A stretch of 64,000 nucleotides of DNA from Candidatus Omnitrophica bacterium UBA6253 (GTDB lineage: Bacteria; Omnitrophota; Gorgyraeia; Gygaellales; Profunditerraquicolaceae), in NCBI GenBank assembly GCA_002441245.1, contig DJVP01000005.1, positions 2,303 through 66,302 on the forward strand, in the 5' to 3' direction. Below the pieces are notes generated by a model. It did no database searches, had not been told where the DNA came from, and saw only the letters and a list, made by a program, of their open reading frames with translations. This document shows, piece after piece, positions 1 to 64,000 of the stretch. The position numbers and the translations under genes are program-made. Every line of letters begins with the position of its first letter. Within the stretch, counting starts at the first letter, position 1.

Positions 1-2
1 TC

Positions 3-680
3 GAAACTGCCCGGATTAATCTTAATTACACCAAGGTTGTTTCGCCGATCTCCGGTCGCATCGGTACTTCTGCGGTCACCGACGGAGATATTGTTACTGC
101 CTATCAATCTATGGCCTTAGCAACCGTTCAGCAACTGGATCCTATTTATGTAGATATCCCGCAGTCTACTACAGAGTTGCTACGCTTGCGGAAAAGTTTG
201 GAAAAAGGACGTCTTAATCATGATCAGGTTGATTTGAGCAGGGTAAAACTTATCTTGGGGGATGGCACGCCGTATTCTCTGGATGGGAAGCTTCAGTTTC
301 AGGATATTACGGTAGATCCGACTACCAGTTCAGTAATCTTGAGGGTGATTTTCCCTAATCCGGAAGGGGTCCTTTTACCTGGAATGTTCGTCCGGGCGGT
401 AATTACCGAAGGCGTAAATGAACATGCAATCCTTATTCCTCAGCAGGGAGTTTTTCGTAACCCGAAAGGCCAGGCCCTCACCTTGATCGTGGATGCCGAA
501 AATAAAGTTCAGCAGCGGACGCTCACGCTCGATCGGGCAATTGGTGATAAGTGGCTTGTTTCTTCCGGCCTGGATCCCGGCGATCGGATAATTGTTGAGG
601 GTATTCAAAAAGTCAAAGCTGGCGAATCAGTGATAGTTGTTCCTTTTGATGCCAGCAATAAAGACAACCAGGCGGATTAA
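3..680 (+). CDS. RND efflux periplasmic adaptor (membrane fusion protein, AcrA/MexA family), 5'-truncated by the window edge
   Basis: The reading frame is open from position 3. It translates to ...INLNYTKVVSPISGRIGTSAVTDGDIV..., the canonical AcrA beta-barrel/lipoyl region. It sits immediately upstream of the RND pump gene. Confidence 0.85.
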   Translation, partial: ETARINLNYTKVVSPISGRIGTSAVTDGDIVTAYQSMALATVQQLDPIYVDIPQSTTELLRLRKSLEKGRLNHDQVDLSRVKLILGDGTPYSLDGKLQFQDITVDPTTSSVILRVIFPNPEGVLLPGMFVRAVITEGVNEHAILIPQQGVFRNPKGQALTLIVDAENKVQQRTLTLDRAIGDKWLVSSGLDPGDRIIVEGIQKVKAGESVIVVPFDASNKDNQAD

Positions 681-725
681 TAAGATACTGAAGCTGGCTG
701 TGAATATGAATTAAACGGAGAATTT

Positions 726-3700
726 ATGTTTTCGAAATTTTTTCTTGATCGTCCTGTTTTTGCCTGGGTAATTGCGATTATGATCATGGTCCTGGGGGGC
801 TTGGCGATTTTTACTCTTCCTATCGCTCAGTATCCGCCTTTAGCCCCGCCATCCATCCGGGTGGGGTGTCTTTATAACGGCGCCTCGGCCGAAACCGTGG
901 AGAATAGCGTTACGCAGATTATCGAGCAGCAAATGACCGGTTTGGATAAAATGTTGTATATGTCCAGCAGCAGTGATTCTTCCGGTATATCTACTATTGA
1001 GTTGACCTTTGCTCCGGGGACGGATCCGGACGTTGCCTGGACTAAGGTGCAGAATAAGCTTCAGTTGGCGATGGCGCGGCTTCCTGATTCAGTGCAACGC
1101 AGAGGGGTTTCAGTCCGTAAGTCAACCAAGAATTATTTGTTGATCGTGGGGATAGTTTCTGAAGACGGCAGCATGAACGCTGTTGATTTGCGTGACTATA
1201 TGCTGAGTGTTGTGCAGCCGGTTTTGGCGCGTGTGCCGGGAGTAGGTGAAGCGGAGGGTTTTGGCGGTGAATATGCCATGCGTATCTGGTTCGACCCTCA
1301 AAAGCTGACTAATTACGGATTGACCGTTGAGGATCTTACTCAGGCACTGCAAAATTACAATGTTGAGGTTTCCGGCGGACAGTTTGGCGGCGCCCCGGCT
1401 GTGGAAGGTCAGCGCCTGAATGCTTCGATTATTGTGCAAAGCCTGCTTAAGACACCTGAAGAGTTCGCTAATATCCCCATTCGTATCAATCCGGATGGTT
1501 CGATCATCAGGATCAAAGATGTGGGTCGTGCCGAGCTGGGCAGCGACATCGACGATACTAAAGTTTTTTATAACAAAGGCCAGCCGTCTGCTGCTATTGC
1601 TATCCGTCAGGAGCCGGGAGCTAACGCCTTGAAAACAGCTGACGCGATCAGGGCGAAAATGAAAGAATTGAGCCGATATTTTCCCAAAGGGGTAAAGATT
1701 ACCTATCCTTACGATACTACCCCTTTTACCCGCGTGGCTATTGATGAGGTAATCAGGACATTGATTGAGGCGATCATGCTGGTTTTCCTGGTAATGTATT
1801 TGTTTATGGGTAACATGCGGGCTACTTTGATTCCGACGATCGCAGTGCCGGTGGTTCTCTTGGGAACATTCGCGGTGCTGGGGTTGTTTGGGTATTCGAT
1901 CAATATGTTAACCATGTTTGCTATGGTTTTGGCGATCGGTTTGCTGGTGGATGACGCGATTGTGGTTGTGGAAAATGTAGAGCGGTTAATGAGCGAGGAG
2001 GGGCTTTCGCCGCGGGAGGCCTCCGCCAAATCTATGGGGCAGATTACCCCGGCGTTGGTCGGCATCGGCCTGGTGCTCTCGGCGGTTTTTGGGCCGATGG
2101 CGTTTTTCACAGGAGCTACGGGTGTCATTTACCGTCAGTTTTCCGTGACTGTAATTGCGGCAATGCTTCTTTCGGTAGTGGTGGCCTTGATTTTAACGCC
2201 GGTACTCTGCGCGACATTCTTAAAGCCTGTACCCAAGGGGCATCAGTCTGCCGAAAGCGGGGCTTGGTTCCTGCGTTCGTTCTTTAGCTGGTTCGACCGG
2301 ATTTTCTTCCGGATCCGCGACCGGTATGTGGGGATGGTTGGGCATTCTTTTAATCGAAACGCACGTTATGTTTTTTTCTACCTTTTGATAGTAGTGGGGA
2401 TGTTAATTATTTTCATGCGTATGCCCACGGGTTATCTTCCGGACGAGGACCAGGGGCTTTTAGCAGTTATGGGTTCGCTGCCTTCAGGATCCACGCTGGA
2501 GCAGACCGAAACGGTGATGGAAAAGGTCCGGAATTATTTTATGGCCAACGAAAAAAAAGCAGTTGATTCTGTTTTGACTATTTCCGGACAAAATCAATCC
2601 GGCCGCGGACAAAATATAGGTATGGCGTTTGTTAAACTTAAGGATTGGAATTTGCGTAAAAAGAAGAGTTTAAAGGCTGATGCGGTGGCGGATCGGGCAA
2701 TGAAAGATTTCGAAAAGTATAAAGAGGCACTGGTTTACGTTTTTCCTCCTCCGGCGATCATTGAATTGGGTAATGCCAAGGGGTTTGATTTCGAGCTTCA
2801 GGATCGCAGCGGAGTCGGGCATGAAAAGTTAATGGAGGCTCGCGATCAGCTTATTGAAATGGCCAAAAAGGATCCGCGCCTGACCCGCGTGAGAGCCAAC
2901 GGACTGGAAGATGTAGCTCAATACAAGATCGATTTGGATTGGGAGAAAGCCGGAAGCCTGGGGGTTTCTATTTCTTCCATTCAGGATACGATCTCTACCG
3001 CCTTTGGTTCCAGTTACGTTAATGACTTTATTAAAGATGGGCGGATTAAGCACGTAGACATCCAGGCTGATGCCCCTTATCGCATGCTGCCTGGGGATTT
3101 AAAAAACCTTTACGTGCGTAATAGCAAAGGAAAAATGGTGCCTTATGCGTCTTTTGCATCCGGCCACTGGGGCTTTGGATCTCCTAAATTGGAGCGTTTT
3201 AATGCTTTTCCTTCCATTAATATCTGGGGAGAGCCGGCAAAGGGAAAAAGTTCCGGAGAGGCTATGCAGGCGATGGAAGAGCTTGCCTCTAAGCTGCCCC
3301 GTGATTTTGGTTATGATTGGACCGGGCTTTCTTATCAGGAACGGCAAAGCGGATTTCAGGCGGGACCGCTTTACGCTTTTTCTATCCTGATCATCTTTTT
3401 ATGTGTAGCGGCTTTGTATGAAAGTTGGAGTATCCCCATTGTTAACCTGTTGATGCTGCCGTTAGGCGTTTTCGGGGCCACGCTGGCAACCTGGATGCGT
3501 GGAATGCCTAACGACGTTTATTTCCAGATCGGGTTTCTTACCACCTTGGGTCTATCTACTAAAAACGCTATTTTGATTATTCAGTTCGCCCAGCAGCGAC
3601 TGGAACATGGAGAAAAACTGGTTGAGGCAATTTTGGGGGCGGTAAGAACCCGTTTCCGTCCGGTAATTATGACTTCGATGGCTTTCTTTTTCGGTGTTTT

Positions 3701-3908
3701 GCCGCTGGCGATTAGTTCCGGCGCCGGAGCCGGAGCGCAGAACGCGATTGGAACGGCGGTTGTCGGGGGCATGCTTTCAGCCACATTCATCGACCTTATT
3801 TTTATCCCGCTATTTTTTATCCTCGTGACCCGCTTTTTTAAGCGTAAGCAAAAGCATCAGGTTGCTCCTGGTAATACGGATTTTAAGGAATTGCCGGATA
3901 AAGATTAA
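726..3908 (+). CDS. RND multidrug efflux pump, inner membrane permease (HAE1 / AcrB-MexB family)
   Basis: 1060 aa with 12 TM segments. The N-terminus reads MFSKFFLDRPVFAWVIAIMIMVLGG... Family motifs are present (e.g. VENVERLM, the FFFGVLPLA region). An RBS (GGAG) precedes the start. Confidence 0.95.
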   Translation: MFSKFFLDRPVFAWVIAIMIMVLGGLAIFTLPIAQYPPLAPPSIRVGCLYNGASAETVENSVTQIIEQQMTGLDKMLYMSSSSDSSGISTIELTFAPGTDPDVAWTKVQNKLQLAMARLPDSVQRRGVSVRKSTKNYLLIVGIVSEDGSMNAVDLRDYMLSVVQPVLARVPGVGEAEGFGGEYAMRIWFDPQKLTNYGLTVEDLTQALQNYNVEVSGGQFGGAPAVEGQRLNASIIVQSLLKTPEEFANIPIRINPDGSIIRIKDVGRAELGSDIDDTKVFYNKGQPSAAIAIRQEPGANALKTADAIRAKMKELSRYFPKGVKITYPYDTTPFTRVAIDEVIRTLIEAIMLVFLVMYLFMGNMRATLIPTIAVPVVLLGTFAVLGLFGYSINMLTMFAMVLAIGLLVDDAIVVVENVERLMSEEGLSPREASAKSMGQITPALVGIGLVLSAVFGPMAFFTGATGVIYRQFSVTVIAAMLLSVVVALILTPVLCATFLKPVPKGHQSAESGAWFLRSFFSWFDRIFFRIRDRYVGMVGHSFNRNARYVFFYLLIVVGMLIIFMRMPTGYLPDEDQGLLAVMGSLPSGSTLEQTETVMEKVRNYFMANEKKAVDSVLTISGQNQSGRGQNIGMAFVKLKDWNLRKKKSLKADAVADRAMKDFEKYKEALVYVFPPPAIIELGNAKGFDFELQDRSGVGHEKLMEARDQLIEMAKKDPRLTRVRANGLEDVAQYKIDLDWEKAGSLGVSISSIQDTISTAFGSSYVNDFIKDGRIKHVDIQADAPYRMLPGDLKNLYVRNSKGKMVPYASFASGHWGFGSPKLERFNAFPSINIWGEPAKGKSSGEAMQAMEELASKLPRDFGYDWTGLSYQERQSGFQAGPLYAFSILIIFLCVAALYESWSIPIVNLLMLPLGVFGATLATWMRGMPNDVYFQIGFLTTLGLSTKNAILIIQFAQQRLEHGEKLVEAILGAVRTRFRPVIMTSMAFFFGVLPLAISSGAGAGAQNAIGTAVVGGMLSATFIDLIFIPLFFILVTRFFKRKQKHQVAPGNTDFKELPDKD

Positions 3909-3909
3909 T

Positions 3910-5409
3910 ATGAAACGAATACTCTTTTTAATTTTAATAATTACCGTTTGCCTGAGCGGCTGTACCATGATTCCGAAATACAGCCGGCCGGAGAGTCCGG
4001 TTCCTGAACGCTGGCCAAGTGGGTCTGCTTATCAGCAGATGCCTCCGGCGCCTAAAGTTTTGGATGCTACGCAATTAAAATGGCGGGAATTCTTTGCCGA
4101 CCAAAAACTTCAGCAGATTATCGCGATGGCCCTTGATAATAACCGGGATCTTCGGTTGGCTGCTTTGAATGTTGAAAAGGCGCGTGCGCTGTACGGCGTC
4201 CAGCGGGCAAAATTGTTTCCGGTTGTCAACGCGGGAGCGGGATTAGATAAAGAACAGTATTCTTCTGATTTTATAAGTTCCGGAGCCCCCAGAAGAGTTG
4301 ACCAATATAGCGTCAACCTGGGTATTACTTCCTGGGAGATTGATTTTTTTGGGCGTATTCGCAGTTTAAAAAAACAGGCGCTGGAAGAATACTTAGGTAC
4401 GCAAGAGGCCCGCCGCAGCGCTCAGATTACATTGGTTTTGGAAGTTGTCAGGACGTATTTGATGATTGCCGCGGACAGGGAAAATCTTGAACTGGGTCGG
4501 TCTACCCTTAAGGCGCAGGAAGATGCTTATAGTATAGTTTCACGGAAATATAAAATTAATCTGGTCAATGAAATAGACCTGGAGCGGGCGCAAACCCAGG
4601 TGGATACTGCCTGGGGGGATGTTGTGCTTTATACACAGCAGGCCGCGCAGGATGAAAATGCCTTAAACCTTTTGGCCGGTTCTCCGGTTCCGGAAGACCT
4701 CTTGCCTCTTAATCTGGCAAGTATCAGCCCATTTATGGATATTTCTCCTGGTCTGTCTTCTGAGGTTCTTTTGAAACGGCCGGATATTATATTGGCTGAA
4801 CACCAGTTAAAGGGAGCTTATGCCAATATAGGGGCGGCCCGTGCCGCATTTTTCCCCAGTATTTCGCTGACTACTACTTTTGGTTCCGCGAGCAATGAAT
4901 TCTCCGGATTGTTTAAGGCCGGTAAGGGGACATGGACTTACGCCCCACAGGTAGTGATGCCGATTTTTGATGCCCGCACTTGGGCGGCATACAGGGTTAG
5001 TAAAGCGGATCGCAAGATTGCCTTGGCCCAATATGAGAAAGTTATCCAGACTGCTTTCAGGGAAGTTTCTGATGTTCTTGCTGTACGGGGAACGGTGGAT
5101 CAACAGATTTCCTTGCAGCAGTCGATAGTTGATTCTGCGCAGAAGGTTTATCTTCTTTCAAGCAAGCGCTACGCGAATGGAATCGACAGCTATTTGAGCG
5201 TCCTTGATGCGCAGCGATCGCTTTATAGCGCGCAGCAGGGGCTCATTTCTTTAAAGCTATCCAAGTTTGTAAATGAAGTGAAGGCTTACGCGGTGCTTGG
5301 AGGAGGCGGGTTTAATGAGGCAGATGAGCAGATGAGCGATAGTCGCGATTTGTTTGAAGAAAATGTTCTTTCGTTATTGGATCTTAAGCTTGGAAAATCA
5401 AGGCGTTGA
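3910..5409 (+). CDS. RND efflux outer membrane factor lipoprotein (NodT/OprM family)
   Basis: Lipobox LSGC follows the signal peptide (MKRILFLILIITVCLSGC). The two-repeat OEP architecture and length match OprM. The likelier start is the ATG at 3910, not the upstream ORF-track start that overlaps acrB. Confidence 0.9.
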   Translation: MKRILFLILIITVCLSGCTMIPKYSRPESPVPERWPSGSAYQQMPPAPKVLDATQLKWREFFADQKLQQIIAMALDNNRDLRLAALNVEKARALYGVQRAKLFPVVNAGAGLDKEQYSSDFISSGAPRRVDQYSVNLGITSWEIDFFGRIRSLKKQALEEYLGTQEARRSAQITLVLEVVRTYLMIAADRENLELGRSTLKAQEDAYSIVSRKYKINLVNEIDLERAQTQVDTAWGDVVLYTQQAAQDENALNLLAGSPVPEDLLPLNLASISPFMDISPGLSSEVLLKRPDIILAEHQLKGAYANIGAARAAFFPSISLTTTFGSASNEFSGLFKAGKGTWTYAPQVVMPIFDARTWAAYRVSKADRKIALAQYEKVIQTAFREVSDVLAVRGTVDQQISLQQSIVDSAQKVYLLSSKRYANGIDSYLSVLDAQRSLYSAQQGLISLKLSKFVNEVKAYAVLGGGGFNEADEQMSDSRDLFEENVLSLLDLKLGKSRR

Positions 5410-5486
5410 AGAATCTTCATGGGGAAGTATCCAGCCAGAATATTCTTGATATAACTGGTATTGTACATAAAGAATGGATAGCTAAA

Positions 5487-6317
5487 ATGAATAATGTGAA
5501 AAATATTAAAAGAATGAAACTTTACCGTCATCCTGAGCGGATTTACAGTGAGCTTGAATCAATCGGATATAAAAAAGATATTCCGTTGAAGGCAGCAGAC
5601 ATATCTTCTTTTGACCAGTATCATTATTTAGGTACCGAAGCAGTTGATGATGCTATAGGTTGCTTGAATGTTTGTTCTAAAAATAAACTGATAGAGATAG
5701 GTTCTGGTTTAGGAGGTCCTGCGAGATACCTGGCGGAGAAAACGGGTTGTCATGTAACCGCTCTTGAGCTCCAATCAGACCTGAACCAGATAGCATGTTC
5801 TTTGACAGAACGTTGTAATCTATCTGAGTCCGTCGATCATTTATGCGGTGATATTCTTGACTTTCCGGAACAAGGCGCTAATTTTGATGCCGTGGTAAGT
5901 TGGCTTTCGTTTTTACATATCCAGGACCGGGTGGCCCTTTTAAAGAAGTGTTATAGTATCCTGAAACCGGGTGGTAAAATTTTTATCGAGGATTATTGCA
6001 AGCGTGGTGAGTTTGGCCGGCAAGAATTAAAGATATTGTCCGAGGACGTTCAATGCTCATATCTGCCTACGGCGGAGGAATACAAAGGTCAGCTCATTGA
6101 GAATGGTTTTACGAAGATTGAGCTAGTCGATAAGACGGCGTGTTGGAGTAATTTTGTGAAAGAGCGCCTGGATAAATTTATCAAAAACCGCAATTGTTAT
6201 GTAAAGATACATGGTGTTGAGATTGCGGAAGAGATGGAAGACTTCTATAAAAAAATATTACAGCTTTTTCATAAAGGTAATCTTGGAGGGTTGAGGATTA
6301 CAGCTGTTAAGGGGTAG
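5487..6317 (+). CDS. Class I SAM-dependent methyltransferase
   Basis: Glycine-rich SAM motif I (IEIGSGLGGPARYLAEKTG) followed by motif II/III spacing (VVSWLSFLHI, LKPGGKIFIED). The start is uncertain: 5406 in the ORF track versus the internal ATG at 5487 chosen here. Confidence 0.6.
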   Translation: MNNVKNIKRMKLYRHPERIYSELESIGYKKDIPLKAADISSFDQYHYLGTEAVDDAIGCLNVCSKNKLIEIGSGLGGPARYLAEKTGCHVTALELQSDLNQIACSLTERCNLSESVDHLCGDILDFPEQGANFDAVVSWLSFLHIQDRVALLKKCYSILKPGGKIFIEDYCKRGEFGRQELKILSEDVQCSYLPTAEEYKGQLIENGFTKIELVDKTACWSNFVKERLDKFIKNRNCYVKIHGVEIAEEMEDFYKKILQLFHKGNLGGLRITAVKG

Positions 6318-6360
6318 CCTCCTTCTAAAGAACAGAAATGATAGGGAGGGGGAATAGTTT

Positions 6361-6396
6361 AGGCCTATGATCTGAATGTGGATCATAGGTTTTTTC
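6361..6396 (+). terminator. Intrinsic terminator after the methyltransferase gene
   Basis: CCTATGATC-tgaatgtg-GATCATAGG is a perfect 9-bp inverted repeat, followed by TTTTTT. Confidence 0.7.
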
Positions 6397-6578
6397 GTTG
6401 CAGGTGGCAACATCCCGGAAATCCAATGGGGGTGGTCACAATTCCTGGGGTAAAGCCAGCCCTAAGATTTTATATAACCGAAACATCATTTATGGTGTAT
6501 AATAATTCAAAGGAAACATTATTCTAGAAATTTTATTTTCTATAGGTTTTACTTACAGAAAAGGAACAGGAGACGGTA

Positions 6579-9500
6579 TTGCCTTTAAAATCTTTCCAGG
6601 ATTATATTTTGCCTCTTAAAATGCGCCTTGGCGCCTCTCTGGCTTGGAATAATAATGTTGAGGAACAGCCTCTGCGTGCTGAACTTTTCAGCATTGAGCA
6701 GTTCAAGACACATGCGAAAAACCTTGCCCAGGGGCACCTGGTCAGTTACAAAAAGGGGCGCAACAGGCTATTGTTGCGGCTGAAGAAGAATGAAAAGGTC
6801 CTTGCCGAGATCCATGATCTCCTTAATGAGACCGGCAAATCCAAACGAAAGATCTCGCCGGCCGGAGAATGGCTTCTTGATAACTACTACCTTATTGAAG
6901 AACAAATAAGGCTTGCCCAGAAATACCTTCCGGAAAATTACATTCGTGAATTACCTTACCTTTCTCAGGGTGAGCTTGCCGGCTATCCGCGAGTTTATGA
7001 GCTGGCGATGGAGCTTGTTTCTCACGGTGACGGGCGGCTGGATATTCAGGGGCTTACGGAATTTGTCACGGCTTATCAAAGCGTCAGTTACCTGAAACTT
7101 GGCGAACTGTGGGCTATTCCTATTATGTTAAGGCTGGCGCTTATTGAGAATTTAAGGCGTGTTTCTTCCCGTCTGATCGTGGCTCAAACGGAAAGGGATA
7201 AAGCGAATTATTGGGCGACGCGCATCCTGGACGTTTCGGCTAAAGATACCGACGGGGTAATCTTTGAAATTGCGGCGATGTCCAAGGCTAACCTGCTGCT
7301 TTCCGATGCTTTTGTCGCTGAATTCACGCGGCGTCTGCATGGCCAAAGCCAGGTACTTAATCTTCCTTTTACCTGGTTGGAAAAGAAGCTTTCGGAGCAG
7401 GGAGAGACCCTTGATAGGATTATCCGGGCGACCAGCCAGAAACAGGCGGCGGACCAGGTCTCAATAGCCAATACGATCGGGAGCCTGCGTCTTCTGGGGG
7501 TTACTGATTGGCATGATTTTGTCGAGGCGCTAAGCGTTGTCGAAAAGGTTCTGGGCCAGGATCCCTCAGGGGATTATACCCTGATGTCTTTTTCGACCCG
7601 TGATCGTTACCGGCATGTAATTGAAAAGCTTTCTTTGAGAAGTAAGATCAAGGAAGAGGAGGTTGCGGCGCATGCGATCCGGATGGCGAAAAAGGCAAAA
7701 ACGGAAAAAGGGTCTGACCATGTCACGGCGCATGTAGGTTTTTACCTTCTTGACCGGGGCCTGGAGCTTTTTTGTCGCGAATTGGGCTTGCATTTATCTT
7801 TACGCCAGTATCTTCAGGCGAAAAAAACTTTTTGGCCGTCTGTCCTGTTTTTTGGCTCCGTTACTTTGTTGACCCTTGCCTTGAGCGTAGGCATCCTTAA
7901 TTGGATACAGCCTGCGGGGATATTAAGTTGGCCGTGGTTTGTCTTATTCGGGGTATCGCTTCTGCTTACGACAAGCCAGATGGTGGTTTCGCTGGTAAAC
8001 TGGTTTTCTATGATACTCGTGAGCCCCCAAGACCTTCCCCGGATGGATTTTTCGGAAGGGATCCCCGCGTATGCCCATACCCTGGCTGTAGTTCCTTGTA
8101 TGCTTAGTGATATCCGGACAGTCGGTTCGCTTCTCGAAGAATTGGAGGTTCGGTATCTAGCGAATATTGACCCGAATACGGATTTTGCGCTCTTGACGGA
8201 TTTTTGCGATGCACCGCAGGAGACGATGCCTGAAGATGAGGCGCTTCTTGCGCAGGTCATAGACGGAATCGAAAAGTTGAATTACAAATACCGGTTGCAG
8301 AAAAATCATGTTTTCTGTCTTCTTCACAGGTCTCGCCGGTGGGATGAAAGAGAAAAGGTATGGATGGGGTATGAACGCAAGCGGGGTAAGCTCGGGGATC
8401 TGAACGCATTCCTTCGCGGAAAAGGCGAAGGACGGTTCAGTGTGGTTCTCGGCGATCCCCAGAGGCTTCAGGAAGTGAAATATGTTATTACGCTGGATGC
8501 AGACACCCGGATGTCCCGCAACGCGGCCCGGGAGCTCGTGGGGGTCATCGCGCATCCCTTGAACCGGGCGGTCTATGACGAGAAAAAACAACGGGTTGTT
8601 TCCGGATACGGGATTCTTCAGCCCCGGGTTGAACCCAGCTATCCCGGAGAAAATCCTTCATTGTTCGTGAAGATCTTCGGAGGGGATACGGGGATTGATC
8701 CTTATACCAAAGCGGTCTCCGATGTTTACCAGGATCTTTTCTTTGAAGGTTCTTTTATTGGCAAAGGGCTATATGATGTAGACGCGTTTGAAAGTTCCAT
8801 GAAAGACCGCTTCCCGGAGAATTCTATATTAAGCCATGATCTTTTGGAGGGTTGTTATGCCCGTTCGGGGTTGGTGACGGATGTCCAATTCTACGAGGGA
8901 TATCCCTCAGGGTATCTTAAAGATTCAAGCCGCAGGCACCGTTGGATCCGCGGGGACTGGCAGATTGCTCCCTGGCTTTTTACTATGGTTCGCGGCCTCG
9001 GAGGCGCAAAAGTAAGAAATCCGATTTCTTTCCTGTCGCAATGGAAGATTGCGGATAATTTAAGACGCAGCCTTGTTCCTTTAGCGACGGTTATCTTGTT
9101 TTTATCAGGATGGATGTTTTTTCAGCCGTCCTGGATATGGTCGGTTTTCGTGATTGTTCTTCTTGGTTTTCCGCTTGTCCCGATGTCTTTGGTGGAGGCG
9201 GTGAGGAAATCCGAGAATCTGACCTTTAAAACCCATTTTGGGTCGGTGTTGTCTTCATTTAAAAAGAACACGCTCCAGTTTTTCTTTTCACTTGTTTTCT
9301 TGCTGCACGAGGCGCTCTATTGCCTGGATGCGATCGTGCGTACTTTGTGGAGAATGTTTTTTTCGCGGAGACGTTTGTTAAAATGGAGGACTTTCCTTGA
9401 AATGGAAGCCTCCTTGTCGAACCATATTTCAGGTTATTACAAGAGTATGTTGTTGGCGCCGGTTGCCGCTGTTGTGCTGTTGGTTTGTTTTCTATTGTTA

Positions 9501-12500
9501 TTTCCGCGTTTAGACGGATTGGTTTTGGTTTTTTTAAGCCTATGGTTTGTTTCTCCCGCGATTGCTTATGGTATCAGTCAACCTGCCCTTGTCCGCAAGA
9601 TTCTACTTTCCAAAGCGCAAACCATTTTCTTAAGGAAACTTGCCCGGAGGGATTGGGCGTTCTTTGAGAATTTTGTGACCGAAAAAAGCCATTGGCTGCC
9701 GCCGGATAATTTTCAGGAGGAGCCTATTAGCATCCTTGCCCATAGGACTTCTCCGACAAATATCGGCCTGTTGCTGCTTTCGAATTTGACGGCTTATGAT
9801 TTTGGTTATGTTTCCATGGGGATGATGTTCCACCGTACGGAGAAAACATTCGACACTCTTAATCTTATGGAAAGATTCAGGGGGCATTTTTACAACTGGT
9901 ACGATACGGAGACGCTTAAGCCCCTGGCGCCTCTTTATATCTCATCGGTGGATAGCGGGAACTTGGCAGGCCATTTAATGGTTTTGCGTTCGGGGCTGGC
10001 GGAAATGAATTCACATAAGATAATCTCTACGAAGATATTTGATGGGTTTAGGGATACCCTGGAGATATTGCGTCAAAGTGTGGCGGAGCTTGAAAAAAGC
10101 CAAAAGAGCGGCGTAGCCGGGTCCCTCCGGACAGTTTCCGAAAAGATCGAGCAATTTCAGGAAAAGGGCAGGTTCTCTCCCGCGCGCCTTTCAGAGGTTT
10201 ATATGTTCCTGCGCCAGCTTTCAACGGATATCTCAAAGATTCTTTCGGGCCTGGACCAGAAACATTATGAGCACGGTAAAAAATGGGCCCGCGCCCTCGA
10301 GCGGCAATGTTACGACTTCCTGGAGGATATGTCTTTTATCGCCCCTTGGATACTGCTTGCCCCGGAAATGCCGGGGATGTGGGATGAGGGGGATGACAAG
10401 CAACAGGAGCGGCTTGTTCAACTCCGGGAGTCTCTGCGGTACTTGGACGAGATCCCTGCGCTCGGGGAAGTGGCCAGGATTGAGCAGAAGCTGGTCCCGC
10501 TTATCGAGGAGATAATGGGTGCTATGCGTGTTACGGATGATGAATCGAAAAGGGTATACGAATGGTTTTTGAAACTTCGCGACACTATTAAAGATGCCGG
10601 GACGCGATCCGCCGAAAGGATTAAGGCAATAGATTATATTGTGTTGCGGTGTAACGAAATTTCCGAAATAGAATATGAATTCCTGTATGACAAGGGCACG
10701 CACCTTTTATCTATCGGATATAATGTCAGCGAGCATAAGGTGGATCGGGGCTGTTATGACCTTCTGGCCTCTGAGGCCCGGTTTTGCAGTTTTGTCGCTA
10801 TCGCCCAGGGGAAAATGCCTCAGGACCATTGGTTCAAGCTCGGCCGGATGATCGCCAAATGCGAAGGAGACCCTGTGCTGGTTTCCTGGGGCGGGTCGAT
10901 GTTTGAGTATCTTATGCCCCTTTTGGTAATGCCGACCTATGCCGGGAGCCTGTTGGACCGGACCTATAAAGCTGCGGTCAGCGGCCAGATCCGGTATGCG
11001 GCCAAGAACAATATTCCCTGGGGGATATCAGAATCCGGTTACAATAAGATCGACTCGAATATGATTTATCAATATCATTCCTTTGGAGTTCCGGATATGG
11101 GTTTTAAGCGTGGCCTTGGGGAGGATTTGGTTGTAGCTCCGTATGCTTCTATGCTGGCCTTGATGGTGGAGCCGGAGAAGGCTTGCGAAAATCTCGAACG
11201 TTTATCCGAAGAAGGGGCAAGAGGAGTTTATGGCCTTTATGAAGCTATTGATTATACGCCAGCGCGCCTTGCTCCGGATGAAACACGAGTGGTCGTGAAA
11301 TCCTACATGGCGCATCATCAGGGGATGAGTTTGTTGTCTTTGTCTTATGTGCTTTTGGGCCGCCCTATGCAAAGGCGTTTTCTTGCGGAGCCGATGTTTA
11401 AATCAACTGAACTCCTGCTTCAAGAGCGTGTTCCGACCACCGAGCCGTTTCTTTATGATTTTGAAGTGACCGGAATGCTCAGAAAATTCGGAGACAAGGA
11501 AACCCTTTTGAGAGTGTTTACGACTTCTCAAACTCCGGTACCTGAAGTCCACCCTCTATCTAACGGCCGTTACCATGTAATGGTCACTAACTCTGGAGGA
11601 GGCTATAGCCGATGGCAAAATATAGCCGTTACGCGCTGGAGAGAAGATTCAGCCTTGGATAATGACGGAACATTTATTTATCTTAGGGATGTGGAGTCCG
11701 GGCAATTCTGGTCATCGGCATATCAGCCTACGCAAAAAATTCCCAAGAACTATGAAGCCTTGTTTTCCCAAGCTTGGGCGGAGTTCAAGCGCAGGGACTA
11801 TCAGATTGAGACGCATACTGAGATTGCAGTTTCTCCGGAAGATGATATCGAGCTGCGCAGGGTGACGATCACCAACAGGTCCCGCAACAAGCGTGTCATT
11901 GAGGTGACAAGTTATGCGGAAGTCGTTCTAAATGATCCTGCAAGCGATCAGGACAACCGGGCGTTTAGCAATTTATTTGTACAGACCGAAATTATCAGGA
12001 CTCACCAGGCGATCCTTTGCCGGCGCAGGCCGCGCTCCGATGAAGAAACGTTTCCATGGATGTTGCACTTGATGGCGGTCCATGGAAATGCAGTCTTGGG
12101 TGCTTCATATGAGACAGACCGTAGCAAGTTTATTGGGCGAGGCCGCACCGTGGCTGATCCCGTGGCGATGAAAGGGCCTGGTCAGCTTTTGGACAGCGAG
12201 GGTTCTGTGCTTGATCCGATTGTTTCGATACGTAGCCGTATTGAATTGGCTCCGGACGAATCAGCGGTTATTGATTATGTGACCGGAATATGCGAGAGCC
12301 GGGAGGCGGCACAGGCGTTGATGGAAAAATACCGGGACAGGAACCTTGCCGACCGTGTTTTTAATCTGGCCTGGACCCAGGGACAGGTTGCTTTGCAGCA
12401 GATCAATGCGACAGAGGCGGCTGCACAGCTCTATGGCCGCCTGGCAAGTGCCATTTTGTACGCGAATCCCGCCTGGCGGGCGAGCGCAAGTATTTTGCGG

Positions 12501-15368
12501 CGGAATAACCGTGGCCAGCCCGATCTTTGGGGATACAGTATCTCCGGGGACCTGCCGATTGTCCTGGTGCGTATCGAAAATCAGGATAATATTGATTTGG
12601 TCGTGCAGATGATGCAGGCGCATTCCTATTGGCAAATGAAAGGTTTGGCGGTTGATCTTCTTATATGGAATGAAGATAGTTCTATTTATCGTGATAGCCT
12701 GGGGGAGAAAATCAACGGGTTGATTGTTGCCAGCACTAAGGACAGGGCGGGTCATAATGGCGGTATTTTTTTAAGGCGTGCTGATCAGATGTCGGATGAA
12801 GACCGGATCCTTATGCAAACGGTTGCCCGGATCATTATTTCGGACCGTGGTGGCACGCTGGAGGAGCAGTTAGAGGATATGAGGCAGCCCAAGGTTAATT
12901 TTCTGCCATTTGTTCCGATCAGGAAAGATGATTGGGAGGAAGAAATCAAAGGACCTGTGGAGCGTTCTGATCTTGTTTATTTTAATGGCGTTGGCGGTTT
13001 TACCGGGGATGGCCGGGAATACGTAATTACTACCTCAAGCTTAAAGGCTACTCCTGCTCCGTGGGTCAATGTCTTGGCGAATCGGAATTTTGGCACGGTG
13101 ATCTCTGAAAGCGGGAGTGCCTATACCTGGAGCGAGAACGCGCATGAGTTCCGCTTAACACCCTGGAAGAATGATTCTGTTTCGGATGCCTCGGGAGAAG
13201 CGTTTTATATCCGCGATGACGAGAGCGGGAGATTTTGGTCTCCGACTCCTCTTCCGGCTATGGGCAAAACCAGTTATACCTCGCGCCATGGATTCGGCTA
13301 TAGCGTTTTTGAACACACCGAAAACGGGATCGTTTCCGAATTGACGGTATTTGTTTCCCTGGAGGATCAGGTTAAATTTTCGGTCTTAAAGATCAGAAAT
13401 ATCTCCGGGCGCCGGAGGCATATTTCCGCGACGGATTATTGCGAACTGGTGATGGGCACCTTCCGGGATAAGTACCATATGCATATTTTGACTGAGATTG
13501 ATCCTAAGAGCGGCGCGCTTCTTGCTCGTAATCCTTATAACAAAGAATTTCCGAACCGGGCGGTTTTCCTGGATGTCAGCGAGCCGGTGCGTTTCGTGAC
13601 CGGGGACCGGATTGAGTTTATCGGCAGGAACGGGACGATGACATCGCCTTCCGTAATGCGCAGGGACAGGCTTTCCGGAAAAGTGGGTGCTGGGATTGAT
13701 CCCTGCCTTGCTGCGCAGGTAAAATTTGAGCTTGAGGATGGCCAGCAGAAGGAGATCATTTTTACTTTTGGTTCCGGAAAAACAGTGGATGAGGCGCGGG
13801 AACTTGTACGGCGTTTTAGCGGTATAGAAGCAGCGCACCAGGAACTTGAAAAGGTGTGGGAATACTGGAAACGTATTTTGGGTGTTGTGTATGTGGAAAC
13901 GTCTGACCAGTCAATTAATTTTCTAGTTAACGGCTGGCTGCAATATCAGATTATCAGCTGCCGCCTTATGGGGCGAAGCGGTTTTTATCAATCAGGCGGG
14001 GCTTTTGGTTTTCGTGACCAGCTTCAGGATGTGATGGCGCTGATCCATTCCAGGCCCGAAATGGTCCGGGAACAATTGCTGACTTTTGCCGCGCACCAGT
14101 TTGTGGAGGGGGATGTGCAGCACTGGTGGCATCCGCCTTCTGGCCGCGGGGTCCGCAGCCGGTGTTCTGACGATTATTTATGGCTACCGTTGGTGACCTG
14201 TTTGTATGTTGAAAAGATCGGGGATACGGGGATTCTTGACGAAACAGTGGGGTTTCTGGAAGGGCCACTGCTTAAACAGGGAGAAGAATCTTATTATGAC
14301 ATCTCTAGAACTTCCCCTAGTACCGGGACGCTTTATGATCATTGTGTTTTAAGCGTAAAAAGGGGTTTGAAATTTGGCGTTCATGGCCTTCCTCTTATGG
14401 GAAGCGGAGATTGGAATGACGGGATGAATCTGGTTGGGCGTGAAGGCAAAGGTGAAAGTGTCTGGCTTGCTTTTTTTCTTTTTGACATCTTGAAGTCGAT
14501 GGCGGCCCTGGCAGGCCGGCGCGCGGATAAGGCTTTTGCGGAATTTTGCCTAGCGGAGGCGGAGAAGCTCGTTCGGAATATTGAAGAGCATGCCTGGGAC
14601 GGCCAGTGGTATCGCCGGGCTTATTTTGACAATGGAGAATCCCTGGGTTCTTCTTCAAACAGCGAATGCCGGATTGATTCGATCCCGCAATCCTGGGCAG
14701 TCATTTCGGGCGCGGCCCGGGAGGAAAGGGCCAGTATGGCCATGGATCAGGTGGATCGGCAGCTTGTTGACAGGAAGCAGGCGCTGGTGAGATTGTTTGA
14801 TCCTCCTTTTGACAAGGCTTCTCCTAATCCGGGATACATCAAAGGTTATCTCCCAGGGGTGAGGGAGAACGGGGGGCAGTATACGCATGCTGCGGTCTGG
14901 GCGGCGATCGCGTTTGCGGTTTTAGGGGATAAAAAACGGGCCTGGGAGTTGTTTGATATAATTAACCCTGTGCACCATTCCGATACCGTGGATAAGTGCG
15001 CCGTTTATAAGGTGGAGCCGTTCGTAATGGCCGCAGATGTTTATGCTTCTTTTGGTCTTGCCGGGCGGGGGGGATGGACTTGGTACACTGGATCCGCAGC
15101 CTGGATGTATCAACTTATCGTGAAGTATCTGCTGGGTATCCGGCTGGAAGTAGATAAGATTTATTTTCAGCCGTGCCTTCCCGCGGACTGGTCCTCCTGG
15201 AAACTGCATTACCGGTACCGGGAGACATTCTATCATATTAATTTCGCATGTTCCGGATCAGGCGATCGTGTAACTTCTATCGAAGTGGATGGTGCCGCGC
15301 AGGAGGAGATGGCGGTGAGGCTTATTGATGACCGGATAGATCATTCGGTGGCAGTGAAGATCGGATAA
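6579..15368 (+). CDS. cgs: Cyclic beta-1,2-glucan synthase (Cgs/NdvB/ChvB family; GT84 glycosyltransferase + GH94 phosphorylase-like domains)
   Basis: 2929 aa, the size of the Brucella/Agrobacterium enzymes. It has an N-terminal TM region. GT84 signatures are present: GYERKRGKLGDLN and a QxxRW-like RRHRWIRGDWQI. The C-terminal GH94 signature GGAFGFRDQLQD is also present. A TTG start at 6579 sits about 8 nt after an AGGAG RBS; the first in-frame ATG is at 6621. Confidence 0.85.
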   Translation: MPLKSFQDYILPLKMRLGASLAWNNNVEEQPLRAELFSIEQFKTHAKNLAQGHLVSYKKGRNRLLLRLKKNEKVLAEIHDLLNETGKSKRKISPAGEWLLDNYYLIEEQIRLAQKYLPENYIRELPYLSQGELAGYPRVYELAMELVSHGDGRLDIQGLTEFVTAYQSVSYLKLGELWAIPIMLRLALIENLRRVSSRLIVAQTERDKANYWATRILDVSAKDTDGVIFEIAAMSKANLLLSDAFVAEFTRRLHGQSQVLNLPFTWLEKKLSEQGETLDRIIRATSQKQAADQVSIANTIGSLRLLGVTDWHDFVEALSVVEKVLGQDPSGDYTLMSFSTRDRYRHVIEKLSLRSKIKEEEVAAHAIRMAKKAKTEKGSDHVTAHVGFYLLDRGLELFCRELGLHLSLRQYLQAKKTFWPSVLFFGSVTLLTLALSVGILNWIQPAGILSWPWFVLFGVSLLLTTSQMVVSLVNWFSMILVSPQDLPRMDFSEGIPAYAHTLAVVPCMLSDIRTVGSLLEELEVRYLANIDPNTDFALLTDFCDAPQETMPEDEALLAQVIDGIEKLNYKYRLQKNHVFCLLHRSRRWDEREKVWMGYERKRGKLGDLNAFLRGKGEGRFSVVLGDPQRLQEVKYVITLDADTRMSRNAARELVGVIAHPLNRAVYDEKKQRVVSGYGILQPRVEPSYPGENPSLFVKIFGGDTGIDPYTKAVSDVYQDLFFEGSFIGKGLYDVDAFESSMKDRFPENSILSHDLLEGCYARSGLVTDVQFYEGYPSGYLKDSSRRHRWIRGDWQIAPWLFTMVRGLGGAKVRNPISFLSQWKIADNLRRSLVPLATVILFLSGWMFFQPSWIWSVFVIVLLGFPLVPMSLVEAVRKSENLTFKTHFGSVLSSFKKNTLQFFFSLVFLLHEALYCLDAIVRTLWRMFFSRRRLLKWRTFLEMEASLSNHISGYYKSMLLAPVAAVVLLVCFLLLFPRLDGLVLVFLSLWFVSPAIAYGISQPALVRKILLSKAQTIFLRKLARRDWAFFENFVTEKSHWLPPDNFQEEPISILAHRTSPTNIGLLLLSNLTAYDFGYVSMGMMFHRTEKTFDTLNLMERFRGHFYNWYDTETLKPLAPLYISSVDSGNLAGHLMVLRSGLAEMNSHKIISTKIFDGFRDTLEILRQSVAELEKSQKSGVAGSLRTVSEKIEQFQEKGRFSPARLSEVYMFLRQLSTDISKILSGLDQKHYEHGKKWARALERQCYDFLEDMSFIAPWILLAPEMPGMWDEGDDKQQERLVQLRESLRYLDEIPALGEVARIEQKLVPLIEEIMGAMRVTDDESKRVYEWFLKLRDTIKDAGTRSAERIKAIDYIVLRCNEISEIEYEFLYDKGTHLLSIGYNVSEHKVDRGCYDLLASEARFCSFVAIAQGKMPQDHWFKLGRMIAKCEGDPVLVSWGGSMFEYLMPLLVMPTYAGSLLDRTYKAAVSGQIRYAAKNNIPWGISESGYNKIDSNMIYQYHSFGVPDMGFKRGLGEDLVVAPYASMLALMVEPEKACENLERLSEEGARGVYGLYEAIDYTPARLAPDETRVVVKSYMAHHQGMSLLSLSYVLLGRPMQRRFLAEPMFKSTELLLQERVPTTEPFLYDFEVTGMLRKFGDKETLLRVFTTSQTPVPEVHPLSNGRYHVMVTNSGGGYSRWQNIAVTRWREDSALDNDGTFIYLRDVESGQFWSSAYQPTQKIPKNYEALFSQAWAEFKRRDYQIETHTEIAVSPEDDIELRRVTITNRSRNKRVIEVTSYAEVVLNDPASDQDNRAFSNLFVQTEIIRTHQAILCRRRPRSDEETFPWMLHLMAVHGNAVLGASYETDRSKFIGRGRTVADPVAMKGPGQLLDSEGSVLDPIVSIRSRIELAPDESAVIDYVTGICESREAAQALMEKYRDRNLADRVFNLAWTQGQVALQQINATEAAAQLYGRLASAILYANPAWRASASILRRNNRGQPDLWGYSISGDLPIVLVRIENQDNIDLVVQMMQAHSYWQMKGLAVDLLIWNEDSSIYRDSLGEKINGLIVASTKDRAGHNGGIFLRRADQMSDEDRILMQTVARIIISDRGGTLEEQLEDMRQPKVNFLPFVPIRKDDWEEEIKGPVERSDLVYFNGVGGFTGDGREYVITTSSLKATPAPWVNVLANRNFGTVISESGSAYTWSENAHEFRLTPWKNDSVSDASGEAFYIRDDESGRFWSPTPLPAMGKTSYTSRHGFGYSVFEHTENGIVSELTVFVSLEDQVKFSVLKIRNISGRRRHISATDYCELVMGTFRDKYHMHILTEIDPKSGALLARNPYNKEFPNRAVFLDVSEPVRFVTGDRIEFIGRNGTMTSPSVMRRDRLSGKVGAGIDPCLAAQVKFELEDGQQKEIIFTFGSGKTVDEARELVRRFSGIEAAHQELEKVWEYWKRILGVVYVETSDQSINFLVNGWLQYQIISCRLMGRSGFYQSGGAFGFRDQLQDVMALIHSRPEMVREQLLTFAAHQFVEGDVQHWWHPPSGRGVRSRCSDDYLWLPLVTCLYVEKIGDTGILDETVGFLEGPLLKQGEESYYDISRTSPSTGTLYDHCVLSVKRGLKFGVHGLPLMGSGDWNDGMNLVGREGKGESVWLAFFLFDILKSMAALAGRRADKAFAEFCLAEAEKLVRNIEEHAWDGQWYRRAYFDNGESLGSSSNSECRIDSIPQSWAVISGAAREERASMAMDQVDRQLVDRKQALVRLFDPPFDKASPNPGYIKGYLPGVRENGGQYTHAAVWAAIAFAVLGDKKRAWELFDIINPVHHSDTVDKCAVYKVEPFVMAADVYASFGLAGRGGWTWYTGSAAWMYQLIVKYLLGIRLEVDKIYFQPCLPADWSSWKLHYRYRETFYHINFACSGSGDRVTSIEVDGAAQEEMAVRLIDDRIDHSVAVKIG

Positions 15369-15411
15369 TTACAAAAAATAAGTATGATATTCTTGAATTC
15401 CAAATAAGATA

Positions 15412-15732
15412 ATGCTTGAAGGCTTGATTGAAACAAAAAACGGTAAAATTTGGTATAGCGGATACGGCGAAGATAAAAAGGGTGTACCGTTACTTGTATT
15501 GCACGGTGGCCCGGGATTTTTAAGCATGCCGGAAGTGGTAAAAGACCTTTCTGACCAAAGGCCGGTCTATTTTTATGACCAACTTGGTTGCGGCAGGAGC
15601 GATAGGACTAAAGATAAATCGCAGTATTCGGTTGCCAGCTATGTGGAAGAGTTGACTGAAATAAGAGAGCGGTTAGGGCTTCGGGAAGTTTACATCGATA
15701 ACTCAGAGTGTGGAGAACGTCCAAAAGTATGA
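15412..15732 (+). pseudogene. Alpha/beta-hydrolase (proline iminopeptidase-like) gene remnant, N-terminal fragment only
   Basis: 106 aa containing LLVLHGGPGFLSMPE...YFYDQLGCGRSDR, the N-terminal oxyanion region of prolyl aminopeptidase-type hydrolases. The ORF stops before the nucleophile elbow (GxSxG). No continuation is found in any frame. Confidence 0.5.
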
Positions 15733-15939
15733 ACATTGGGGGTTTAAACTGGTGAAAGAGATGCCTGTCTTTTGTTCTCAGGAGAAGTTTTACTCTATGC
15801 GCAAGGATTGAAGTTGTAATGTGGTTGTGCGCTTGAAGCACATTGGCTTATTAAAGAGAGTTTTAATTTTGGCCAGGAAGATGGAGTATACTGTAGCATT
15901 AGTTGTCGGCCAGCCAGGATTAATAAAAGGAGAAAAATT

Positions 15940-16638
15940 ATGGAAATATTTGCCAAACGAATCGCGCCTTTAGTTAGCGCAGGTATCGTGGCGCTGGCTA
16001 TCGCTGGCTGTGCAACGACCGAACAAGTGCCGAATGTCAGGATGTCAGGATTTCTCGGGGATTATTCGAAATTACATCGCGGGAAGAGCGGGCAGGCTGA
16101 GTTTACATATCGTGACCCCAATATGGATTTGAGTAAGTACCAGCGGGTTATGCTTGATCCTGTGCAACTCTGGGCTGCCGAAACTAAGACTTCTGCTTTG
16201 AGCAAGCTGTCCCGGGAAGATCAGCAGTTGTTAGTTAATTATCTTTATGTTGCACTGCGCGACGCGCTTCAGAAAGATTATGTTATAGTTAATGAGCCCG
16301 GTCCTGATGTAATGCGGGTCCGATGCGCTATAACCGAAGCCCGGTCAACGAGCCCTGTTAAGGATTTGCTTTCTACTATTACCCCCGCCGGACTGGGGAT
16401 TAGTTATGCCAAGCGAATTGTACTTGGAATACATAGTGGTGTTGGAGTTGTAAGCGTGGAAGGGGAATTGTTGGATAGCATTACCGGTCAGCGTCTGGCC
16501 GCCGTAGTTGACCGACGCGCAGGGACAAAATCGGTACTTGGTAAGCCCACTCGTTGGGGCGACGTGCAAGATGCCTTTAATTTTTGGGCACGCCGGATGC
16601 AAACTAACCTGGCGGTACTTAGAACGCATCAAGATTAA
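15940..16638 (+). CDS. Lipoprotein of unknown function (DUF3313-like)
   Basis: Signal peptide with lipobox (ALAIAGCATT). The 232-aa soluble domain has no catalytic motifs. Confidence 0.55.
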   Translation: MEIFAKRIAPLVSAGIVALAIAGCATTEQVPNVRMSGFLGDYSKLHRGKSGQAEFTYRDPNMDLSKYQRVMLDPVQLWAAETKTSALSKLSREDQQLLVNYLYVALRDALQKDYVIVNEPGPDVMRVRCAITEARSTSPVKDLLSTITPAGLGISYAKRIVLGIHSGVGVVSVEGELLDSITGQRLAAVVDRRAGTKSVLGKPTRWGDVQDAFNFWARRMQTNLAVLRTHQD

Positions 16639-16817
16639 TGTCAGCTACGTTTTATCTTTGCTCCTTAAGGGGGTTACCTTTTGCCCTAATGCATAAAACA
16701 ACTTTATATATAATTCTATTTTAGCAGAAAAAGTCAATAAAATACTGAATTAACTATTTGATTTAGATTAATGGTGGAGTATAGTAGTTTATAAATGTAG
16801 GATAGGAGGGCTATTAT

Positions 16818-19271
16818 ATGAATACAGAAGAAGCTAAGAAAATACCGGTGGATGAGTTGTTTAATAAGCTTTCCTCGAGCAAGGCAGGTCTTTCTTCTGA
16901 AGAATCAGGCAAGAGGCTTAAGCAGTACGGCCCTAATGAAATAGCCGAGAATAAAATTAACCCGATTGTAAAATTCTTAAGTTATTTTTGGGGGCCTATT
17001 CCCTGGATGATAGAGGCCGCTGCGGTACTTTCCGCTGTTATTCGGCATTGGGAGGATTTTGGGGTGATTTTTGCGATGTTGTTGATAAATGCCGCGGTGG
17101 GGTTCTGGCAGGAGCATAAAGCAGATAATGCCATCGAATTATTAAAGAAGAGGCTGGCTCTTAAGGCGCGGGTCCTACGTGATGGAAAATGGGTTGATGT
17201 ATTGGCTCAAGAATTGGTACCGGGGGACTTAATACGCATTCGCCTTGGGGATATTATTCCGGCTGATATTAAGCTTGTTGAAGGTGAATATCTTTTGGTG
17301 GATCAATCTGTATTAACGGGAGAGTCGCTGCCGGTTGAAAAGCATCTTTCTGATATTGGCTATTCGGGTTCAATCATTAAGCAAGGCGAGATGGATGCCT
17401 TGGTAGTCTGCACTGGTTTAAATACTTATTTTGGTAAAACTGCTAAGCTCGTTGCCGAAGCCAAAACGCGCAGCCACTTCCAGAAAGCGGTAATTAAAAT
17501 AGGGGATTATCTGATTGTGATTGCGATAGCCTTGGTGGCAGTTATTTTTTTAGTTTCGCTTTTTCGCCATGAGAAATTCTTCGAGATCCTTCAGTTTGCG
17601 CTTATCTTAATTGTAGCTTCTATTCCGGTGGCGATGCCTGCCGTATTGACGGTGACAATGGCAGTAGGGGCGTCTATGCTTGCCAGGAAAGAAGCCATCG
17701 TAAGTAAATTAGTGGCCATAGAAGAAATGGCCGGGGTTGATATCCTATGTTCGGATAAAACAGGCACTATTACTAAAAATGAGCTGAGTGTTAAGGAGCT
17801 TAAACCTTTAGAAGGATTCAGGGATGTGGATATGCTTTTATTGGGTAGGTTGGCTTCCCGGGCAGAAGATAGAGATCCTATTGACGATACTATTATTGCC
17901 AGGGTTCAATCGGCAGGCGAGGCTATGCAAGATTTCGGTAAGTACAAAGTAACGTCTTTTAAGCCATTTGATCCGGTTGCCAAGCGTACTGAAGCAAATG
18001 TGGAAGAAGACGGAGGCAAGAAATTCAAGGTAACTAAAGGTGCCCCACAGGTTATTCTTTCCCTTGTGGCTAATAAGGATTTGATTTCGCTTAAAATAGA
18101 CGAGATTGTCAATGAATTTGCGGTTAAAGGTTACCGCGCCCTTGGAATTGCTAAAACAGATGATTCAGGAGTTTGGCAGTATGCAGGACTTTTTGCGATT
18201 TATGATCCGCCGCGTGAAGATTCTCTGGAAACCATAAATACAGCCAAGTCAATGGGCCTAAACGTAAAGATGGTAACCGGAGATCATGTAGCAGTGGCCA
18301 GGGAGATTGCAAGAGAAGTAGGATTAGGCGAGAATATTTTACCTGCATCTAGCTTTTTGGATAAATCTGACAAGGAGGCGCAGCAGATTATTGAAGGCGC
18401 GGATGGTTTTGCTCAGGTTTTTCCTGAGCATAAGTATAAAATAGTAGAAGAATTGCAGGCGAAAAACCATATTGTCGGAATGACCGGCGATGGTGTTAAT
18501 GATGCTCCGGCCCTAAAGAAGGCAGACGCCGGAATTGCGGTTGCAGGTGCTACCGATGCAGCAAAGTCTGCAGCATCTATTGTTCTTACTAAACCGGGCC
18601 TTTCGGTGATAATTGATGCGATTAAGGAAAGCCGCAAAATATTTAAGCGTATGAATAGTTACGCGATTTACCGTATTGCAGAGACAATCAGAGTTTTATT
18701 GTTTATGACCTTGGCAATCCTGGTTTTTAATTTTTATCCGGTAACCGCCATTATGATTGTAATCCTGGCAATGCTTAATGATATACCCATAATGATGATT
18801 GCCTACGATAAGACGAAAATTTACCAAAATCCGGTAAGCTGGAATATGAGGAGGGTTTTAAGCCTGTCAACTGTTTTGGGGATAGCCGGTGTATTTGCCA
18901 GTTTTGGGATGTTTTGGATCGGGAAAGAAATTCTTCACCTGGATCTTCAAATGATCCAGACGCTTATTTTCTTAAAATTAGCGGTTGCCGGACATATGAC
19001 TATTTACTTAGCCAGGACGGGGGAAGAACCTTTTTGGCATAAACCTTATCCGGCTCCCGCGTTGATATTAACATGTGAAACGACTCAAGTAATTGCTACA
19101 CTTTTTGCGGTGTATGGAATATTTATGAAGCCGATAGGCTGGGGGTTGGCGTTTTTTGTATGGGGGTACGCATTTGTTTTCTTTGTCCTTAATGATTTAA
19201 TAAAAATCCATGTCGATAAAACAATGGATCATTTTGGTATAATGTTTCGTCGAGGAACACAGGAAAGTTAA
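16818..19271 (+). CDS. P-type ATPase, plasma-membrane proton-pump type (P3A, H+-ATPase-like)
   Basis: 817 aa. It has DKTGTITKN (phosphorylation site), TGES, MVTGDHVAVAREIAREVGLG and GDGVNDAPALKKADAGIAV. The topology, with 4 C-terminal TMs after the hinge, matches fungal/plant/archaeal H+-ATPases. Confidence 0.85.
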   Translation: MNTEEAKKIPVDELFNKLSSSKAGLSSEESGKRLKQYGPNEIAENKINPIVKFLSYFWGPIPWMIEAAAVLSAVIRHWEDFGVIFAMLLINAAVGFWQEHKADNAIELLKKRLALKARVLRDGKWVDVLAQELVPGDLIRIRLGDIIPADIKLVEGEYLLVDQSVLTGESLPVEKHLSDIGYSGSIIKQGEMDALVVCTGLNTYFGKTAKLVAEAKTRSHFQKAVIKIGDYLIVIAIALVAVIFLVSLFRHEKFFEILQFALILIVASIPVAMPAVLTVTMAVGASMLARKEAIVSKLVAIEEMAGVDILCSDKTGTITKNELSVKELKPLEGFRDVDMLLLGRLASRAEDRDPIDDTIIARVQSAGEAMQDFGKYKVTSFKPFDPVAKRTEANVEEDGGKKFKVTKGAPQVILSLVANKDLISLKIDEIVNEFAVKGYRALGIAKTDDSGVWQYAGLFAIYDPPREDSLETINTAKSMGLNVKMVTGDHVAVAREIAREVGLGENILPASSFLDKSDKEAQQIIEGADGFAQVFPEHKYKIVEELQAKNHIVGMTGDGVNDAPALKKADAGIAVAGATDAAKSAASIVLTKPGLSVIIDAIKESRKIFKRMNSYAIYRIAETIRVLLFMTLAILVFNFYPVTAIMIVILAMLNDIPIMMIAYDKTKIYQNPVSWNMRRVLSLSTVLGIAGVFASFGMFWIGKEILHLDLQMIQTLIFLKLAVAGHMTIYLARTGEEPFWHKPYPAPALILTCETTQVIATLFAVYGIFMKPIGWGLAFFVWGYAFVFFVLNDLIKIHVDKTMDHFGIMFRRGTQES

Positions 19272-19291
19272 CCGAGTCAGGAGATAAAACT

Positions 19292-19549
19292 ATGGGAACA
19301 GAATTTATTGATAAGAAACAGCCGGGTAAGGACCTTTGGAAAATGATGCAGATCGGAGGGTTAGCTTTGGCTATCCCCTTTGAAATGGCCGCGGGTCCGT
19401 TTATCGGTTTTTTTATAGGCATGTATCTAAAAAGCAAACTTGGTCTACATGAATACATTATGTATATTTTTATTCTGATGGGTTTTGTTGCTGGGTTTAT
19501 TAATACAGCGGTGATAATTAAAATGATGATAAAAATAAATAAAAAATGA
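19292..19549 (+). CDS. Small two-TM membrane protein, AtpZ/Atp1-like (PF09527-like)
   Basis: 85 aa with two hydrophobic helices and a glycine-rich first helix (GGLALAIPFEMAAGPFIGFFIGMYL). An RBS (AGGAG) sits 6 nt upstream. It is immediately downstream of the H+-ATPase. Confidence 0.45.
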   Translation: MGTEFIDKKQPGKDLWKMMQIGGLALAIPFEMAAGPFIGFFIGMYLKSKLGLHEYIMYIFILMGFVAGFINTAVIIKMMIKINKK

Positions 19550-20087
19550 TTTGATGCCTTTTGCATGGATGGATAAGGTTAGTGCTTTTAAAATGATAAA
19601 AACAATAATTAAGCAGGAACCCGGTATATAGATAAACTAATCCAGCATATAAATGACGAAGAAGCATTAAACGTACAGGAATTTCCCAAGCTGGAGGTTT
19701 TTATCAAGAAACTGGATTCTAATAGTTCGTGAACTTCAGTGTCGTTGTTTTCTGTAAAAGAGGATAAACTGGAAAAAGAAATGAAGCTATTTTGCCTTTA
19801 CCCATTTATAGGGTAAAAATGGCCTTTATTCTGTTGTTGTAACAGAAAAGCTTAGTGCGCTTACTGGACCATTATTTAGAAATTTAAGAGACATATTGGT
19901 GTCAATATGATTATTCTTTCTTGTGTTTCTTGTCTCCGGGTATATTTTTTATCACATTCAAAATAAAAGGATCCAGATGGAAACAGCGTCCAGGGCTTTA
20001 GAGATAATCAATAGGCAATTGTATTATGAAATTGATGATTATGAATGCGCTGAGAAAAGCCTTAAAAATCATAGGGAAAAGCCATAA

Positions 20088-21113
20088 ATGCCAAGTACTA
20101 AAATAATTTGTACTTTAGGTCCTGCTTCAACGAAAGAAAACACCTTATTAAAGATGATGCGAGCTGGCATGGATGTGGCAAGATTAAATTTCTCCCATTC
20201 AACATTAAAAGTCCATTTGAATCGGATACGACTCATAAGAAAACTAAATAAAAAATATAACTTTAATGTCAAGGTATTAGGAGATTTAGAAGGTTGTCGC
20301 ATAAGGGTGGGTAGGTTGGAGGGGGGCCGGGCTTTTAAGGTAAATAAAGGGCAGGTAGTTTGGTTAGCTCAAGAGGACGTCTTGGGAAAAGGCAACCTGA
20401 TACCGTTTGATTATAAAGGTTCTTTAGCCTTGATCAAAAAAGGCCAGCATATTTATATTGATGATGGAAATATTGTCCTTTCAGTCCTGGGGCGAAAGAA
20501 AAATATGGTGAAGGTAAGAGTAATTATACCTGGCCTCATTAAAGAACGTAAGGGTATTAATATACCTGATATCAAGTTGGACTTTAAGGGATTGACAGCA
20601 AAAGACAAGGAGAATATACGTTTTTGCAGGGAGAATAAAATTGATTATATAGCCCAGTCTTTTGTAAGAAGCAAGGAGGACATTCTTGTTGTTAGGAAAT
20701 ATCTTAAGGATTATCCGTATAAATACCAAATTATTGGAAAGATTGAAAATCGAGAAGGCATTAAGAATATTAATGAAATAATCAGGGTCTGCGATGGAAT
20801 TATGGTCGCAAGAGGCGATATGGGAGTTTCTATTCCTGTATATGAAGTGCCAATAGTTCAAAAAAAGATAATTAGAGAATGTAACAAGGCAAGAAAATTT
20901 GTTATTACCGCTACGCAGATGCTTGAGAGTATGATTGGAAATCGCCTCCCTGAAAGGGCAGAGGTTTCGGATGTAGCTAACGCCATATTAGACGGCTCAA
21001 ATTATGTGATGCTTTCCGCAGAAACAGCAGTCGGTTTATATCCCGTAGAATGTGTTGATATGATGAAACAAGTTATTAAATTCACTGAAACCCATGCCTG
21101 GGATTGGAAGTAA
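20088..21113 (+). CDS. Pyruvate kinase-like protein lacking the C-terminal regulatory domain
   Basis: [11 protein letters not shown]...[18 protein letters not shown] (catalytic K/E), [12 protein letters not shown] and ATQMLESM are all present. The protein ends after the A domain at 341 aa, so there is no C domain. The DTKGPEIR loop is replaced by GDLEGCRIR. Confidence 0.7.
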
Positions 21114-21116
21114 AGC

Positions 21117-23226
21117 CATGTATATTTGCCCTATGCATCTTGAAATTGAGCAGGATAAGCCTGGAGATTGTCCGAAGTGTGGGATGCAGCTTGAGCAAAA
21201 GGCTGCTTTTGGCGGAGAAGATGACGATAAAGAAACGCGCGCGCTGTTGCATAAATTCTGGATTGGATTGATTTTGGCTTTCCCCGTTTTCTTCCTGGCG
21301 CTTGGTGAGATGATCCCGGTTTTTAACCCAAAGGCATTTATTTCTTACAATCATTCCCGTTGGCTGCAGTTTATTTTTGCAACACCAGTTGTACTGTGGG
21401 CAGGAAATACGTTCTTCGTAAAGGCCTGGAAATCGGTTTTGAATAAAAGCCTCAACATGTTTACTTTGATTGCTATGGGTGTGGGGGCGGCTTATGGTTT
21501 TAGCGCGATAGCTATTCTTTTTCCGGATATTTTTCCTGAATCATTAAAACAACGCGGCCAGCTCGGATTATATTTTGAAGCATCCGCTGTAATAACGGTC
21601 CTGGTGCTTATGGGGCAGCTTCTTGAAACAAGAGCGCGCAATAGAACAGGCCAGGCGATTAAGGCGTTGCTTGGCCTAGCCGCAAAGGTTGCCCACCGTA
21701 TTCGAAACGGTAAAGAAGAAGATGTTGTAGTTGATCAGGTCCAAAAAGGTGATTTATTGCGGGTTCGCCCGGGAGAGAAAATACCCCTGGATGGCATTAT
21801 TATTGAAGGCAGGAGCACAATCGATGAATCAATGATTTCAGGAGAGCCGATTCCGGTTGCCAAGGGGCAAGGCGATCGGGTTATTGGGGCAACCTTTAAT
21901 CAGACAGGTGCTTTTGTGATGCAGGCCGAGAAGATAGGTTCGGAAACCCTTCTTTCTCAAATCGTTAAAATGGTAGCAGATGCGCAACGCAGCCGCGCCC
22001 CTATCCAGAAGCTTGCGGATCAAGTTTCCGGGTATTTTGTCCCTGCCGTCTTGGGGTGCGCGTTAATTGCTTTTATTGTCTGGTCTATATTTGGGCCGCC
22101 GCCGGCTTTAGTATATGCTTTAGTCAGCGCTATTTCAGTTTTAATAATTGCCTGTCCTTGCGCTTTGGGCCTGGCAACGCCGATGTCAATTATGGTTGGC
22201 GTCGGAATTGGCGCGCAGTCAGGCGTATTGATTAAAGATGCCGAGGCGATTGAAAAGTGCGAGAGAGTAACCCATATCCTTACCGATAAGACAGGTACTT
22301 TAACTGTCGGCAGGCCACAGGTAATTGCCGCCATTACGGCAAATGGTTGGGATGAGAAGGCGTTATTGAGCGTAGCGGCTTCTATTGAACAGGGCAGTGA
22401 GCATCCGTTAGCCCGCTCAGTAGTTGATTATGCAAAAAATAAAGGCTATGTATTGGCGCCAGTCGATGGCTTTCAATCCGTAACGGGTACAGGGGTTAAA
22501 GGTAAGGTTGACGGTAAAGAGATTTTACTTGGAAAACAAAAGTTTATCGAAGAGAAAGGAATAAAACTCCCTGAAGAATTAGAAAATAAAGCCAATGATT
22601 TTCAAGAAAAAGCCGAGACAGTTGTTTGGGTAGCTGTTGATAGGCAGGTAGCTGGAATATTCGGAATCTCGGACCCTATAAAGAAAACAACTCCTGATGC
22701 TATTAGTACTTTGCATAAAATTGGTTTGAAAGTTGTCATGTTGACAGGTGACAATAAAAAGACCGCAAATGCCATCGCAAAAGAATTAAAAATTACCGAT
22801 GTGTATGCAGGTCTTGAGCCAAAAGATAAACAGGAGATTGTTAAAAAGTTAAGGAGCAAAGGCGCAAGGGTGTTGATGGCTGGAGACGGTATTAATGATG
22901 CGCCGGCATTGGCTGAAGCAGATGTCGGTGTTGCTATGGGCACGGGAACGGACGTGGCAATCGAGAACGCAGGGATAACTCTGGTTAAGGGTGATCTTAG
23001 TGGAATCGTCAAGGCGCTCAGGCTTAGTCGGGGGGTTATGCGGAATATCCGTCAAAACTTATTTTTTGCTTTTATTTATAATGTGTTAGGCGTTCCTATT
23101 GCTGCCGGTATACTTTATCCATTTCTGGGGCTATTTTTAAGTCCTATGATTGCCGGTACGGCAATGAGTTTTAGTTCGGTCTCGGTAATCGGTAATTCTC
23201 TCAGGCTGCGTAACATAAGGCTATAG
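21117..23226 (+). CDS. copA: Copper-translocating P1B-type ATPase (CopA-like) with N-terminal CPxH...CPxCGM metal-binding domain
   Basis: N-terminus is [20 protein letters not shown]. Also present: CPC in TM6 ([12 protein letters not shown]), DKTGTLT, HP, and [19 protein letters not shown]. Start chosen at the ATG at 21117 (MYICPMHL). Confidence 0.9.
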
Positions 23227-23436
23227 GAATAAATGCCTCTTTAGGTTTAGATATTTTTGATATATTGAGGCATTAAATTGCCTTTATAAATAGAAAAGTT
23301 ATTTTATTCTACTGTTGGATTTTCTACCGCAGTAACTTTTCCTGTTGTCTGCCTTTACTATTTTTTTGTTTTTAAAGGGGATATCTATTGAAGTGTTAAT
23401 TAAGAGTAGTATAATAAAAAACAGAAAGGAGAGGCT

Positions 23437-23991
23437 ATGAGAAAAACAGGTTTTTTGCTGGTTGTGGCGGTATTTTTGAGCGGGTGCGCGACAATGGCGG
23501 TTTCTAATTTGGTCGCCAATAATAGTATGAATTTAGTGCATCTTTCGCGGGGTATGAGCAAGGCGAAAGTACTCTCTATTATGGGTTCCAAGATCAGTGT
23601 TTATAATTGTGATCAAGCAGCCTTAAAAATCCCTCCTAAGGTTACAATAAGCAATCCTTACCGTACGGAGATGATTGAGACCTCGGGTAGGACGCTAGAA
23701 ATAATATATTATGTTACCAGTTTAAACAATAATAATTGCGTAATCGAAGAAGATGAGTTAACGCCTCTTGTTTTTGAAGATGCCAGGCTTATTGGCTGGG
23801 GAAAGAATTTTCTTCTAGAGATTGTTCCTGTTGGGCAGAAACCGCAGGTTCAGCAAAAAGAGAAAGCACTGGATAAACAACAAACAGACCAGGGGATGTC
23901 AGAGCCAAAGCAAGCTGATCAGGCAGCTCAGGTGCCGGCGCAAAAGATTGCGGGGTCTGCTCCGGAATCGGAAGTAAGCCCGGAAAAATAA
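23437..23991 (+). CDS. Lipoprotein, unknown function (DUF3192-like), Q-rich C-terminal tail
   Basis: Lipobox FLSGCAT. The C-terminus is low-complexity Q/K-rich. An RBS (AGGAGAGG) lies upstream. Confidence 0.55.
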   Translation: MRKTGFLLVVAVFLSGCATMAVSNLVANNSMNLVHLSRGMSKAKVLSIMGSKISVYNCDQAALKIPPKVTISNPYRTEMIETSGRTLEIIYYVTSLNNNNCVIEEDELTPLVFEDARLIGWGKNFLLEIVPVGQKPQVQQKEKALDKQQTDQGMSEPKQADQAAQVPAQKIAGSAPESEVSPEK

Positions 23992-24230
23992 GAAACTTTT
24001 GGTTTTTGCAGATGGAAACTTAATGGGCTATGACAATTTAAAGTCATAGCTCATTCTTTAATAACTGTCCAAGCGAAATAATACATGTGGTTTCAATAAA
24101 GATATTTTAATGAATTGTTGAAGTTTATCTTGAACGCGGTATATTGTATTTAGAATTTAAACTTAAATGGCCTAAAGATTAATCCAGGGGAAATAGCGGT
24201 GTACAAGAAAGTCAAAGTATCAGGGCAGCT

Positions 24231-24626
24231 TTGATGAAAAGAATTATTGTTAGTTTAACTCTTTTGCTTTTTATTGTATCTTTAGAAGGTTGCACATATA
24301 TCGCTCATTATAAGCAATTTGTGCTGCTTAAAAGACTTGGGGATAACCAGAGAGAAATCGAAGAATATTTAGATACCCAGGAAAGGTTATTTTATAAACT
24401 TAAAGATGATGTCTTGAATAACCGTTTGACTAAAGGCCTGCCAGGCAAGAAAATTTTATCTGTGTATGGCAGGCCTGTTTTTTGCAGATCATCAGAAGGT
24501 GGATGCAAGATTAAGGAAACTTGTTTTTACCGGCATCCCACCCATTATTTTTATTCGGATATGATCTATCTTGATTTCGATATTAACCGATGTTTAATTT
24601 CATGGGGATTAATCAAGGCAAAATAA
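24231..24626 (+). CDS. Small lipoprotein, unknown function
   Basis: Signal peptide with lipobox LEGCTY. 131 aa. Confidence 0.45.
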   Translation: MMKRIIVSLTLLLFIVSLEGCTYIAHYKQFVLLKRLGDNQREIEEYLDTQERLFYKLKDDVLNNRLTKGLPGKKILSVYGRPVFCRSSEGGCKIKETCFYRHPTHYFYSDMIYLDFDINRCLISWGLIKAK

Positions 24627-24666
24627 CTGGTAAATTTATTGAGGCTGCCGGGGAAAGGATAAAGAG

Positions 24667-24879
24667 ATGAAATATTTCTTACTGATTTTCTTATGTTTTA
24701 CCTTTGTGGGTTGTACAACTATTTCTAGAACTAAGAAACTAGAAAAACAGATAGCCGACCTTCAGGAAACTATCCTAAAAAAGAATGAAGATATAAAAAT
24801 TAAAGAAGACAGGTTAAAGGAAGAAGAATTAGAGGCCAACCGGTTGCGTAAGGAACTGGAGAGGTTCGGCGTTTTTTAA
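24667..24879 (+). CDS. Small coiled-coil lipoprotein, unknown function
   Basis: Lipobox FVGCTT, followed by a charged heptad-like stretch (KKLEKQIADLQETILKKNEDIKIKEDRLKEEELEANRLRKELERF). Confidence 0.4.
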   Translation: MKYFLLIFLCFTFVGCTTISRTKKLEKQIADLQETILKKNEDIKIKEDRLKEEELEANRLRKELERFGVF

Positions 24880-24967
24880 TAACAACCTGTTTTTTTAAAA
24901 AGAGCATATGTGGCCTGGCCGCTCTAGGCTGTAGTAAGGACTGCTGGATATGAAACAAGATAGATAG

Positions 24968-26008
24968 ATGAAAATAAATCACATTTTAAAAACAATTCTT
25001 TATAAATATTATTTCATATTGGCATTGGCATTAGTATGTTTTATAGGGTTTTTAGACTATATAACTGGATGGGAGTTGCAATTTTTTATATTCTATCTTT
25101 TGCCCATAGGGATAATAGTCTGGTTTGGGGGTTTATTCTTGGGTATTCTTGTATCCCTGATAAGTATTTTTACGTGGTACTCCATAGATATATTTACGAG
25201 ACATCAGCATGCTTCAGTGTATATTTTTATTTGGAATGGAGGTATCAGGTTTATAGTTTTTGTAACAGTTGCATTTTTCATATTCAAAATTAGGAGCTAT
25301 CAGAAAACTTATAAAGATTTTGTAGATTTTATAATCCATGATTTACGTGTCCCTTTAAGTACAATTTACGCTGCTGTTAAGAATTTGGAGGATTTTACCT
25401 CATTGGATAAAAAACAGAAAGAAATTCTTACGATTTGTAAGATCGCAAGCCAAAGGGGAATAACACTTGTTAATTCAATCCTCGACTTTTCTAGATTAGA
25501 ATCTAAAAAAATGCCTTTGGATATAAAAAATATAAACTTAGATGCAGGGATAACTTCAGCTATAGAGATGGTTTCAGTATATGCAAATAATCAGAAGGTA
25601 AAATTAGAAAAGCACTTAGAGTCTCTCCCGAAAGATTTTTATACGGATTACTCATTGCTTTTACGTATTCTGGTTAATCTATTGAGTAACGCTATCAAGG
25701 CAAGCGCAAATGGCTGCATTGTTTCTATCTGCGTAACGGGAGTTGAAGGCAACGTAATTTTTAATGTTATAGATGAAGGAAAGGGATTTCCGCGCCTTGC
25801 AACTTCAAGGCTTTTCAGGAAATTCAACCAATTCCATGAAAAAGAAAAAGACGGTATGCTGGGAAGCGGCTTGGGGTTGGTTTTTTGTAAGTTAGCCATT
25901 GAGGAATTAGGCGGCAGCATAAAGATAGAAAGCCAGGAAAATAAGGGAACGAAAGTTACCTTTAGTATACCTAATAAGAATTTCCCTCGATCCGTAACTT
26001 GCCCATAA
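24968..26008 (+). CDS. Sensor histidine kinase (4-TM membrane sensor + HisKA + HATPase_c)
   Basis: The H-box is IHDLRVPLSTI. The G-boxes are GSGLGLVFCKLAIEELGGSIKIES. Four N-terminal hydrophobic helices are present. No response regulator is adjacent. Confidence 0.8.
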   Translation: MKINHILKTILYKYYFILALALVCFIGFLDYITGWELQFFIFYLLPIGIIVWFGGLFLGILVSLISIFTWYSIDIFTRHQHASVYIFIWNGGIRFIVFVTVAFFIFKIRSYQKTYKDFVDFIIHDLRVPLSTIYAAVKNLEDFTSLDKKQKEILTICKIASQRGITLVNSILDFSRLESKKMPLDIKNINLDAGITSAIEMVSVYANNQKVKLEKHLESLPKDFYTDYSLLLRILVNLLSNAIKASANGCIVSICVTGVEGNVIFNVIDEGKGFPRLATSRLFRKFNQFHEKEKDGMLGSGLGLVFCKLAIEELGGSIKIESQENKGTKVTFSIPNKNFPRSVTCP

Positions 26009-26173
26009 TTTGATATAGCGACCGGCAAATATGAGGCATTTATTGAAGAGGCCTCCTTAAAAATAAAATTGCCAGGAAGATAAATATGATTACCGATAAG
26101 TTTCCTCGTAAACTTTTTCGTGCTAAATTTAGAAACTGATTAATTTTGCTGATTTTAATGATTCTCGATAAAG

Positions 26174-26208
26174 CTTGACAGGATAGTGGAAAATCATTAC
26201 TATAGAAA
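26174..26208 (+). promoter_or_regulatory. Sigma70-like promoter for the mscS leader
   Basis: TTGACA, then a 17-nt spacer, then TACTAT. Confidence 0.4.
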
Positions 26209-26238
26209 CAAAAGCAAAGCAGAATGAAATATTCCGGG

Positions 26239-26317
26239 TTCAGAAGTAATGATTATTTCTGAAGGGAGCATTGATGGTCGGGCCGCCATCTGATTTAAAA
26301 TCAGGTGGCGTTTTTTT
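26239..26317 (+). ncRNA. Structured 5'-UTR cis-regulatory element, copy 1 (hairpin A + antiterminator/terminator), upstream of mscS
   Basis: Hairpin A is UUCAGAAGUAA-UGA-UUAUUUCUGAA (26239-26263), followed by AGGG. The 20-mer GATGGTCGGGCCGCCATCTG (26273-26292) is identical to copy 2 and contains the GAUGG/CCAUC stem. Its CCAUC is shared with the terminator hairpin CCAUCUGAUUU-AAA-AAUCAGGUGG plus U7 (26286-26317). The element ends about 40 nt before the mscS start. Confidence 0.6.
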
Positions 26318-26356
26318 ATTTTTACGATATTCTTGGAAATGAATTCAGGAGAAATT

Positions 26357-27409
26357 ATGAACGGAATAATACTTGAGCAGGTTTTTTTAGGAAATAAAAT
26401 ATCGGATTATTTGATATCCGCTGTAGCTTTACTGGCCAGTTTTATGGTCATTAATATTTTTAAACGGCATTTCATAAAACGCCTTAAGAAAATCGCAGAA
26501 AGGACAACTACCACAGTAGATGATTTTCTGGTAAAGGTCATTGAAAAACTCGCCGTTCCTTTCTTATATCTGGTTGCTGTTTATACCATAGTAAAGAATT
26601 TTGCATTGTATCCTTACGTTGAACGCGGTATGAATTATTTAGGTTTTGCCGTTGTAATTGTTTTCGTTGCGCGTTTTGTTATTATGCTTGTTGGGTATGG
26701 TTTTAAAATATACCTGGCCAAAAATAGTAATGATGTTACTCTTGAGCACAGTCTCCAGGGTGTATTGATAGTGATAAAAGTATTGGTTTGGGGCGGCGCA
26801 ATCATCTTTTCTTTAGATAATCTTGGTTTTAAAATCTCAGCGATTATAGCAGGTTTGGGCATTGGCGGCGTGGCTGTGGCATTGGCGGCGCAGACTATCT
26901 TGAAAGATCTCTTCAGCTATTTTTCCATAATCTTTGATCAACCTTTTAAAGTCGGGGATTTCATTATAGTCGGAGACTATATGGGGACGATAGAATATAT
27001 CGGCATAAAGACAACGCGTATCCGCAGCCTGGGAGGGGAGATGCTCGTTTTTTCCAACTCGGATCTTACGGATTCGCGGTTACGTAATTATAAGTTAATG
27101 GAAAAAAGGCGGGTTGTGTTTAAATTAGGGGTTGTTTACCAGGTGCCCACTAAACAATTAAAAGAGTTGCCGAAAATTATAGAAGGAATTATAAAAAATA
27201 CAAAGGATGCAGTCTTTGACCGGGCCCATTTTTGTGCTTACGGAGATTTCAGTTTGATATTCGAAGTAGTATATTATGTGGTTGGTTCTGATTATAATAA
27301 ATATATGGATGTCCAGCAGGAGATTAATTTTTCCATTAAAGAAGAGTTTGAAAAAAGGGGTATCGAATTTGCATATCCAACTCAGACCCTTTATGTTAAT
27401 AAAAACTGA
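26357..27409 (+). CDS. mscS: Mechanosensitive ion channel, MscS family
   Basis: Pore-lining TM3 motif (IAGLGIGGVAVALAAQTILKDLFSYFSIIFD) followed by the beta-domain (FKVGDFIIVGDYMGTIEYIGIKTTRIRSLGGEMLVFSNSDL). Start set at the ATG 5 nt after AGGAG; the ORF track begins earlier at a TTG. Confidence 0.85.
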   Translation: MNGIILEQVFLGNKISDYLISAVALLASFMVINIFKRHFIKRLKKIAERTTTTVDDFLVKVIEKLAVPFLYLVAVYTIVKNFALYPYVERGMNYLGFAVVIVFVARFVIMLVGYGFKIYLAKNSNDVTLEHSLQGVLIVIKVLVWGGAIIFSLDNLGFKISAIIAGLGIGGVAVALAAQTILKDLFSYFSIIFDQPFKVGDFIIVGDYMGTIEYIGIKTTRIRSLGGEMLVFSNSDLTDSRLRNYKLMEKRRVVFKLGVVYQVPTKQLKELPKIIEGIIKNTKDAVFDRAHFCAYGDFSLIFEVVYYVVGSDYNKYMDVQQEINFSIKEEFEKRGIEFAYPTQTLYVNKN

Positions 27410-27432
27410 TTCTGAAGAAAGGAGCAAGAAAG

Positions 27433-28434
27433 ATGGACTGGAAAGAAGGAGTTCCTAATCCCAATGATATTATTGATGCAGGTAAGAAGAAATTTGGCGA
27501 TTTTTTAAAGTTCCTGCCTTTGGTAATTGTTGGTTTTTTTATACTGGCAGGCTTAAGGGGGGTAATTTATTCCATAGGGCCAGACGAGGTAGGCGTAATT
27601 CAAAGGTTTGGTAAATACATTGCCTTAAGTTCACCTGGGCTGCACGCAAAAATACCCTTTGGGATAGATAAGGTGATGCCGATTAAAGTAGAAAAGGTTT
27701 TCAAAGAGGAATTCGGGTTTAAGACCATAGAGCCGGGGCGCAGGACAACATATTCCGCGCGTAAATATGAGGATGAATCATTGATGCTTACCGGAGACTT
27801 GAATATACTAGATGTGCGCTGGATAGTACAGTTTAAGATAAAAGATCCGGTAAAATTGCTTTTCGCTACACGTCACCCCGAAGATAATATACACGACATT
27901 TCCGAAGTAGTTATGCGGCGTTTTGTCGGGGATTATTCTGTAGATGAAGTCCTTACTACTAAAAGAGAAGAGATAGATGATTTGGCGCAGCAAGAGATTC
28001 AGCGTATACTTGATAATTATAATGTTGGAGTGCATATAGTTACGGTTAAGCTATTGGATGTTAATCCTCCTGAGGCGGTAAAGTCCGCATTTAACGAAGT
28101 AAATGAGGCTAAACAGGAAAAAGAAAAGATGATTAACCAAGCTTGGGAAGCATATAATAAAGTTATTCCTAAGGCCAAGGGTACAGCAGAAAAGACTATC
28201 CGTGAATCAGAGGGTTATGCTATGGATAAGATAAACCGTGCAAGGGGGGAATCAGCCAGATTCCTTGCTACCTTAGAGGAGTATAAGAAAGCCCCGGATA
28301 TAACTAAAAAGAGGCTGTATTTAGAAACTTTGACGCAAGTTTTTCCTAACGCAAAAGAGAAATACATAATTGATTCGCAGCAAAAATCAATTCTACCTCT
28401 TTTGGATATTAACAAGAAAGGAGGGCAGCAGTAA
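27433..28434 (+). CDS. hflK: FtsH protease modulator HflK (SPFH/band-7)
   Basis: N-terminal TM, then GVIQRFGKY...SPGLHAKIPF and the SPFH domain. Paired with hflC. Confidence 0.9.
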   Translation: MDWKEGVPNPNDIIDAGKKKFGDFLKFLPLVIVGFFILAGLRGVIYSIGPDEVGVIQRFGKYIALSSPGLHAKIPFGIDKVMPIKVEKVFKEEFGFKTIEPGRRTTYSARKYEDESLMLTGDLNILDVRWIVQFKIKDPVKLLFATRHPEDNIHDISEVVMRRFVGDYSVDEVLTTKREEIDDLAQQEIQRILDNYNVGVHIVTVKLLDVNPPEAVKSAFNEVNEAKQEKEKMINQAWEAYNKVIPKAKGTAEKTIRESEGYAMDKINRARGESARFLATLEEYKKAPDITKKRLYLETLTQVFPNAKEKYIIDSQQKSILPLLDINKKGGQQ

Positions 28435-29393
28435 TGAGGACATTACGTTTAATTATTGGGTTTTTTGCGGTATTATTAGCTATTATATTGCTTTTGTTTG
28501 CCTTCGGCGCGATATATATAATCGAAGAAGGAAAACAGGCGGTTGTTACGCAATTCGGAAAACCCGTGGGCAACCCGATTACCTCGGCTGGCCTGCATTT
28601 TAAGCAGCCATTAATTCAGGAAGTGCATTATTTTGAGAAGAGGCTGTTAGATTGGGACGGAGACCCAAACCAGATACCTACTAAAGATAAAAAATATATC
28701 TGGGTGGATACTACTGCCCGATGGAAAATTGTAGATGCTTTGAAATTCCTGCAGTCAGTAGGCAATGAAATGAGTGCTCAGGGCAGGATCGATGATATCA
28801 TAAACTCCGCAACCAGGGATATAATTACCAGCCATCTTTTGGTTGAAGCGGTAAGGGATTCTAACCGTATTTTGGAGTCCAGAGTAGAAGGTGAGGATAT
28901 GATTGTTACGGATGAGGCATTAGAACGTATTGAAGTAGGCAGAAAAATGCTGGAGAGCGCAATTTTAGAAAAAGCAAAAGTTCTTGCCCCCCAATATGGT
29001 ATTGATATTGTTGATGTGCGTATTAAACGCGTAAATTATGTAGAAGATGTGCGTAATAAAGTTTATGATCGTATGATTGCCGAAAGAAAGCGTGCCGCAG
29101 AGAAATATCGTTCCGAAGGCCAGGGAAAATCTGCTGAGATAGAGGGGCAGGTAGCCAAGGAATTAAAGGCTATTACTTCGGAGGCCTACCGTCAGGCGCA
29201 GATTATTACCGGTAAGGCGGATGCCGAAGCAATCAGTATATATGCTAGCGCATACAGTCAGGATTCCGATTTTTATTCTTTTATGAAAACACTGGAAACT
29301 TACAGAACTACTATTGATGAAAAATCTACGATAATATTGACTACCGACAGTGAATATTATAAATATATAAAGTCCTTGGATGCTTCGAAATAG
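28434..29393 (+). CDS. hflC: FtsH protease modulator HflC (SPFH/band-7)
   Basis: N-terminal TM, AVVTQFGKPVG...AGLHFKQPLIQ, and the SPFH domain. Its start overlaps the hflK stop (ATGA). Confidence 0.9.
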   Translation: MRTLRLIIGFFAVLLAIILLLFAFGAIYIIEEGKQAVVTQFGKPVGNPITSAGLHFKQPLIQEVHYFEKRLLDWDGDPNQIPTKDKKYIWVDTTARWKIVDALKFLQSVGNEMSAQGRIDDIINSATRDIITSHLLVEAVRDSNRILESRVEGEDMIVTDEALERIEVGRKMLESAILEKAKVLAPQYGIDIVDVRIKRVNYVEDVRNKVYDRMIAERKRAAEKYRSEGQGKSAEIEGQVAKELKAITSEAYRQAQIITGKADAEAISIYASAYSQDSDFYSFMKTLETYRTTIDEKSTIILTTDSEYYKYIKSLDASK

Positions 29394-29466
29394 AATATTT
29401 CTTCAGCCCTATGAGAAAGGATTGTCTGTGAAGAGCGCATAAAATAAACGTAGTTATCATATAATT

Positions 29467-29489
29467 AAGCCCGGATTTTTCCGGCTTTT
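29467..29489 (+). terminator. Possible intrinsic terminator after hflC
   Basis: AAGC(C)CGG-AUUUUU-CCGGCUU is a stem with one bulged C, followed by UU and an AT-rich tail. Weak. Confidence 0.35.
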
Positions 29490-29562
29490 AAATATTTCTT
29501 ATAAAATAATCGAAGCTTGATTTAAGAAACATCTGGGGTTAAAATAATATCAGGCGAAAAAA

Positions 29563-30690
29563 ATGTCTTCAGGAAAACTTACCTTTGATTATTTAGAGTC
29601 AAAAATTCTCCAGCTTAAACTAAGCGGAGACTGGCAGCTTTCCGCAGGCCTTCCTTCGGCAGATGAAGTCCTTGCCCAGCTTGATTCCCATGCAGGTATT
29701 ACCGGGGTTAGTTTTGTTGCGTCTCAGGATTTCAAATGGGACAGCGCGTTTATTTCCTTCCTGTTTAAATTAAGAAGTATCTCTAAAGAAAGAAATATCC
29801 GATTTACTGTTTTAGGCCTTCCTCCGCAGATAGAAAAGCTGCTTAAGCTTTCTCCCGCGCAAGCTGAGAAAATAATACCCCATAAGACAGTAGAGGAGCC
29901 TTTTCTCGATAGTATAGGCAGTAGGGTTATCGGGGTTAAAAATACCACGCTTTCTGTGTTGAGTTTCTTAGGGGATATTGTGCTCGCTTTTAAACGCTTT
30001 ATTTGCGGTAAAGCTTTTTTTCGCAAAGATGATTTTCTTGCTATCGTGCAAAGATGTGGAGCAGATGCCTTGGGGTTGGTTTCACTGATTAGCATATTAG
30101 TGGGGATGATCCTGGCTTTTATCGGTGCGATTCAGTTAAAGATGTTCGGGGCGCAGATTTATATCGCCGATATCGTAGGGATTGCTATGGTCCGGGTGAT
30201 GGGGGCGATAATGACGGCAATTTTAATGTCTGGCCGCACCGGAGCCAGTTTTGCCGCAGAATTGGGGATTATGCAGGCTAATGAAGAGATTGATGCACTG
30301 AAAACTTTGGGAGTTTCTCCGGCCGAATTTTTGATCATGCCGCGCGTATTGGCATTAGTAATAATGATGCCGCTGTTGACTATTTATGCAAACCTGATGG
30401 GTATAGCCGGGGGGTTTATTATCAGCACGGGGGTTTTGGGGCTTAACCCTGTTGAGTATTTTAATCATACTATAACAGCGGTAAAGTTGAATAATCTTTG
30501 GCTTGGGTTGATTCAGGGGTTTGTTTTCGGCATAATCATCGCAGTTTCCGGATGTTATAGAGGAATGCAATGCGAAAGAAGCTCCACAGGCATAGGTGAA
30601 GCTACAACCTCGGCAGTGGTCACGGCAATAACTGCTATCGTAATTGCTACCGCAATTATTACTTTTGTTTGCCAGATTATAGGGGTTTAA
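29563..30690 (+). CDS. MlaE-family ABC permease with N-terminal STAS-like domain
   Basis: About 110-aa soluble N-terminal domain, then the MlaE-type permease core (ILMSGRTGASFAAELGIMQANEEIDALKTLGVSP). It is followed by the ATPase and an MCE protein. Confidence 0.85.
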   Translation: MSSGKLTFDYLESKILQLKLSGDWQLSAGLPSADEVLAQLDSHAGITGVSFVASQDFKWDSAFISFLFKLRSISKERNIRFTVLGLPPQIEKLLKLSPAQAEKIIPHKTVEEPFLDSIGSRVIGVKNTTLSVLSFLGDIVLAFKRFICGKAFFRKDDFLAIVQRCGADALGLVSLISILVGMILAFIGAIQLKMFGAQIYIADIVGIAMVRVMGAIMTAILMSGRTGASFAAELGIMQANEEIDALKTLGVSPAEFLIMPRVLALVIMMPLLTIYANLMGIAGGFIISTGVLGLNPVEYFNHTITAVKLNNLWLGLIQGFVFGIIIAVSGCYRGMQCERSSTGIGEATTSAVVTAITAIVIATAIITFVCQIIGV

Positions 30691-30693
30691 TTA

Positions 30694-31455
30694 ATGGAAA
30701 CTGTTATTGAAGTAAAAAACCTTGATTTGGTTTATGGCGATTTTTTAGTGATGCGCGGGCTTAATTTTAACGTAAAGAAGGGCGAGATTTTTGTTATTAT
30801 GGGTGGTAGCGGATGCGGTAAAAGTACCCTGCTTAAAACCATGATTGGACTTAACCCTCCGCAAAAAGGAAAAATTTTGTATAGCGGGTTAAGCTTTTGG
30901 GATGAGGATGAGCAGGCGCGGCAGGATATTATGCGTCGTTTCGGAGTACTTTATCAGGGGGGCGCTCTTTGGAGTTCGTTGACACTGGGGGAGAATGTCG
31001 CACTTCCTTTGCAATTATATTCCAGCTTATCGGCCCTACAGATTCAAGATGTAGTTTTACTTAAACTTGGGTTGGTAGGGTTGGGCGGTTACGCTGATTT
31101 TTATCCTGCAGAATTAAGCGGCGGAATGAGAAAAAGAGCGGGCCTGGCACGGGCAATCGCTTTAGATCCTGATGTTATCTTTTTTGATGAGCCTTCGGCA
31201 GGGCTTGACCCTTTAAGCGCAAAGATGCTGGATGACTTAATCCTTGAATTAAGGGATGATTTAGGGGCGACGATCGTAGTGGTAACGCATGAGCTTGCCA
31301 GCATTTTTACTGTGGGAGATAATGCTATGCTTTTGGATGCCGATACCAAGACTGCGATTGCGCAAGGGGCGCCTAAAGATTTATTAGCTAATTCTAAAGA
31401 CCCTCGGGTTGTTAAATTCCTGACGCGGGGAGAAAAGCAAGGAGCCGGAAAATGA
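30694..31455 (+). CDS. ABC transporter ATP-binding protein (MlaF-like)
   Basis: Walker A is GGSGCGKST, the signature motif is LSGGMRKRAGLARAIA, and Walker B is VIFFDEPSAGLD. Confidence 0.9.
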   Translation: METVIEVKNLDLVYGDFLVMRGLNFNVKKGEIFVIMGGSGCGKSTLLKTMIGLNPPQKGKILYSGLSFWDEDEQARQDIMRRFGVLYQGGALWSSLTLGENVALPLQLYSSLSALQIQDVVLLKLGLVGLGGYADFYPAELSGGMRKRAGLARAIALDPDVIFFDEPSAGLDPLSAKMLDDLILELRDDLGATIVVVTHELASIFTVGDNAMLLDADTKTAIAQGAPKDLLANSKDPRVVKFLTRGEKQGAGK

Positions 31456-32153
31456 GAAAAGCCAATAAAACATTGATTGGTGCATTTGTAGTGGGAGCGG
31501 TTGTGTTATTAATCATAGCCGTAATAGTTTTTGGATCTGGCATGCTTTTTAAGCAATCAGATAAGTACGTTTTATTTTTTGACGGCTCGGTAAAGGGGCT
31601 TTCGGAGGGGGCGTCAGTGATCTTCCGGGGGGTTAAAATTGGGAATGTCAATAATATCAGACTATTGTATGATGAGAAAGAGAAAAGCGTGCTGATACCT
31701 GTAATTATTGATGTAGAATTATCTCGGGTCAAGGGGGTGCCTGATAAGCTCGGTTATCCCGATTACAAGAAGTTGATTGAAGAAGGGTTGCAGGCCAAGC
31801 TTGAAATACAGAATTTTATTACCGGGCAGTTGATTATAGGGCTAGATTTTTATCCGGATAGGCCAGCCAAAACCTATGGGATCATCAAAGAATATCCTGA
31901 ATTGCCCGCGCTTCCGATATCGCCGGATATTTTTGATATAATGAATAAGATCCCGATTGTAAAGATCGCAGATGATCTGGAACAGACAGTTAGCGGTATT
32001 AACAGGCTGGTAAATTCAGAAGGTGTTGCTGAATTAGAGAAAACACTGCGGGAAGTATCCCAGGCTGCCCGTTCAGCACGGCTGTTGACAGAGTATCTTG
32101 AGCAGCATCCCGAAGCATTGTTAAGAGGAAAAACAATATCCAAAGGAGAATAA
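31452..32153 (+). CDS. MCE-domain substrate-binding protein (MlaD-like)
   Basis: N-terminal TM anchor followed by an MCE fold (FDGSVKGLSEGASVIFRGVKIGNVNNI). Confidence 0.8.
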   Translation: MRKANKTLIGAFVVGAVVLLIIAVIVFGSGMLFKQSDKYVLFFDGSVKGLSEGASVIFRGVKIGNVNNIRLLYDEKEKSVLIPVIIDVELSRVKGVPDKLGYPDYKKLIEEGLQAKLEIQNFITGQLIIGLDFYPDRPAKTYGIIKEYPELPALPISPDIFDIMNKIPIVKIADDLEQTVSGINRLVNSEGVAELEKTLREVSQAARSARLLTEYLEQHPEALLRGKTISKGE

Positions 32154-32155
32154 AA

Positions 32156-32809
32156 ATGAGAAGATTGAGGTTTTTCTGTTTTAGCGTAACTGCCTGCGGA
32201 TTACTTATGTTTTTTTTAAGCGGATGTATTTCAGCTGGTAGCAGCATCAACCCGCGTTTTTATATGCTTAAACAGTTAGAAGATAATGAAGTTGTGCAGA
32301 AGTTTAACCTCCCCTCTGGCATAATTACCGTAATCGGCCCTGTGGCAATTCCTCAATATCTGGACCGTCCGCAGATGGTTACTCAGGAAGATAAAGGAAT
32401 GATAGATATCGCTCAGTTTGACCGCTGGGGTGAATCTCTTGATGCAGGAATAGCGCGTTTGATTATTGAAGACCTTAATCTTATGCTTCCAGGAGGGACT
32501 TTTGAGGTGTTTCCCTGTAATTTTGCTATCCCGTTGAATTATCAGGTGATAGTAGGAGTCATACAATTGGATTGCAACCTTAAAAAAGAGCTTTCACTTG
32601 TGGCGCAATGGTCGATTATTGACGCAAATACCAGGAAGATGCTCCTTACAAAAAGGTCGGATCTGGTCCAGGCAATTAATCCGCATAATTATCCCGGATT
32701 AGCGAAAGCGCTCAGTAGGGCAGTTTCTTCATTAAGTGCTGAGATAGCCCAAAACTTATCAATATTAGCAAATCAGCCTAAGAAAATCCTGCAAAACGAA
32801 CAATCCTGA
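32156..32809 (+). CDS. ABC-transport auxiliary lipoprotein (PqiC/DUF330-like)
   Basis: Lipobox LSGCIS. About 200-aa domain. The position directly after an MCE gene is typical of PqiC/YmbA-type lipoproteins. Confidence 0.65.
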   Translation: MRRLRFFCFSVTACGLLMFFLSGCISAGSSINPRFYMLKQLEDNEVVQKFNLPSGIITVIGPVAIPQYLDRPQMVTQEDKGMIDIAQFDRWGESLDAGIARLIIEDLNLMLPGGTFEVFPCNFAIPLNYQVIVGVIQLDCNLKKELSLVAQWSIIDANTRKMLLTKRSDLVQAINPHNYPGLAKALSRAVSSLSAEIAQNLSILANQPKKILQNEQS

Positions 32810-33084
32810 CTCCTAGAACCAGTATCCAGGTTTTATTGCCTTACGGCAGCAAAGATTTGTATGTTACAGCAGGCTGCAAGAGTAAGCGGGTCGGCAATTC
32901 TTAACCAAAATGCGAAATGCCGGGTGTAATCTGTGCTATTCTAAAGGCTTAAGGCATCGTGTTTACCGGGCCATATCAAATTCTATCTTAATCCCTATGC
33001 AATAATGAGAATATCTCTTTAATTATCCGGGGGCTTTCTGCAAAATTTATTCTTAATTCACGAAAGATATATGTCTTGAGGTAT

Positions 33085-33102
33085 TAACTGGAAGTGATAT
33101 AA
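33085..33102 (+). promoter_or_regulatory. Promoter -10 region (TATAAT) for the otsA operon leader
   Basis: TATAAT at 33097-33102, with TTGAGG about 17 nt upstream. Confidence 0.4.
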
Positions 33103-33128
33103 TATGTAAGAATAAAGTTAGTAAGTGG

Positions 33129-33213
33129 TCCGGAAGTACTCTAGGGTATTTCTGGAGGGGTTTTTTGATGGTCGGGCCGCCATCTGGTTTAATAATCAGA
33201 TGACGGTTTTGTT
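33129..33213 (+). ncRNA. Structured 5'-UTR cis-regulatory element, copy 2, upstream of sensor-otsA/mscS/otsB/treT operon
   Basis: Hairpin A' is UCCGGAAGUA-CUCUAGGG-UAUUUCUGGA (33129-33156), with compensatory changes relative to copy 1, followed by AGGGG. The identical 20-mer GATGGTCGGGCCGCCATCTG is at 33167-33186. The terminator-like hairpin is CAUCUGGUU-UAAU-AAUCAGAUG plus a U-rich tract (33181-33213). An RBS (GAGGAG) and the ATG at 33233 follow. Confidence 0.6.
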
Positions 33214-33232
33214 CCTTAGAGGAGCTAATTAA

Positions 33233-35470
33233 ATGAAAAGAATTCTTCTGTTTATCTTACCTATATTAATTTTAGTAGCGCTTGGATTTGCTATTTCAGG
33301 TATTATGCAGGCTCGTTTCACAGAAGAAAAGCTTATGGATGATTTGAAAAGAAAAGCCAAGTCTGTGGATGAGAGCCTGGAGTTATCCGCAAGGTATATC
33401 CTTATTAATAACGATTTAAGGCAAGCCAATCGTTTAGTTGATAGCTTCCAGAAGAGAGAAAGGCTGCAGGGGTGTGTTATTTATAATAAGGATGGCCAAA
33501 TACTGGCTATTACTGAGCGGTTCTCTGATTTTAAACAAAGAGAAAGGCCATATCTTAAAGATATCCTATCTACTAAGAATCCGCGGGGATCTCTAGAAAA
33601 ATTTAAAGAATATTCTGTATATAGTTACATTTTGCCTGTTTTAAATGACGATGAGAGCGTGCTGGGGATGGTAGAGGTAATTTATGATACTTCTTATATG
33701 TTTTCTACTTTAACGGAACTATGGAGAAAAATAAGCGTTACCTCTATTGCACTTATTTTACTGATAGTTTTAACTGCCTTATTAATCCAAAGGCAGATTT
33801 TTATTGTTCCTGTGCGCAGGTTAACCCAATGGTTTACGCATTTCCAGAGAGGGGAAACTGATAAATTGCAGCCATTTGAAGAAAAAGGTGAATTCGGAAA
33901 ACTCATTAGTGAAGTAGAGCAGGTTGCCTTAAGCATAAGAGTGGCCCGCCGTACCATGTCTGATGAAGCGCATGTCCGGTTGCAAAAAGAAGAACTTTGG
34001 ACTGAAGCTAAACTTAAAGATCTTATCCATGCAAAGCTGGGAAATAATTCACTATTTGTGGTTTCCAACAGAGAGCCATATATGCATGTTTTCGATGATG
34101 CCCTGGGTAAGGAGATATGTATAAGGCCGGCAAGCGGAGTTGTCACTGCGATACATCCTATACTTTCAGCATGCGGCGGTACATGGATTGCTCATGGCAG
34201 CGGTAATTCCGATAGAAAATTTGTTAATTCTAAAGATAAACTCGGTGTTCCCCCTGAAGATAACCGGTATATCCTTAAGAGAGTATGGCTTAATAAAGAG
34301 GAGGAACAAGGCTATTATTACGGTTTTTCTAATGAAGGTTTATGGCCCTTATGCCATAATACGCACACACGTCCAATTTTTAAAGAATCTGATTGGCGTA
34401 TGTATAAAGAAGTAAATCAGAAGTTTGCGGATAGTGTTTTGAGTGAGTTGCCAGCCAGCAGTCCGTTTATATTTGTACAGGATTACCATTTTACTCTTCT
34501 CCCAAAGATGATAAAAGATAAGCGTCCGGATGCAAAAGTAGCCTTATTCTGGCATATCCCCTGGCCTACTCCCGAAGCCTTTATGATTTGCCCTTATCAA
34601 AATGAAATTCTAGAGGGAATGTTGGGTTGCGATTTGATTGGTTTCCATGTCCAGAATCATTGTAATAATTTTCTTGATACCGCTAATCGCCTGCTTGAGT
34701 CACGCGTAGATACTGAAAGATTCAGCGTTGTGCGTTCGGGAAAAGAAACTTTTATAAGAGCTTTTCCTATAAGCATTAACGCGCATATAGAAGATGGCTC
34801 ATTCAAGGTTGATCCGATAAGGCAGGTGGAAAAGTTGAAAAAAGAGTTTGAACTTAAAAATGAGATTATTGCTGTGGGTGTAGATAGGATTGATTACACT
34901 AAAGGTATAGTTGAGAGAATCTTGGCGATAGACAGGTTTCTAGATAAATATCCTGAATATAAAAAGAAATTTGTTTTTATCCAATTGGCCGCTCCAAGCC
35001 GTACGCATATTAAGCGTTATCACGATTTAATTGGAGAAATTGATGAATTAGTTGAAAAGATTAACTGGAAGCATATAGATGGTAATTGGAAGCCGATAAT
35101 TTATCTCAAAAAGCATTTTTCCCAAGACGATATTCAGCCTTATTATAAACTTGGTGATATTTGTATAGTTAGTTCACTGCATGACGGAATGAATTTAGTG
35201 GCTAAAGAGTATGTTGCGGAGAAGGATGATCTGTCCGGGGCTTTAATCTTAAGTCAATTTACCGGAGCAGCGCGTGAACTTACTGATGCTATCATGGTTA
35301 ATCCATATTCGATTGAAGAGTTTGCCGATAGCATAAGGCTGGCAGTCCAGATGCCTAAGGAGGAGAAGCGGAGGCGTATGGAGAATATGCGCCAGGTGAT
35401 AGCTGAAAACAATATTTACCGTTGGGCAGCAAATATTATTACCGAGTTGGTTGCATTAAAGAAAATATAA
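33233..35470 (+). CDS. otsA: Trehalose-6-phosphate synthase (OtsA, GT20) fused to an N-terminal membrane sensor module (TM - periplasmic domain - TM - HAMP-like)
   Basis: Residues 1-260 contain TM1, an approximately 140-aa extracytoplasmic domain, TM2 and a HAMP-like amphipathic linker. GT20 follows (LFVVSNREPY, WPLCH, FVQDYHFTLLP, WHIPWP, VGVDRIDYTKG). Confidence 0.85.
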   Translation: MKRILLFILPILILVALGFAISGIMQARFTEEKLMDDLKRKAKSVDESLELSARYILINNDLRQANRLVDSFQKRERLQGCVIYNKDGQILAITERFSDFKQRERPYLKDILSTKNPRGSLEKFKEYSVYSYILPVLNDDESVLGMVEVIYDTSYMFSTLTELWRKISVTSIALILLIVLTALLIQRQIFIVPVRRLTQWFTHFQRGETDKLQPFEEKGEFGKLISEVEQVALSIRVARRTMSDEAHVRLQKEELWTEAKLKDLIHAKLGNNSLFVVSNREPYMHVFDDALGKEICIRPASGVVTAIHPILSACGGTWIAHGSGNSDRKFVNSKDKLGVPPEDNRYILKRVWLNKEEEQGYYYGFSNEGLWPLCHNTHTRPIFKESDWRMYKEVNQKFADSVLSELPASSPFIFVQDYHFTLLPKMIKDKRPDAKVALFWHIPWPTPEAFMICPYQNEILEGMLGCDLIGFHVQNHCNNFLDTANRLLESRVDTERFSVVRSGKETFIRAFPISINAHIEDGSFKVDPIRQVEKLKKEFELKNEIIAVGVDRIDYTKGIVERILAIDRFLDKYPEYKKKFVFIQLAAPSRTHIKRYHDLIGEIDELVEKINWKHIDGNWKPIIYLKKHFSQDDIQPYYKLGDICIVSSLHDGMNLVAKEYVAEKDDLSGALILSQFTGAARELTDAIMVNPYSIEEFADSIRLAVQMPKEEKRRRMENMRQVIAENNIYRWAANIITELVALKKI

Positions 35471-35484
35471 CTTATGAGGGGTAA

Positions 35485-36540
35485 ATGGAAGAAAATTTAT
35501 TCTTAAGACTTCCTGATTTAGCTGAAAAGTTTATGCCATTGTTTATTTTTTTGGTAGTTTTATCTATAGGGTTAATTCTTAAGTGGATAATCTTTAATCG
35601 TTTTTTACATTGGGCCAAGAAAGCATCTACGCAACTTGATGATATTATTATGCGAGCAATTAAGGGGCCGTTTATGGTTTTATGCCTGATGTTAAGTTTG
35701 TATTTTGCCCTGCAATTCTCAAAATTACCAGAAAATATTGTGCATGTTATAAGTAAAAGCATACTTATACTGGGGATAATTTCTGTAATGTTAGCATCGG
35801 CGAATTTGCTATCCGGGATGATAAAAACTTATGCCACCAGGGTTGATTCCGCCTTGGCTGTTACCAGCCTTACTCAGAATATTGCCAGGATTTTTGTTTT
35901 TTCAATCGGCACATTAATAATTCTTAACAGCTTGGGCATATCCATAACTCCCATATTAGCAACTTTGGGAGTGGGTGGTTTAGCAGTTGCCTTGGCCCTC
36001 CAGGATACCTTGACAAATCTTTTTGCAGGTTTTCATATCACTATTGTAAAACAGGTAAGGGTCGGTGATTATATTAAATTGGAAACAGGAGAAGAAGGCT
36101 ATGTGGTTGATATTAACTGGCGTTCAACAAAGATCAAGATGTTGGCCAATAATCTTGTTCTCGTACCGAACGATAAATTAAATAAAGCCATTGTTACCAA
36201 TTATTTCTTGCCAGATAAGGAAATGTCAGTTTTGATTGATCTGGGAGTGCATTATAAAAGCGACCTGGAGAAAGTGGAGAGGGTTACTTCTGAGGTGGCC
36301 AAATCCGTTATGACAGAGGTAAACGGCGGGGTTGCCTATTTTGAGCCGTTTATCCGCTATCATACATTTGGGGATTCCGGCATAAAGTTTACAGTTATAT
36401 TAAGGGTTAAGGAATTTGTTGATCAGTATCTGATAAAGCATGAGTTTATTAAAAGGTTGCACAAGCGCTATATCAAAGAAGAGATTGGGATCCCTTATCC
36501 TGTAAGGGCGATAAACTATGAACAGGAGAAAGTAGCTTGA
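35485..36540 (+). CDS. Mechanosensitive ion channel, MscS family (second copy)
   Basis: TM3 pore motif (LATLGVGGLAVALALQDTLTNLFAGFHITIV) and beta-domain (VRVGDYIKLETGEEGYVVDINWRSTKIKMLANNLVLVPNDKL). It lies 14 bp after otsA. Confidence 0.85.
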   Translation: MEENLFLRLPDLAEKFMPLFIFLVVLSIGLILKWIIFNRFLHWAKKASTQLDDIIMRAIKGPFMVLCLMLSLYFALQFSKLPENIVHVISKSILILGIISVMLASANLLSGMIKTYATRVDSALAVTSLTQNIARIFVFSIGTLIILNSLGISITPILATLGVGGLAVALALQDTLTNLFAGFHITIVKQVRVGDYIKLETGEEGYVVDINWRSTKIKMLANNLVLVPNDKLNKAIVTNYFLPDKEMSVLIDLGVHYKSDLEKVERVTSEVAKSVMTEVNGGVAYFEPFIRYHTFGDSGIKFTVILRVKEFVDQYLIKHEFIKRLHKRYIKEEIGIPYPVRAINYEQEKVA

Positions 36541-36546
36541 TATAAA

Positions 36547-37344
36547 ATGCGCCATGTTTTTAATGATCTGGAAAATATAAAAATAAGTTTAGCGGATAAA
36601 TATTTATATTTATTTCTTGATTACGATGGGACGTTAGCTCCTATTGCTGGTACCCCGGATAAAGCGATAATTCCGCAAAGGACAAAAAGGTTACTTGATT
36701 TACTGTCAAAAAAAAATAATTGCAGAATAGCAGTTATTAGTGGCAGGGCCTTGGCTGACATAAAGAAAAGAATTGGTCTTAAAAATGTAATTTATTCAGG
36801 TAATCATGGTTTTCAAATAGACGGTCCGAAGATTAAGCATGGGTTGCCAGTTTCTCCGGCGTATAAAAAGGCATTGTTGCGCATTAAAACCCAGCTTAAG
36901 GAAAAGCTTTCCGGTACAAAAGGAATCTTTATCGAGGATAAAGGATTTTCGTTAGCACTGCATTTCAGGCTTGTTGATAAGGGGGAGCTTTCCTTTGTTA
37001 AAACCATCTTCCGTAAGAGTATTGTTCCATATTTAATAAGAAATAAGATTAAGATTAGGCCTGGCAAGAAAGTTCTTGAAGTAATGCCGCCAGTGGATTG
37101 GGATAAAGGGAAAGTTGTTTTGTGGCTTTTAACAAGGCAGATCCTTGCGTTTAAGAAAAAAAACATTTTTCCTGTTTATATCGGTGACGATGTAACTGAC
37201 GAAGATGCATTCAGGGCGTTAAAGGGGAAAGGTCTGACGATATTTGTTGGCAAACCCGGGAATTCTAAAGCGGATTACTACTTAAAGAATGCAGAAGAAG
37301 TAGTTAAATTCATGCGTTTAATAGGGGATTTAAAACTTAACTGA
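36547..37344 (+). CDS. otsB: Trehalose-6-phosphate phosphatase (OtsB, HAD-IIB)
   Basis: HAD motif I is FLDYDGTLAP. Motif III/IV is GDDVTDEDAF. Size matches OtsB. Confidence 0.85.
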   Translation: MRHVFNDLENIKISLADKYLYLFLDYDGTLAPIAGTPDKAIIPQRTKRLLDLLSKKNNCRIAVISGRALADIKKRIGLKNVIYSGNHGFQIDGPKIKHGLPVSPAYKKALLRIKTQLKEKLSGTKGIFIEDKGFSLALHFRLVDKGELSFVKTIFRKSIVPYLIRNKIKIRPGKKVLEVMPPVDWDKGKVVLWLLTRQILAFKKKNIFPVYIGDDVTDEDAFRALKGKGLTIFVGKPGNSKADYYLKNAEEVVKFMRLIGDLKLN

Positions 37345-37346
37345 TT

Positions 37347-38018
37347 ATGCCGGAATTAATAAAGGCAAAAGAGCCGTTTAGGTTTTGTACAAGATTGCAT
37401 TTATCAGAGCTGACCGGATTACGGGCTACTACTTTAGGCCAGCTTTTAGTCCTTATTAAGGAAGTGCCTGGTTCATGTATCTATCACCATACGCATAGGT
37501 TCTTGCAGCAGCATCAGTATCTTTCTCCTGAGCCTCCTAACGACTTCGCCTACTGGGTAACGGATATCCTTGGAGAAGATGAACTTGGAGAAAGGCTGGT
37601 TAGTATCGATACTATGCAATATTCAACTATCCGTGATCTTCGCGATAAGATTGCTTTGACTATTGAGGATTGTTTACGGGATAGCCCGTTCGCTAAATTG
37701 AAATTTGCCAGATCCGGGGAAGAGTTCCATTTCATGAAGTCGGTCAGTTTTATCCTGCCGACAAACTATTTTGTTTATGATCTGGAGGAATTTGCAAAGG
37801 TTTTAAAGAAAATTACCATTGATTCTATTTATTTCCATATTTTTGAAGCGCGCCTTAGGCTCGAAAAATCAACGAATGACTTTTCATATTGGATAGAAAA
37901 CTCTTTGGGGGATAAGGAATTAGCGGATAAGATTTCCGGTTTTGATCCCTATACCCGTACTTTGGAGGATTTAAGAAATAAGATTATCCAAATAGTAGAA
38001 AGAAGGATAACCGATTAA
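37347..38018 (+). CDS. Hypothetical protein with internal tandem duplication (2 x ~100 aa), trehalose-operon associated
   Basis: Repeat signature is F[RH]F...IY.H...NDF[AS]YW..LG..EL...D....T..DLR.KI. It occurs twice, at residues 11-110 and 118-220. Confidence 0.5.
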   Translation: MPELIKAKEPFRFCTRLHLSELTGLRATTLGQLLVLIKEVPGSCIYHHTHRFLQQHQYLSPEPPNDFAYWVTDILGEDELGERLVSIDTMQYSTIRDLRDKIALTIEDCLRDSPFAKLKFARSGEEFHFMKSVSFILPTNYFVYDLEEFAKVLKKITIDSIYFHIFEARLRLEKSTNDFSYWIENSLGDKELADKISGFDPYTRTLEDLRNKIIQIVERRITD

Positions 38019-39233
38019 ATGGCGAAAATAGAAGAGTATATACCCTTAGTGGGGCAAGCAGTTATCGATGATTTAAGATTGCTTAGCGAACGGTTGAAAG
38101 GTAAGGTGATCCAGCATATAAATTCTACTCCTGTAGGAGGCGGGGTTGCGGAGATATTAAGCCGCATGGTGCCTTTATTAAGGGAATTAGGAGTAGATAC
38201 GAAATGGGATGTAATAAAAGGGGGAGAGCAATTTTTTGGAGTTACAAAGAAATTTCATAATTCCTTGCATGGCAGGGCTGAAGAAATAACTCAAAGGGAT
38301 TTTGAGATATTTATGGAAACGAGCCAGCAGAATATTGAGAGTGTCAATGCTTATGGGGATATAGTTTTTGTCCATGACCCGCAGCCAATAGCCTTGATAA
38401 AAAAGAAAGCTGATAATAAATGGCTTTGGCGTTGCCATATTGATGTAGCCAGTCCTAATGAAAAAGTCTGGGGATTCCTTATGGATTTTATACCTCGTTA
38501 CGATTCAGCAGTATTTTCCGCTCCTGCTTTTTCACGGAGATTACCTATTAGGCAATTCTTAATCCCTCCTTCCATTGATCCGCTAAGCGATAAAAATAAA
38601 GAGTTGCCGCAGGAAACAATAAACTTTGTTTTAAGAAAATACAATATCAAGAAAGATAAGCCTATTGTTATTCAAATCTCCCGCTTTGATCGTTTAAAAG
38701 ACCCTGTAGGCGTAATTGAGGCATATTTGCAAGTAAAGAAATACATTGATTGTCAATTGATTTTGGCTGGCGGATCAGCAGAGGATGATCCCGAGGGATT
38801 TAAGGTTTTAGAGGAAGTTAAGGAAAGAGCCAAGAAAGACCCGGATATCCATATTTTATTATTACCTCAAAATGATATAGAGGTTAATGCATTGCAGAGA
38901 GCTTCAGATGTAATTGTTCAAAAGTCCCTAAAGGAAGGATTCGGCTTAACTGTATCTGAGGCTTTGTGGAAAGCAAAGCCAGTTGTAGCTTCAAATGTTG
39001 GAGGTATTCCCTTGCAAATAAAACATAAATATTCAGGTTTACTCTGCCATTCAATCGAAGGGGCCAGTTTTGCCATAAAACAACTCTTAAGCAGCCCGGC
39101 TTACGCCAGTAAATTGGGGGAAAATGGGCGTGAGCATATAAAAAATAATTTCTTGATTACGCGTCATTTAAGAGATTATATGTTGTTGTTTCTTTCATTG
39201 TATCATCCTGAGGATATCGTTAATCTCTGCTGA
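38019..39233 (+). CDS. treT: Trehalose glycosyltransferring synthase TreT (GT4; NDP-glucose + glucose -> trehalose)
   Basis: Near-colinear with archaeal TreT over the full length: HINSTPVGGGVAEIL, VHDPQPIALI, WLWRCHID, PPSIDPLSDKNKEL, ISRFDRLKDP, AGGSAEDDPEG, LKEGFGLTVSEALWK. Confidence 0.85.
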   Translation: MAKIEEYIPLVGQAVIDDLRLLSERLKGKVIQHINSTPVGGGVAEILSRMVPLLRELGVDTKWDVIKGGEQFFGVTKKFHNSLHGRAEEITQRDFEIFMETSQQNIESVNAYGDIVFVHDPQPIALIKKKADNKWLWRCHIDVASPNEKVWGFLMDFIPRYDSAVFSAPAFSRRLPIRQFLIPPSIDPLSDKNKELPQETINFVLRKYNIKKDKPIVIQISRFDRLKDPVGVIEAYLQVKKYIDCQLILAGGSAEDDPEGFKVLEEVKERAKKDPDIHILLLPQNDIEVNALQRASDVIVQKSLKEGFGLTVSEALWKAKPVVASNVGGIPLQIKHKYSGLLCHSIEGASFAIKQLLSSPAYASKLGENGREHIKNNFLITRHLRDYMLLFLSLYHPEDIVNLC

Positions 39234-39804
39234 ATTGGGGGGGGTCGAAGTTTCTCGTTTTTGAAGGATTTAGGTGGCCGGGTTGTCATCTTATATCTAA
39301 ATGCAGGATGGTTTAAAAAATAAAAGGGTATTAACAGGAGGATGCACTTGTATTTTGACAGGGGTATTTGGTAATTTTTACGCTTACCTATAACATTAGG
39401 CAATAGGGGTGAGGATTGAAACTGGGCGGTTGGATTTTTATGGTTGTTTCGTGGAGCTTTATCATAGGCTTGTTTATATTCTGTTATAGCCGCATATTTA
39501 TAAAAGGGCTTGGCGGAGAAGATCCTAAAACATTAAAGCAGTCTAAGAAATAGGAGGATTCATATAGACTAATGTATTGCAAGAGCCGGTTGTATCAGCG
39601 CTTGTGATTTTGCTCCCATTCTTGTTTTTGTTTTAGCCTGCCTTTTAACTAAACCGTTTTTACTCGTCTGTTTTAGAAATAGCAAAAACCAATTCATTCA
39701 ATCGCCTCTTCGTGTTATAATTAAAAAATAAGTTTGTACGCGCCTGCCTGGTGCCAGGTAATTATTTTGATTATCGAGGGGTGTCGTAGGCAACGGAGGA
39801 TTCG

Positions 39805-40803
39805 ATGATATGTAAGAAATGTGTTTTACCAGAGAGTAAGCCAGATATCTGGCTTAATGAAGAAGGAATTTGCAATGTGTGTTTAGGGCATGAGAAAGAA
39901 AAACAGCCCAGGAATAAAACCCTGGAGACTGATTTCATTAAGTTATTAAAAATGTATAAAAGTAGCGGGAAGTATGATTGCCTTGTTATGTGTAGCGGAG
40001 GAAAAGACAGTACTTCAGCCCTCTATTATATGAAAAAAAGATATAAATTAAATCCGCTTGCTTTTACATTTGATCATGGTTTTGAGACGGAAGATGCGAT
40101 GGAGAATGTAAAAAACGCCGTAGAGGTATTGGGGGTAGATTTCCTATTTTTCAAGACTGAATTTATGAAAGACATGTTTTCTGAAATTATTAAAACTCAA
40201 AGTAAGGCTTCTATATGCCATCTTTGTTCAATTTGGTATATGGATCTTACTTTTAAGATGGCAGCCAAGTTTAACATCCCTATAATTATTGCGGGTTGGA
40301 CTAAGGGGCAATCTACAAAACAACCGTTAATGTCAAGATGCGGCTGCAGTATGCATCAACCCGAATTTCACTCTATGGCAAAATCTACAAATGATTTTCT
40401 TGATAAATATATAAAAAGTAACCCTAAATACAAAGATTTTCCTAAAAGCATGGAAGAGGTTCTGTCGAGAGCTAAGATTAGGCAGAAATGCGTTGTTTTG
40501 TCGCCCCACTGGTTTTTACCTTTTGATCCGGAGACTTACGTTGAGATGATAAAAAAAGAGTTAAAATGGAAGTTGCCCAAACTAAGCTATCCGGAAAATT
40601 CAACTAATTGTTATTTGAATTTTATCTCTGTTTATAACACCATGAGAGACTATGGGTATACACATTATCATGTTGAGATGAGCAAGCTTATCCGAGAAGG
40701 ATTATTAACCAGGGAAGAGGCGTTAAAGAGCCTGGAAGTTAATTTTCCTAAGGAATTATTAAATTCAATTGGTTCAAGATTAGGTTATCGATTTAGCGAC
40801 TAA
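39805..40803 (+). CDS. N-acetyl-sugar amidotransferase (PP-loop ATPase, WbuX/WbpG-like)
   Basis: An N-terminal CxxC...CxxC zinc ribbon (CKKCVLPES...CNVCLGHE) is followed by the PP-loop SGGKDS. The region is AT-rich. Confidence 0.6.
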   Translation: MICKKCVLPESKPDIWLNEEGICNVCLGHEKEKQPRNKTLETDFIKLLKMYKSSGKYDCLVMCSGGKDSTSALYYMKKRYKLNPLAFTFDHGFETEDAMENVKNAVEVLGVDFLFFKTEFMKDMFSEIIKTQSKASICHLCSIWYMDLTFKMAAKFNIPIIIAGWTKGQSTKQPLMSRCGCSMHQPEFHSMAKSTNDFLDKYIKSNPKYKDFPKSMEEVLSRAKIRQKCVVLSPHWFLPFDPETYVEMIKKELKWKLPKLSYPENSTNCYLNFISVYNTMRDYGYTHYHVEMSKLIREGLLTREEALKSLEVNFPKELLNSIGSRLGYRFSD

Positions 40804-40870
40804 CAGAAAATTCGAATAAGAATGATATTGTTGGCTAAGGCCGCAAGCCCGAAAATAAGAAGACGGATAA

Positions 40871-41116
40871 ATGTATTATTTACTTAGGAAAATACGGGAA
40901 ATAACCAAGTTCTTTGTCAGAGTGATTCAAAGAATTCTTTTGATGATATTTTTAACTATTTTGTATTTTCTTGGTTTTGGGTTTACTTTATTTTTACTGC
41001 TGTTTTTTAATCGCAAGGTTTTAAATATAAATAAGAAATGTAATTTAGATCCTACGTTTTGGGATATAGCCGAAGGGTATGAAGCAGATATCAATGATAG
41101 CATAAGGCAGTCTTAA
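40871..41116 (+). CDS. Small membrane protein, SxtJ-like (carbamoyltransferase-associated)
   Basis: 81 aa with a 2-TM hydrophobic core. It is the first of two small ORFs preceding a NodU/CmcH carbamoyltransferase. Confidence 0.4.
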   Translation: MYYLLRKIREITKFFVRVIQRILLMIFLTILYFLGFGFTLFLLLFFNRKVLNINKKCNLDPTFWDIAEGYEADINDSIRQS

Positions 41117-41129
41117 CAAGGGGGAATTA

Positions 41130-41291
41130 TTGAAGAAGGTTATTTATGTACTCAAGGAATTTTTTTATTTAGTTAAGAAACATAAGTTATTGTTTTTAGC
41201 CCCGATATTTATCACATTCGCTTTATTGGTATTTTTAGTTTATTCAATCGGGCCAGCTGCGATAACCGCATTTATCTATGCCGGATTCTAA
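41130..41291 (+). CDS. DUF5989-family small membrane protein (not in ORF track; TTG start)
   Basis: 53 aa, LKKVIYVLKEFFYLVKKHKLLFLAPIFITFALLVFLVYSIGPAAITAFIYAGF. It has the K-rich amphipathic N-terminus, single TM and C-terminal ...FIYxxF that are typical of DUF5989. A GGGGG RBS lies 5 nt upstream. Confidence 0.5.
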   Translation: MKKVIYVLKEFFYLVKKHKLLFLAPIFITFALLVFLVYSIGPAAITAFIYAGF

Positions 41292-41327
41292 TAAATTATG
41301 GATTGCCTCTAAGAAATAAACCTGTCT

Positions 41328-43022
41328 ATGAATATATTAGGGATATCTTGTTATTATCATGATTCAGCCGCTTGTTTAATAAAGGACGGTATAATTATAG
41401 CTGCCGCTCAAGAAGAAAGATTTAATCGCATAAAGAATTCGTTTTGTTTTCCCGTTAATGCCATTAATTATTGCATTCAAGAGTCAAATATTACCTTTCT
41501 TGATATCGACTATGTTGGGTTTTATGAAAAGCCTTTTCTTAAATTCCATCGAGTGATTTTAGACCATTTGAAAACATGGCCATTTTCTTTCTTGAATTTC
41601 CTAGATTCAATGCCAAAATGGCTTCAAGATAGATTAACCTTGCCTCTTACCTTAGAGAAAGAAATTGGGTTTAAAGGTAAAACCTTATTTGTTAAACACC
41701 ATCTTTCTCATGCAGCCAGCTCATTTTTAGTTTCGCCTTTTGACCAGGCAGCTATTCTGACTTGTGATGGAATAGGGGAGTGGGCCACTCTGGCTTATGG
41801 TATTGGAAGAGGCAACCAGATCAAGATTTACAATGAATTGCGTTATCCCCATTCACTGGGGTTATTGTATTCAACATTAACCGCATATCTTGGATTCTCC
41901 GCAAACCAGGAAGAAGGTACGGTTATGGCATTGGCTAGTTGCGGCAACCCTGTTTTTCTGGATAAATTCAGGAAAATCTTTGTTATAAAACCGGATGGCA
42001 GTTTTATTTTAGATACCAGTTATTTTAACTTTAATAAAGGCCGCAGGATGTACAGTAATAAATTTATAAAAACTTTCGGAAATGATAGGAAGTTTAATGA
42101 TATCCTTGAGACGAGGCATTGTGATATAGCCTGCAGCCTTCAGAAGTTTGTTGAAGAGGTATTAATTACTATTACCAGGAATATTTATAATGAAACGAAG
42201 ATGGAAAAACTTTGTCTTGCTGGAGGGTCTTTCTTGAATTGTGTTGTAAATAATAAGATCCTAGAAGACAGCCTTTTTAAAGAAATTTTTATCCAGCCGG
42301 CTGCGGGTGATGCTGGCGGGGCTTTAGGGGCAGCTGCTTATATATATCACAGTATCCTTAAGAAAAATAGGAACTATATCATGACGCATCCTTATCTGGG
42401 GCCTGCTTTTTCAGCAAGCCAGATAAGAAGAATTTTGTTGAATTTTAACTTGATTTTCAAGGAATTTAATGAAACTGAATTAACTAAGCAAGTTGCAGAG
42501 AGATTGGCAAAGAACCAGATAGTAGGCTGGTTCCAGGGGAGGGCTGAATTTGGCCCCCGGGCCCTTGGTAACCGCTCTATTTTGGCCAATCCATGCAATC
42601 CTCAGGTTAAGGAACTATTAAATTCAAAGGTAAAGAAAAGAGAACCCTTTAGACCATATGCTCCTGCCGTATTAGAAGAAAGGGCTGATGAGTTTTTTGA
42701 AATGCGCTGTAAATCGCCCTTTATGCTGTTAGCTCCCAAGGTTAAAGAGGGGAAACGAACCCTTATCCCCGGGGTGGTGCATGTTGATGGGACAGCCAGA
42801 GTGCAAACTGTAAGCAAAGATACGAATCCGAGATTCTGGCAGTTAATTAAAGATTTTGAAAATATAACAGGGGTACCGATTGTGCTTAATACATCTTTTA
42901 ACCTGAGGAGAGAACCTATTGTTTGTTCTCCGGAAGACGCTGTGGGCAGTTTTAGAAAAAGTAAAATGGATTGTTTAGTATTGGAAAATTATGTGGTTGA
43001 TAAGAGGGGGTTAGTTGAATAA
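41328..43022 (+). CDS. Carbamoyltransferase (NodU/CmcH family)
   Basis: N-terminus is MNILGISCYYHDSAACLIKDG...AAQEERFNRIK. The HxxH / YcaO-unrelated Kae1-like fold and the C-terminal carbamoyltransferase domain are present. 564 aa. Confidence 0.9.
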   Translation: MNILGISCYYHDSAACLIKDGIIIAAAQEERFNRIKNSFCFPVNAINYCIQESNITFLDIDYVGFYEKPFLKFHRVILDHLKTWPFSFLNFLDSMPKWLQDRLTLPLTLEKEIGFKGKTLFVKHHLSHAASSFLVSPFDQAAILTCDGIGEWATLAYGIGRGNQIKIYNELRYPHSLGLLYSTLTAYLGFSANQEEGTVMALASCGNPVFLDKFRKIFVIKPDGSFILDTSYFNFNKGRRMYSNKFIKTFGNDRKFNDILETRHCDIACSLQKFVEEVLITITRNIYNETKMEKLCLAGGSFLNCVVNNKILEDSLFKEIFIQPAAGDAGGALGAAAYIYHSILKKNRNYIMTHPYLGPAFSASQIRRILLNFNLIFKEFNETELTKQVAERLAKNQIVGWFQGRAEFGPRALGNRSILANPCNPQVKELLNSKVKKREPFRPYAPAVLEERADEFFEMRCKSPFMLLAPKVKEGKRTLIPGVVHVDGTARVQTVSKDTNPRFWQLIKDFENITGVPIVLNTSFNLRREPIVCSPEDAVGSFRKSKMDCLVLENYVVDKRGLVE

Positions 43023-44316
43023 TAATAAACAGATCGTCCTAATATTTATTGCCGGATTAATTACAGCCTTATTTTTATTGGAGATTGGCTTGCGCATTGT
43101 AGGGTGTATTTTTAGAAACAATCTAGCGCCTGAAGCGATTTCCATATTCGGTAAAAAAGAAAAACAATATTGCATATTGTGTTTGGGGAATTCTTTTACA
43201 GCTGGCTATGGAGCTCCTAAAGGGGAAAGTTACCCAAGTCAATTGCAAAAACTGTTTGATAAAGAAGTTAAAGGTAAAAAGGTAAAGATTATAAATGCCG
43301 GCGTAGGCAATCAAAATTCAACGGAATTATTGAGTACGCTGGAATACAATATTATCAGGTGGAATCCAGATTTAATAATTCTCCAAACCGGACAGCCCAA
43401 CTTCTGGAATCAACATAAATATAGTCAGTATTTAGATAGAAAATATTGCGTTAATGCATTTTTAAGAAAGCCTATTTTTTATCTAAATGATTTTTTATAT
43501 TGCAGCCGAGTTTACAGGCTGAGTTTATTATTAATTCACGAAATGAAGAAATGGAGTGCGAATGAAGATCTGCAGATTGAAAAACATGATCCTTGTTATT
43601 CGGAAATAATGAAGCACTTTCGCCAGCTTGAGGCAACTAATAAAATGAGTCCCTTTAATGAAGGGAAACTTGAAGAAACGCTGAATTTTCTTAAGGGGGA
43701 AGTAGCTTTTTTCCCCCGGCAAGTGAATAGTTATCGTTTTATAGGAGATATTTATTTTTTTCAAGGAAGATACAGGGAAGCGGCAAGATGGTTTATCAGG
43801 GGCATACAGGCAGATCCCGGGTATAGGAGGGATGAAGAGGAAAATAAGAATTATTTTTTACTTAGAATGGTATATTTCAATTCGAATGACAAGAAAGTAA
43901 AAGAATTTATAGATGGATTTATGAGAGACTTTAGAAAATCTAACCCCGAGTATTTGGAAAACATTTTATTCCTGAAAGAACAAGAAATTTACGATTGGGT
44001 AGAGTCGGATATTAAAGAAATTATTAAAATTATCCAAAATAAGAAAATAAAGATAATTCTGCAAAATTATCCTCCCACTGTTAATATGGAGAAGGTGCCT
44101 TATTTCAACAGCCTCATTTTGCCTAAAATAGCCGAAGATTTTAATATAGCTTTTGTGGATAATTATAGAATCTTTCGGGGAATCCTTAGTAAAGGTGCAG
44201 AGGTGGGTGATTTTTTCGTTCCTGATGGCCATTGTAATGCAAGGGGCTATGAAATTATGGCAATGAGTTTATTTAATAAGATTATGGAAGGAAGAATGAT
44301 CGGGTCGGGTAGATAA
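43015..44316 (+). CDS. SGNH/GDSL-type hydrolase with N-terminal TM anchor and internal TPR-like insert
   Basis: Block I is LGNSFTAGYG, block III is GVGNQN, and block V is DGHCNARGYEIMA. The region between them is TPR-like (GDIYFFQGRYREAARWFIRGIQADPGY). Confidence 0.55.
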   Translation: MNNNKQIVLIFIAGLITALFLLEIGLRIVGCIFRNNLAPEAISIFGKKEKQYCILCLGNSFTAGYGAPKGESYPSQLQKLFDKEVKGKKVKIINAGVGNQNSTELLSTLEYNIIRWNPDLIILQTGQPNFWNQHKYSQYLDRKYCVNAFLRKPIFYLNDFLYCSRVYRLSLLLIHEMKKWSANEDLQIEKHDPCYSEIMKHFRQLEATNKMSPFNEGKLEETLNFLKGEVAFFPRQVNSYRFIGDIYFFQGRYREAARWFIRGIQADPGYRRDEEENKNYFLLRMVYFNSNDKKVKEFIDGFMRDFRKSNPEYLENILFLKEQEIYDWVESDIKEIIKIIQNKKIKIILQNYPPTVNMEKVPYFNSLILPKIAEDFNIAFVDNYRIFRGILSKGAEVGDFFVPDGHCNARGYEIMAMSLFNKIMEGRMIGSGR

Positions 44317-44426
44317 TGAAAAGCAAAGTTTATTTTTTAAACTAGCGAAGATATCCGGATTCTTTAGTTATTCACTTAGGTTAAGTTTTGTTTGATTTCT
44401 TAAGTACTCTTTAGTATAATCTGGAT

Positions 44427-44527
44427 AGTGCGATATCGGGGGAGGCTGGTTAACCGGCCTGAGAGTTCTGTGCAGTAAACAGATTACCCTTATGAACCTG
44501 ATCTGGATAATGCCAGCGGAGGGAGGT
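44427..44527 (+). ncRNA. TPP (thiamine pyrophosphate) riboswitch aptamer (THI element)
   Basis: GGGGGAGGCUGG...GGCCUGAGAG...ACCCUUAUGAACCUGAUCUGGAUAAUGCCAGCGGAGGGA matches the THI-box consensus (CUGAGA, ACCUGAUCUGGAUAAUGCCAGCG, AGGGA). Confidence 0.9.
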
Positions 44528-44536
44528 TAATGCGTG

Positions 44537-44566
44537 ACCCTTATGCAATTGGCATAAGGGTTTTTT
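44537..44566 (+). terminator. Intrinsic terminator acting as the TPP riboswitch expression platform
   Basis: ACCCUUAUGC-aauug-GCAUAAGGGU is a perfect 10-bp stem, followed by UUUUUU. Its 5' arm repeats the aptamer segment ACCCUUAUG. Confidence 0.85.
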
Positions 44567-44611
44567 GCTGTTAATTTAAATAGAGATAGTTAATAAAAAA
44601 AGGAGAAACCC

Positions 44612-45391
44612 ATGCAATTAGATGAAATAAAAATTTCCAAGGCCATTATTGAATCATATAACAACAAATTAATTGATGCACTTGATGTTGATGTTGCTAT
44701 TGTTGGGGCAGGACCTGCCGGTATGGTGTGTGGTTATTATCTGGCTAAAGCAGGAAAGAAAGTAGTGCTTTTTGAAAGAAAACTTTCAGTTGGCGGAGGC
44801 ATGTGGGGCGGAGGGATCATGTTTAATGAAATAGTGGTTCAGGATAAGGCCAAAGGTATTCTCGATGAATTTGGCATTAGAAGCAGGTGCTATGAACCGG
44901 GCTATTATTTAGCGGATTCCGTAGAGTCAGTATCAACTATCTGTTCTAAAGCGATGAAGGCAGGTCTGAGAATTTTTAACCTTATGAGCGTAGAGGATGT
45001 TATGGTACGAAGAAAGAAAGTAGTAGGCTTGGTATTGAATTGGACTGCGGTAGAAATGGCGAAGTTGCACGTTGATCCGATTACTATGCGCGCTAAAGTC
45101 GTGGTGGATGCGACAGGACATCCAGCAGAAGTAACGCGTATTGTTGAAAGAAAATCCGGAATAAGACTTAAGACAAAAACCGGGAAAACATTAGGAGAAG
45201 AATCAATGTGGGCGCAGGTGGGAGAAGAAACGATTGTGGAAAATTCAAAGCAGGCCTGTTCTGGTTTGTATACCTGTGGCATGTGTGCGAATGCGGTTTT
45301 TGGCGGCCCGCGTATGGGGCCGATATTCGGCGGAATGCTTCTTGCCGGTAAAAAAGTTGCCAAAGATTTGATCAATAAGCTTGTTTGCTAA
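44612..45391 (+). CDS. thi4: Thiazole synthase, Thi4 family (eukaryal/archaeal-type thiamine thiazole biosynthesis enzyme)
   Basis: FAD/NAD dinucleotide fold ([21 protein letters not shown]), [19 protein letters not shown] and the C-terminal [14 protein letters not shown]. Sits directly behind the TPP riboswitch. Confidence 0.85.
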
Positions 45392-45495
45392 GATTAATTT
45401 TATAGCAAACAGGAGGAATAAAAGCCTGGGTGTGTTTTTCCGGGAAATTGTTTGTATTTGTAGTTTTCTGTTTTTAAGAATGATATAATTACGAT

Positions 45496-45993
45496 ATGAG
45501 TGCATATGAAAGGTATATAGTTTGCGCTAAAAGACTTGGCGCTAAGGATTCCAAAATAATTTCACCCAAGACTATAGTGGTTGCGGAATGGGTAAGAATT
45601 AAATGTAAATTTGGCTGTAGTGGTTATGGGCAAAGTTTGACCTGCCCACCTCATTCCCCGCTGCCTGATGAAACACGCCGGATTTTAAGTTTCTATAAAT
45701 CCGCAATTTTAGTCCAGGGCGGCGCTTATACAGATATCCATGCGCTTATCCCCGTATTAGAGAGAGAAATATTTCTGGGTGGTTATTTCAAAGCATTTGG
45801 AATGGGTGCTGGGCCGTGTGAGCTCTGCGTCCGTTGTGCTAAATTTTGCCGCTACCCGGAGAAAACCCGGCCTTCCATGGAGGCATGCGGGATAGATGTG
45901 TATTCTACTGTGCGGGGTAACGGATACCCGATTAAGGTGCTCAGGAATGGGGATTGTAAGGGTAATTATTACGGGGTAGTCTTAATTGAATAG
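45496..45993 (+). CDS. DUF2284 metal-binding protein (COG5423-like)
   Basis: Cys clusters in the DUF2284 arrangement: KCKFGCSGYGQSLTCPP ... CELCVRCAKFC. Confidence 0.6.
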   Translation: MSAYERYIVCAKRLGAKDSKIISPKTIVVAEWVRIKCKFGCSGYGQSLTCPPHSPLPDETRRILSFYKSAILVQGGAYTDIHALIPVLEREIFLGGYFKAFGMGAGPCELCVRCAKFCRYPEKTRPSMEACGIDVYSTVRGNGYPIKVLRNGDCKGNYYGVVLIE

Positions 45994-46010
45994 GGAGATG
46001 GAATAAATAG

Positions 46011-47333
46011 ATGGCACTCTTGGTAAAAAACGGGGTTTTTAAGACGGTTTTACGTATGGCTGTTCCGATGTTAGCCGGGACATTTGCCATGAACGCATAT
46101 AATTTGACTGATACCTGGTTTGTCTCTCGATTGGGTACTAAGGCTTTGGCTGCGATGTCATTTACTTTTCCGGTAGTCATGCTCTTAGTGTTTATCATGC
46201 GGGGGTTAGGGACTGGCGCTATGACGGTAGTTGCGCATGCCTTGGGCCGGGGAAAACAGCAAACTGCTGCGCGTATTACGACGCATGCTGTTTTTTTATC
46301 TTCTAGTCTGGCCTTGTGTCTTACAGTAGCCGGTCTCTTAACGATAAAACCGCTTTTTGCGCGGTTAGGCGCGGCAGGAGAGGTGCTTATCCTTACGCAG
46401 CAATATATGTGGATTTGGTATTGCGGATTGGTTATCAGGGTTGTCCAGATGATGTTCGCCGATATCATTATTGGCACGGGCAATACTAAAGCGGTAAGTT
46501 TCCTAATGGTTGGCGGGACAGTACTGAATTTTATCCTAGATCCCATGATGATCTTTGGATTATGGGGGTGTCCGAAGATGGGGGTACAGGGGGCGGCAAT
46601 AGCCACGGTTATTTCCGAAGTTCTCGTATTGCTAGCGGCATTCTATTTTATTCATGAAAAATACCGCCTGATCGTTTTCACTTCACATTCGCGTTTACGG
46701 ATTATATCATCGTGGCGGCGGATTTTGCGTATCGGGATACCTACTACTTTAAGCTCTATCTTGACGCCGGTTTCTGCCGCGATCGTTATCAAGATAGTTT
46801 CTGGTTTTGGCCGTGCCGCGGTTGCTGCTATCGGTGTTGCCAGTCGTATCGAAATGTTTGCTTTTATGATTCCTATGACGGTGGGGATGTCGCTAGTTCC
46901 ATTTGTTGCCCAGAATTACGGGGCGGGCAGATTCGACCGGATCAGGGCAGTACGAAAAGGCGCTATGTTATTCGCGTTGATTTTCGGCGTTATCATTGCC
47001 GGGGTTTTTTTGTTTATCGCGCACCCGCTTGGACGGTTGTTTTCGTCAGATCCTGAAGTCGTCGATATCCTGGTCCGGTATATATATATTACCTGTTTTG
47101 GTTACGGGTTCATGGAAATACATCGGTATTCAGGCTTTTGCATGATTGGCATCCATCAGCCGGTCTCTTCTGTTTTCTTAAATGCAATTCGCGTGATTAT
47201 TCTAATGATTCCTTTAGCGTATTTCGGAGCGAAATTATTCGGTATCTGTGGGATTTTTTGGGGAAGACTGATAACCGATATATGCTCGGCCGTCATTGGA
47301 ATCATATGGACAGGAAAAATCCTTAAAAAATAA
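46011..47333 (+). CDS. MATE family efflux transporter
   Basis: 12 TM segments. The N-terminus (VPMLAGTFAMNAYNLTDTWFVSRLGTKALAAMS) is typical of NorM/DinF. Confidence 0.85.
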   Translation: MALLVKNGVFKTVLRMAVPMLAGTFAMNAYNLTDTWFVSRLGTKALAAMSFTFPVVMLLVFIMRGLGTGAMTVVAHALGRGKQQTAARITTHAVFLSSSLALCLTVAGLLTIKPLFARLGAAGEVLILTQQYMWIWYCGLVIRVVQMMFADIIIGTGNTKAVSFLMVGGTVLNFILDPMMIFGLWGCPKMGVQGAAIATVISEVLVLLAAFYFIHEKYRLIVFTSHSRLRIISSWRRILRIGIPTTLSSILTPVSAAIVIKIVSGFGRAAVAAIGVASRIEMFAFMIPMTVGMSLVPFVAQNYGAGRFDRIRAVRKGAMLFALIFGVIIAGVFLFIAHPLGRLFSSDPEVVDILVRYIYITCFGYGFMEIHRYSGFCMIGIHQPVSSVFLNAIRVIILMIPLAYFGAKLFGICGIFWGRLITDICSAVIGIIWTGKILKK

Positions 47334-47604
47334 TCATAATAATTATTTATCTTATAATGATTGGAAAGTTTAGAAACCATTGATTAAATAGATCCGACAA
47401 CTTTTTATATATTTCTATTTATTGTTGATTCAAATACATAAAAGAGTATAATATTACTTAAATCTCACAAGGAGTTTCTTTGGAGAAGAAAAATAAACCT
47501 GTAAACAAGGGCAATCAGTCTGGTAAATTTCTCTAAAATCAACCCAAGTGTTTTGTGCTTAGCAGCACGAGACCTTGGGATTTATTTTCTTACAGAAAGA
47601 AAAA

Positions 47605-48753
47605 ATGAAAAGCCACAGGGAAGAACAAGAAGGGCAGTTGGATGCGGAAGTAAAAAGACTGCATAGTCGGTTGAAAGAAATTCGGGCAAAAGGCTTCTTG
47701 TGTACCGAAGAAGGTTTAATTATTCAGGATAGGCTTGAATATGCCGAGAGCGTTATTAATATCGTGCGTGAGCCATTGGTAGTTCTAGATGGGGGGTTAA
47801 AGGTAATTTTCGCCAATAAATCTTTTTATAATATTTTTAACTTGAAACCAAAAGAAACCTTAGGCCATTTTATCTATGATTTAGGAGGGCGTCAATGGGA
47901 CATCCCGGATTTACGTAAGCTTTTGAATGAAATCCTCCCCCGGGATAAAGTCATCAGCAATTTCCAGATAGAATATAATTTTTCTGGATTTGGAAAGCAT
48001 GTAGTGTTTTTTAACGCCGAATGGATACCTAGAGGGGCTGCCAGGCCGCAGCTAGTCCTTTTGGCTATTGAAGATATTACCGATAAAAAAAGATTAGAAG
48101 CATCTTTGCGGGACAGTCAATTCAAAATCCGCGCTGTTTTTGACCAGACCTTTCAATTCATCGGCTTAATGAATACTAAGGGTAATTTGATAGAAGCAAA
48201 TAGGGCTGCATTGGATTTCTCCGGGGTTGAAGCCTCAAAAGTACTAAACAAGCCTTTTTGGGAGACTTCATGGTGGGCGCATTCTAAAGAGTTGCAACAA
48301 AAGCTGCGTGATTCTATACATAAAGTAGCGTCAGGAGAATTTGTGCGTTTTGAAGCCACTCATGTCGCAAAAGACGGAAGCCTTCATTATATTGACTTTT
48401 CTCTTAAGCCAGTGAAAGATGAATCCGGTAAGGTTATTTTTATGATCCCCGAGGGGCGCGATATCACTGAGCGTAAGAAATTGGAAGAAGCATTGAAAGA
48501 GTCTTATACAGAGCTGGGGTTGCGTGTAAAAGTGCGTACCGCGGAACTTTCTAAAGCTAACGAGGATTTGCATAAAGAAATCAGGCGGCGCAGCCAAACA
48601 GAAAAGGAATTAAAAGTCAGGATGCAGGATTTGGAGCGGCTTAATAATCTTTCTGCCGGGAGGGAATTAAAAATAGAAGAGCTTGAGAGTAAGGTAAAAG
48701 AACTTCAGAAAAGATTGGAAAAAGATAAAAACAAGGAGCTTAAAAATGCTTAG
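47605..48753 (+). CDS. PAS-domain sensor protein with C-terminal coiled coil (no recognisable output domain)
   Basis: Two PAS-like segments and a long heptad coiled coil at the C-terminus (LEEALKESYTELGLRVKVRTAELSKANEDLHKEIRRRSQTEKELKVRMQDLERLNNL). No H-box or ATPase motif. The first ATG is at 47605. Confidence 0.55.
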   Translation: MKSHREEQEGQLDAEVKRLHSRLKEIRAKGFLCTEEGLIIQDRLEYAESVINIVREPLVVLDGGLKVIFANKSFYNIFNLKPKETLGHFIYDLGGRQWDIPDLRKLLNEILPRDKVISNFQIEYNFSGFGKHVVFFNAEWIPRGAARPQLVLLAIEDITDKKRLEASLRDSQFKIRAVFDQTFQFIGLMNTKGNLIEANRAALDFSGVEASKVLNKPFWETSWWAHSKELQQKLRDSIHKVASGEFVRFEATHVAKDGSLHYIDFSLKPVKDESGKVIFMIPEGRDITERKKLEEALKESYTELGLRVKVRTAELSKANEDLHKEIRRRSQTEKELKVRMQDLERLNNLSAGRELKIEELESKVKELQKRLEKDKNKELKNA

Positions 48754-49372
48754 TCCGGGTAGCCTTCCGCAACAATTTATCGCTGTCAAAGATAATGATG
48801 AAAATTTTATTTGGGTAGGCGAACCGCTGCTTGTTCCTTTTCTATGCACCGGGATTCCTTTTTTAATTATAGGTTTGTTATGGGGTGCGATGGATTACTT
48901 TGGTTTCATACGGCATATGGGAAACGCAAAGGGGGCCCTGCCGCTAGGGTTCGTAATACCATTTTTTACCTTACACTTATTTCCTTTTTGGGCGAGCATC
49001 CTTAATATATTCCGTCTTATTTTGGTGTACAAGAATACGTTTTATGCCATTACTAATAAGCGCTTAATGATGAGGAGCGGCTTCTGGGGCGTAGATTTTA
49101 ATGCTATAGACTATGATAAAATATCGGATATCCAGGTTACAGTTAATCCATTAGAAAATATTCTAGGCGTAGGGACGATACATATTTCAGCTGGCAAGGT
49201 TAGCAGTAAGGGCAGTCCTCTTACGAATGATTTTATTGCAGTCAATAATCCTTATGAAGTTTTTAAGAAAATAAAAACTGTAATGGTAGATGTAAAAACG
49301 GACTGGAACTATCCAAATAAACTACGGCCTGAGGATAACCCCGGATACAATACGAAATATGAGCCCAGGTAA
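48746..49372 (+). CDS. Membrane protein with bacterial PH domain (bPH_2, YdbS/YdbT-like)
   Basis: A two-TM hairpin is followed by YAITNKRLMMRSGFWGVDFNAIDYDKISDIQVTVNPLENILGVGTIHI, the bPH_2 signature. Confidence 0.55.
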   Translation: MLSPGSLPQQFIAVKDNDENFIWVGEPLLVPFLCTGIPFLIIGLLWGAMDYFGFIRHMGNAKGALPLGFVIPFFTLHLFPFWASILNIFRLILVYKNTFYAITNKRLMMRSGFWGVDFNAIDYDKISDIQVTVNPLENILGVGTIHISAGKVSSKGSPLTNDFIAVNNPYEVFKKIKTVMVDVKTDWNYPNKLRPEDNPGYNTKYEPR

Positions 49373-49389
49373 TTATTTTTGCTATAAAA

Positions 49390-49770
49390 ATGATTAATAA
49401 TTCAGATTCCAAAAAGAAAATCCTTGCTGTTGATGACGAAGTTGATTTCCTGAAAATTCTTAAGCTTAATCTTGAGGCCGATGGGTATGAAGTAATTACC
49501 GCCTTTGATGGGGAGGAGGCATTAAAGAAAATAAAAAACGATAATCCGGATGTGGTAATACTGGATATCGTGCTTCCTAAATTAAATGGCGAAGAAGTAT
49601 GCAGATGTATCCGTAAAGACCCTGTTTCCAATAAGATTCCGGTCATAATGTTGACTGGCAAGGATGCTGATGTTGAGCGTATAGTCAGCATGGTTATTGG
49701 TGCGGATATTTATATAACCAAGCCCGTTGATTTCGAAGATTTAAACAGCGCGATAAAAAAAGTTTTATAG
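49390..49770 (+). CDS. Single-domain response regulator (CheY-like receiver)
   Basis: ILAVDDEVDFLKIL (acidic pocket), the phospho-acceptor D in VVILDIVLP, and the K in ITKP. Confidence 0.8.
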   Translation: MINNSDSKKKILAVDDEVDFLKILKLNLEADGYEVITAFDGEEALKKIKNDNPDVVILDIVLPKLNGEEVCRCIRKDPVSNKIPVIMLTGKDADVERIVSMVIGADIYITKPVDFEDLNSAIKKVL

Positions 49771-49989
49771 AACAAGTGCCTTCCACCTATAAAGTCCTGC
49801 TATAAAATAAGGTCTTTCATCTATTTAGTAAATAAAGTTATCACTCCTGGTTAAATAAAGCTTTCCTTAAAAATAAAGATATTGACAAGAAAATAAGCAT
49901 ATAGTATCCTTTGTATGAATAGGGATACTTGTAATACAAGTTATACATAGTAAGCATATAGAAAGGTGTTATAAGAAAAGAGGAGAAAA

Positions 49990-50235
49990 ATGAATGACTT
50001 TCCCAAGTTTTTCGGCAAGGTACCGGTAGGAGCAAAAGGACAAATTGTTATCCCCGCAGAGGTAAGGAAGGAGATGGGGATTAAGCCGGGGGATAAGGTT
50101 ATTATTATTTCCGGGCCTCCGCATCATAAAAGGACATTTAGTATTTTTCCCGAAGATGAATTTAACAAATTCCTAAAGTTCTTTGACCATATGTCTACTT
50201 TAAAAGATGAATTTATTAAGCAAAACAAGAAATAG
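49990..50235 (+). CDS. AbrB/MazE/SpoVT-family DNA-binding protein
   Basis: Swapped-hairpin motif (KGQIVIPAEVRKEMGIKPGDKVIII). A promoter-like TTGACA/TATAGT lies upstream. Confidence 0.5.
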   Translation: MNDFPKFFGKVPVGAKGQIVIPAEVRKEMGIKPGDKVIIISGPPHHKRTFSIFPEDEFNKFLKFFDHMSTLKDEFIKQNKK

Positions 50236-50323
50236 TTATTCATATTCCTTAATTTGGGTTTTTGTAAGCTTAAGAGAATCTTTAGGATTTTGGGAATAAA
50301 TTTAATATCTTTACGTCTAATAT

Positions 50324-50884
50324 ATGAGAAACGAAATGAATGAAGACAGCTTTTATGTCAGACAGTTCCTTACCGGGGAAAAAGATGGTTTTGAGATATT
50401 GGTAAAGAAATACCAGGATAGGGTTTTAAACATAGTATATTCTATTATTAGGCAAGACAGGGAAAGCGAAGATATCATGCAGGAAGCATTTTTAAAAGTA
50501 TACCGTAATTTAAGATATTTTAAGGAGCGAAGTAAATTCTCAACCTGGCTTTATCGTATTGTTGTAAATACGGTGTATGATTTCTTACGCAAGAGAAGGA
50601 ATTTTATAAGTAATGAAGATATCCTGGAGATGAGGGCTGCTACTTGTGAGGGGCCCAGGGATACTTTGTTGACGAGAGAAAAAGAAGCAATGATCCAGGA
50701 GGCCTTGCTGGGCATACCCCTTAAATTCAGGGCCGCGTTGGTACTTAAGGATATCGAAGGTTTAAGCTATATTGAGATATCCGAAGTTTTGCGTTGTAGT
50801 ATCGGAACAGTTGAATCGAGAATTTTCCGGGCACGACAGTTTCTTAAAGAAGGGCTGCTTAAGCTCACAGGAGAATTGAGATGA
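50324..50884 (+). CDS. ECF (sigma-24 type) RNA polymerase sigma factor
   Basis: Region 2 is FLKVYRNLRYFKERSKFSTWLYRIVVNTVYDFLRKRR. Region 4 is the HTH (LSYIEISEVLRCSIGTVESRIFRARQFLKE). Confidence 0.85.
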   Translation: MRNEMNEDSFYVRQFLTGEKDGFEILVKKYQDRVLNIVYSIIRQDRESEDIMQEAFLKVYRNLRYFKERSKFSTWLYRIVVNTVYDFLRKRRNFISNEDILEMRAATCEGPRDTLLTREKEAMIQEALLGIPLKFRAALVLKDIEGLSYIEISEVLRCSIGTVESRIFRARQFLKEGLLKLTGELR

Positions 50885-51327
50885 AGGAATGCATAAAGGT
50901 AAGCAAATTATTATCCCGGTATCTTGATAAAGAGGCAAGTTGCGCCGACAATCTCTTAATTGAGGCGCACCTGGATAAATGTCTTTCTTGTAAAAAAGAA
51001 TTATTGGAGCTTTCCCGGATTAAGGAACTTGTTTTGGGAAAAGAACGAAAAACCCTGCCGCAGGATTATCTAGTTTGCCGTTTGCGCCAGAATATTGCTG
51101 ATGAACGCTGTATAATTAAACAAGGGTTGTCCTGGTTGTCCGGAATAGGGGATTTTTCGCGTAAAATTATCCCCGTTCCTGTTGCTGTAATTGTAATATC
51201 GCTTGTATTCATGATATTAACTTCTAAACAGCAACTGACTGAATATTCATTGGAGGAGCACGTATTGAGCGGGGCCCAAACAACAACAGAGACAGCCTTA
51301 GGCGTAATGCTGGGAGTATTAAATTAA
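50881..51327 (+). CDS. Anti-sigma factor (zinc-finger type, single TM)
   Basis: Translationally coupled to the ECF sigma gene. N-terminal H..C..C motif (HLDKCLSCKKE) and a TM at residues about 95-115. Confidence 0.6.
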   Translation: MKECIKVSKLLSRYLDKEASCADNLLIEAHLDKCLSCKKELLELSRIKELVLGKERKTLPQDYLVCRLRQNIADERCIIKQGLSWLSGIGDFSRKIIPVPVAVIVISLVFMILTSKQQLTEYSLEEHVLSGAQTTTETALGVMLGVLN

Positions 51328-51337
51328 GGAAAGTGAG

Positions 51338-51853
51338 GTGATTGATATGGATAAGAATGTAGTGTATGTTGCCGTATTTGGGGTTTTGTGTGTTTTAGCG
51401 GGAGTCTTAGTTGGGGCAGGGATAACTAAGAGTAGAAATTTGCCATGGCGTGGTCCTGAGAGGCCTGATTTTTCAGAAAGGGCTGAACGTTTTATGAGGC
51501 ATGGCCCAAGAGATGCCAGGGAAAGAAAGACTGGGGTTGGCCCAATTAAGATGCTGACAGTTAAGCTGGGTCTTAACGCGGGACAGAAAGCAAAAATTGC
51601 GGAGATCTTAGAAAATACGCGCCAGGAAATCGATAGAGTAGGAAAGAATATCCGTAGTGCTATTATCGAGATTAAGGAAAAAGGAGACAAGCAGATTATG
51701 GGCGTGCTTACCCCCCAGCAACAGGAGGAATTCAAGGCATTGCAAAATGAGTTTGAGGCAGGCCGCGGATCCAGGGGCCCGGAAATGGAGCCTGGGAAAA
51801 TAAGAGGGTTTGGCCCAGGCCTGAATGAAGAATTACCGGTAACCCAGGGGTGA
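51338..51853 (+). CDS. Periplasmic LTXXQ-motif protein (Spy/CpxP-like envelope stress chaperone)
   Basis: Signal peptide and alpha-helical content. LTPQQQEEFKALQNEF is an LTXXQ motif. Confidence 0.45.
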   Translation: MIDMDKNVVYVAVFGVLCVLAGVLVGAGITKSRNLPWRGPERPDFSERAERFMRHGPRDARERKTGVGPIKMLTVKLGLNAGQKAKIAEILENTRQEIDRVGKNIRSAIIEIKEKGDKQIMGVLTPQQQEEFKALQNEFEAGRGSRGPEMEPGKIRGFGPGLNEELPVTQG

Positions 51854-51926
51854 GTGAGTGTTTGCTTATGAAATTGCTGGTTATGCAGAGAGATATGTAT
51901 CTCTCTGCATTATCCCTATCTTATAG

Positions 51927-53210
51927 ATGAAGAGATTTGTGAAGGGCATAATAACAATAATAATGCTATGGGGTTTTTCCCCGTATACTGCCTATGCCGA
52001 AGAAACGCTTAGCTGGCAGGATTGCGTAAAAGAGGCAGCGAAAAACCATCCGGATTTAATTGCTGCAGTGGAAGAGATAAAACAATCAGAGGCTGCCAAG
52101 AAAATAACCGCCAGCAGCCTTTACCCACAAATAGACGCTAATCTTAATGCTTCAACTTCTCGGACTGCAACCGACAATAAACCAGGGACTACCGCCGATA
52201 GCTATAGTTACGGGGTGAGCGGTACCCAACTTATATTCGATGGGAACAAGACAATTAATAATGTAAGGGCTAATTCGGAAGATATCAAAGCATCTCAACA
52301 AAACTACAGGTTCACATCTACGCAGGTAAGGCTGAATCTACGCACTGCGTTTATCAATTTGTTAAAAGCACAGGAATTGATCCGCGTTACAGAAGAGATT
52401 GTAAAAATAAGAAAAGAGAATTACGAACTTATAACCTTGCGTTATGAATCCGGTTTAGAGCATAGAGGCGCGTTGTTAACCGCGGAAGCAAACTTAGCAG
52501 AAGCTTTATTTGAACTTGCCCAGGCAAAAAGAGATATAGGCCTGGCACAGAGGCAAATGACTAAAGAAATGGGTAGAAGAGAATTTATTCCAATGATGGT
52601 AAAGGTTGATTTTGATGTGGTTGATTCAGCTAGGGATAAGCCTGATCTGGAGGCTTTGGTTAAAAACCATCCGTCATTGCAGCAGCTTATTTCTCAAAAG
52701 AATTCCGCTGAGTTTAGCCTGAGATCCGCTTATGCTAATTTCTCTCCTACCCTTTCCGGTTCCGCAGGGGCTAATAAAGGAGGTACCCGTTGGACGCCCA
52801 GAGGCGACAATTGGAACCTGGGCCTTGCTTTATCAGTCCCCATATTCGAAGGAGGCTTAAGGCTGGCGCAGGTATCTCAAGCCCAAGGTTTACTTAACCA
52901 GCTGAAAGAAAACGAAAGAAGCGCAAAGGACGGCCTGGTAGTTGCTTTGGAACAGGCCTGGGTGTCTTTGCAGGATGCTATTGAAACAGTGGATGTTCAA
53001 TACAAAAACCTTAATGCTACTGAAGAGCGTTCTAAAATAGCCGAAGCAGAATACGCGACAGGGTTTATTACTTATGATAACTGGACAATTATTGAAGATA
53101 ACCTTGTGCAAGCTAAGATCAGCTATTTAAATGCCCGGGCTAATGCATTACAGACCGAGGCAAACTGGATCAAGGCGAAAGGAGAGACGTTAGAATATGC
53201 CAAAAATTAA
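51927..53210 (+). CDS. TolC-family outer membrane efflux protein
   Basis: Signal peptide. The two OEP repeats have the conserved SQ...AEANLA... pattern. 427 aa. Confidence 0.8.
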   Translation: MKRFVKGIITIIMLWGFSPYTAYAEETLSWQDCVKEAAKNHPDLIAAVEEIKQSEAAKKITASSLYPQIDANLNASTSRTATDNKPGTTADSYSYGVSGTQLIFDGNKTINNVRANSEDIKASQQNYRFTSTQVRLNLRTAFINLLKAQELIRVTEEIVKIRKENYELITLRYESGLEHRGALLTAEANLAEALFELAQAKRDIGLAQRQMTKEMGRREFIPMMVKVDFDVVDSARDKPDLEALVKNHPSLQQLISQKNSAEFSLRSAYANFSPTLSGSAGANKGGTRWTPRGDNWNLGLALSVPIFEGGLRLAQVSQAQGLLNQLKENERSAKDGLVVALEQAWVSLQDAIETVDVQYKNLNATEERSKIAEAEYATGFITYDNWTIIEDNLVQAKISYLNARANALQTEANWIKAKGETLEYAKN

Positions 53211-54174
53211 ATCAAAGATTATTTTTGTAGTTTTAGGTTTGTTGGTTATCTCTGTGTTTGTTATTATGAAAATAAGGAGTAAGGGCTCAGGTTCTGAGAT
53301 AATCAATGAAACCAGCCCTATGATAGGCACAATCCAGACTTTTATTTCTACCACTGGTACGGTCCTTCCTAAAAACCGCCTGGAGATTAAACCTCCGGTT
53401 GCCGGCCGGATTGAAAGTATTTTAGTCCAGGAGGGGGAAGATGTAAAAACAGGCCAGATTTTAGCCTGGATGAGCTCTACTGAACGGGCTGCCCTTCTTG
53501 ATGCTGCCGAGGGCCAAGGAGACAAAGTATTAAAGTATTGGAAAGAAGTTTATAAGGCCATACCTCTGCTTTCGCCTATAGACGGAGAAGTTATAGTCGC
53601 TACAACCCAGCCCGGCCAGACTGTTACGGCCAGTGATGCCGTAGTTGTTTTATCGGATCGCCTTATTGTACGGGCGCAGGTAGATGAAACTGATATAGGA
53701 AAAATTAAGCTTAAACAAAGCGCTTTTATAACGTTAGATGCCTATCTTGATGCAAGGATTGGGGCGGTTGTCGACCATATATATTACGAATCGGAAACCG
53801 TGAATAACGTGACTATATATAAGGTTGACCTTATCCCGGAAAATATACCTGAGTTTTTTCGCTCAGGAATGAATGCGACAGTTGATTTTAAAGTTGAGAC
53901 CCGGGAAAATGTACTGCTTTTACCGGTAGAAGCAGTGCGCAGGGAAAAAGAAGACAGTTATGTTTTATTAAAACAGGAAGGCAGTAATAATCCAGCTAAG
54001 CGCATAATTAAAATCGGTATTACCGATGATAAAAATTATGAAGTTCTTTCTGGGGTAACTTCTTCAGATACAGTACTTGTTACAACAAAGAAATATGTAT
54101 TCTCCGGAGTTGATAGTTCAGGCAACAATCCATTTTTGCCTAATATAAGGAGAAGCGGTTCATCCAAGAAATAA
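53197..54174 (+). CDS. Efflux periplasmic adaptor, MacA/HlyD-like
   Basis: N-terminal TM. The lipoyl/beta-barrel is MFP-type (GTVLPKNRLEIKPPVAGRIESILVQEGEDVKTGQILAWM). Confidence 0.8.
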   Translation: MPKIKSKIIFVVLGLLVISVFVIMKIRSKGSGSEIINETSPMIGTIQTFISTTGTVLPKNRLEIKPPVAGRIESILVQEGEDVKTGQILAWMSSTERAALLDAAEGQGDKVLKYWKEVYKAIPLLSPIDGEVIVATTQPGQTVTASDAVVVLSDRLIVRAQVDETDIGKIKLKQSAFITLDAYLDARIGAVVDHIYYESETVNNVTIYKVDLIPENIPEFFRSGMNATVDFKVETRENVLLLPVEAVRREKEDSYVLLKQEGSNNPAKRIIKIGITDDKNYEVLSGVTSSDTVLVTTKKYVFSGVDSSGNNPFLPNIRRSGSSKK

Positions 54175-54179
54175 TACAA

Positions 54180-56153
54180 ATGATAGAAATTAAGAATTTA
54201 TCTAAAACTTATCAAATGGGGACGGTTAAGGTGGAGGCTTTACGCGGGGTATCCTTAAAGATTGCCTCAGGAGAGTTTGTTGCTATTATTGGCGCTTCCG
54301 GATCAGGAAAATCCACTCTTATGCATGTGTTGGGTTTACTTGATAGGCCGGACTCAGGAGAATATTTTTTGGGAGGCGAAGAAGTAACAAAACTTTCAGA
54401 TAAGGAATTAGCCTTGATTAGGAACCAATTGGTCGGTTTTGTCTTTCAGCAATTTCACTTGCTGCCGAGAATGACAGCTTTAGAAAATGCCGAACTTCCT
54501 TTAGTTTATGCCGGGAAACGGCATATGAAACAAGTGGCGGCAGAGAGACTTAAAGAAGTAGGCCTGGAGGATAGGATTCTCCACCGTCCAAATGAAATGT
54601 CCGGAGGCCAGCAACAGAGGGTTGCGATTGCCCGTTCTTTGGTTAATGACCCTCCAATAATTTTTGCAGATGAACCTACGGGGAACCTTGATACAAAGAG
54701 CAAAGAAGAAATAATGTCTATATTAATAAAACTTAACCAAATGGGCAAGACTATTGTTTTGGTCACCCATGAGAGTGAAATCGCTGCACGAGCCAGAAGA
54801 ATTATTCAGATGCGCGACGGAGAGGTAATTTCTGATAAGATTATTTCTAAAGAGCAAGAATCCGCTGCCGCAGGCATCACTAAAAACCTGATAAGCAGTA
54901 TTTTATCAGGGGCAGGTAAGGTTACAAAAGGCGGAATGGAGTTTTTGGATTATCTGCGCCAGGCTATCTCTGCTATGTTATCGCATAGGATGCGCGCGTT
55001 TTTGTCTATTCTTGGAATACTTATTGGCGTAGCCGCGGTTATTGCAATGCTGGCGATTGGCCAAGGGTCTAAAGAATCTATTGAAAAACAGCTGGCATCG
55101 CTAGGCTCCAATCTTCTTATGGTCAGGCCAGGATCAATTAAATCAGGAGGGATAGCTTCACAGGCCGGGACAACTACCCGTTTTACTCTTCAGGATGTGA
55201 CAGCTATTAAGAAACTGAGTGATTACGTAAGCAGGGCTAGTCCTTCGGTAACAGGCAGGGGGCAGATAGTCTATGGGAGTAAAAACTGGAATACTCAGGT
55301 TGAAGGAGTGGGTGTGGATTATGCGCCGTTACGCGCAGCTATCCCGACAATCGGAAGATTTTTTAATGAAGATGAGGTAAGGATGAGAAGCAAGGTAGTT
55401 TTGCTTGGTAATACTGTTGTAAGGGAAATTTTTGGAGAGGATAATCCTATAGGTGAGACTATAAAGATAAATTTGTTAAATTTTAAAGTAATCGGGATTT
55501 TACCGACTAAAGGAGCTGGCGGTTTTCATGATCAAGACGATACTGTAATTATACCCATAACTACAGCGATGTACCGGGTTTTGGGTAAAGAATATATTGA
55601 TTCTGTCTATGTAGAAGCGAGCAGCGCGGATACAATTGATGCCGCCGAGGAAGCGATCGGTAAGCTTATTATAAAGCAGCACCGCCTGATTACTGAAGAC
55701 CAGAAAGATTCCTTCCAAATCCGCAATATGTCCGATATCAAGAAGACGCTCGAGGCTACTACTCAAACAATGTCGCTTTTGCTTGGAGCAATCGCGGCTA
55801 TTTCGCTTTTAGTCGGCGGCATAGGCATTATGAATATTATGCTTGTTTCAGTTACCGAGCGCACGCGCGAAATCGGCCTACGTAAGGCAATAGGGGCAAA
55901 CAATAAAGATATTATGACTCAATTCCTTATCGAAGCAGTGTTGATGTCTCTTATCGGAGGCTTAGCCGGCGTTATATTCGGCAGCGGTTCAGCTGTAATA
56001 ATAACTATGGTTGCAAAATGGTCGGTAAGAATTTCTTTGTCTTCAATAATTCTTGCTACGGTTTTCTCCCTGATAGTGGGGGTGGTTTTTGGGCTTTGGC
56101 CGGCAAGGCAGGCCTCGCGGCTTAATCCTATTGAGGCTTTGAGATATGAGTAA
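54180..56153 (+). CDS. macB: MacB-type ABC transporter (fused ATPase + FtsX-like permease)
   Basis: Walker A is GASGSGKST, the signature motif is MSGGQQQRVAIARSL, and Walker B is IIFADEPTGNLD. A large periplasmic domain and 4 TMs follow. Confidence 0.9.
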   Translation: MIEIKNLSKTYQMGTVKVEALRGVSLKIASGEFVAIIGASGSGKSTLMHVLGLLDRPDSGEYFLGGEEVTKLSDKELALIRNQLVGFVFQQFHLLPRMTALENAELPLVYAGKRHMKQVAAERLKEVGLEDRILHRPNEMSGGQQQRVAIARSLVNDPPIIFADEPTGNLDTKSKEEIMSILIKLNQMGKTIVLVTHESEIAARARRIIQMRDGEVISDKIISKEQESAAAGITKNLISSILSGAGKVTKGGMEFLDYLRQAISAMLSHRMRAFLSILGILIGVAAVIAMLAIGQGSKESIEKQLASLGSNLLMVRPGSIKSGGIASQAGTTTRFTLQDVTAIKKLSDYVSRASPSVTGRGQIVYGSKNWNTQVEGVGVDYAPLRAAIPTIGRFFNEDEVRMRSKVVLLGNTVVREIFGEDNPIGETIKINLLNFKVIGILPTKGAGGFHDQDDTVIIPITTAMYRVLGKEYIDSVYVEASSADTIDAAEEAIGKLIIKQHRLITEDQKDSFQIRNMSDIKKTLEATTQTMSLLLGAIAAISLLVGGIGIMNIMLVSVTERTREIGLRKAIGANNKDIMTQFLIEAVLMSLIGGLAGVIFGSGSAVIITMVAKWSVRISLSSIILATVFSLIVGVVFGLWPARQASRLNPIEALRYE

Positions 56154-56394
56154 CCAGTAGCAATAGATATCTCTGTTTATCCAGCATGGGAGGTCCCTAA
56201 AGTTGTCCGCTTGGCGGATATCCGGGAGTTTGTAGAAGAAATATTGAAACTTAAAAGAAATAAACCTAAACCTTCATTGGCTACAAATATAGCCGGTGAA
56301 GGTTTTGTTTTTAGTAGAAAGAAAAAATAACTTGACAATATAATTATAGTATGCTACATTTTTAGTGTAAGCTTCAAAAGTATGGAGGGTTAAA

Positions 56395-57069
56395 GTGGTA
56401 AAAAAGGAATATTCGTTGCGTGAGAGAAAACACGCCAGGACAAAGATTGCGATAATGGATGCTTTTATTAAGCGTTTAGAAAAGTCCCGATTTGATGATA
56501 TCTCCATCCGCCAGATTTGTAAAAGTGTTGAGGTTTCCGAGGGGACATTCTTTAATTATTTTCCGGAGAAAATTGATATTATTAATTATTATATGAATCT
56601 TATGTTCCTTAAAATCATCTGGAAGGCCCGCAAGGACGCGACGCAGGTGCAATATATACCTTTAATTAATGCTACCTTCTCGGGATTAGCTGAGGAGTTG
56701 TTAAACCATAATAATATTGTTTATCAAATGATTTCTCTTATGATTGTTCAGCGGGAAAAGCCAAAAACAGTAGTAATATCAAATCTGGAAAGACAGATTT
56801 ATTTTCCTGGTGCCGAAGGTATTGATAATATTAGGGTTATGCTTGTAGATGATTTCTTAAGGGAGTGCCTGCTAGGGGCGGTAAGGAATGGTGAGCTTCC
56901 TAAAGATATTAAAATCAATGATGTGCTTGTGTCTTTGATGACCATACTCAGTGGTAGTTTATTGGCAGCTAAATTTGCGGAGATCAAAGATAGATCATAC
57001 CATTATATGCGTCAACTACGTTTTCTCTGGAATGGATTAGGGGTAAAAGAGCAGTTGAGGGGGAGATGA
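56395..57069 (+). CDS. TetR-family transcriptional regulator
   Basis: N-terminal HTH (RTKIAIMDAFIKRLEKSRFDDISIRQICKSVEVSEGTFFNYF). Confidence 0.75.
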   Translation: MVKKEYSLRERKHARTKIAIMDAFIKRLEKSRFDDISIRQICKSVEVSEGTFFNYFPEKIDIINYYMNLMFLKIIWKARKDATQVQYIPLINATFSGLAEELLNHNNIVYQMISLMIVQREKPKTVVISNLERQIYFPGAEGIDNIRVMLVDDFLRECLLGAVRNGELPKDIKINDVLVSLMTILSGSLLAAKFAEIKDRSYHYMRQLRFLWNGLGVKEQLRGR

Positions 57070-58406
57070 AAAAACAGATTTTGCTTATTATAAACTTAAG
57101 TATCGCTGCAGTGTTTGCTCTTAATGTTTATGCCGGTTATGCGGCAGAAGGCTCTATTTTACAGATAAGTCTTGATGAAACTATTAAACGGGCTCTGGCT
57201 ACCAGCGAGGAATTGAAAATAAAAGAACGGGAGATTGACAGGGCCCAAGGAGTTTATAGGGAAACGCGTTCAGGAATCTTGCCTCATATAAGCGCGGAAT
57301 TAAGCTGGAGCCATAATCTGGATTATCCTGATAGTGCGGCAAGTAGCTATTCTGATCATGAATTTAATAGTGGAGTAAGCGCTTCGCAGATCCTTTGGTC
57401 ATTTGGTAAGATTGCGTATGCGGTTAATTCGGCTAAGAAAACAGTTGAAGCAAGCAGGTTTAACAGGGAGGCAGGGAGGCAGGAAATTATTTATACCGCA
57501 AAATTAAGTTATTACAGCAGCCTGTTAGCTAGAAATGCCTTGTCGATAACAGAGAAATCGTATGCAAACGTCCTGGAGAATAAAAAACTGCTGGGTGATC
57601 GTTCGTATGGCGGGCGCAGCTCTAAATATGAGATCATCAGGATGAATGCTGAAGTGGCTTCCCGGATTCCTACGGTAAATGAAGCCCGGACACAGTTTGA
57701 TTCGGCCACGGAAACATTAAGAAAAATTATTGATGTAGATCTTGAATCAAAGATTGAGCTTTCGGGAGATTTTCAGGGAAAATACGATGATTTTAAGTTT
57801 GAAACCCTGGTAGCCGTCATGAATGAGTATGAACCTTCTTTACAGAGTTTTAGCAAGGCTATTGAATCGGCTGAGGAAAAAGTAAAGAGTAGGCATGCCA
57901 GTTTTCTGCCCACCTTATCTGCTTTTGCCTCCTGGAGTTATCGCGGCGGGTCTAATGAACACCCTTTTTTAAATGGCAATGAATTAGACAATTATTCGCT
58001 TGCGGGTTTTAAGGTGAGTATACCGATTTGGGAAGGCGGAGAAAAGCAAGCCCAGCTTACTCAATCCAAAGCAGATAAAGAAATAGCGGTTCTTAAAAAG
58101 AAGCAGTTGGGGAAAAACCTGTTATTGGAACTTAAGAAAGCCTATCTGGTATATAAGCAATATAAAGAAAACCTTAAGGCAAATATCGATGCGGTTAATT
58201 TAGCCGAAGAATCATTTAAGCAGACACAGGAGATGTTTGCTTCCGGGCAGGTAACCCTGACAGATTTAAATGATGCCGAACTTCTTTTAACCAATCAAAG
58301 GCTGAATAAAGAGGCGACCCTATTTAACATTAATATAACTTTAGCAGAAATTGAAAAACTCATTGCTGGGCAATATGATGAACAAAGGACTGATAAAAAA
58401 TCTTAA
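57066..58406 (+). CDS. TolC-family outer membrane efflux protein (second)
   Basis: Signal peptide. Two OEP repeats. 446 aa. Confidence 0.8.
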   Translation: MKKQILLIINLSIAAVFALNVYAGYAAEGSILQISLDETIKRALATSEELKIKEREIDRAQGVYRETRSGILPHISAELSWSHNLDYPDSAASSYSDHEFNSGVSASQILWSFGKIAYAVNSAKKTVEASRFNREAGRQEIIYTAKLSYYSSLLARNALSITEKSYANVLENKKLLGDRSYGGRSSKYEIIRMNAEVASRIPTVNEARTQFDSATETLRKIIDVDLESKIELSGDFQGKYDDFKFETLVAVMNEYEPSLQSFSKAIESAEEKVKSRHASFLPTLSAFASWSYRGGSNEHPFLNGNELDNYSLAGFKVSIPIWEGGEKQAQLTQSKADKEIAVLKKKQLGKNLLLELKKAYLVYKQYKENLKANIDAVNLAEESFKQTQEMFASGQVTLTDLNDAELLLTNQRLNKEATLFNINITLAEIEKLIAGQYDEQRTDKKS

Positions 58407-59100
58407 TTCCAGGAAAAGGATATACGCGGCGATATTACTCTTTATCGTCTTTTCTGTGTTTGTGAGGATAATGTTAGTACAGGCCGAGCGCAACCGTTCG
58501 ATTGTCAGTTTTGTTTCCGAATGGAACAAGTTTGGTAAGCCAGTGGTTGTTAAGGCAATTAAGGCAACAGATACCCCGGTATATGCAAAATTTACGGTTA
58601 TCAATACTTCTGTTAAATCTGCAAGCGGTTTTGTAACCGGAGATATTAAGGATAAACTTAAAGTGGGACAGAAGATTTATTTTACGGATAAAGGTAATTC
58701 TTGTGGGGTAATTTCCGGGTTAGGGCAGGAATTAGATATAGATACCGGTATGTTCCCGGTAGAGGTGAAGTTTAATGTTCCGGTTGCCAAACCGGGTTCG
58801 TTAGCGGTAATTTTTGCGCGCATTCAGACTCTACAGAAAGCGTTGGTAGTGCCTAACAGTATAATTGATACATCCGGAGGTAGCCACTACTTGTGGAAAA
58901 TAGAGAATGGGAAGGCCAGGAGGGTTCAGGTAAAGGTCGGCTCAAGTAATGGGTACGGCACGGTTATTAATGAAGGGATTAACTCAGGCGATTTAATTGT
59001 TTTTAACGGCCGCAGCATATTGTCTGAAAATGACTTAGTGCGTATTGTCCCTGCTGATGTGGCATTGCGGCTAATTGATACTGAAGGCAGAAAACTATGA
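58375..59100 (+). CDS. Short RND efflux periplasmic adaptor (beta-barrel + MP domains, no alpha-hairpin)
   Basis: N-terminal TM, then a beta-barrel/membrane-proximal domain (LAVIFARIQTLQKALVVPNSII...YLWKIENGKARRVQVKVG). Start set at the ATG at 58375; the ORF-track start is an upstream TTG. Confidence 0.65.
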   Translation: MMNKGLIKNLNSRKRIYAAILLFIVFSVFVRIMLVQAERNRSIVSFVSEWNKFGKPVVVKAIKATDTPVYAKFTVINTSVKSASGFVTGDIKDKLKVGQKIYFTDKGNSCGVISGLGQELDIDTGMFPVEVKFNVPVAKPGSLAVIFARIQTLQKALVVPNSIIDTSGGSHYLWKIENGKARRVQVKVGSSNGYGTVINEGINSGDLIVFNGRSILSENDLVRIVPADVALRLIDTEGRKL

Positions 59101-62100
59101 TCGAATTTTTTGTAAAACACCGGGTTACCACTATTATGTTTGTCTTGGTGTTTGTGGTTTTGGGTATTTACAGCTATTCCAACCTGCTGATTGAAAAGAC
59201 TCCGAAAACAGACTTTCCGATTGTTACAGTCTCGGTGACCTATCCGGGAGCCACATCCTTGGAAGTGGAAACCCTGGTAGTAAAAAAGATTGAAGACGTA
59301 ATTGCCGAGATATCCGAAATCAAGAAAATTAAAAGCTACGCATATGAAAATTTAGGGTTTATTTCTATCGAGTTTTTGATTGAAGCCGATGTTAATGTCA
59401 AGTCTATAGAAGTAAAAGATAAGGTTGACGCGATACTCAATGACCTGCCGGATGATATAGAAAAACCCGTGATTGAGAAATTTGACCCTTTGTTAGTTCC
59501 GGTAATGGATTTGGTGCTTTCCAGCGATACGATTAATGAACGCGACCTATATGAATATGCCGATAAGACCTTAAAGACTAAATTTTCTTCTATAGCCGGG
59601 GTGGCCAAGGTTGATCTTTATGGCGGCAAAAAACGTCAAATCAATGTATGGCTGGATCCGATGCTAATGAAGCAGCATTATATAAGTATCCAGGAAGTAA
59701 TTAATGCCATGCTGCTAAGGAATAAAAATGTTCCTGCCGGAGATCTGGAAAAGGGTTTTAATTCCCTGGGGGTCAGGTTTACCGGGGAATTTGAAAGTAT
59801 TGATGAGATTTCTCAGATGAAGCTAGTTTCTTCCGATGGATCGAATTTTCAGCTAAAGGATATTGCGGTTATAGAAGACAGCTATAAGAAAATTGAATCA
59901 AAGGCGCGATATAAAGGCAGGGAAGTGGTAGGGCTTTCGATCAATAAGGCTTCTGATGGCAATGCGGTGTCTATCGTCCGGGAAATGAGGCGCCGGATGA
60001 GTTCTTTTAAGGCAATCTTACCGCAGGGGATGAAGCTGGATATTGCTACCGATACCACTACGTTCATTATTAATGAAACTAACGGTGCAATATGGAGTAT
60101 TTTTGTCGGGCTTTTGTTTACTGCAGCGATTCTTTATTTATTCATGGGCAGGTGGGATATCGTGATTATTGCCTGCATTATTATTCCAGCTTCGATTATT
60201 TCAACTTTATTCCCGATGTGGGCTTCGAAATTTTCAATTAATGTTTTGACCCTGCTTGCACTTGCCTCAGTGTTAGGGACACTGATCTCTAACGCCATTG
60301 TTATTATTGAGAATGTATTGGTGCACCTTGAGCGTTCCGACGACCCGGTTAAGGCGGCTATTGATGGTACTAAAGAAGTGTCCGTGCCGATTATCGCCGC
60401 TACCGGTACGAACCTTGTTGTTTTTATGCCTCTTTCCATGATGGGTGGGATAGTCGGGGTATTTATGAAGTCTTTTGGCCTTACGGTAGTTTATGCCACG
60501 CTTTTTTCATTGTTATCTTCGTTCGTTTTGACTCCTATGATGTGTGCTGCGATACTTAAGCCTAAAGGAGAAAAGAAACCGGGTATTGGCAGGCATAAAT
60601 TCTTCCTGGATGCATTATTGGCTCCGTTGTATTGGTTAGGTAAAGGTGTTGACCATGGCATGAAGTTTCTAAAGAAAGAATATAGACATATTTTTGAATT
60701 CATTTTTCGATATCCCAAGATGACCATTATCGCCGTTATCCTGGTATTTTTCGGCTCATTAATGTTGGTATCATATATTGAAAGCGATTTTACCCCTAAG
60801 TCCGATGAAGATCAATTTACTATTAATATGGTCCTTCCGCAAGGCTCTACTATAGAACGCACCCTGGAAACCTGCAAACTGGTGGAGGGGTATCTGGAGA
60901 AGATTCCGGAGAAGAAGTCGTATTTGACCAATATTGGAACCAATGGGGTTGAGAATGCCAAGATCATTTTTGACCTTGTGCCGTTAAAAGACCGCAAAAG
61001 AAGAGATGTGGAGATTATGGATGAGCTTACTAAGTTTATCGCCACGATCCCGGATGTTGAGGCAAGTTATGACCGTGGTATTGCTACCGAAACAGGCATG
61101 GGGGATGTGGCCATAGACCTATACGGAGTTGATTACGATACGATGATCCGGCTTTCCCAGCAGATGAAAGATTTAATGCAGCGCAGCGGGTATTTTCAGA
61201 GCGTTATTTTATCTTATAAATATCCCAGCGATGAGATCCGGATGAAGCCTTTGCCGGAGAAACTTATTGAATATGGAGTTACTGCTGCTTCCGTGGGGTC
61301 GAATTTTCGGTCTTCGGTATACGGAGAAGATACCAATACATATAAGGAAAAAGGCGAGGAATATAAGGTTAATATCGAGTTGAATGATGCCTACGCGCAG
61401 GATTTTGACGATATAAAAGTAATGTCTTTGCTTTCGCGTAAAGGGCTTATACCTTTGAATGAACTTGGCACGTTAACGACTAATAAAGCTATCCCGACTA
61501 TCCGGCGCCGGGATAGGGTACGGGTCATCCGTCTTGACGGTTTTCTGGGTAAAAGTTCGATGGGTATTGTTTCGGGCATACTGGATAAGCAGTTCAAGGT
61601 CATGCAATTTCCAAATGGGTATGGGTATCGTTATGTAGGAAATGCGGAGAATATGGATGAAGCGACCCGTGAATTGGGCAAGGCATTTATACTGGGGATT
61701 ATTTTAACTTTTATGCTTTTGTGTGCACTCATGGATTCTTTGGTAGCCTATCCTTTAGCAATCATGACTACAGTATTTACTTCCATTATCGGGATGATCC
61801 TGGGGTTGTTTTTCCTTGGGCAGTCTATTAATATCGCTTCACTGATGGGCATGGTCATGCTGGTGGGTATGGTGGTAAATAACGCTATCCTGCTTTTAGA
61901 CCATACGCTAATTAAAATGAAGGAAGGCATTCCGGTCAAAGAAGCGTTGTGGCTGGGGGCTTCGGAGAAATTCCGGGCGATCATAATGACTTCTCTGGCG
62001 ATTATTCTGGGCGTTATGCCGCAGTTATGGTCGGTTGTGAAAGCCAAACAGTCTATGGGTGCGGTAATGACCGGAGGAATGCTCGCCTCAATCCTGTTTA

Positions 62101-62168
62101 CATTTATTCTGGTTCCGGTGGTTTTCTGGTATTTGGAACGCTTCGAAAGGAAGATCTTTAAGCGTTAA
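59097..62168 (+). CDS. RND efflux pump inner-membrane permease (AcrB/HAE family, second)
   Basis: 1023 aa with 12 TMs and two large periplasmic loops. It overlaps the adaptor stop. Confidence 0.9.
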   Translation: MIEFFVKHRVTTIMFVLVFVVLGIYSYSNLLIEKTPKTDFPIVTVSVTYPGATSLEVETLVVKKIEDVIAEISEIKKIKSYAYENLGFISIEFLIEADVNVKSIEVKDKVDAILNDLPDDIEKPVIEKFDPLLVPVMDLVLSSDTINERDLYEYADKTLKTKFSSIAGVAKVDLYGGKKRQINVWLDPMLMKQHYISIQEVINAMLLRNKNVPAGDLEKGFNSLGVRFTGEFESIDEISQMKLVSSDGSNFQLKDIAVIEDSYKKIESKARYKGREVVGLSINKASDGNAVSIVREMRRRMSSFKAILPQGMKLDIATDTTTFIINETNGAIWSIFVGLLFTAAILYLFMGRWDIVIIACIIIPASIISTLFPMWASKFSINVLTLLALASVLGTLISNAIVIIENVLVHLERSDDPVKAAIDGTKEVSVPIIAATGTNLVVFMPLSMMGGIVGVFMKSFGLTVVYATLFSLLSSFVLTPMMCAAILKPKGEKKPGIGRHKFFLDALLAPLYWLGKGVDHGMKFLKKEYRHIFEFIFRYPKMTIIAVILVFFGSLMLVSYIESDFTPKSDEDQFTINMVLPQGSTIERTLETCKLVEGYLEKIPEKKSYLTNIGTNGVENAKIIFDLVPLKDRKRRDVEIMDELTKFIATIPDVEASYDRGIATETGMGDVAIDLYGVDYDTMIRLSQQMKDLMQRSGYFQSVILSYKYPSDEIRMKPLPEKLIEYGVTAASVGSNFRSSVYGEDTNTYKEKGEEYKVNIELNDAYAQDFDDIKVMSLLSRKGLIPLNELGTLTTNKAIPTIRRRDRVRVIRLDGFLGKSSMGIVSGILDKQFKVMQFPNGYGYRYVGNAENMDEATRELGKAFILGIILTFMLLCALMDSLVAYPLAIMTTVFTSIIGMILGLFFLGQSINIASLMGMVMLVGMVVNNAILLLDHTLIKMKEGIPVKEALWLGASEKFRAIIMTSLAIILGVMPQLWSVVKAKQSMGAVMTGGMLASILFTFILVPVVFWYLERFERKIFKR

Positions 62169-62171
62169 AAT

Positions 62172-62717
62172 ATGGAAGATCTAAGGCTGCTGTTTTTGAT
62201 TACTAAATTGTTGAATAAAAATAAGCCGATACTTCATCATGGATGGAGAGTTGCTAAACTCGCCTATGCTATCGGTGGTAAAATGAAGTATTGCGAAGCA
62301 GGGCTTGAGCATATTCGTTTCGCTGCAATTGTCCATGATATAGGTAAAACTCAATTACCGCCGGGAGTGATTAATAAGCCTGGGGCGCTCGATGAGAACG
62401 AGCGGGTTTTAATAAGGAGGCATGCGGAATTGGGGTATCGTTTGTTAAAATTCGTAAAGTCGGATTTGATTGTTGCGGAGGTCGCTTTACAGCATCACGA
62501 AAGGCTGGATGGGTCAGGGTATCCCTTTGGATTAAAAGCAAAAGATATTAATCCTGTTTCCAGAATAATTGCAGTTGCCGATGTAGTTGATACCATGGTT
62601 TCTCCGCAGGTATATAGGCCGGCATTAAGTATAAAAAAAGCCTTAAAAGAAATTAAGCAAAACAGCGGTCTATTATATGATCCTGAAGTCGTAGCTGCAA
62701 CCTTGGCAGTTATTTAG
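62172..62717 (+). CDS. Stand-alone HD-GYP domain protein (putative c-di-GMP phosphodiesterase)
   Basis: HD in IVHDIGK, then HHERLDGSGYPFG (the HD-GYP signature). Confidence 0.7.
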   Translation: MEDLRLLFLITKLLNKNKPILHHGWRVAKLAYAIGGKMKYCEAGLEHIRFAAIVHDIGKTQLPPGVINKPGALDENERVLIRRHAELGYRLLKFVKSDLIVAEVALQHHERLDGSGYPFGLKAKDINPVSRIIAVADVVDTMVSPQVYRPALSIKKALKEIKQNSGLLYDPEVVAATLAVI

Positions 62718-62728
62718 AAGAATTAATT

Positions 62729-63934
62729 TTGGCCTTAATACATGAAACAATGTTGAAACGTTCTTATTGGTTAGCTCTCAGTGTTTTTATTATTTCCGGA
62801 TGCGCAAGCGTGCGGCATGCCGTTCCGGAAGATTTATTAAATAATGCAAGGATTTTTGGTATGCAGGATATAAGGGCATTTAGCGGAATACCGAGCGATA
62901 TTTTCAAGAGAGATTTTGTGGCGTTATTGGAGCGTGAAGAAGAAAATGACCCTTCTTTTTTTAATTTTAAAGCCAGCCGGACTTATTTCATGCTTGCTAT
63001 TTCGGGAGGAGCTGCGAATGGGGCTTATGGAGCAGGATTGCTTAATGGATGGTCAAAATCCGGTACTCGCCCGGTTTTTAAAGCAGTAACCGGCATAAGC
63101 ACTGGAGCAATGATTGCGCCGTTCGCCTTCCTGGGAAGTAAATATGATGATAAGTTAAAAGAATTTTACACGAAGCATTCCACAAAAGATGTTATACGAA
63201 TACGTATCCCATTTATTAATTCTTTCGTTAGTACTCGTCCGTTGGAGCGCCTTATTGAACGGTATTGTGACGCAGGATTGCTAAAAGAGATTGCTATTGA
63301 ACATAAAAAAGGTCGCAGACTTTATGTGGGAACTACCAATTTGGATGCACAAAGGCTGGTTATCTGGGATATGGGGAAGATCGCATCTATAGGCGATGAT
63401 AAGGCTTTAAAGTTGTTTCGTAAAATCATCTTGGCGTCGTCATCTATCCCGGTTGTTTTTCCGCCGGTCTATTTAAGCGTGGAAGCTAATAATAAGAAGT
63501 ATGACGAGATGCATGTTGACGGCGGAATAAGCAAACAAGTATTCTTTCTTTATGGTGTCTTGCAGGGGTTTGATAAAGCCCTTAAAGAAAAAGGGGTAGA
63601 TATCTCTAAGATTAAATACGAAATTTATGTAATAAGAAACGGCTATGTTGACCCTTTATACAAGGAAATCCCGGATAAGCTTTCTGCAATCGCTGAGCGT
63701 ACGGTTGACACTATGGCAAATGCTCAGAGTGTCGGCGATCTTTACCAGTTGTATGTGTTTGCTAAAGACGGTAAAGGTGATTTTAACCTTGCCTATATCC
63801 CGGCAACTCATATATTAAATGCAAAGGAGCTTTTTGATCCTACTGAAATGCGCAAACTCTTTGATTTAGGTTTTAAAGAAGCAGCGGCAGGATATAATTG
63901 GAAAAAAGCCCCTCCTGGGATAGGTGAAGATTAA
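62729..63934 (+). CDS. Patatin-like phospholipase lipoprotein
   Basis: Lipobox IISGCAS, a glycine-rich oxyanion loop (SGGAANGAYGAG), the nucleophile elbow GISTG, and the catalytic D in a DGG context (MHVDGGIS). Confidence 0.8.
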   Translation: MALIHETMLKRSYWLALSVFIISGCASVRHAVPEDLLNNARIFGMQDIRAFSGIPSDIFKRDFVALLEREEENDPSFFNFKASRTYFMLAISGGAANGAYGAGLLNGWSKSGTRPVFKAVTGISTGAMIAPFAFLGSKYDDKLKEFYTKHSTKDVIRIRIPFINSFVSTRPLERLIERYCDAGLLKEIAIEHKKGRRLYVGTTNLDAQRLVIWDMGKIASIGDDKALKLFRKIILASSSIPVVFPPVYLSVEANNKKYDEMHVDGGISKQVFFLYGVLQGFDKALKEKGVDISKIKYEIYVIRNGYVDPLYKEIPDKLSAIAERTVDTMANAQSVGDLYQLYVFAKDGKGDFNLAYIPATHILNAKELFDPTEMRKLFDLGFKEAAAGYNWKKAPPGIGED

Positions 63935-63961
63935 CAATACAAATAGTCTCAAGGAGAGCGA

Positions 63962-64000
63962 AATGAAAACTGAGCTTTCAATAGTAGTCTTAACCAAAAA
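63962..64000 (+). CDS. Start of an unidentified gene (truncated by the window edge)
   Basis: An ATG (MKTELSIVVLTK...) lies after an RBS (AAGGAGAG). Confidence 0.3.

Follow-up and report, generated by a model that had tools for sequence, protein, structure and literature searches.

Two nhaA-I riboswitch-type elements in the leaders of a mechanosensitive-channel operon and a trehalose operon of an uncultured Omnitrophota genome

Composition of the locus and its two leaders

The analyzed window, here meaning the whole stretch of 64,000 nucleotides, carries two operons of osmoadaptation genes on the forward strand (Table 1). Operon 1 is composed of mscS and two genes of the SPFH/Band 7 type. Operon 2 contains a Cache-domain otsA, a second mscS, otsB, a gene of the DUF5752 family and treT. 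The named genes of an initial annotation, which was made from the sequence alone, agree with the Pfam assignments, although it had omitted both SPFH genes and DUF5752. As the latter is flanked by otsB and treT, operon 2 holds two trehalose routes (OtsA/OtsB and TreT). The encoded OtsA of 745 aa is a fusion of a trehalose-6-phosphate synthase (GT20) with a membrane-anchored, Cache-like domain at its N-terminus, the latter giving weak Pfam matches to dCache_1/sCache_3_2. According to this domain composition it would be a sensor-coupled OtsA.

The window was 100% identical to a contig of the Logan assembly across 8.2 kb, and with two NCBI MAG contigs it shared 99-99.7% identity. Stretches of 1.4-6.8 kb shared 75-82% identity with the Candidatus Omnitrophota MAGs L079, L056, L080, L075 and L083. 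In L002, which represents nearly the same strain, otsB was apparently absent and mscS was shorter.

Table 1. Positions of the leader elements, genes and further features within the window
Feature	Position	Strand	Details
Promoter-like site, leader 1	26175-26203	+	TTGACA-17-TACTAT; 10/12 consensus positions; consensus match only
Copy 1 leader	26236-26317	+	upstream of mscS; ~85 nt
Copy 1 nhaA-I aptamer	26236-26291	+	RF03057 match
Copy 1 GGGU	26236-26239	+	
Copy 1 P1	26240-26262	+	UCAGAAGUAA / UUAUUUCUGA; 10-11 bp
Copy 1 AGGG	26263-26266	+	AGG at 26263-65
Copy 1 P2	26273-26290	+	GAUGGU/GCCAUC; loop CGGGCC
Intrinsic terminator, leader 1	stem 26284-26310; U7 26311-17	+	CGCCAUCUGAU / AUCAGGUGGCG + U7; 12 pairs
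RBS of mscS	26347-51	+	AGGAG
Operon 1	26357-29393	+	mscS, SPFH/Band 7, SPFH/Band 7 (Pfam)
mscS, operon 1	26357-27409	+	ATG at 26357; Pfam
SPFH/Band 7, first	27433-28434	+	Pfam
SPFH/Band 7, second	28434-29393	+	Pfam
Promoter-like site, leader 2	33076-33103	+	TTGAGG-16-TG-n-TATAAT; extended -10 TG; putative
Copy 2 leader	33126-33213	+	upstream of Cache-OtsA; ~85 nt
Copy 2 nhaA-I aptamer	33126-33185	+	RF03057 match
Copy 2 UGGU	33126-29	+	GGGU in copy 1
Copy 2 P1	33130-33155	+	CCGGAAGUAC / GUAUUUCUGG
Copy 2 AGGG	33156-59	+	AGG at 33156-58
Copy 2 P2	33167-33184	+	
Intrinsic terminator, leader 2	33177-33213	+	CCGCCAUCUGGUU / AAUCAGAUGACGG + UUUUGUU; stem to 33206
Operon 2	33233-39233	+	Cache-OtsA, mscS, otsB, DUF5752, treT (Pfam)
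Cache-domain otsA	33233-35470	+	ATG at 33233; Pfam
mscS, operon 2	35485-36540	+	Pfam
otsB	36547-37344	+	Pfam
DUF5752	37347-38018	+	between otsB and treT
treT	38019-39233	+	Pfam
nhaA-I-like element 3	39241-39291	+	model R1, filters off: 20 bits, E about 1e-4
45-aa hydrophobic peptide ORF	39416-39553	+	MKLGGWIFMVVSWSFIIGLFIFCYSRIFIKGLGGEDPKTLKQSKK
TPP riboswitch RF00059	44428-44541	+	59.3 bits; gathering score 54.3

The leaders of both operons share one element that consists of a 5' GGGU or UGGU, a first hairpin (P1), an AGGG linker and a second hairpin (P2). The two shared hairpins and the AGGG next to P1 had already been recognized in the initial annotation. At the base of P1 the U-A pair of copy 1 is C-G in copy 2 and the A-U pair is G.U, which confirmed the compensatory changes described before. 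The stem of P2 had been given as GAUGG/CCAUC with a loop of 8 nt. The five pairs were found again, but the Rfam model adds U.G as a sixth pair and leaves a loop of 6 nt. The identical block of 20 nt that had been noted in both copies, GATGGTCGGGCCGCCATCTG, occurred exactly twice in the window, where none was expected by chance even with three mismatches allowed. A motif search of the window for the P2 loop gave no match beyond copies 1 and 2. Promoter-like hexamers, likewise noted earlier, are located upstream of each copy.

Assignment to the nhaA-I family and alternative folds of the leaders

A scan of the whole window against Rfam at gathering threshold resulted in three matches, one to the TPP riboswitch family and two to nhaA-I (RF03057, cutoff 37 bits). 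Copy 1 scored 48.3 bits (E=1.8e-6 in the whole-window scan) and copy 2 38.9 bits, each over model positions 1-55 of 55. All conserved nucleotides of the family (GGU, AGG and UGGUCGGGCCGCCA in P2) were present in both copies, and both occupy the leader position 5' of osmotic-stress genes that belongs to the family. The fourth base of the linker differs from the nhaA-I consensus (AGGG versus AGGU) and is variable across relatives. With regard to other Rfam families, a permissive scan around each copy gave sub-threshold noise only, e.g. PyrR with 21.8 bits at a cutoff of 54, and the DUF1646, ydaO, fluoride, guanidine and Mn2+ families were unmatched. The DUF1646 (Na+-I) model had no match at E<=10 around either copy and at E<=1 across the window. 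Na+-I riboswitches are also built of two hairpins in a similar arrangement, use terminator platforms and have a regulon with Na+ transport and osmoprotection, but their consensus of the lower P1 and of the P2 loop differs from the window copies. The earlier statement that no Na+ riboswitch consensus could be matched was therefore correct for Na+-I, but it had overlooked the related nhaA-I class.

The nhaA-I motif was first described as a sodium-related candidate found mostly 5' of Na+/H+ antiporter genes (Weinberg et al. 2017). Binding of Li+ and activation of expression were shown for typical members, which are named Li+-I riboswitches (White et al. 2022, PMC9646797). The same study reported rare terminator-bearing variants that are turned on by Na+, named Na+-II, from Deltaproteobacteria only and 5' of hypothetical genes. 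Its Supplementary Table I lists otsA 16 times and mscS three times for 944 representatives. Since both copies match RF03057 above the gathering score, the claim of a novel RNA class in the initial annotation fails by the Rfam scan it had itself named as the refuting test. The element belongs to a riboswitch family that is already curated in Rfam, and PMC9646797 covers both the RNA class and its tie to these gene types. A search for later literature on the class yielded the two papers of 2017 and 2022 and reviews, but no further work. The stake in terms of discovery is small, as any Rfam-based annotation would name both elements. The locus rather illustrates in a clear way the coordination of compatible-solute synthesis and mechanosensitive channels by a cation riboswitch, here in the genome of an uncultured Omnitrophota bacterium. 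The hosts of nhaA-I in the original paper were Proteobacteria only (PMC9646797), and the Omnitrophota copies widen this range as a by-product of newer MAG sampling.

Both leaders contain an intrinsic terminator that uses the 3' arm of P2 as its own 5' arm, and the U-tracts end 24-40 nt before the start codons of the RBS/ATG regions. The U-tract UUUUGUU of copy 2 is weaker than the U7 of copy 1. Since it is short (UUUUG), termination at copy 2 may be inefficient. The minimum free energy fold of the full leader (ViennaRNA) combined P1 with the terminator at -29.2 kcal/mol for copy 1 and -32.7 kcal/mol for copy 2. When P2 was enforced, the terminator was gone and the energies were -18.3 and -24.0 kcal/mol, respectively. 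P2 and the terminator are thus mutually exclusive in both leaders, because forcing P2 costs 9-11 kcal/mol and abolishes the terminator, the more stable of the two states. The shared arm and the exclusive folds had been predicted in the initial annotation. Together with the RF03057 matches they bear out its proposal of a cis-regulatory riboswitch with an antiterminator/terminator platform. Both elements are very likely nhaA-I members that act as transcriptional ON switches. We infer the antitermination switch itself by analogy, from an architecture identical to that of a relative in Desulfobulbus propionicus, a terminator-bearing variant that was switched on with Na+ in single-round transcription (PMC9646797).

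Relatives, covariation and the first pair of P1

The initial annotation had proposed a search for further copies by means of a covariance model, and such relatives were found. One genome per GTDB species was scanned for GATGGYCGGGCCGCCATC, which gave at least 120 loci, of which about 85 proved to be real elements, having P1 and AGG on the 5' side. The covariance model R1 was built from 27 terminator-type relatives and then used to align the matches. In a MAFFT alignment of the aptamer sequences some 3' arms were displaced by a single column. It served solely to seed the model, and the model-based alignments were the basis of the covariation counts. Copies 1 and 2 scored 64.3 and 58.1 bits with R1, respectively.

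Among the 91 genome matches listed, all eight pairs of P1 varied on both sides (8/8), and 96.6% of the P1 cells were paired compared with 24-65% with a slid partner. The observed covariation score of P1 in this set was reached by 0 of 500 shuffles. Because fitting to the model biases the pairing counts of these alignments towards structure, the slid-partner controls are the fairer comparison. P2 was invariant in the 91 matches, since the search pattern fixed it. When the stem was left free (25 sequences, i.e. 22 from metagenomes and the three window elements), three of six P2 pairs varied on both sides, namely the outer ones, and 98% of the cells were paired.

The real elements among the matches listed were separated by the first P1 pair into 37 with G-C (GGGU-GC...GC-AGG) and 47 with a pyrimidine-purine pair (GGGU-[CU]C...G[GA]-AGG). 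The fourth linker base (AGGG or AGGU) was rejected as a marker, being variable in both subgroups. Terminators were present in 31/47 pyrimidine-purine elements versus 3/37 G-C elements among the matches listed, where the use of terminators is also linked to low G+C content. Considering assignable neighbours among the matches listed, NhaA was found downstream of 0/47 pyrimidine-purine versus 7/37 G-C elements, and OtsA, MscS or SPFH downstream of 17 versus none. The association of P1 base and gene class is indicative only, because the subgroups track lineage and G+C content and the counts are phylogenetically non-independent. Downstream genes were assigned by tblastn against Pfam-checked references. 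Automatic picking of ORFs 3' of the elements was dropped for G+C-rich genomes as it led to wrong-frame ORFs, and many neighbours of the G-C class are unassigned.

Further genes downstream of pyrimidine-purine elements among the matches listed encode OmpA-like proteins, Na+/H+ and Na+/Ca2+ exchangers, CitMHS, CLC, an Rnf/Nqr subunit and a P-type cation ATPase. In the G-C group these were a small membrane protein and TrkA. The latter group occurred in Acidobacteriota, Myxococcota and other G+C-rich genomes among the matches listed. Pyrimidine-purine elements with a terminator were mainly found in Omnitrophota, Elusimicrobiota, Planctomycetota, Nitrospirota and deltaproteobacterial MAGs, whereas the hosts of those without one include Verrucomicrobiota. 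Terminator-type nhaA-I elements therefore occur well beyond the Deltaproteobacteria of the original paper. Among the matches listed, the riboswitch type of the window is located directly 5' of MscS in seven and of SPFH in five cases of relatives. Cache-OtsA homologues follow it in six relatives, or seven elements with copy 2.

Several loci of relatives deserve description on their own. The OtsA homologues in L053, L081, L086 and others are 738-747 aa in size. Omnitrophota L083 carries one element 5' of mscS and a second one 5' of the adjoining SPFH gene (2468-2518 and 3727-3778, +), while in the window a single riboswitch serves mscS and SPFH. Tandem aptamers were present in L103 (928-979 and 1050-1101, -, ~70 nt apart) and L175 (423-475 and 509-564, +, ~35 nt apart). 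A protein of ~403 aa matching no Pfam family follows terminator-less pyrimidine-purine elements in Verrucomicrobiota (L052, L054, L059 and L088). Likewise, a membrane protein of ~119 aa matching no Pfam family follows G-C-type elements in Acidobacteriota and Planctomycetota (L026, L030, L036, L063, L066, L110 and others).

Position 54 is the sole nucleotide that was experimentally shown to tune specificity (PMC9646797). Mapped from the published construct sequences, it is the nucleotide between the 5' arm of P2 and CGGGCC. Both window copies carry U here, as does the Rfam consensus (GG-U-CGGGCC). Judged by this nucleotide only, the window copies would resemble Li+-I. Genome matches to GATGGCCGGGCCGCCATC, the version with C54, were nearly all chance occurrences inside G+C-rich coding sequence. 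Among the matches listed only two genuine C54 elements with the GAUGG stem were found, i.e. 2/47 of the subgroup. One is located in Omnitrophota 5' of a CLC chloride channel (L075 3412-3464, -) and the other in Verrucomicrobiota 5' of an MscS-type channel (L126 6747-6800, +). A pattern scan of metagenomes with the P2 stem left free gave 122 matches, mostly chance matches of G+C-rich sequence. All of the about 22 usable ones, which are real pyrimidine-purine elements, carry U and none carries C, so that C54 is rare even within this subgroup. The data suggest that the pair at the foot of P1 separates nhaA-linked from osmotic-stress-linked elements better than the published C54.

The two intact copies reported initially are accompanied by a third, diverged one that had been overlooked. 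This element 3 is located directly 3' of the treT stop codon. Its P2 reads GGUGGC/GUCAUC with the loop CGGGUU instead of CGGGCC and with C at the equivalent of position 54, P1 is weak and the U-tract is gone. At element 3 no Rfam match was obtained, and the whole-window scan at E<=1 gave no extra nhaA-I copies. It is orthologous to intact riboswitches of the Omnitrophota L056 (1319-1371, -) and L075 (3412-3464, -) and, according to its diverged sequence, it is probably a decaying remnant. In L056 (415-1339, -) the intact riboswitch precedes six membrane-peptide ORFs of 32-46 aa and then a permease. A conserved ORF for a hydrophobic peptide of 45 aa, which had no Pfam match, was found 3' of element 3 as well.

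Probable ligand and proposed mechanism

The window copies can be compared with both published types. With Li+-I they share the two-hairpin aptamer (5' GGGU, P1, AGG linker and P2 with UGGUCGGGCCGCCA) and the proposed ON logic, and the genes published in association with Li+-I include otsA and mscS. Typical Li+-I elements have G-C at the P1 base, control translation and precede nhaA in G+C-rich Proteobacteria or Acidobacteriota. In contrast, the window copies have U-A or C-G at the P1 base, intrinsic terminators and an Omnitrophota host. G-C is also found in 3/3 experimentally validated Li+-I RNAs. The window copies resemble Na+-II in that the terminator takes in the 3' arm of P2, in that nhaA is not the gene downstream and in the proposed ON logic. 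Furthermore, the Na+-selective 'hypo' RNA of D. propionicus (GGGU-CC...GG-AGG) falls into the pyrimidine-purine group like both copies. Its P2 is GUUAG-C-CGGGCC-GCUAAC with C54, whereas the window copies have U at this position (GAUGG-U-CGGG).

The initial annotation had considered an osmotic-type ligand, and from the nhaA-I membership and the controlled genes an ion of salt or osmotic stress is most probable. Based on gene context and P1-base type we favor Na+ as the signal for both copies. It is the likelier ligand because both share their subgroup with the experimentally Na+-selective Desulfobulbus representative. The U54 of both copies, as in Li+-I and not C as in Na+-II, speaks against Na+ selectivity, so that a response to Li+ or a broad one to Na+, Li+ and NH4+ takes up the remaining probability. 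In D. propionicus the mutation C54U led to a loss of Na+ selectivity, with Na+, Li+ and NH4+ all eliciting a response (PMC9646797).

It is unlikely that both copies are canonical Li+-I riboswitches with Li+ as physiological ligand and the trehalose and channel genes as a response to lithium toxicity. Li+ is scarce in groundwater-type habitats, the controlled genes are those of osmoadaptation with no Li+ exporter among them, and among the matches listed no subgroup member is followed by nhaA. Moreover, the Na+-responsive representative has the same type of P1 base and of terminator platform. This explanation is in line with U54 and with the membership in the Rfam nhaA-I family. The published study suggested otsA-linked RNAs as possible Na+-sensing variants in osmotic stress and considered that they might respond to Li+ (White et al. 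2022, PMC9646797).

A new riboswitch or attenuator class for a turgor or osmolyte metabolite (c-di-AMP, glutamate, K+) or a regulatory protein, to which the gene context would point and in favor of which there was no tool result, is highly improbable given the full-length matches to a validated cation riboswitch family, the complete set of its conserved nucleotides and the rejection of K+ by nhaA-I in published assays. That the copies sense nothing and represent a dispersed repeat or two plain terminators is equally improbable. The identical 20-mer and the decaying third copy would fit, but a two-hairpin element with covarying stems is found in the 5' leaders of the same gene families in at least six phyla, and each copy has its own promoter-like site upstream and RBS downstream.

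Returning to Na+ as signal, the P1 base might have a wider meaning. We tentatively suggest, as one of several possibilities, that the pyrimidine-purine subgroup with U54 and usually a terminator represents a distinct and widespread specificity class sensing Na+ or ionic strength. Such a class would control a salt-stress regulon of trehalose synthesis, MscS, SPFH and Na+ exchangers or pumps and range over Omnitrophota, Elusimicrobiota, Planctomycetota, Verrucomicrobiota and Nitrospirota. Na+-II would then have the P1 base as its defining feature and form a main branch of the family instead of a rare deltaproteobacterial oddity defined by C54. The P1-base feature makes the question of Li+ versus Na+ for otsA-linked riboswitches directly testable.

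In the mechanism proposed here for the two window copies, at low ligand P1 of the nascent leader would form first, followed by the terminator hairpin as the more stable structure. This hairpin would take up CCGCCAUC, the 3' arm of P2, and RNA polymerase would halt at the U-tract. A rising concentration of the monovalent cation in the cytoplasm would lead to its binding by the aptamer (GGGU, P1, AGG and P2 with the loop U-CGGGCC-G). The bound cation would hold P2 closed and sequester CCGCCAUC, so that the terminator is blocked and read-through occurs into mscS-SPFH-SPFH and into otsA-mscS-otsB-DUF5752-treT. Since the ligand is most probably Na+, the pair may form a small salt-stress regulon that combines trehalose synthesis with release valves for a later downshock. 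In E. coli, the expression of mechanosensitive channels is increased at high osmolarity, which readies the cell for downshock. The induction of MscS and trehalose synthesis under salt stress, as proposed for the window, would fit this behavior.

Follow-up and report, generated by a model that had tools for sequence, protein, structure and literature searches.

Two nhaA-I riboswitches, probably sodium-responsive transcriptional ON switches, precede a trehalose operon and an mscS-SPFH gene cluster of an Omnitrophota-like bacterium

The locus considered here raises the question of what function is served by a short leader element that occurs in front of a trehalose operon and, in a second version, in front of an mscS gene on the same stretch of DNA. 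A preliminary description, made from the letters alone, had presented the element as a conserved, cis-acting leader ending in an intrinsic terminator, with an invariant 20-mer acting as a ligand- or protein-binding core flanked by structural helices. The window, as the entire 64-kb stretch analyzed is called here, has a G+C content of 42% and shares 78-82% nucleotide identity with contigs of Omnitrophota MAGs over stretches of 2-7 kb; its otsA gene is present at 99-100% nucleotide identity on contigs of GCA_028718365.1 and of three metagenome assemblies. The observation itself is real, the features lying where they had been placed, and the interpretation given to it was partly supported by the analyses detailed below.

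The leader of the trehalose operon, referred to as copy 2, is composed of the following features.

33076..33103, + strand: promoter-like site, with -35 TTGAGG, a 16-nt spacer, -10 TATAAT and an upstream TG (a prediction, with 10 of 12 consensus matches)
33126..33185, + strand: aptamer, matching Rfam RF03057 (nhaA-I) over model positions 1-55 of 55
33129..33156, + strand: P1 hairpin, 12 bp with a 4-nt loop (RNAfold and terminator scan)
33130-33155, + strand: P1 in the register of the family, flanked by UGGU at 33126-33129 (consensus GGGU) and AGG at 33156-33158
33156..33166, + strand: P1-P2 joining region AGGGGUUUUUU, with a conserved AGG and a tail of variable length
33167..33184, + strand: P2 hairpin GAUGGU-CGGGCC-GCCAUC, the main part of the invariant 20-mer
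33177..33213, + strand: intrinsic terminator, with core stem 33181-33189/33194-33202 and extension 33177-33179/33204-33206
33221-33225 and 33233-33235, + strand: ribosome-binding site AGGAG and otsA start codon, both read from the sequence

From 33126 to 33213, copy 2 thus consists of the P1 hairpin, a G/U-rich linker, the GATGGTCGGGCCGCCATCTG block (33167-33186), and a hairpin with its U-tract. The arms of the terminator are CAUCUGGUU/AAUCAGAUG (33181-33202), extendable to 33177-33206, and the hairpin is followed by ACGGUUUUGUU, with the U-tract UUUUGUU at 33207-33213. Given that transcription is predicted to start about 7 nt downstream of the promoter-like site, the aptamer would lie within the 5' leader. 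P1 is the same hairpin that had been described with 10 bp and an 8-nt loop, but RNAfold also closes the inner C-G and U.G pairs, which yields 12 bp and a loop of 4 nt. When a simple scan was applied, P1 followed by GGGGUUUUUU (33129-33166) was also scored as terminator-like; this is probably incidental, since the U-run is set off from the stem by four G residues and linker length is not constant among strains, though it could cause some ligand-independent early termination. Among strain variants, the sole change inside this riboswitch is one U fewer in the linker, at 33161.

The other leader, copy 1, displays the same layout at 26236-26323.

26175..26203, + strand: promoter-like site, with TTGACA, a 17-nt spacer and TACTAT (a prediction)
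26236..26291, + strand: aptamer, RF03057 nhaA-I, with P1 within 26239-26263 and P2 at 26273-26290
26284..26323, + strand: intrinsic terminator, a 12-bp stem (26284-26310) followed by U7AU5

P1 of copy 1 has 11 bp and a 3-nt loop, in agreement with the preliminary description, and the terminator arms are CGCCAUCUGAUU/AAUCAGGUGGCG (26284-26310), overlapping the 3' arm of P2 at 26285-26290. Both copies end in an intrinsic terminator, as had been claimed, and both terminator stem sequences, with G.U pairs at different positions, had been recorded correctly. A distance of 23-33 nt separates the predicted promoter-like hexamers from the aptamer downstream of them, and the elements themselves precede mscS and otsA by 42-48 nt, on the strand that also carries these genes.

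Comparison of the two leaders demonstrates that GATGGTCGGGCCGCCATCTG occurs exactly twice in the 64-kb window, at 26273 and 33167, where chance would be expected to produce no occurrence, even with 3 mismatches allowed. The identical run shared by the copies is in fact 22 nt long (TTGATGG...CTG). When the copies were aligned together with 140-nt flanks, identity was limited to the element and consisted of this 22-mer and scattered matches within the stems; outside approximately 26236-26312 and 33126-33206 nothing aligned beyond an AT-rich background. As the flanks of the two copies are unrelated and cannot be aligned, a recent segmental duplication was rejected, in keeping with the earlier argument that the copies are not remnants of a duplicated segment. 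A third copy near 15.5 kb, suggested by synteny with another locus (L025) in which an element stands just beyond the matching block, is absent, and a permissive Rfam scan (E<=1) detected no third nhaA-I copy anywhere in the 64-kb window.

The identity of the element was established with the Rfam covariance model RF03057 (nhaA-I), for which the gathering score is 37 bits. Copy 1 scores 48.3 bits and copy 2 38.9 bits, in both cases over model positions 1-55 of 55, and since both exceed the curated gathering threshold, the matches are well beyond chance. The presence of a conserved cis-acting leader in two copies is thereby borne out, and it is close to certain that the element is the nhaA-I riboswitch, an already-known family. 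Copy 2 lies only 1.9 bits over the gathering score, which counts against the preferred reading; its deviations are UGGU for GGGU and a G in place of the consensus U after AGG. P1 is bracketed by GGGU and AGG in copy 1 and by UGGU and AGG in copy 2, the single deviation falling at the first G, and the top of P2, GAUGGUCGGGCCGCCAUC (GGU-CGGGCC-GCC), equals the model consensus in both. The possibility that the G after AGG is a signature of an otsA/mscS subclass was considered and discarded, as relatives in front of the same operons have U, A or G at this site. No other Rfam family matched at E<=1 at either copy, and membership in the Na+-I/DUF1646 family was rejected after searches of 7.8 kb and of the whole window produced no model match at the same threshold. 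The nhaA-I motif, first described in 2017 (PMC5737381), received its validation as the Li+-I riboswitch in 2022, when the name Na+-II was given to rare variants (PMC9646797; PMC9337991), and otsA, with 16 cases, and mscS, with 3, already appear in the published table of its gene associations (PMC9646797). A limited search of the literature brought up no structure and no additional validation of this class from after 2022.

How such an element could control transcription is indicated by the overlap between P2 and the terminator, a feature that the preliminary description missed and that constitutes the switching mechanism. Specifically, the 5' arm of the copy 2 terminator (33177-33189) contains the 3' half of P2 (33177-33184), and the equivalents in copy 1 are 26284-26295 and 26285-26290; because the 3' half of P2 forms part of the 5' arm of the terminator, the two structures are mutually exclusive. 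Consistent with this geometry, folding of the full leader yields P1 and the terminator, and folding of the aptamer segment alone yields P1 and P2, for both copies. Compared with the terminator fold, a structure in which P2 is enforced is less stable by 9.0 kcal/mol in copy 2 and by 10.9 kcal/mol in copy 1, so that the default state is OFF and control must be kinetic. It is accordingly close to certain that both copies are transcriptional ON switches under kinetic control, although the short and interrupted U-tract of copy 2 (UUUUGUU) counts against the preferred reading. The idea of a binding core flanked by helices survives as far as its ligand-binding nature is concerned, but the 20-mer is itself the P2 helix plus the two bases with which the terminator begins; the unpaired bases that are conserved belong to the GGGU preceding P1, to the AGG that follows it and to the loop of P2.

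Together these data lead us to favor, with a probability of roughly 80%, the reading that both copies are monovalent-cation-sensing ON riboswitches of the nhaA-I (Li+-I/Na+-II) class, with Na+ as the most likely trigger. Under the mechanism proposed, transcription would begin some 15-25 nt upstream of the aptamer, and P1, followed by P2, would be made first. Without ligand, the downstream sequence would capture the 3' half of P2 to form the much more stable terminator, and at the U-tract transcription would stop before otsA (copy 2) or mscS (copy 1). A cation held in a pocket composed of GGGU, AGG and the CGGGCC loop would instead maintain P2 until the polymerase had passed the U-tract, and the operon would be transcribed. 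The trigger would most likely be a rising cytoplasmic Na+ concentration, serving as a proxy for salt or osmotic stress. Precedent is provided by the Na+-II RNA of Desulfobulbus propionicus (D. propionicus), which has the same architecture, binds Na+ with a KD of approximately 1.4 mM, displays Na+-dependent read-through in single-round transcription, and loses its Na+ response upon mutation of AGG (M2) or of the P2 loop (M3) (PMC9646797). Cation binding and cation-induced read-through, demonstrated by others on this relative, would extend to the window copies by analogy.

The genes placed under this presumed control were delineated from open reading frames and domain searches.

33233..39233, + strand: copy 2 operon, otsA-mscS-otsB-DUF5752-treT
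33233-35470, + strand: otsA, with an N-terminal TM/Cache-like extension and a GT20 domain
35485-36540, + strand: mscS of the trehalose operon
36547-37344, + strand: otsB (Trehalose_PPase)
37347-38018, + strand: DUF5752 gene
38019-39233, + strand: treT
26357..29393, + strand: copy 1 genes, mscS-SPFH-SPFH
26357-27409, + strand: mscS behind copy 1
27433-28434 and 28434-29393, + strand: SPFH/Band-7 genes behind copy 1

The presence of GT20 OtsA, Trehalose_PPase and TreT downstream of copy 2 upholds the earlier assignment of a trehalose operon. Induction would therefore be expected to yield trehalose, a compatible solute, via OtsA/OtsB and TreT, along with MscS channels and SPFH membrane-scaffold proteins that would ready the membrane for later solute release. 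Mla-type ABC genes (MlaE/F/D) and a gene for an auxiliary lipoprotein begin 170 nt past the SPFH genes, and may or may not be co-transcribed with them.

Several further observations concern these genes and their surroundings. Firstly, the N-terminal ~270 residues of OtsA (33233-34050) form, in front of the GT20 domain, a membrane helix and a weak Cache-like region that falls short of the Pfam cutoff; this architecture, ~744 residues long, is found behind the riboswitch in many other loci, and the extension suggests a second, protein-level sensory input. Secondly, the DUF5752 gene between otsB and treT occupies the same place in the trehalose operons of five other loci (L043, L070, L089, L114, L119), a position that points to an uncharacterized role in trehalose metabolism. 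Additionally, a contig 99% identical to the window (L122; GCA_028718365.1, JAQUMA010000015.1) lacks approximately 0.8 kb corresponding to 36402-37219, with which the 3' end of mscS and all of otsB are missing; the gap may reflect either a real deletion or an artefact of assembly. Elsewhere in the window, a TPP riboswitch (RF00059, 59.3 bits; 44428-44541, + strand) is followed by genes for a Thi4-family thiazole synthase (44612-45391), a DUF2284 protein and a MatE transporter.

To what extent the two leaders resemble others of their kind can be judged from a genome scan, restricted to one genome per species, in which the pattern TGWTRGYCGGGCCGCYAWC was found at at least 120 loci; the resulting counts are a sample rather than a census, as most of P2, along with the preceding base, was fixed in the pattern, and for the same reason covariation within P2 is not independently assessable. 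Among the 120 loci listed, about 70 are real elements, with P1 between GGGU and AGG, and about 50 are matches by chance within coding regions of GC-rich genomes; of 20 loci checked against Rfam, 19 contain a match that exceeds the RF03057 gathering score. A hairpin with a U-run is present in 67 of the 72 elements among the matches listed, and in 61 of those 67 the terminator pairs with at least four of the six bases of the P2 3' arm. Among these same matches, P2 is followed by 50 different 6-mers, every one of them with a matching 3' arm of its own. When 53 relatives were aligned by anchors, all seven scored pairs of P1 proved to have changed on both sides, with 96.7% of cells paired against 31-58% when partners were slid, and a covariation score of 0.539 against 0.10-0.15; sequences were admitted only if a P1 hairpin was found, which inflates the percentage paired but not the contrast with slid partners. 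The earlier claim that the stems tolerate and compensate substitutions thus exceeded what two copies alone can support, but the wider survey reveals such compensation for both P1 and the terminator. A metagenome scan with a pattern open at P1 and at the outer pairs of P2 contributed about 8 convincing elements among 120 mostly GC-rich loci listed, adding, among these matches, three elements with a G-C basal pair and no terminator and three with a C-G basal pair and a terminator.

The genes behind these relatives constitute a sodium and osmotic-stress regulon. The operon found behind copy 2 also follows RF03057 matches in other loci; the element stands before otsA-containing operons in 16 other loci listed, in several of which mscS comes first, and before mscS and/or SPFH genes in about 10, with the arrangement riboswitch-mscS-SPFH-SPFH recurring in L028, L109 and L111. 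Other genes in this position encode NhaA, NhaB, Na_H_Exchanger and CitMHS/NhaD-like transporters, the beta subunit of the Na+-pumping oxaloacetate decarboxylase, an Rnf/Nqr subunit, a P-type cation ATPase, TRAP DctQ, CNNM/CorC, a GH15 trehalase-like protein, pyruvate kinase, and pairs of DapB-like and ATP-grasp proteins. The pairing of riboswitch and operon extends across phyla. Going by record titles, and as far as possibly imperfect MAG binning allows, the hosts of the elements belong to the Omnitrophota, Planctomycetota, Elusimicrobiota, Nitrospirota/Thermodesulfovibrionales, Desulfobacterota (Syntrophales, Smithella, Desulfobacterales), Patescibacteria, Clostridia and Bacteriovoracaceae. 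At least eight groups at phylum level contain terminator-type elements, and the statement that terminator-bearing variants occur only in Deltaproteobacteria (PMC9646797) does not hold for the present sample.

Some of the relatives show features of their own. Tandem or triple elements, each with its own terminator, are present in L042 and L077 (three each) and in L016, L105 and L240 (two each), unlike the window, which contains single elements only. L028 carries elements at 2468-2518 and 3727-3778, the second of which lies between mscS and SPFH genes, and L111 has a ZMP/ZTP riboswitch (RF01750, 44.4 bits; 4917-4997, + strand) downstream of its riboswitch-mscS-SPFH-SPFH cluster. In four loci of Smithella/Syntrophaceae (L045, L086, L101, L113), the element precedes a gene for a DapB-like reductase and/or an ATP-grasp (D-Ala-D-Ala ligase-like) protein, which may represent a compatible-solute pathway; a link to dapB/kamA has similarly been reported for the DUF1646 motif (PMC5737381).

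The closest characterized system is the Na+-II RNA that precedes a 'hypothetical' gene in D. propionicus (White et al., 2022, Sci Rep 12:19145; PMC9646797). Shared with it are the two-hairpin aptamer (GGGU, P1, AGG, linker, and P2 with a CGGGCC loop), a pyrimidine-purine basal pair in a very similar P1 (UCCAGAAAC/GUUUCUGGA versus UCCGGAAGUA/UAUUUCUGGA), the use of the P2 3' arm as the terminator 5' arm, and the ON logic. The window copies differ from it in having U rather than C at position 54, G rather than U after AGG, and a GAUGGU/GCCAUC rather than a GUUAGC/GCUAAC P2 stem, and also in host (Omnitrophota-like versus deltaproteobacterial) and in controlling identifiable osmoadaptation genes instead of one for a hypothetical protein. 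With the Li+-I RNAs of the nhaA leaders of Pseudomonas monteilii and Ralstonia eutropha, the copies share membership in RF03057, GGGU, AGG, GGUCGGGCCGCC and U54, but the Li+-I RNAs examined have a G-C basal P1 pair (followed by C-G in the consensus) and AGGUU, are thought to act at the ribosome-binding site and not via a terminator, and precede nhaA, mostly in Proteobacteria, whereas the window copies precede otsA and mscS. Na+-I RNAs (DUF1646 motif) are likewise similar in consensus, according to the authors, and sense Na+, usually with terminators, in front of Na+ transport and osmotic-stress genes, but differ in lower P1 and in the P2 loop (PMC9646797). The c-di-AMP (ydaO/kimA) riboswitch offers a functional analogy only, in that an osmotic signal is conveyed to compatible-solute and ion-transport genes. 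Its fold and ligand are unrelated to those of nhaA-I, and a whole-window Rfam search found no match to it.

As regards the ligand, position 54 is the last base of the P2 5' arm, where the sequence reads GUUAGC|CGGGCC in Na+-II and GGU|CGGGCC in Li+-I RNAs and the consensus (PMC9646797 supplement). Position 54 is the specificity position of the D. propionicus Na+-II RNA, where it is C; its equivalents, placed from the M4 template sequence, are U33172 in copy 2 and U26278 in copy 1. The C54U mutant (M4) of the Na+-II RNA loses selectivity and responds to Li+, Na+ and NH4+ (PMC9646797). By the published criterion, then, U at this position means that the window copies are not Na+-II RNAs and match the C54U mutant. 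The basal pair of P1 is Y-R as in D. propionicus, being U-A with GAAGGG in copy 1 and C-G with GGAGGG in copy 2, and among the relatives listed it is C-G in 42, U-A in 8 and G-C in 1. The G-C basal pair and GCAGGU junction of the Rfam consensus and of the three validated Li+-I constructs are absent from both copies, and none of the four G-C basal elements among the matches listed in the two scans (L067, L128, L149, L199) has a terminator. C54 is rare even among terminator-type RNAs, being found in 4 of the 72 elements among the matches listed, and two of these four (L087, L089) stand in front of the otsA operon that U54 elements also precede. The sodium-centered gene set, in combination with the Y-R basal pair and the sharing of the otsA operon by C54 and U54 versions, makes Na+ the most probable physiological signal of the window copies, a claim that we would back at somewhat better than even odds. 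The authors of the 2022 study likewise suggest, for the RNAs associated with otsA, a possible role in sensing Na+ in connection with osmotic stress (PMC9646797).

For both copies, then, Na+ is inferred to act as the signal in place of Li+. That they are instead Li+-selective (Li+-I) switches, through which trehalose and channels would provide a defense against lithium toxicity and not a response to sodium or osmotic stress, is unlikely, even though U at the equivalent of position 54 is the Li+-I state, the RF03057 model matched by both copies is composed mostly of Li+-I members, and Li+ control of otsA has been offered as a possibility, Li+ being known to alter trehalose metabolism in some eukaryotes (PMC9646797). 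The Li+-I RNAs examined combine a G-C basal pair, the lack of a terminator and a downstream nhaA gene, none of which applies to the window copies; elements of the same type as theirs control genes for the Na+-pumping decarboxylase, Rnf/Nqr, NhaB and TRAP proteins, which point to Na+; C54 and U54 versions control the same otsA operon; and Li+ is rare in nature, with a KD of at least 20 mM for Li+-I (PMC9646797). Slightly harder still to credit is a lack of selectivity, by which the copies would sense small cations or ionic strength, with Na+, Li+ and NH4+ about equally effective, and ammonium or salt would induce the operons. The copies do equal the M4 mutant at both recognizable features, the Y-R basal P1 pair and U54, but this comparison involves one mutant in one background, natural RNAs differ from it in the P2 stem and linker, and ammonium-related genes are absent among the downstream genes surveyed; moreover, Na+ would dominate in cells, such that an unselective sensor would merge in practice with the Na+-triggered switch favored here. 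A leader that senses no ligand, being bound by a protein or small RNA or representing a duplicated intergenic remnant with an ordinary terminator, is very improbable: a hairpin and terminator can, as a general fact, serve protein-mediated attenuation, but the flanks of the two copies are unrelated, conservation supported by covariation extends across many phyla and before non-homologous genes, and members of this curated family bind cations directly in vitro.

In light of published work, the finding is an ordinary one, as the family, the ON-switch mechanism and the gene associations were already known in 2022, and nothing fundamental is changed for the riboswitch field. What is added is the occurrence of terminator-type nhaA-I RNAs beyond Deltaproteobacteria, the almost invariable presence in them of U and not C at the proposed specificity position, and the existence of C54 and U54 versions on the same otsA operon, all of which render the question of Na+ versus Li+ testable with two or three templates. 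It is tentatively proposed, at slightly less than even odds, that the window elements belong to a large riboswitch group, spread over many phyla, that the 2022 description of Na+-II missed. Such a group may be marked by its terminator platform, a Y-R basal P1 pair and usually U54 in place of C, and may range over the Omnitrophota, Planctomycetota, Elusimicrobiota, Nitrospirota, Desulfobacterota and others. The residual interest accordingly lies in the ligand of this U54 terminator-type subgroup, and in a phylogenetic range much wider than that reported.

For the bacterium itself, an uncultivated Omnitrophota-like organism, the analysis assigns a signal and a mechanism, at the strengths given above, to two osmoadaptation operons encoding trehalose synthesis, MscS and SPFH proteins. 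Should these elements prove to be true Na+ sensors, specificity would not be determined in nature by position 54, Na+-II riboswitches would be common and not a rare deltaproteobacterial variant, and Na+ sensed by RNA would be a main trigger of trehalose production and of MscS/SPFH expression in uncultivated anaerobes.

Follow-up and report, generated by a model that had tools for sequence, protein, structure and literature searches.

The window analysed here, a stretch of 64,000 nucleotides from Candidatus Omnitrophica bacterium UBA6253, carries on its plus strand a conserved operon that begins with an unusual gene. This first gene (33233..35470, ATG start) encodes a predicted protein of 745 amino acids in which a Cache-HAMP receptor module precedes a trehalose-6-phosphate (T6P) synthase, or OtsA, domain. 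It is followed by genes for an MscS-type mechanosensitive channel (35485..36540; Pfam MS_channel domains), the T6P phosphatase OtsB (36547..37344; NCBIfam TIGR00685, 159 bits against a cut-off of 68), a DUF5752 protein (37347..38018; Pfam PF19027, E = 2.5e-68) and a TreT-like GT4 glycosyltransferase of the trehalose synthase family (38019..39233; Pfam TreT_GT1 and Glycos_transf_1). The product of the last gene scores 364 bits with the NCBIfam TreT model, below its cut-off of 775. No second GT20 copy was found in the window.

The leader RNA and the operon

Upstream of the operon lies a sigma-70-like promoter candidate (33076..33103, TTGAGG-16-TATAAT with a TG extension), a purely consensus-based assignment with 10 of 12 matches. 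The earlier note on this DNA had placed the fusion operon under a leader RNA, and that RNA can now be named: positions 33126..33185 match the nhaA-I riboswitch aptamer (Li+-I / Na+-II class; Rfam RF03057) with 38.9 bits against a gathering threshold of 37. A hairpin with a U tract resembling an intrinsic terminator follows at 33181..33212, where it shares sequence with the 3' half of aptamer stem P2; the minimum-free-energy fold of the leader shows the alternative hairpin (z = -4.05). The terminator hairpin is likely to be the expression platform of an ON switch. Of 16 related loci tested, 11 also have RF03057 before the operon with a score over gathering (40-51 bits); it was absent from all three distant-type loci tested, two of them from Acidobacteriota.

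nhaA-I is the Li+-I riboswitch class, with rare Na+-II variants (PMC9646797). White et al. 2022 reported that T6P synthase genes occasionally stand behind this class and proposed a Na+ or osmotic control of them, and they associated a terminator platform with the Na+-sensing variants (PMC9646797). The leader of the window resembles nhaA-I in scoring above the Rfam gathering threshold and resembles the Na+-II variants in its terminator platform. However, the terminator-type variants of White et al. 2022 were confined to Deltaproteobacteria, before genes of unknown function (PMC9646797), whereas those described here occur in Omnitrophota, Elusimicrobiota and Desantisbacteria before an MscS/trehalose operon, and are assigned to the class by family score.

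The genes behind the fusion are well conserved. Among 79 fusion loci sampled from species-level genomes and searched for the neighboring genes, otsB lies downstream of the fusion in 66, the DUF5752 gene is found in 62 and the TreT-like gene in 60; where an MscS match was obtained (39 loci), the channel gene adjoins the fusion gene, before or after it, in 37. In one related locus (L040), a Na+/H+ exchanger and a CBS protein are inserted in the operon. The Acidobacteriota-type fusion loci have neither the riboswitch nor MscS. Given the MscS/OtsB/TreT-like gene set, the exchanger of L040, the nhaA-I riboswitch and the suggestion of White et al., the operon context points to a role in osmotic or salt stress.

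Integrity and distribution of the fusion protein

The earlier note had described a single 745-aa ORF preceded by a good ribosome-binding site, and had argued against a true start near residue ~260. We find both features in place: GAGGAG lies 8 nt 5' of the ATG (33219..33224), and because an in-frame TAA (33230-33232) directly abuts that ATG, the frame cannot be extended 5'. The evidence from other genomes bears out the remaining point. No internal stop occurs in 66 full-length copies from 66 species-level genomes, and tblastn covers the fusion (q1-744/745) with one unbroken alignment in essentially all loci that are uncut by a contig end. Across the full-length copies, N-terminal identity rises and falls with GT20 identity. 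In addition, a homologue search with the full-length protein returned 744-746-aa proteins encoded by more than 110 clusters at 90% identity. A search with the N-terminus alone gave only fragments of at most 470 aa, as a separate small gene might; the full-length search and tblastn identified these as contig-end truncations of the 745-aa protein. At the level of sequence, the receptor-OtsA fusion is therefore confirmed as a genuine single protein and not an artefact of gene calling.

The 66 genomes with a full fusion belong mostly to Omnitrophota, and also to Elusimicrobiota, Desantisbacteria and one "Spirochaetes" MAG. More distant versions are 42-44% identical, and one of these, from Acidobacteriota, has otsB downstream. 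A profile of the N-terminal region retrieved 337 clusters (50% identity) at E < 1e-10; among the 150 matches listed, 40 of the 51 that are at least 300 aa long carry GT20. The nearest relatives of the module that lack GT20 are TM-sCache-TM-HAMP-HisKA-HATPase kinases and TM-Cache-TM-GGDEF diguanylate cyclases. Judged by its relatives, the N-terminal half is a signalling module. HisKA, HATPase_c and the MCP signalling domain were absent from the 745 residues in Pfam and NCBIfam scans, and the fusion protein is neither a kinase nor a chemoreceptor, since the input module is all that it has in common with them.

Purifying selection has acted on both halves to the same degree. For the N-terminal 272 codons pN/pS is ~0.04/0.52, and the Cache, TM2 plus HAMP, and linker segments each equal GT20 in this respect. 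Numerous positions in the Cache and HAMP regions are also invariant, and together these observations argue that the sensor half is functional and not a relic. The comparative data thus describe the fusion as an old, widely conserved design. Public databases hold it under the plain name "trehalose-6-phosphate synthase", so that the architecture is hidden behind hundreds of entries. The earlier note knew of no characterised receptor-OtsA fusion, and our reading of the literature likewise found no description of this arrangement; the architecture would therefore be new to description, although its sequences are already abundant in databases.

Domain organisation from membrane to active site

Only two hydrophobic segments are present in the 745 residues (Kyte-Doolittle, 19-residue windows >1.6). 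TM1 spans residues ~4-26 (33242..33310), with a short N-terminus (MKR) that would be cytoplasmic, and in the AlphaFold model its helix (2-59) continues into the N-terminal helix of the next domain. TM2 spans residues ~166-192 (33728..33808) within a model helix of residues 154-205. These boundaries agree with the earlier note, which had put the segments at 5-25 and ~165-187 with an extracytoplasmic domain of ~140 aa between them; the intervening region, residues ~27-165 (33311..33727), is recognised from model secondary structure and Foldseek as an extracytoplasmic single Cache (PDC/PAS-like) domain. A topology in which a cytoplasmic N-terminus is followed by TM1, a periplasmic Cache domain, TM2 and a cytoplasmic HAMP-linker-OtsA portion is suggested by hydropathy and charge, and by the enzyme's requirement for substrates from the cytoplasm.

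The Cache assignment is weak at the level of sequence and much clearer at the level of fold. The window protein stays below gathering with the Pfam models dCache_1 (24.4-26 bits against 45), sCache_3_2 (20.3-24.4 against 28.4) and sCache_4 (14.9-18.2 against 22.1), the ranges reflecting the query segment used; sCache_3_2 is matched at E < 0.01 in 15 of 22 homologues. Searched by sequence against PDB chains, the N-terminal 272 residues gave nothing but noise (SidH, E ~5), and a fold search was therefore needed. In the N-terminal model (pLDDT 82), the outer domain combines a long helix with five strands and some short helices, and has a C-terminal helix that runs into TM2, which is the PDC fold. 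Foldseek matched it with probability 1.00 to WalK 4ywz (TMt 0.71), CitA 2j80 (TMt 0.77), DcuS 3by8, KinD 4jgp and Tlp3. The earlier note had left the choice between Cache, dCache and 4HB_MCP folds to such an analysis; the five-stranded sheet and the PDC/Cache structure matches exclude 4HB_MCP, and the predicted structure is that of a single Cache/PDC domain closest to the WalK sensor. It lies, by hydropathy, between the two transmembrane helices.

The amphipathic, HAMP-like linker that the note had proposed after TM2 is also borne out. Residues ~193-250 (33809..33982) comprise a first helix AS1 with P193, a connector with G207 and a second helix AS2 (222-250), and both P193 and G207 are invariant among 61 sequences. 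The model passes from the helix of residues 154-205 through a loop to a helix of residues 222-251, the helix-connector-helix pattern expected of HAMP. No Pfam family matched residues 160-276 of the window protein even at E <= 10, and the HAMP model (PF00672) stayed under its threshold there. The family profile, however, aligns to histidine kinases with an hhalign probability of 99.5% (E = 5e-23), over a stretch that in those kinases scores 50-58 bits as Pfam HAMP; window residues 188-236 are paired with the Pfam HAMP of one such kinase, P0291 (57.8 bits). Four close homologues scanned singly reach Pfam HAMP above gathering at residues ~187-236 (25.8-28.9 bits), and in an alignment-wide scan (E <= 0.01) 6 of the 22 close homologues exceed the threshold. 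Profile and family evidence thus identify residues ~193-250 as a true HAMP domain. Its dimeric form, a HAMP four-helix bundle, is assumed, as the AlphaFold models are monomers, and these have a pLDDT of just 59-77 across HAMP and linker.

Between HAMP and enzyme runs a conserved linker of fixed length (residues 251-273, 33983..34051; motif EELWTEAKLKDLIHAKLG), which leads into strand beta-1 and the SNR motif and in which W256, T257, E258 and L261 are near-invariant. The distance from W256 to N279 is 23 residues in all 269 sequences in which it was measured, and that from G222 to N279 is 57 residues in 254 of 270; variation in length is restricted to the HAMP connector. Since these spacings are constant or nearly so, the coupling between sensor and enzyme looks rigid.

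Directly after the linker, as the earlier note had it, comes the GT20/OtsA catalytic domain (residues 274-739, 34052..35449), identified by Pfam, Foldseek and its motifs. Glyco_transf_20 scores 418.1 bits against a gathering threshold of 32.5 (E = 6e-125) and covers profile positions 3-471 of 473. In a model with pLDDT 80.6, the GT-B fold of two Rossmann domains superposes on the solved T6P synthases 5jio, 5hut and 1gz5 (Foldseek against the PDB, TMt 0.85-0.90, E down to 6e-37), and every one of the nearest solved structures is a T6P synthase. The domain is 35% identical to OtsA of E. coli K-12, and pairwise alignment shows the same SNR, DYH, HIPxPTPE, RxDYxKG, PSR and DGMNLVAKEY motifs in both, residues whose roles in substrate binding are presumably those established from the E. 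coli structures. The domain therefore appears complete and, with all catalytic motifs kept, is predicted to be catalytically competent. Membership of the GT20 family is clear from sequence. Naming at the equivalog level is not automatic, as the NCBIfam OtsA equivalog TIGR02400 (427.4 bits against 564.85) and the bifunctional model PRK14501 (481 against 634) both stay under their cut-offs; a GgpS model also matches (312 bits), with the OtsA models scoring best. Because of the shortfall with the OtsA equivalog, we infer the exact substrates of the domain.

A proposed receptor-enzyme

With moderate confidence, we propose that this protein is a transmembrane receptor and enzyme in one polypeptide, in which a cue from the envelope may gate T6P synthesis during salt or osmotic stress while the operon is separately controlled by a cation riboswitch. 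The protein would dimerise through its Cache, TM and HAMP regions, as sensor kinases do, and an envelope cue, whether a ligand in the periplasm or the ionic or osmotic condition of the envelope, would alter the conformation of HAMP. The fixed linker, whose end lies only a few residues short of the acceptor-binding SNR motif, could relay this change, which would raise or lower the synthesis of T6P; OtsB would then convert T6P to trehalose. Transcription of the operon, in turn, would be under the separate terminator-type Na+ or Li+ riboswitch. Gating by an envelope signal is made plausible by a sensor as conserved as the enzyme, a linker of invariant length and the presence of the same module on real kinases and diguanylate cyclases. 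With riboswitch and receptor combined, the production of compatible solute would answer a cytoplasmic ion at the level of RNA and an extracytoplasmic signal at the level of protein. This two-tier scheme would be confined to the Omnitrophota-type operon, since the Acidobacteriota-type loci lack both riboswitch and MscS.

Four other explanations deserve consideration, and they differ widely in their merit. The strongest, which we regard as unlikely but still well worth weighing, holds that the N-terminal module is a mere membrane anchor or scaffold that keeps OtsA at the inner membrane, near MscS or another osmoregulatory protein for instance, or brings it together there as an oligomer, and transfers no signal. 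Allostery is indeed a matter of inference, the sequence-level Cache matches are weak, and the membrane proteins encoded in the same operon, such as MscS, make co-localisation plausible. A plain anchor, however, would have no use for a Cache fold, a HAMP domain and a linker of invariant length; these parts are under purifying selection equal to that on the enzyme, and in other proteins the module controls kinase and GGDEF cyclase outputs. At the opposite extreme, there is hardly any chance that the fusion is an error of annotation or assembly, whether from the joining of two neighbouring genes or from a start codon that really lies near residue 260. An internal methionine (Met243) and the frequency of fragments among database entries would suit such an error, but the same stop-free, continuous frame recurs in 66 independent genomes and in the many clusters of 744-746-aa proteins, the upstream part is itself under selection (pN/pS ~0.07), and the first ATG has its own RBS and a stop codon just 5' of it.

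The remaining two concern the enzyme itself. It is improbable, though conceivable, that the GT20 domain makes some other phosphorylated glycoside (e.g. glucosylglycerol-phosphate or another compatible-solute precursor) in place of T6P. The OtsA equivalog score of 427, short of the cut-off of 565, and the 312-bit match to GgpS speak for such a product; the superior scores of the OtsA models, the exclusively T6P synthase character of the nearest solved structures, the agreement of donor and acceptor motifs with E. coli OtsA and the trehalose-phosphatase in the operon, above its equivalog cut-off here and present in 66 loci, all argue for T6P. We give even less credence to a GT20 domain that has become a non-catalytic sensor of sugar phosphates, through which the protein would signal outward or to partners. 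Enzyme domains can formally be recruited as sensors, and nothing more specific speaks for it here, whereas the catalytic motifs are all intact, Pfam and NCBIfam scans reveal no other output domain and OtsB, which requires T6P, is co-transcribed.

Returning to the gated receptor-enzyme, a bolder and more tentative version, to which we attach somewhat less than even weight, is that this is the first HAMP-regulated glycosyltransferase, a switch that leads straight from receptor to metabolism: a periplasmic cue sensed by the WalK-like Cache domain may flip HAMP between states, and HAMP may then, by way of the invariant linker, open or close the OtsA active site, such that synthesis would require both a cytoplasmic cation and an envelope signal, in much of the Omnitrophota and in several uncultured phyla. 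No earlier case of a GT-B glycosyltransferase under HAMP control came to light. The known outputs of transmembrane Cache-HAMP receptors (kinases, chemoreceptor arrays, cyclases and phosphatases) all serve to relay information. If the proposal is true, HAMP conformational signalling can gate a GT-B glycosyltransferase directly, which would lengthen the list of signalling output domains and provide a new, fast route of osmoadaptation independent of transcription. To our knowledge there is nearly no experimental physiology for Omnitrophota; a locus with a cation riboswitch, MscS and sometimes a Na+/H+ antiporter makes a compact model in which layered osmoregulation could be tested in this group.

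Each half of the protein has known counterparts. The catalytic half resembles OtsA/Tps1 (E. coli 1GZ5, M. thermoresistibile 5JIJ) in its full GT-B GT20 domain, its substrate motifs and the OtsB encoded in its operon, but canonical bacterial OtsA is soluble and ~460-490 aa long, whereas the fusion has 273 additional N-terminal residues that form a two-TM receptor module. That module resembles the input region of WalK (YycG)-type kinases (4YWZ, model 9A5D), which superposes on the whole N-terminal 270 residues (Foldseek E = 1e-11); the NCBIfam WalK model aligns to residues 3-246, and sequence identity to WalK is only 14-19%. The HAMP-HisKA-HATPase kinases named above are closer relatives of the module. 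Unlike WalK, the fusion lacks PAS, DHp and catalytic ATPase domains and does not use phosphotransfer, and its output is a glycosyltransferase. A closely related Cache domain is carried by the GGDEF proteins P0242 and P0253.

Compatible-solute synthases that are switched post-translationally include the K+-stimulated OtsA of E. coli and the salt-released GgpS of Synechocystis, and plant TPS1 has an autoinhibitory N-terminal extension. By analogy, the fusion may share with these the idea of switching the synthase itself and not just its transcription. Those mechanisms, however, act on soluble enzymes via ionic strength, nucleic-acid binding or an unrelated extension, and we know of no transmembrane Cache-HAMP receptor in the control of any of the three. 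HAMP-coupled enzymes such as the mycobacterial adenylyl cyclase Rv3645 and the Cache/HAMP-GGDEF diguanylate cyclases follow the same sensor-transducer-enzyme logic: a membrane sensor and a helical transducer act directly on the enzyme to which they are joined, and no phosphorelay intervenes. HAMP-coupled cyclases make second messengers with obligately dimeric catalytic domains, whereas the fusion would place a primary metabolic GT-B enzyme, and with it the precursor of a compatible solute, at the end of the same kind of chain.

A sensor module joined to a GT20 domain

The fusion gene (33233..35470, forward strand) encodes 745 residues from an ATG start that is fixed and well equipped, since an in-frame TAA (33230-33232) directly precedes it and a GAGGAG lies 8 nt 5' of it. 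A 19-residue Kyte-Doolittle scan of the full protein found two hydrophobic segments and no others (residues ~4-26 and ~166-192), with positive residues beside their cytoplasmic ends (MKR at the N-terminus, VRR after TM2). The earlier note was thus right to within a few residues on TM1 (5-25), TM2 (~165-187) and the ~140-aa outside domain between them, and the GT20 domain that it placed directly after the receptor module is a full Glyco_transf_20 domain at residues 274-739 (Pfam, E = 6e-125).

Pfam detected the Cache domain of the window protein only below threshold (dCache_1, 24-26 bits; sCache_3_2, 20-24 bits) and gave no HAMP match in the protein's own sequence, and in NCBIfam the WalK N-terminus aligned to residues 3-246. 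Structure prediction was confident (pLDDT 80.6 for the full-length model, 82.1 for an N-terminal model). In the model, a long helix (residues 2-59) runs from TM1 into the outside domain and is followed by a second helix, five strands and two short helices (79-152), a helix comprising TM2 and HAMP helix AS1 (154-205), a loop, AS2 (222-251) and a further helix (258-269). The best Foldseek match in the PDB was the full-length WalK integrative model (270 aligned columns, E = 1e-11), followed by the WalK extracellular domain 4YWZ (TMt 0.71), KinD, CitA, DcuS, DctB and Tlp3. On these matches the outside domain is predicted to be a single Cache/PDC domain and not a four-helix bundle.

The HAMP assignment, proposed in the earlier note as a HAMP-like linker after TM2, rests on homologues. 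Pfam HAMP scored above gathering at the same positions in 6 of 22 close homologues, and P193 and G207 are invariant. The nearest non-OtsA relatives of the module profile are TM-sCache-TM-HAMP-HisKA-HATPase kinases and TM-Cache-TM-GGDEF cyclases; with hhalign, residues 12-249 paired with residues 12-249 of the kinases, covering their 58-bit Pfam HAMP (probability 99.5%, E = 5e-23).

The GT20 domain shares 35% identity with E. coli OtsA, superimposes on solved OtsA/Tps1 structures with TMt 0.85-0.90, and keeps the motifs SNR, DYH, HIPxPTPE, RxDYxKG, PSR and DGMNLVAKEY, which in the E. coli enzyme carry the glucose-6-phosphate and UDP-glucose contacts. With these motifs intact, a pseudo-enzyme is a minor reading. 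The protein belongs to GT20, and T6P synthase is its best-supported, though not proven, activity, since OtsA models score best in NCBIfam yet fall under their equivalog cut-offs; an alternative product is likewise a minor reading.

Conservation and distribution of the fusion

With the full-length query, matches came from over 110 clusters formed at 90% identity, which are 74-100% identical to it and nearly all 744-746 aa long; an NCBI Omnitrophica MAG has an exact match. At every one of 79 loci (one genome per species) not cut by a contig end, tblastn gave a single unbroken alignment over residues 1-744/745. The 66 full-length copies contain no internal stop, and their N-terminal identity follows GT20 identity. 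Between locus L001 and the window, pN was 0.036 and pS 0.52 over codons 1-272, and pN/pS values for TM1, Cache, TM2+HAMP and linker taken separately were similar and equal to that of GT20. The N-terminal reading frame is under strong purifying selection. Although an N-terminus-only search returned many short "hypothetical" proteins, these are contig-end fragments; the fusion is not an artefact, a reading that we consider minor, and the long open frame earlier read from 33233 behind its GAGGAG stands.

The N-terminal profile retrieved 1752 representatives of 50% identity clusters at E < 1e-3 and 337 at E < 1e-10; among the matches listed, 40 of the 51 of at least 300 aa also carried GT20. Fusion genomes in the 79-locus scan are mostly Candidatus Omnitrophota, with Elusimicrobiota (L042, L043, L074), Desantisbacteria (L073) and a "Spirochaetes" MAG (L037); fragment matches are labeled Syntrophales, Nitrospirota and Ratteibacteria. 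More distant full-length versions (42-44% identical) include Acidobacteriota PYV27934.1, which has a trehalose-phosphatase gene downstream.

Several side observations concern the sensor module. The copy at L050 (JAZDEW010000023.1, 1832-4066) is a mosaic, its GT20 being 94% identical to the window protein and its N-terminal 250 residues only 60%, with the change near the HAMP/linker boundary (pN 0.22 upstream, 0.03 downstream); this looks like recombinational swapping of the sensor. Three MAGs hold two diverged copies on separate contigs (L008 and L038 in VGKM01, L024 and L071 in CAKKQA01, L018 and L079 in JALNZI01), which are paralogues, possibly differing in sensor specificity, or else binning mixtures. 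Two metagenomic GGDEF diguanylate cyclases without HAMP (P0242, P0253) share the Cache motifs QGCVIYD and VEVIYDTS of the Omnitrophota fusion; apparently, the same sensor type feeds c-di-GMP signalling in related organisms.

The operon and its leader

The leader RNA under which the earlier note placed the operon is an nhaA-I aptamer (33126-33185, 38.9 bits against a threshold of 37), lying between a promoter-like site (33076-33103) and a terminator hairpin with U tract (hairpin 33181-33202) that competes with aptamer stem P2; the RBS and fusion gene follow, then MscS, OtsB, DUF5752 and a TreT-like GT4. The order fusion-OtsB-DUF5752-TreT recurs at ~60 loci, and at about half of these MscS adjoins the fusion on one side or the other. 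An nhaA-I above the Rfam threshold precedes the operon at 11 of 16 loci tested, other phyla included, and is missing at each of the three tested loci of the distant type, of which two are Acidobacteriota. In some relatives, L040 among them (10209-11869), the fusion and otsB are separated by inserted genes for a CBS-domain protein and a Na+/H+ exchanger. nhaA-I RNAs are Li+ riboswitches, of which rare Na+-sensing variants use terminators (White et al., PMC9646797; PMC9337991), and T6P synthase genes occasionally lie behind them, for which possible Na+ or osmotic control was suggested (White et al., PMC9646797). Given these genes, the inserted exchanger, the riboswitch and its published associations, the whole locus looks like a module for salt and osmotic stress.

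The DUF5752 gene (37347-38018) and TreT-like GT4 (38019-39233) are always paired directly after otsB at ~60 loci; the operon would hold two trehalose-forming routes, or the pair would modify trehalose. A second leader-like sequence follows the TreT-like gene in several relatives (L001, 14019-15298; L005, L076, L078, L010, L045), the one in L001 lying ahead of an Rnf/Nqr membrane subunit. Elsewhere in the window, a stronger nhaA-I match (26236-26291, forward strand, 48.3 bits) lies ahead of a further MscS-type channel gene and two SPFH/Band-7 genes (ORFs 26333-29393), which points to a small regulon of cation riboswitches in this genome that would serve envelope and osmotic stress. An Mla-like lipid-transport ABC system (29563-32809; MlaE permease, ATPase, MlaD/MCE protein, ABC_trans_aux lipoprotein) adjoins the operon leader on its 5' side and was not found beside the fusion in the 79 related loci. 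Upstream of ORF 44612-45391 is a TPP riboswitch (44428-44541, forward strand, 59.3 bits, threshold 54.3).

Proposed coupling of sensor and enzyme

The conserved segment EELWTEAKLKDLIHAKLG joins AS2 to strand beta-1. In 269 sequences, some of which share only 20-30% identity here, W256 is always 23 residues away from N279 of the SNR motif, and from G222 to N279 there are 57 in 254 of 270; the HAMP connector is the sole place of length variation. The linker stops a few residues short of an active-site arginine. A conserved helical connector of fixed length that ends there fits a link that transmits a signal, not a flexible tether, and is the main, indirect argument that the sensor regulates OtsA.

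The architecture and its conservation, the intact catalytic motifs, the operon and the riboswitch are what we observe, and we lean, somewhat beyond even odds, to a receptor-enzyme. With the N-terminus inside, Cache would be periplasmic and HAMP-OtsA cytoplasmic; the protein would dimerise as sensor kinases do, and a cue-dependent HAMP transition would be relayed by the fixed linker to the OtsA N-lobe and acceptor site, setting T6P synthesis, while an intracellular cation would separately gate transcription of the operon. The main rival, that the module anchors the enzyme to the membrane without signalling, has perhaps one chance in a few; it accounts poorly for selection on Cache, HAMP and linker length.

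Databases name the homologues "trehalose-6-phosphate synthase", to which JGI occasionally adds "membrane protein affecting hemolysin expression". Our full-text literature search found no description of a Cache/HAMP-OtsA fusion, agreeing with the earlier note's belief that none had been characterised, nor of HAMP joined to a glycosyltransferase output. The fusion occurs widely in uncultured phyla, is uncharacterised and lends itself to experiments. It has its input in common with WalK-type kinases, and it is neither kinase nor chemoreceptor, since Pfam and NCBIfam scans found no HisKA, HATPase or MCP domain. In working principle, with gating that would follow the same logic, it resembles HAMP-coupled sensor-enzymes such as the HAMP-adenylyl cyclase and the Cache-GGDEF protein.
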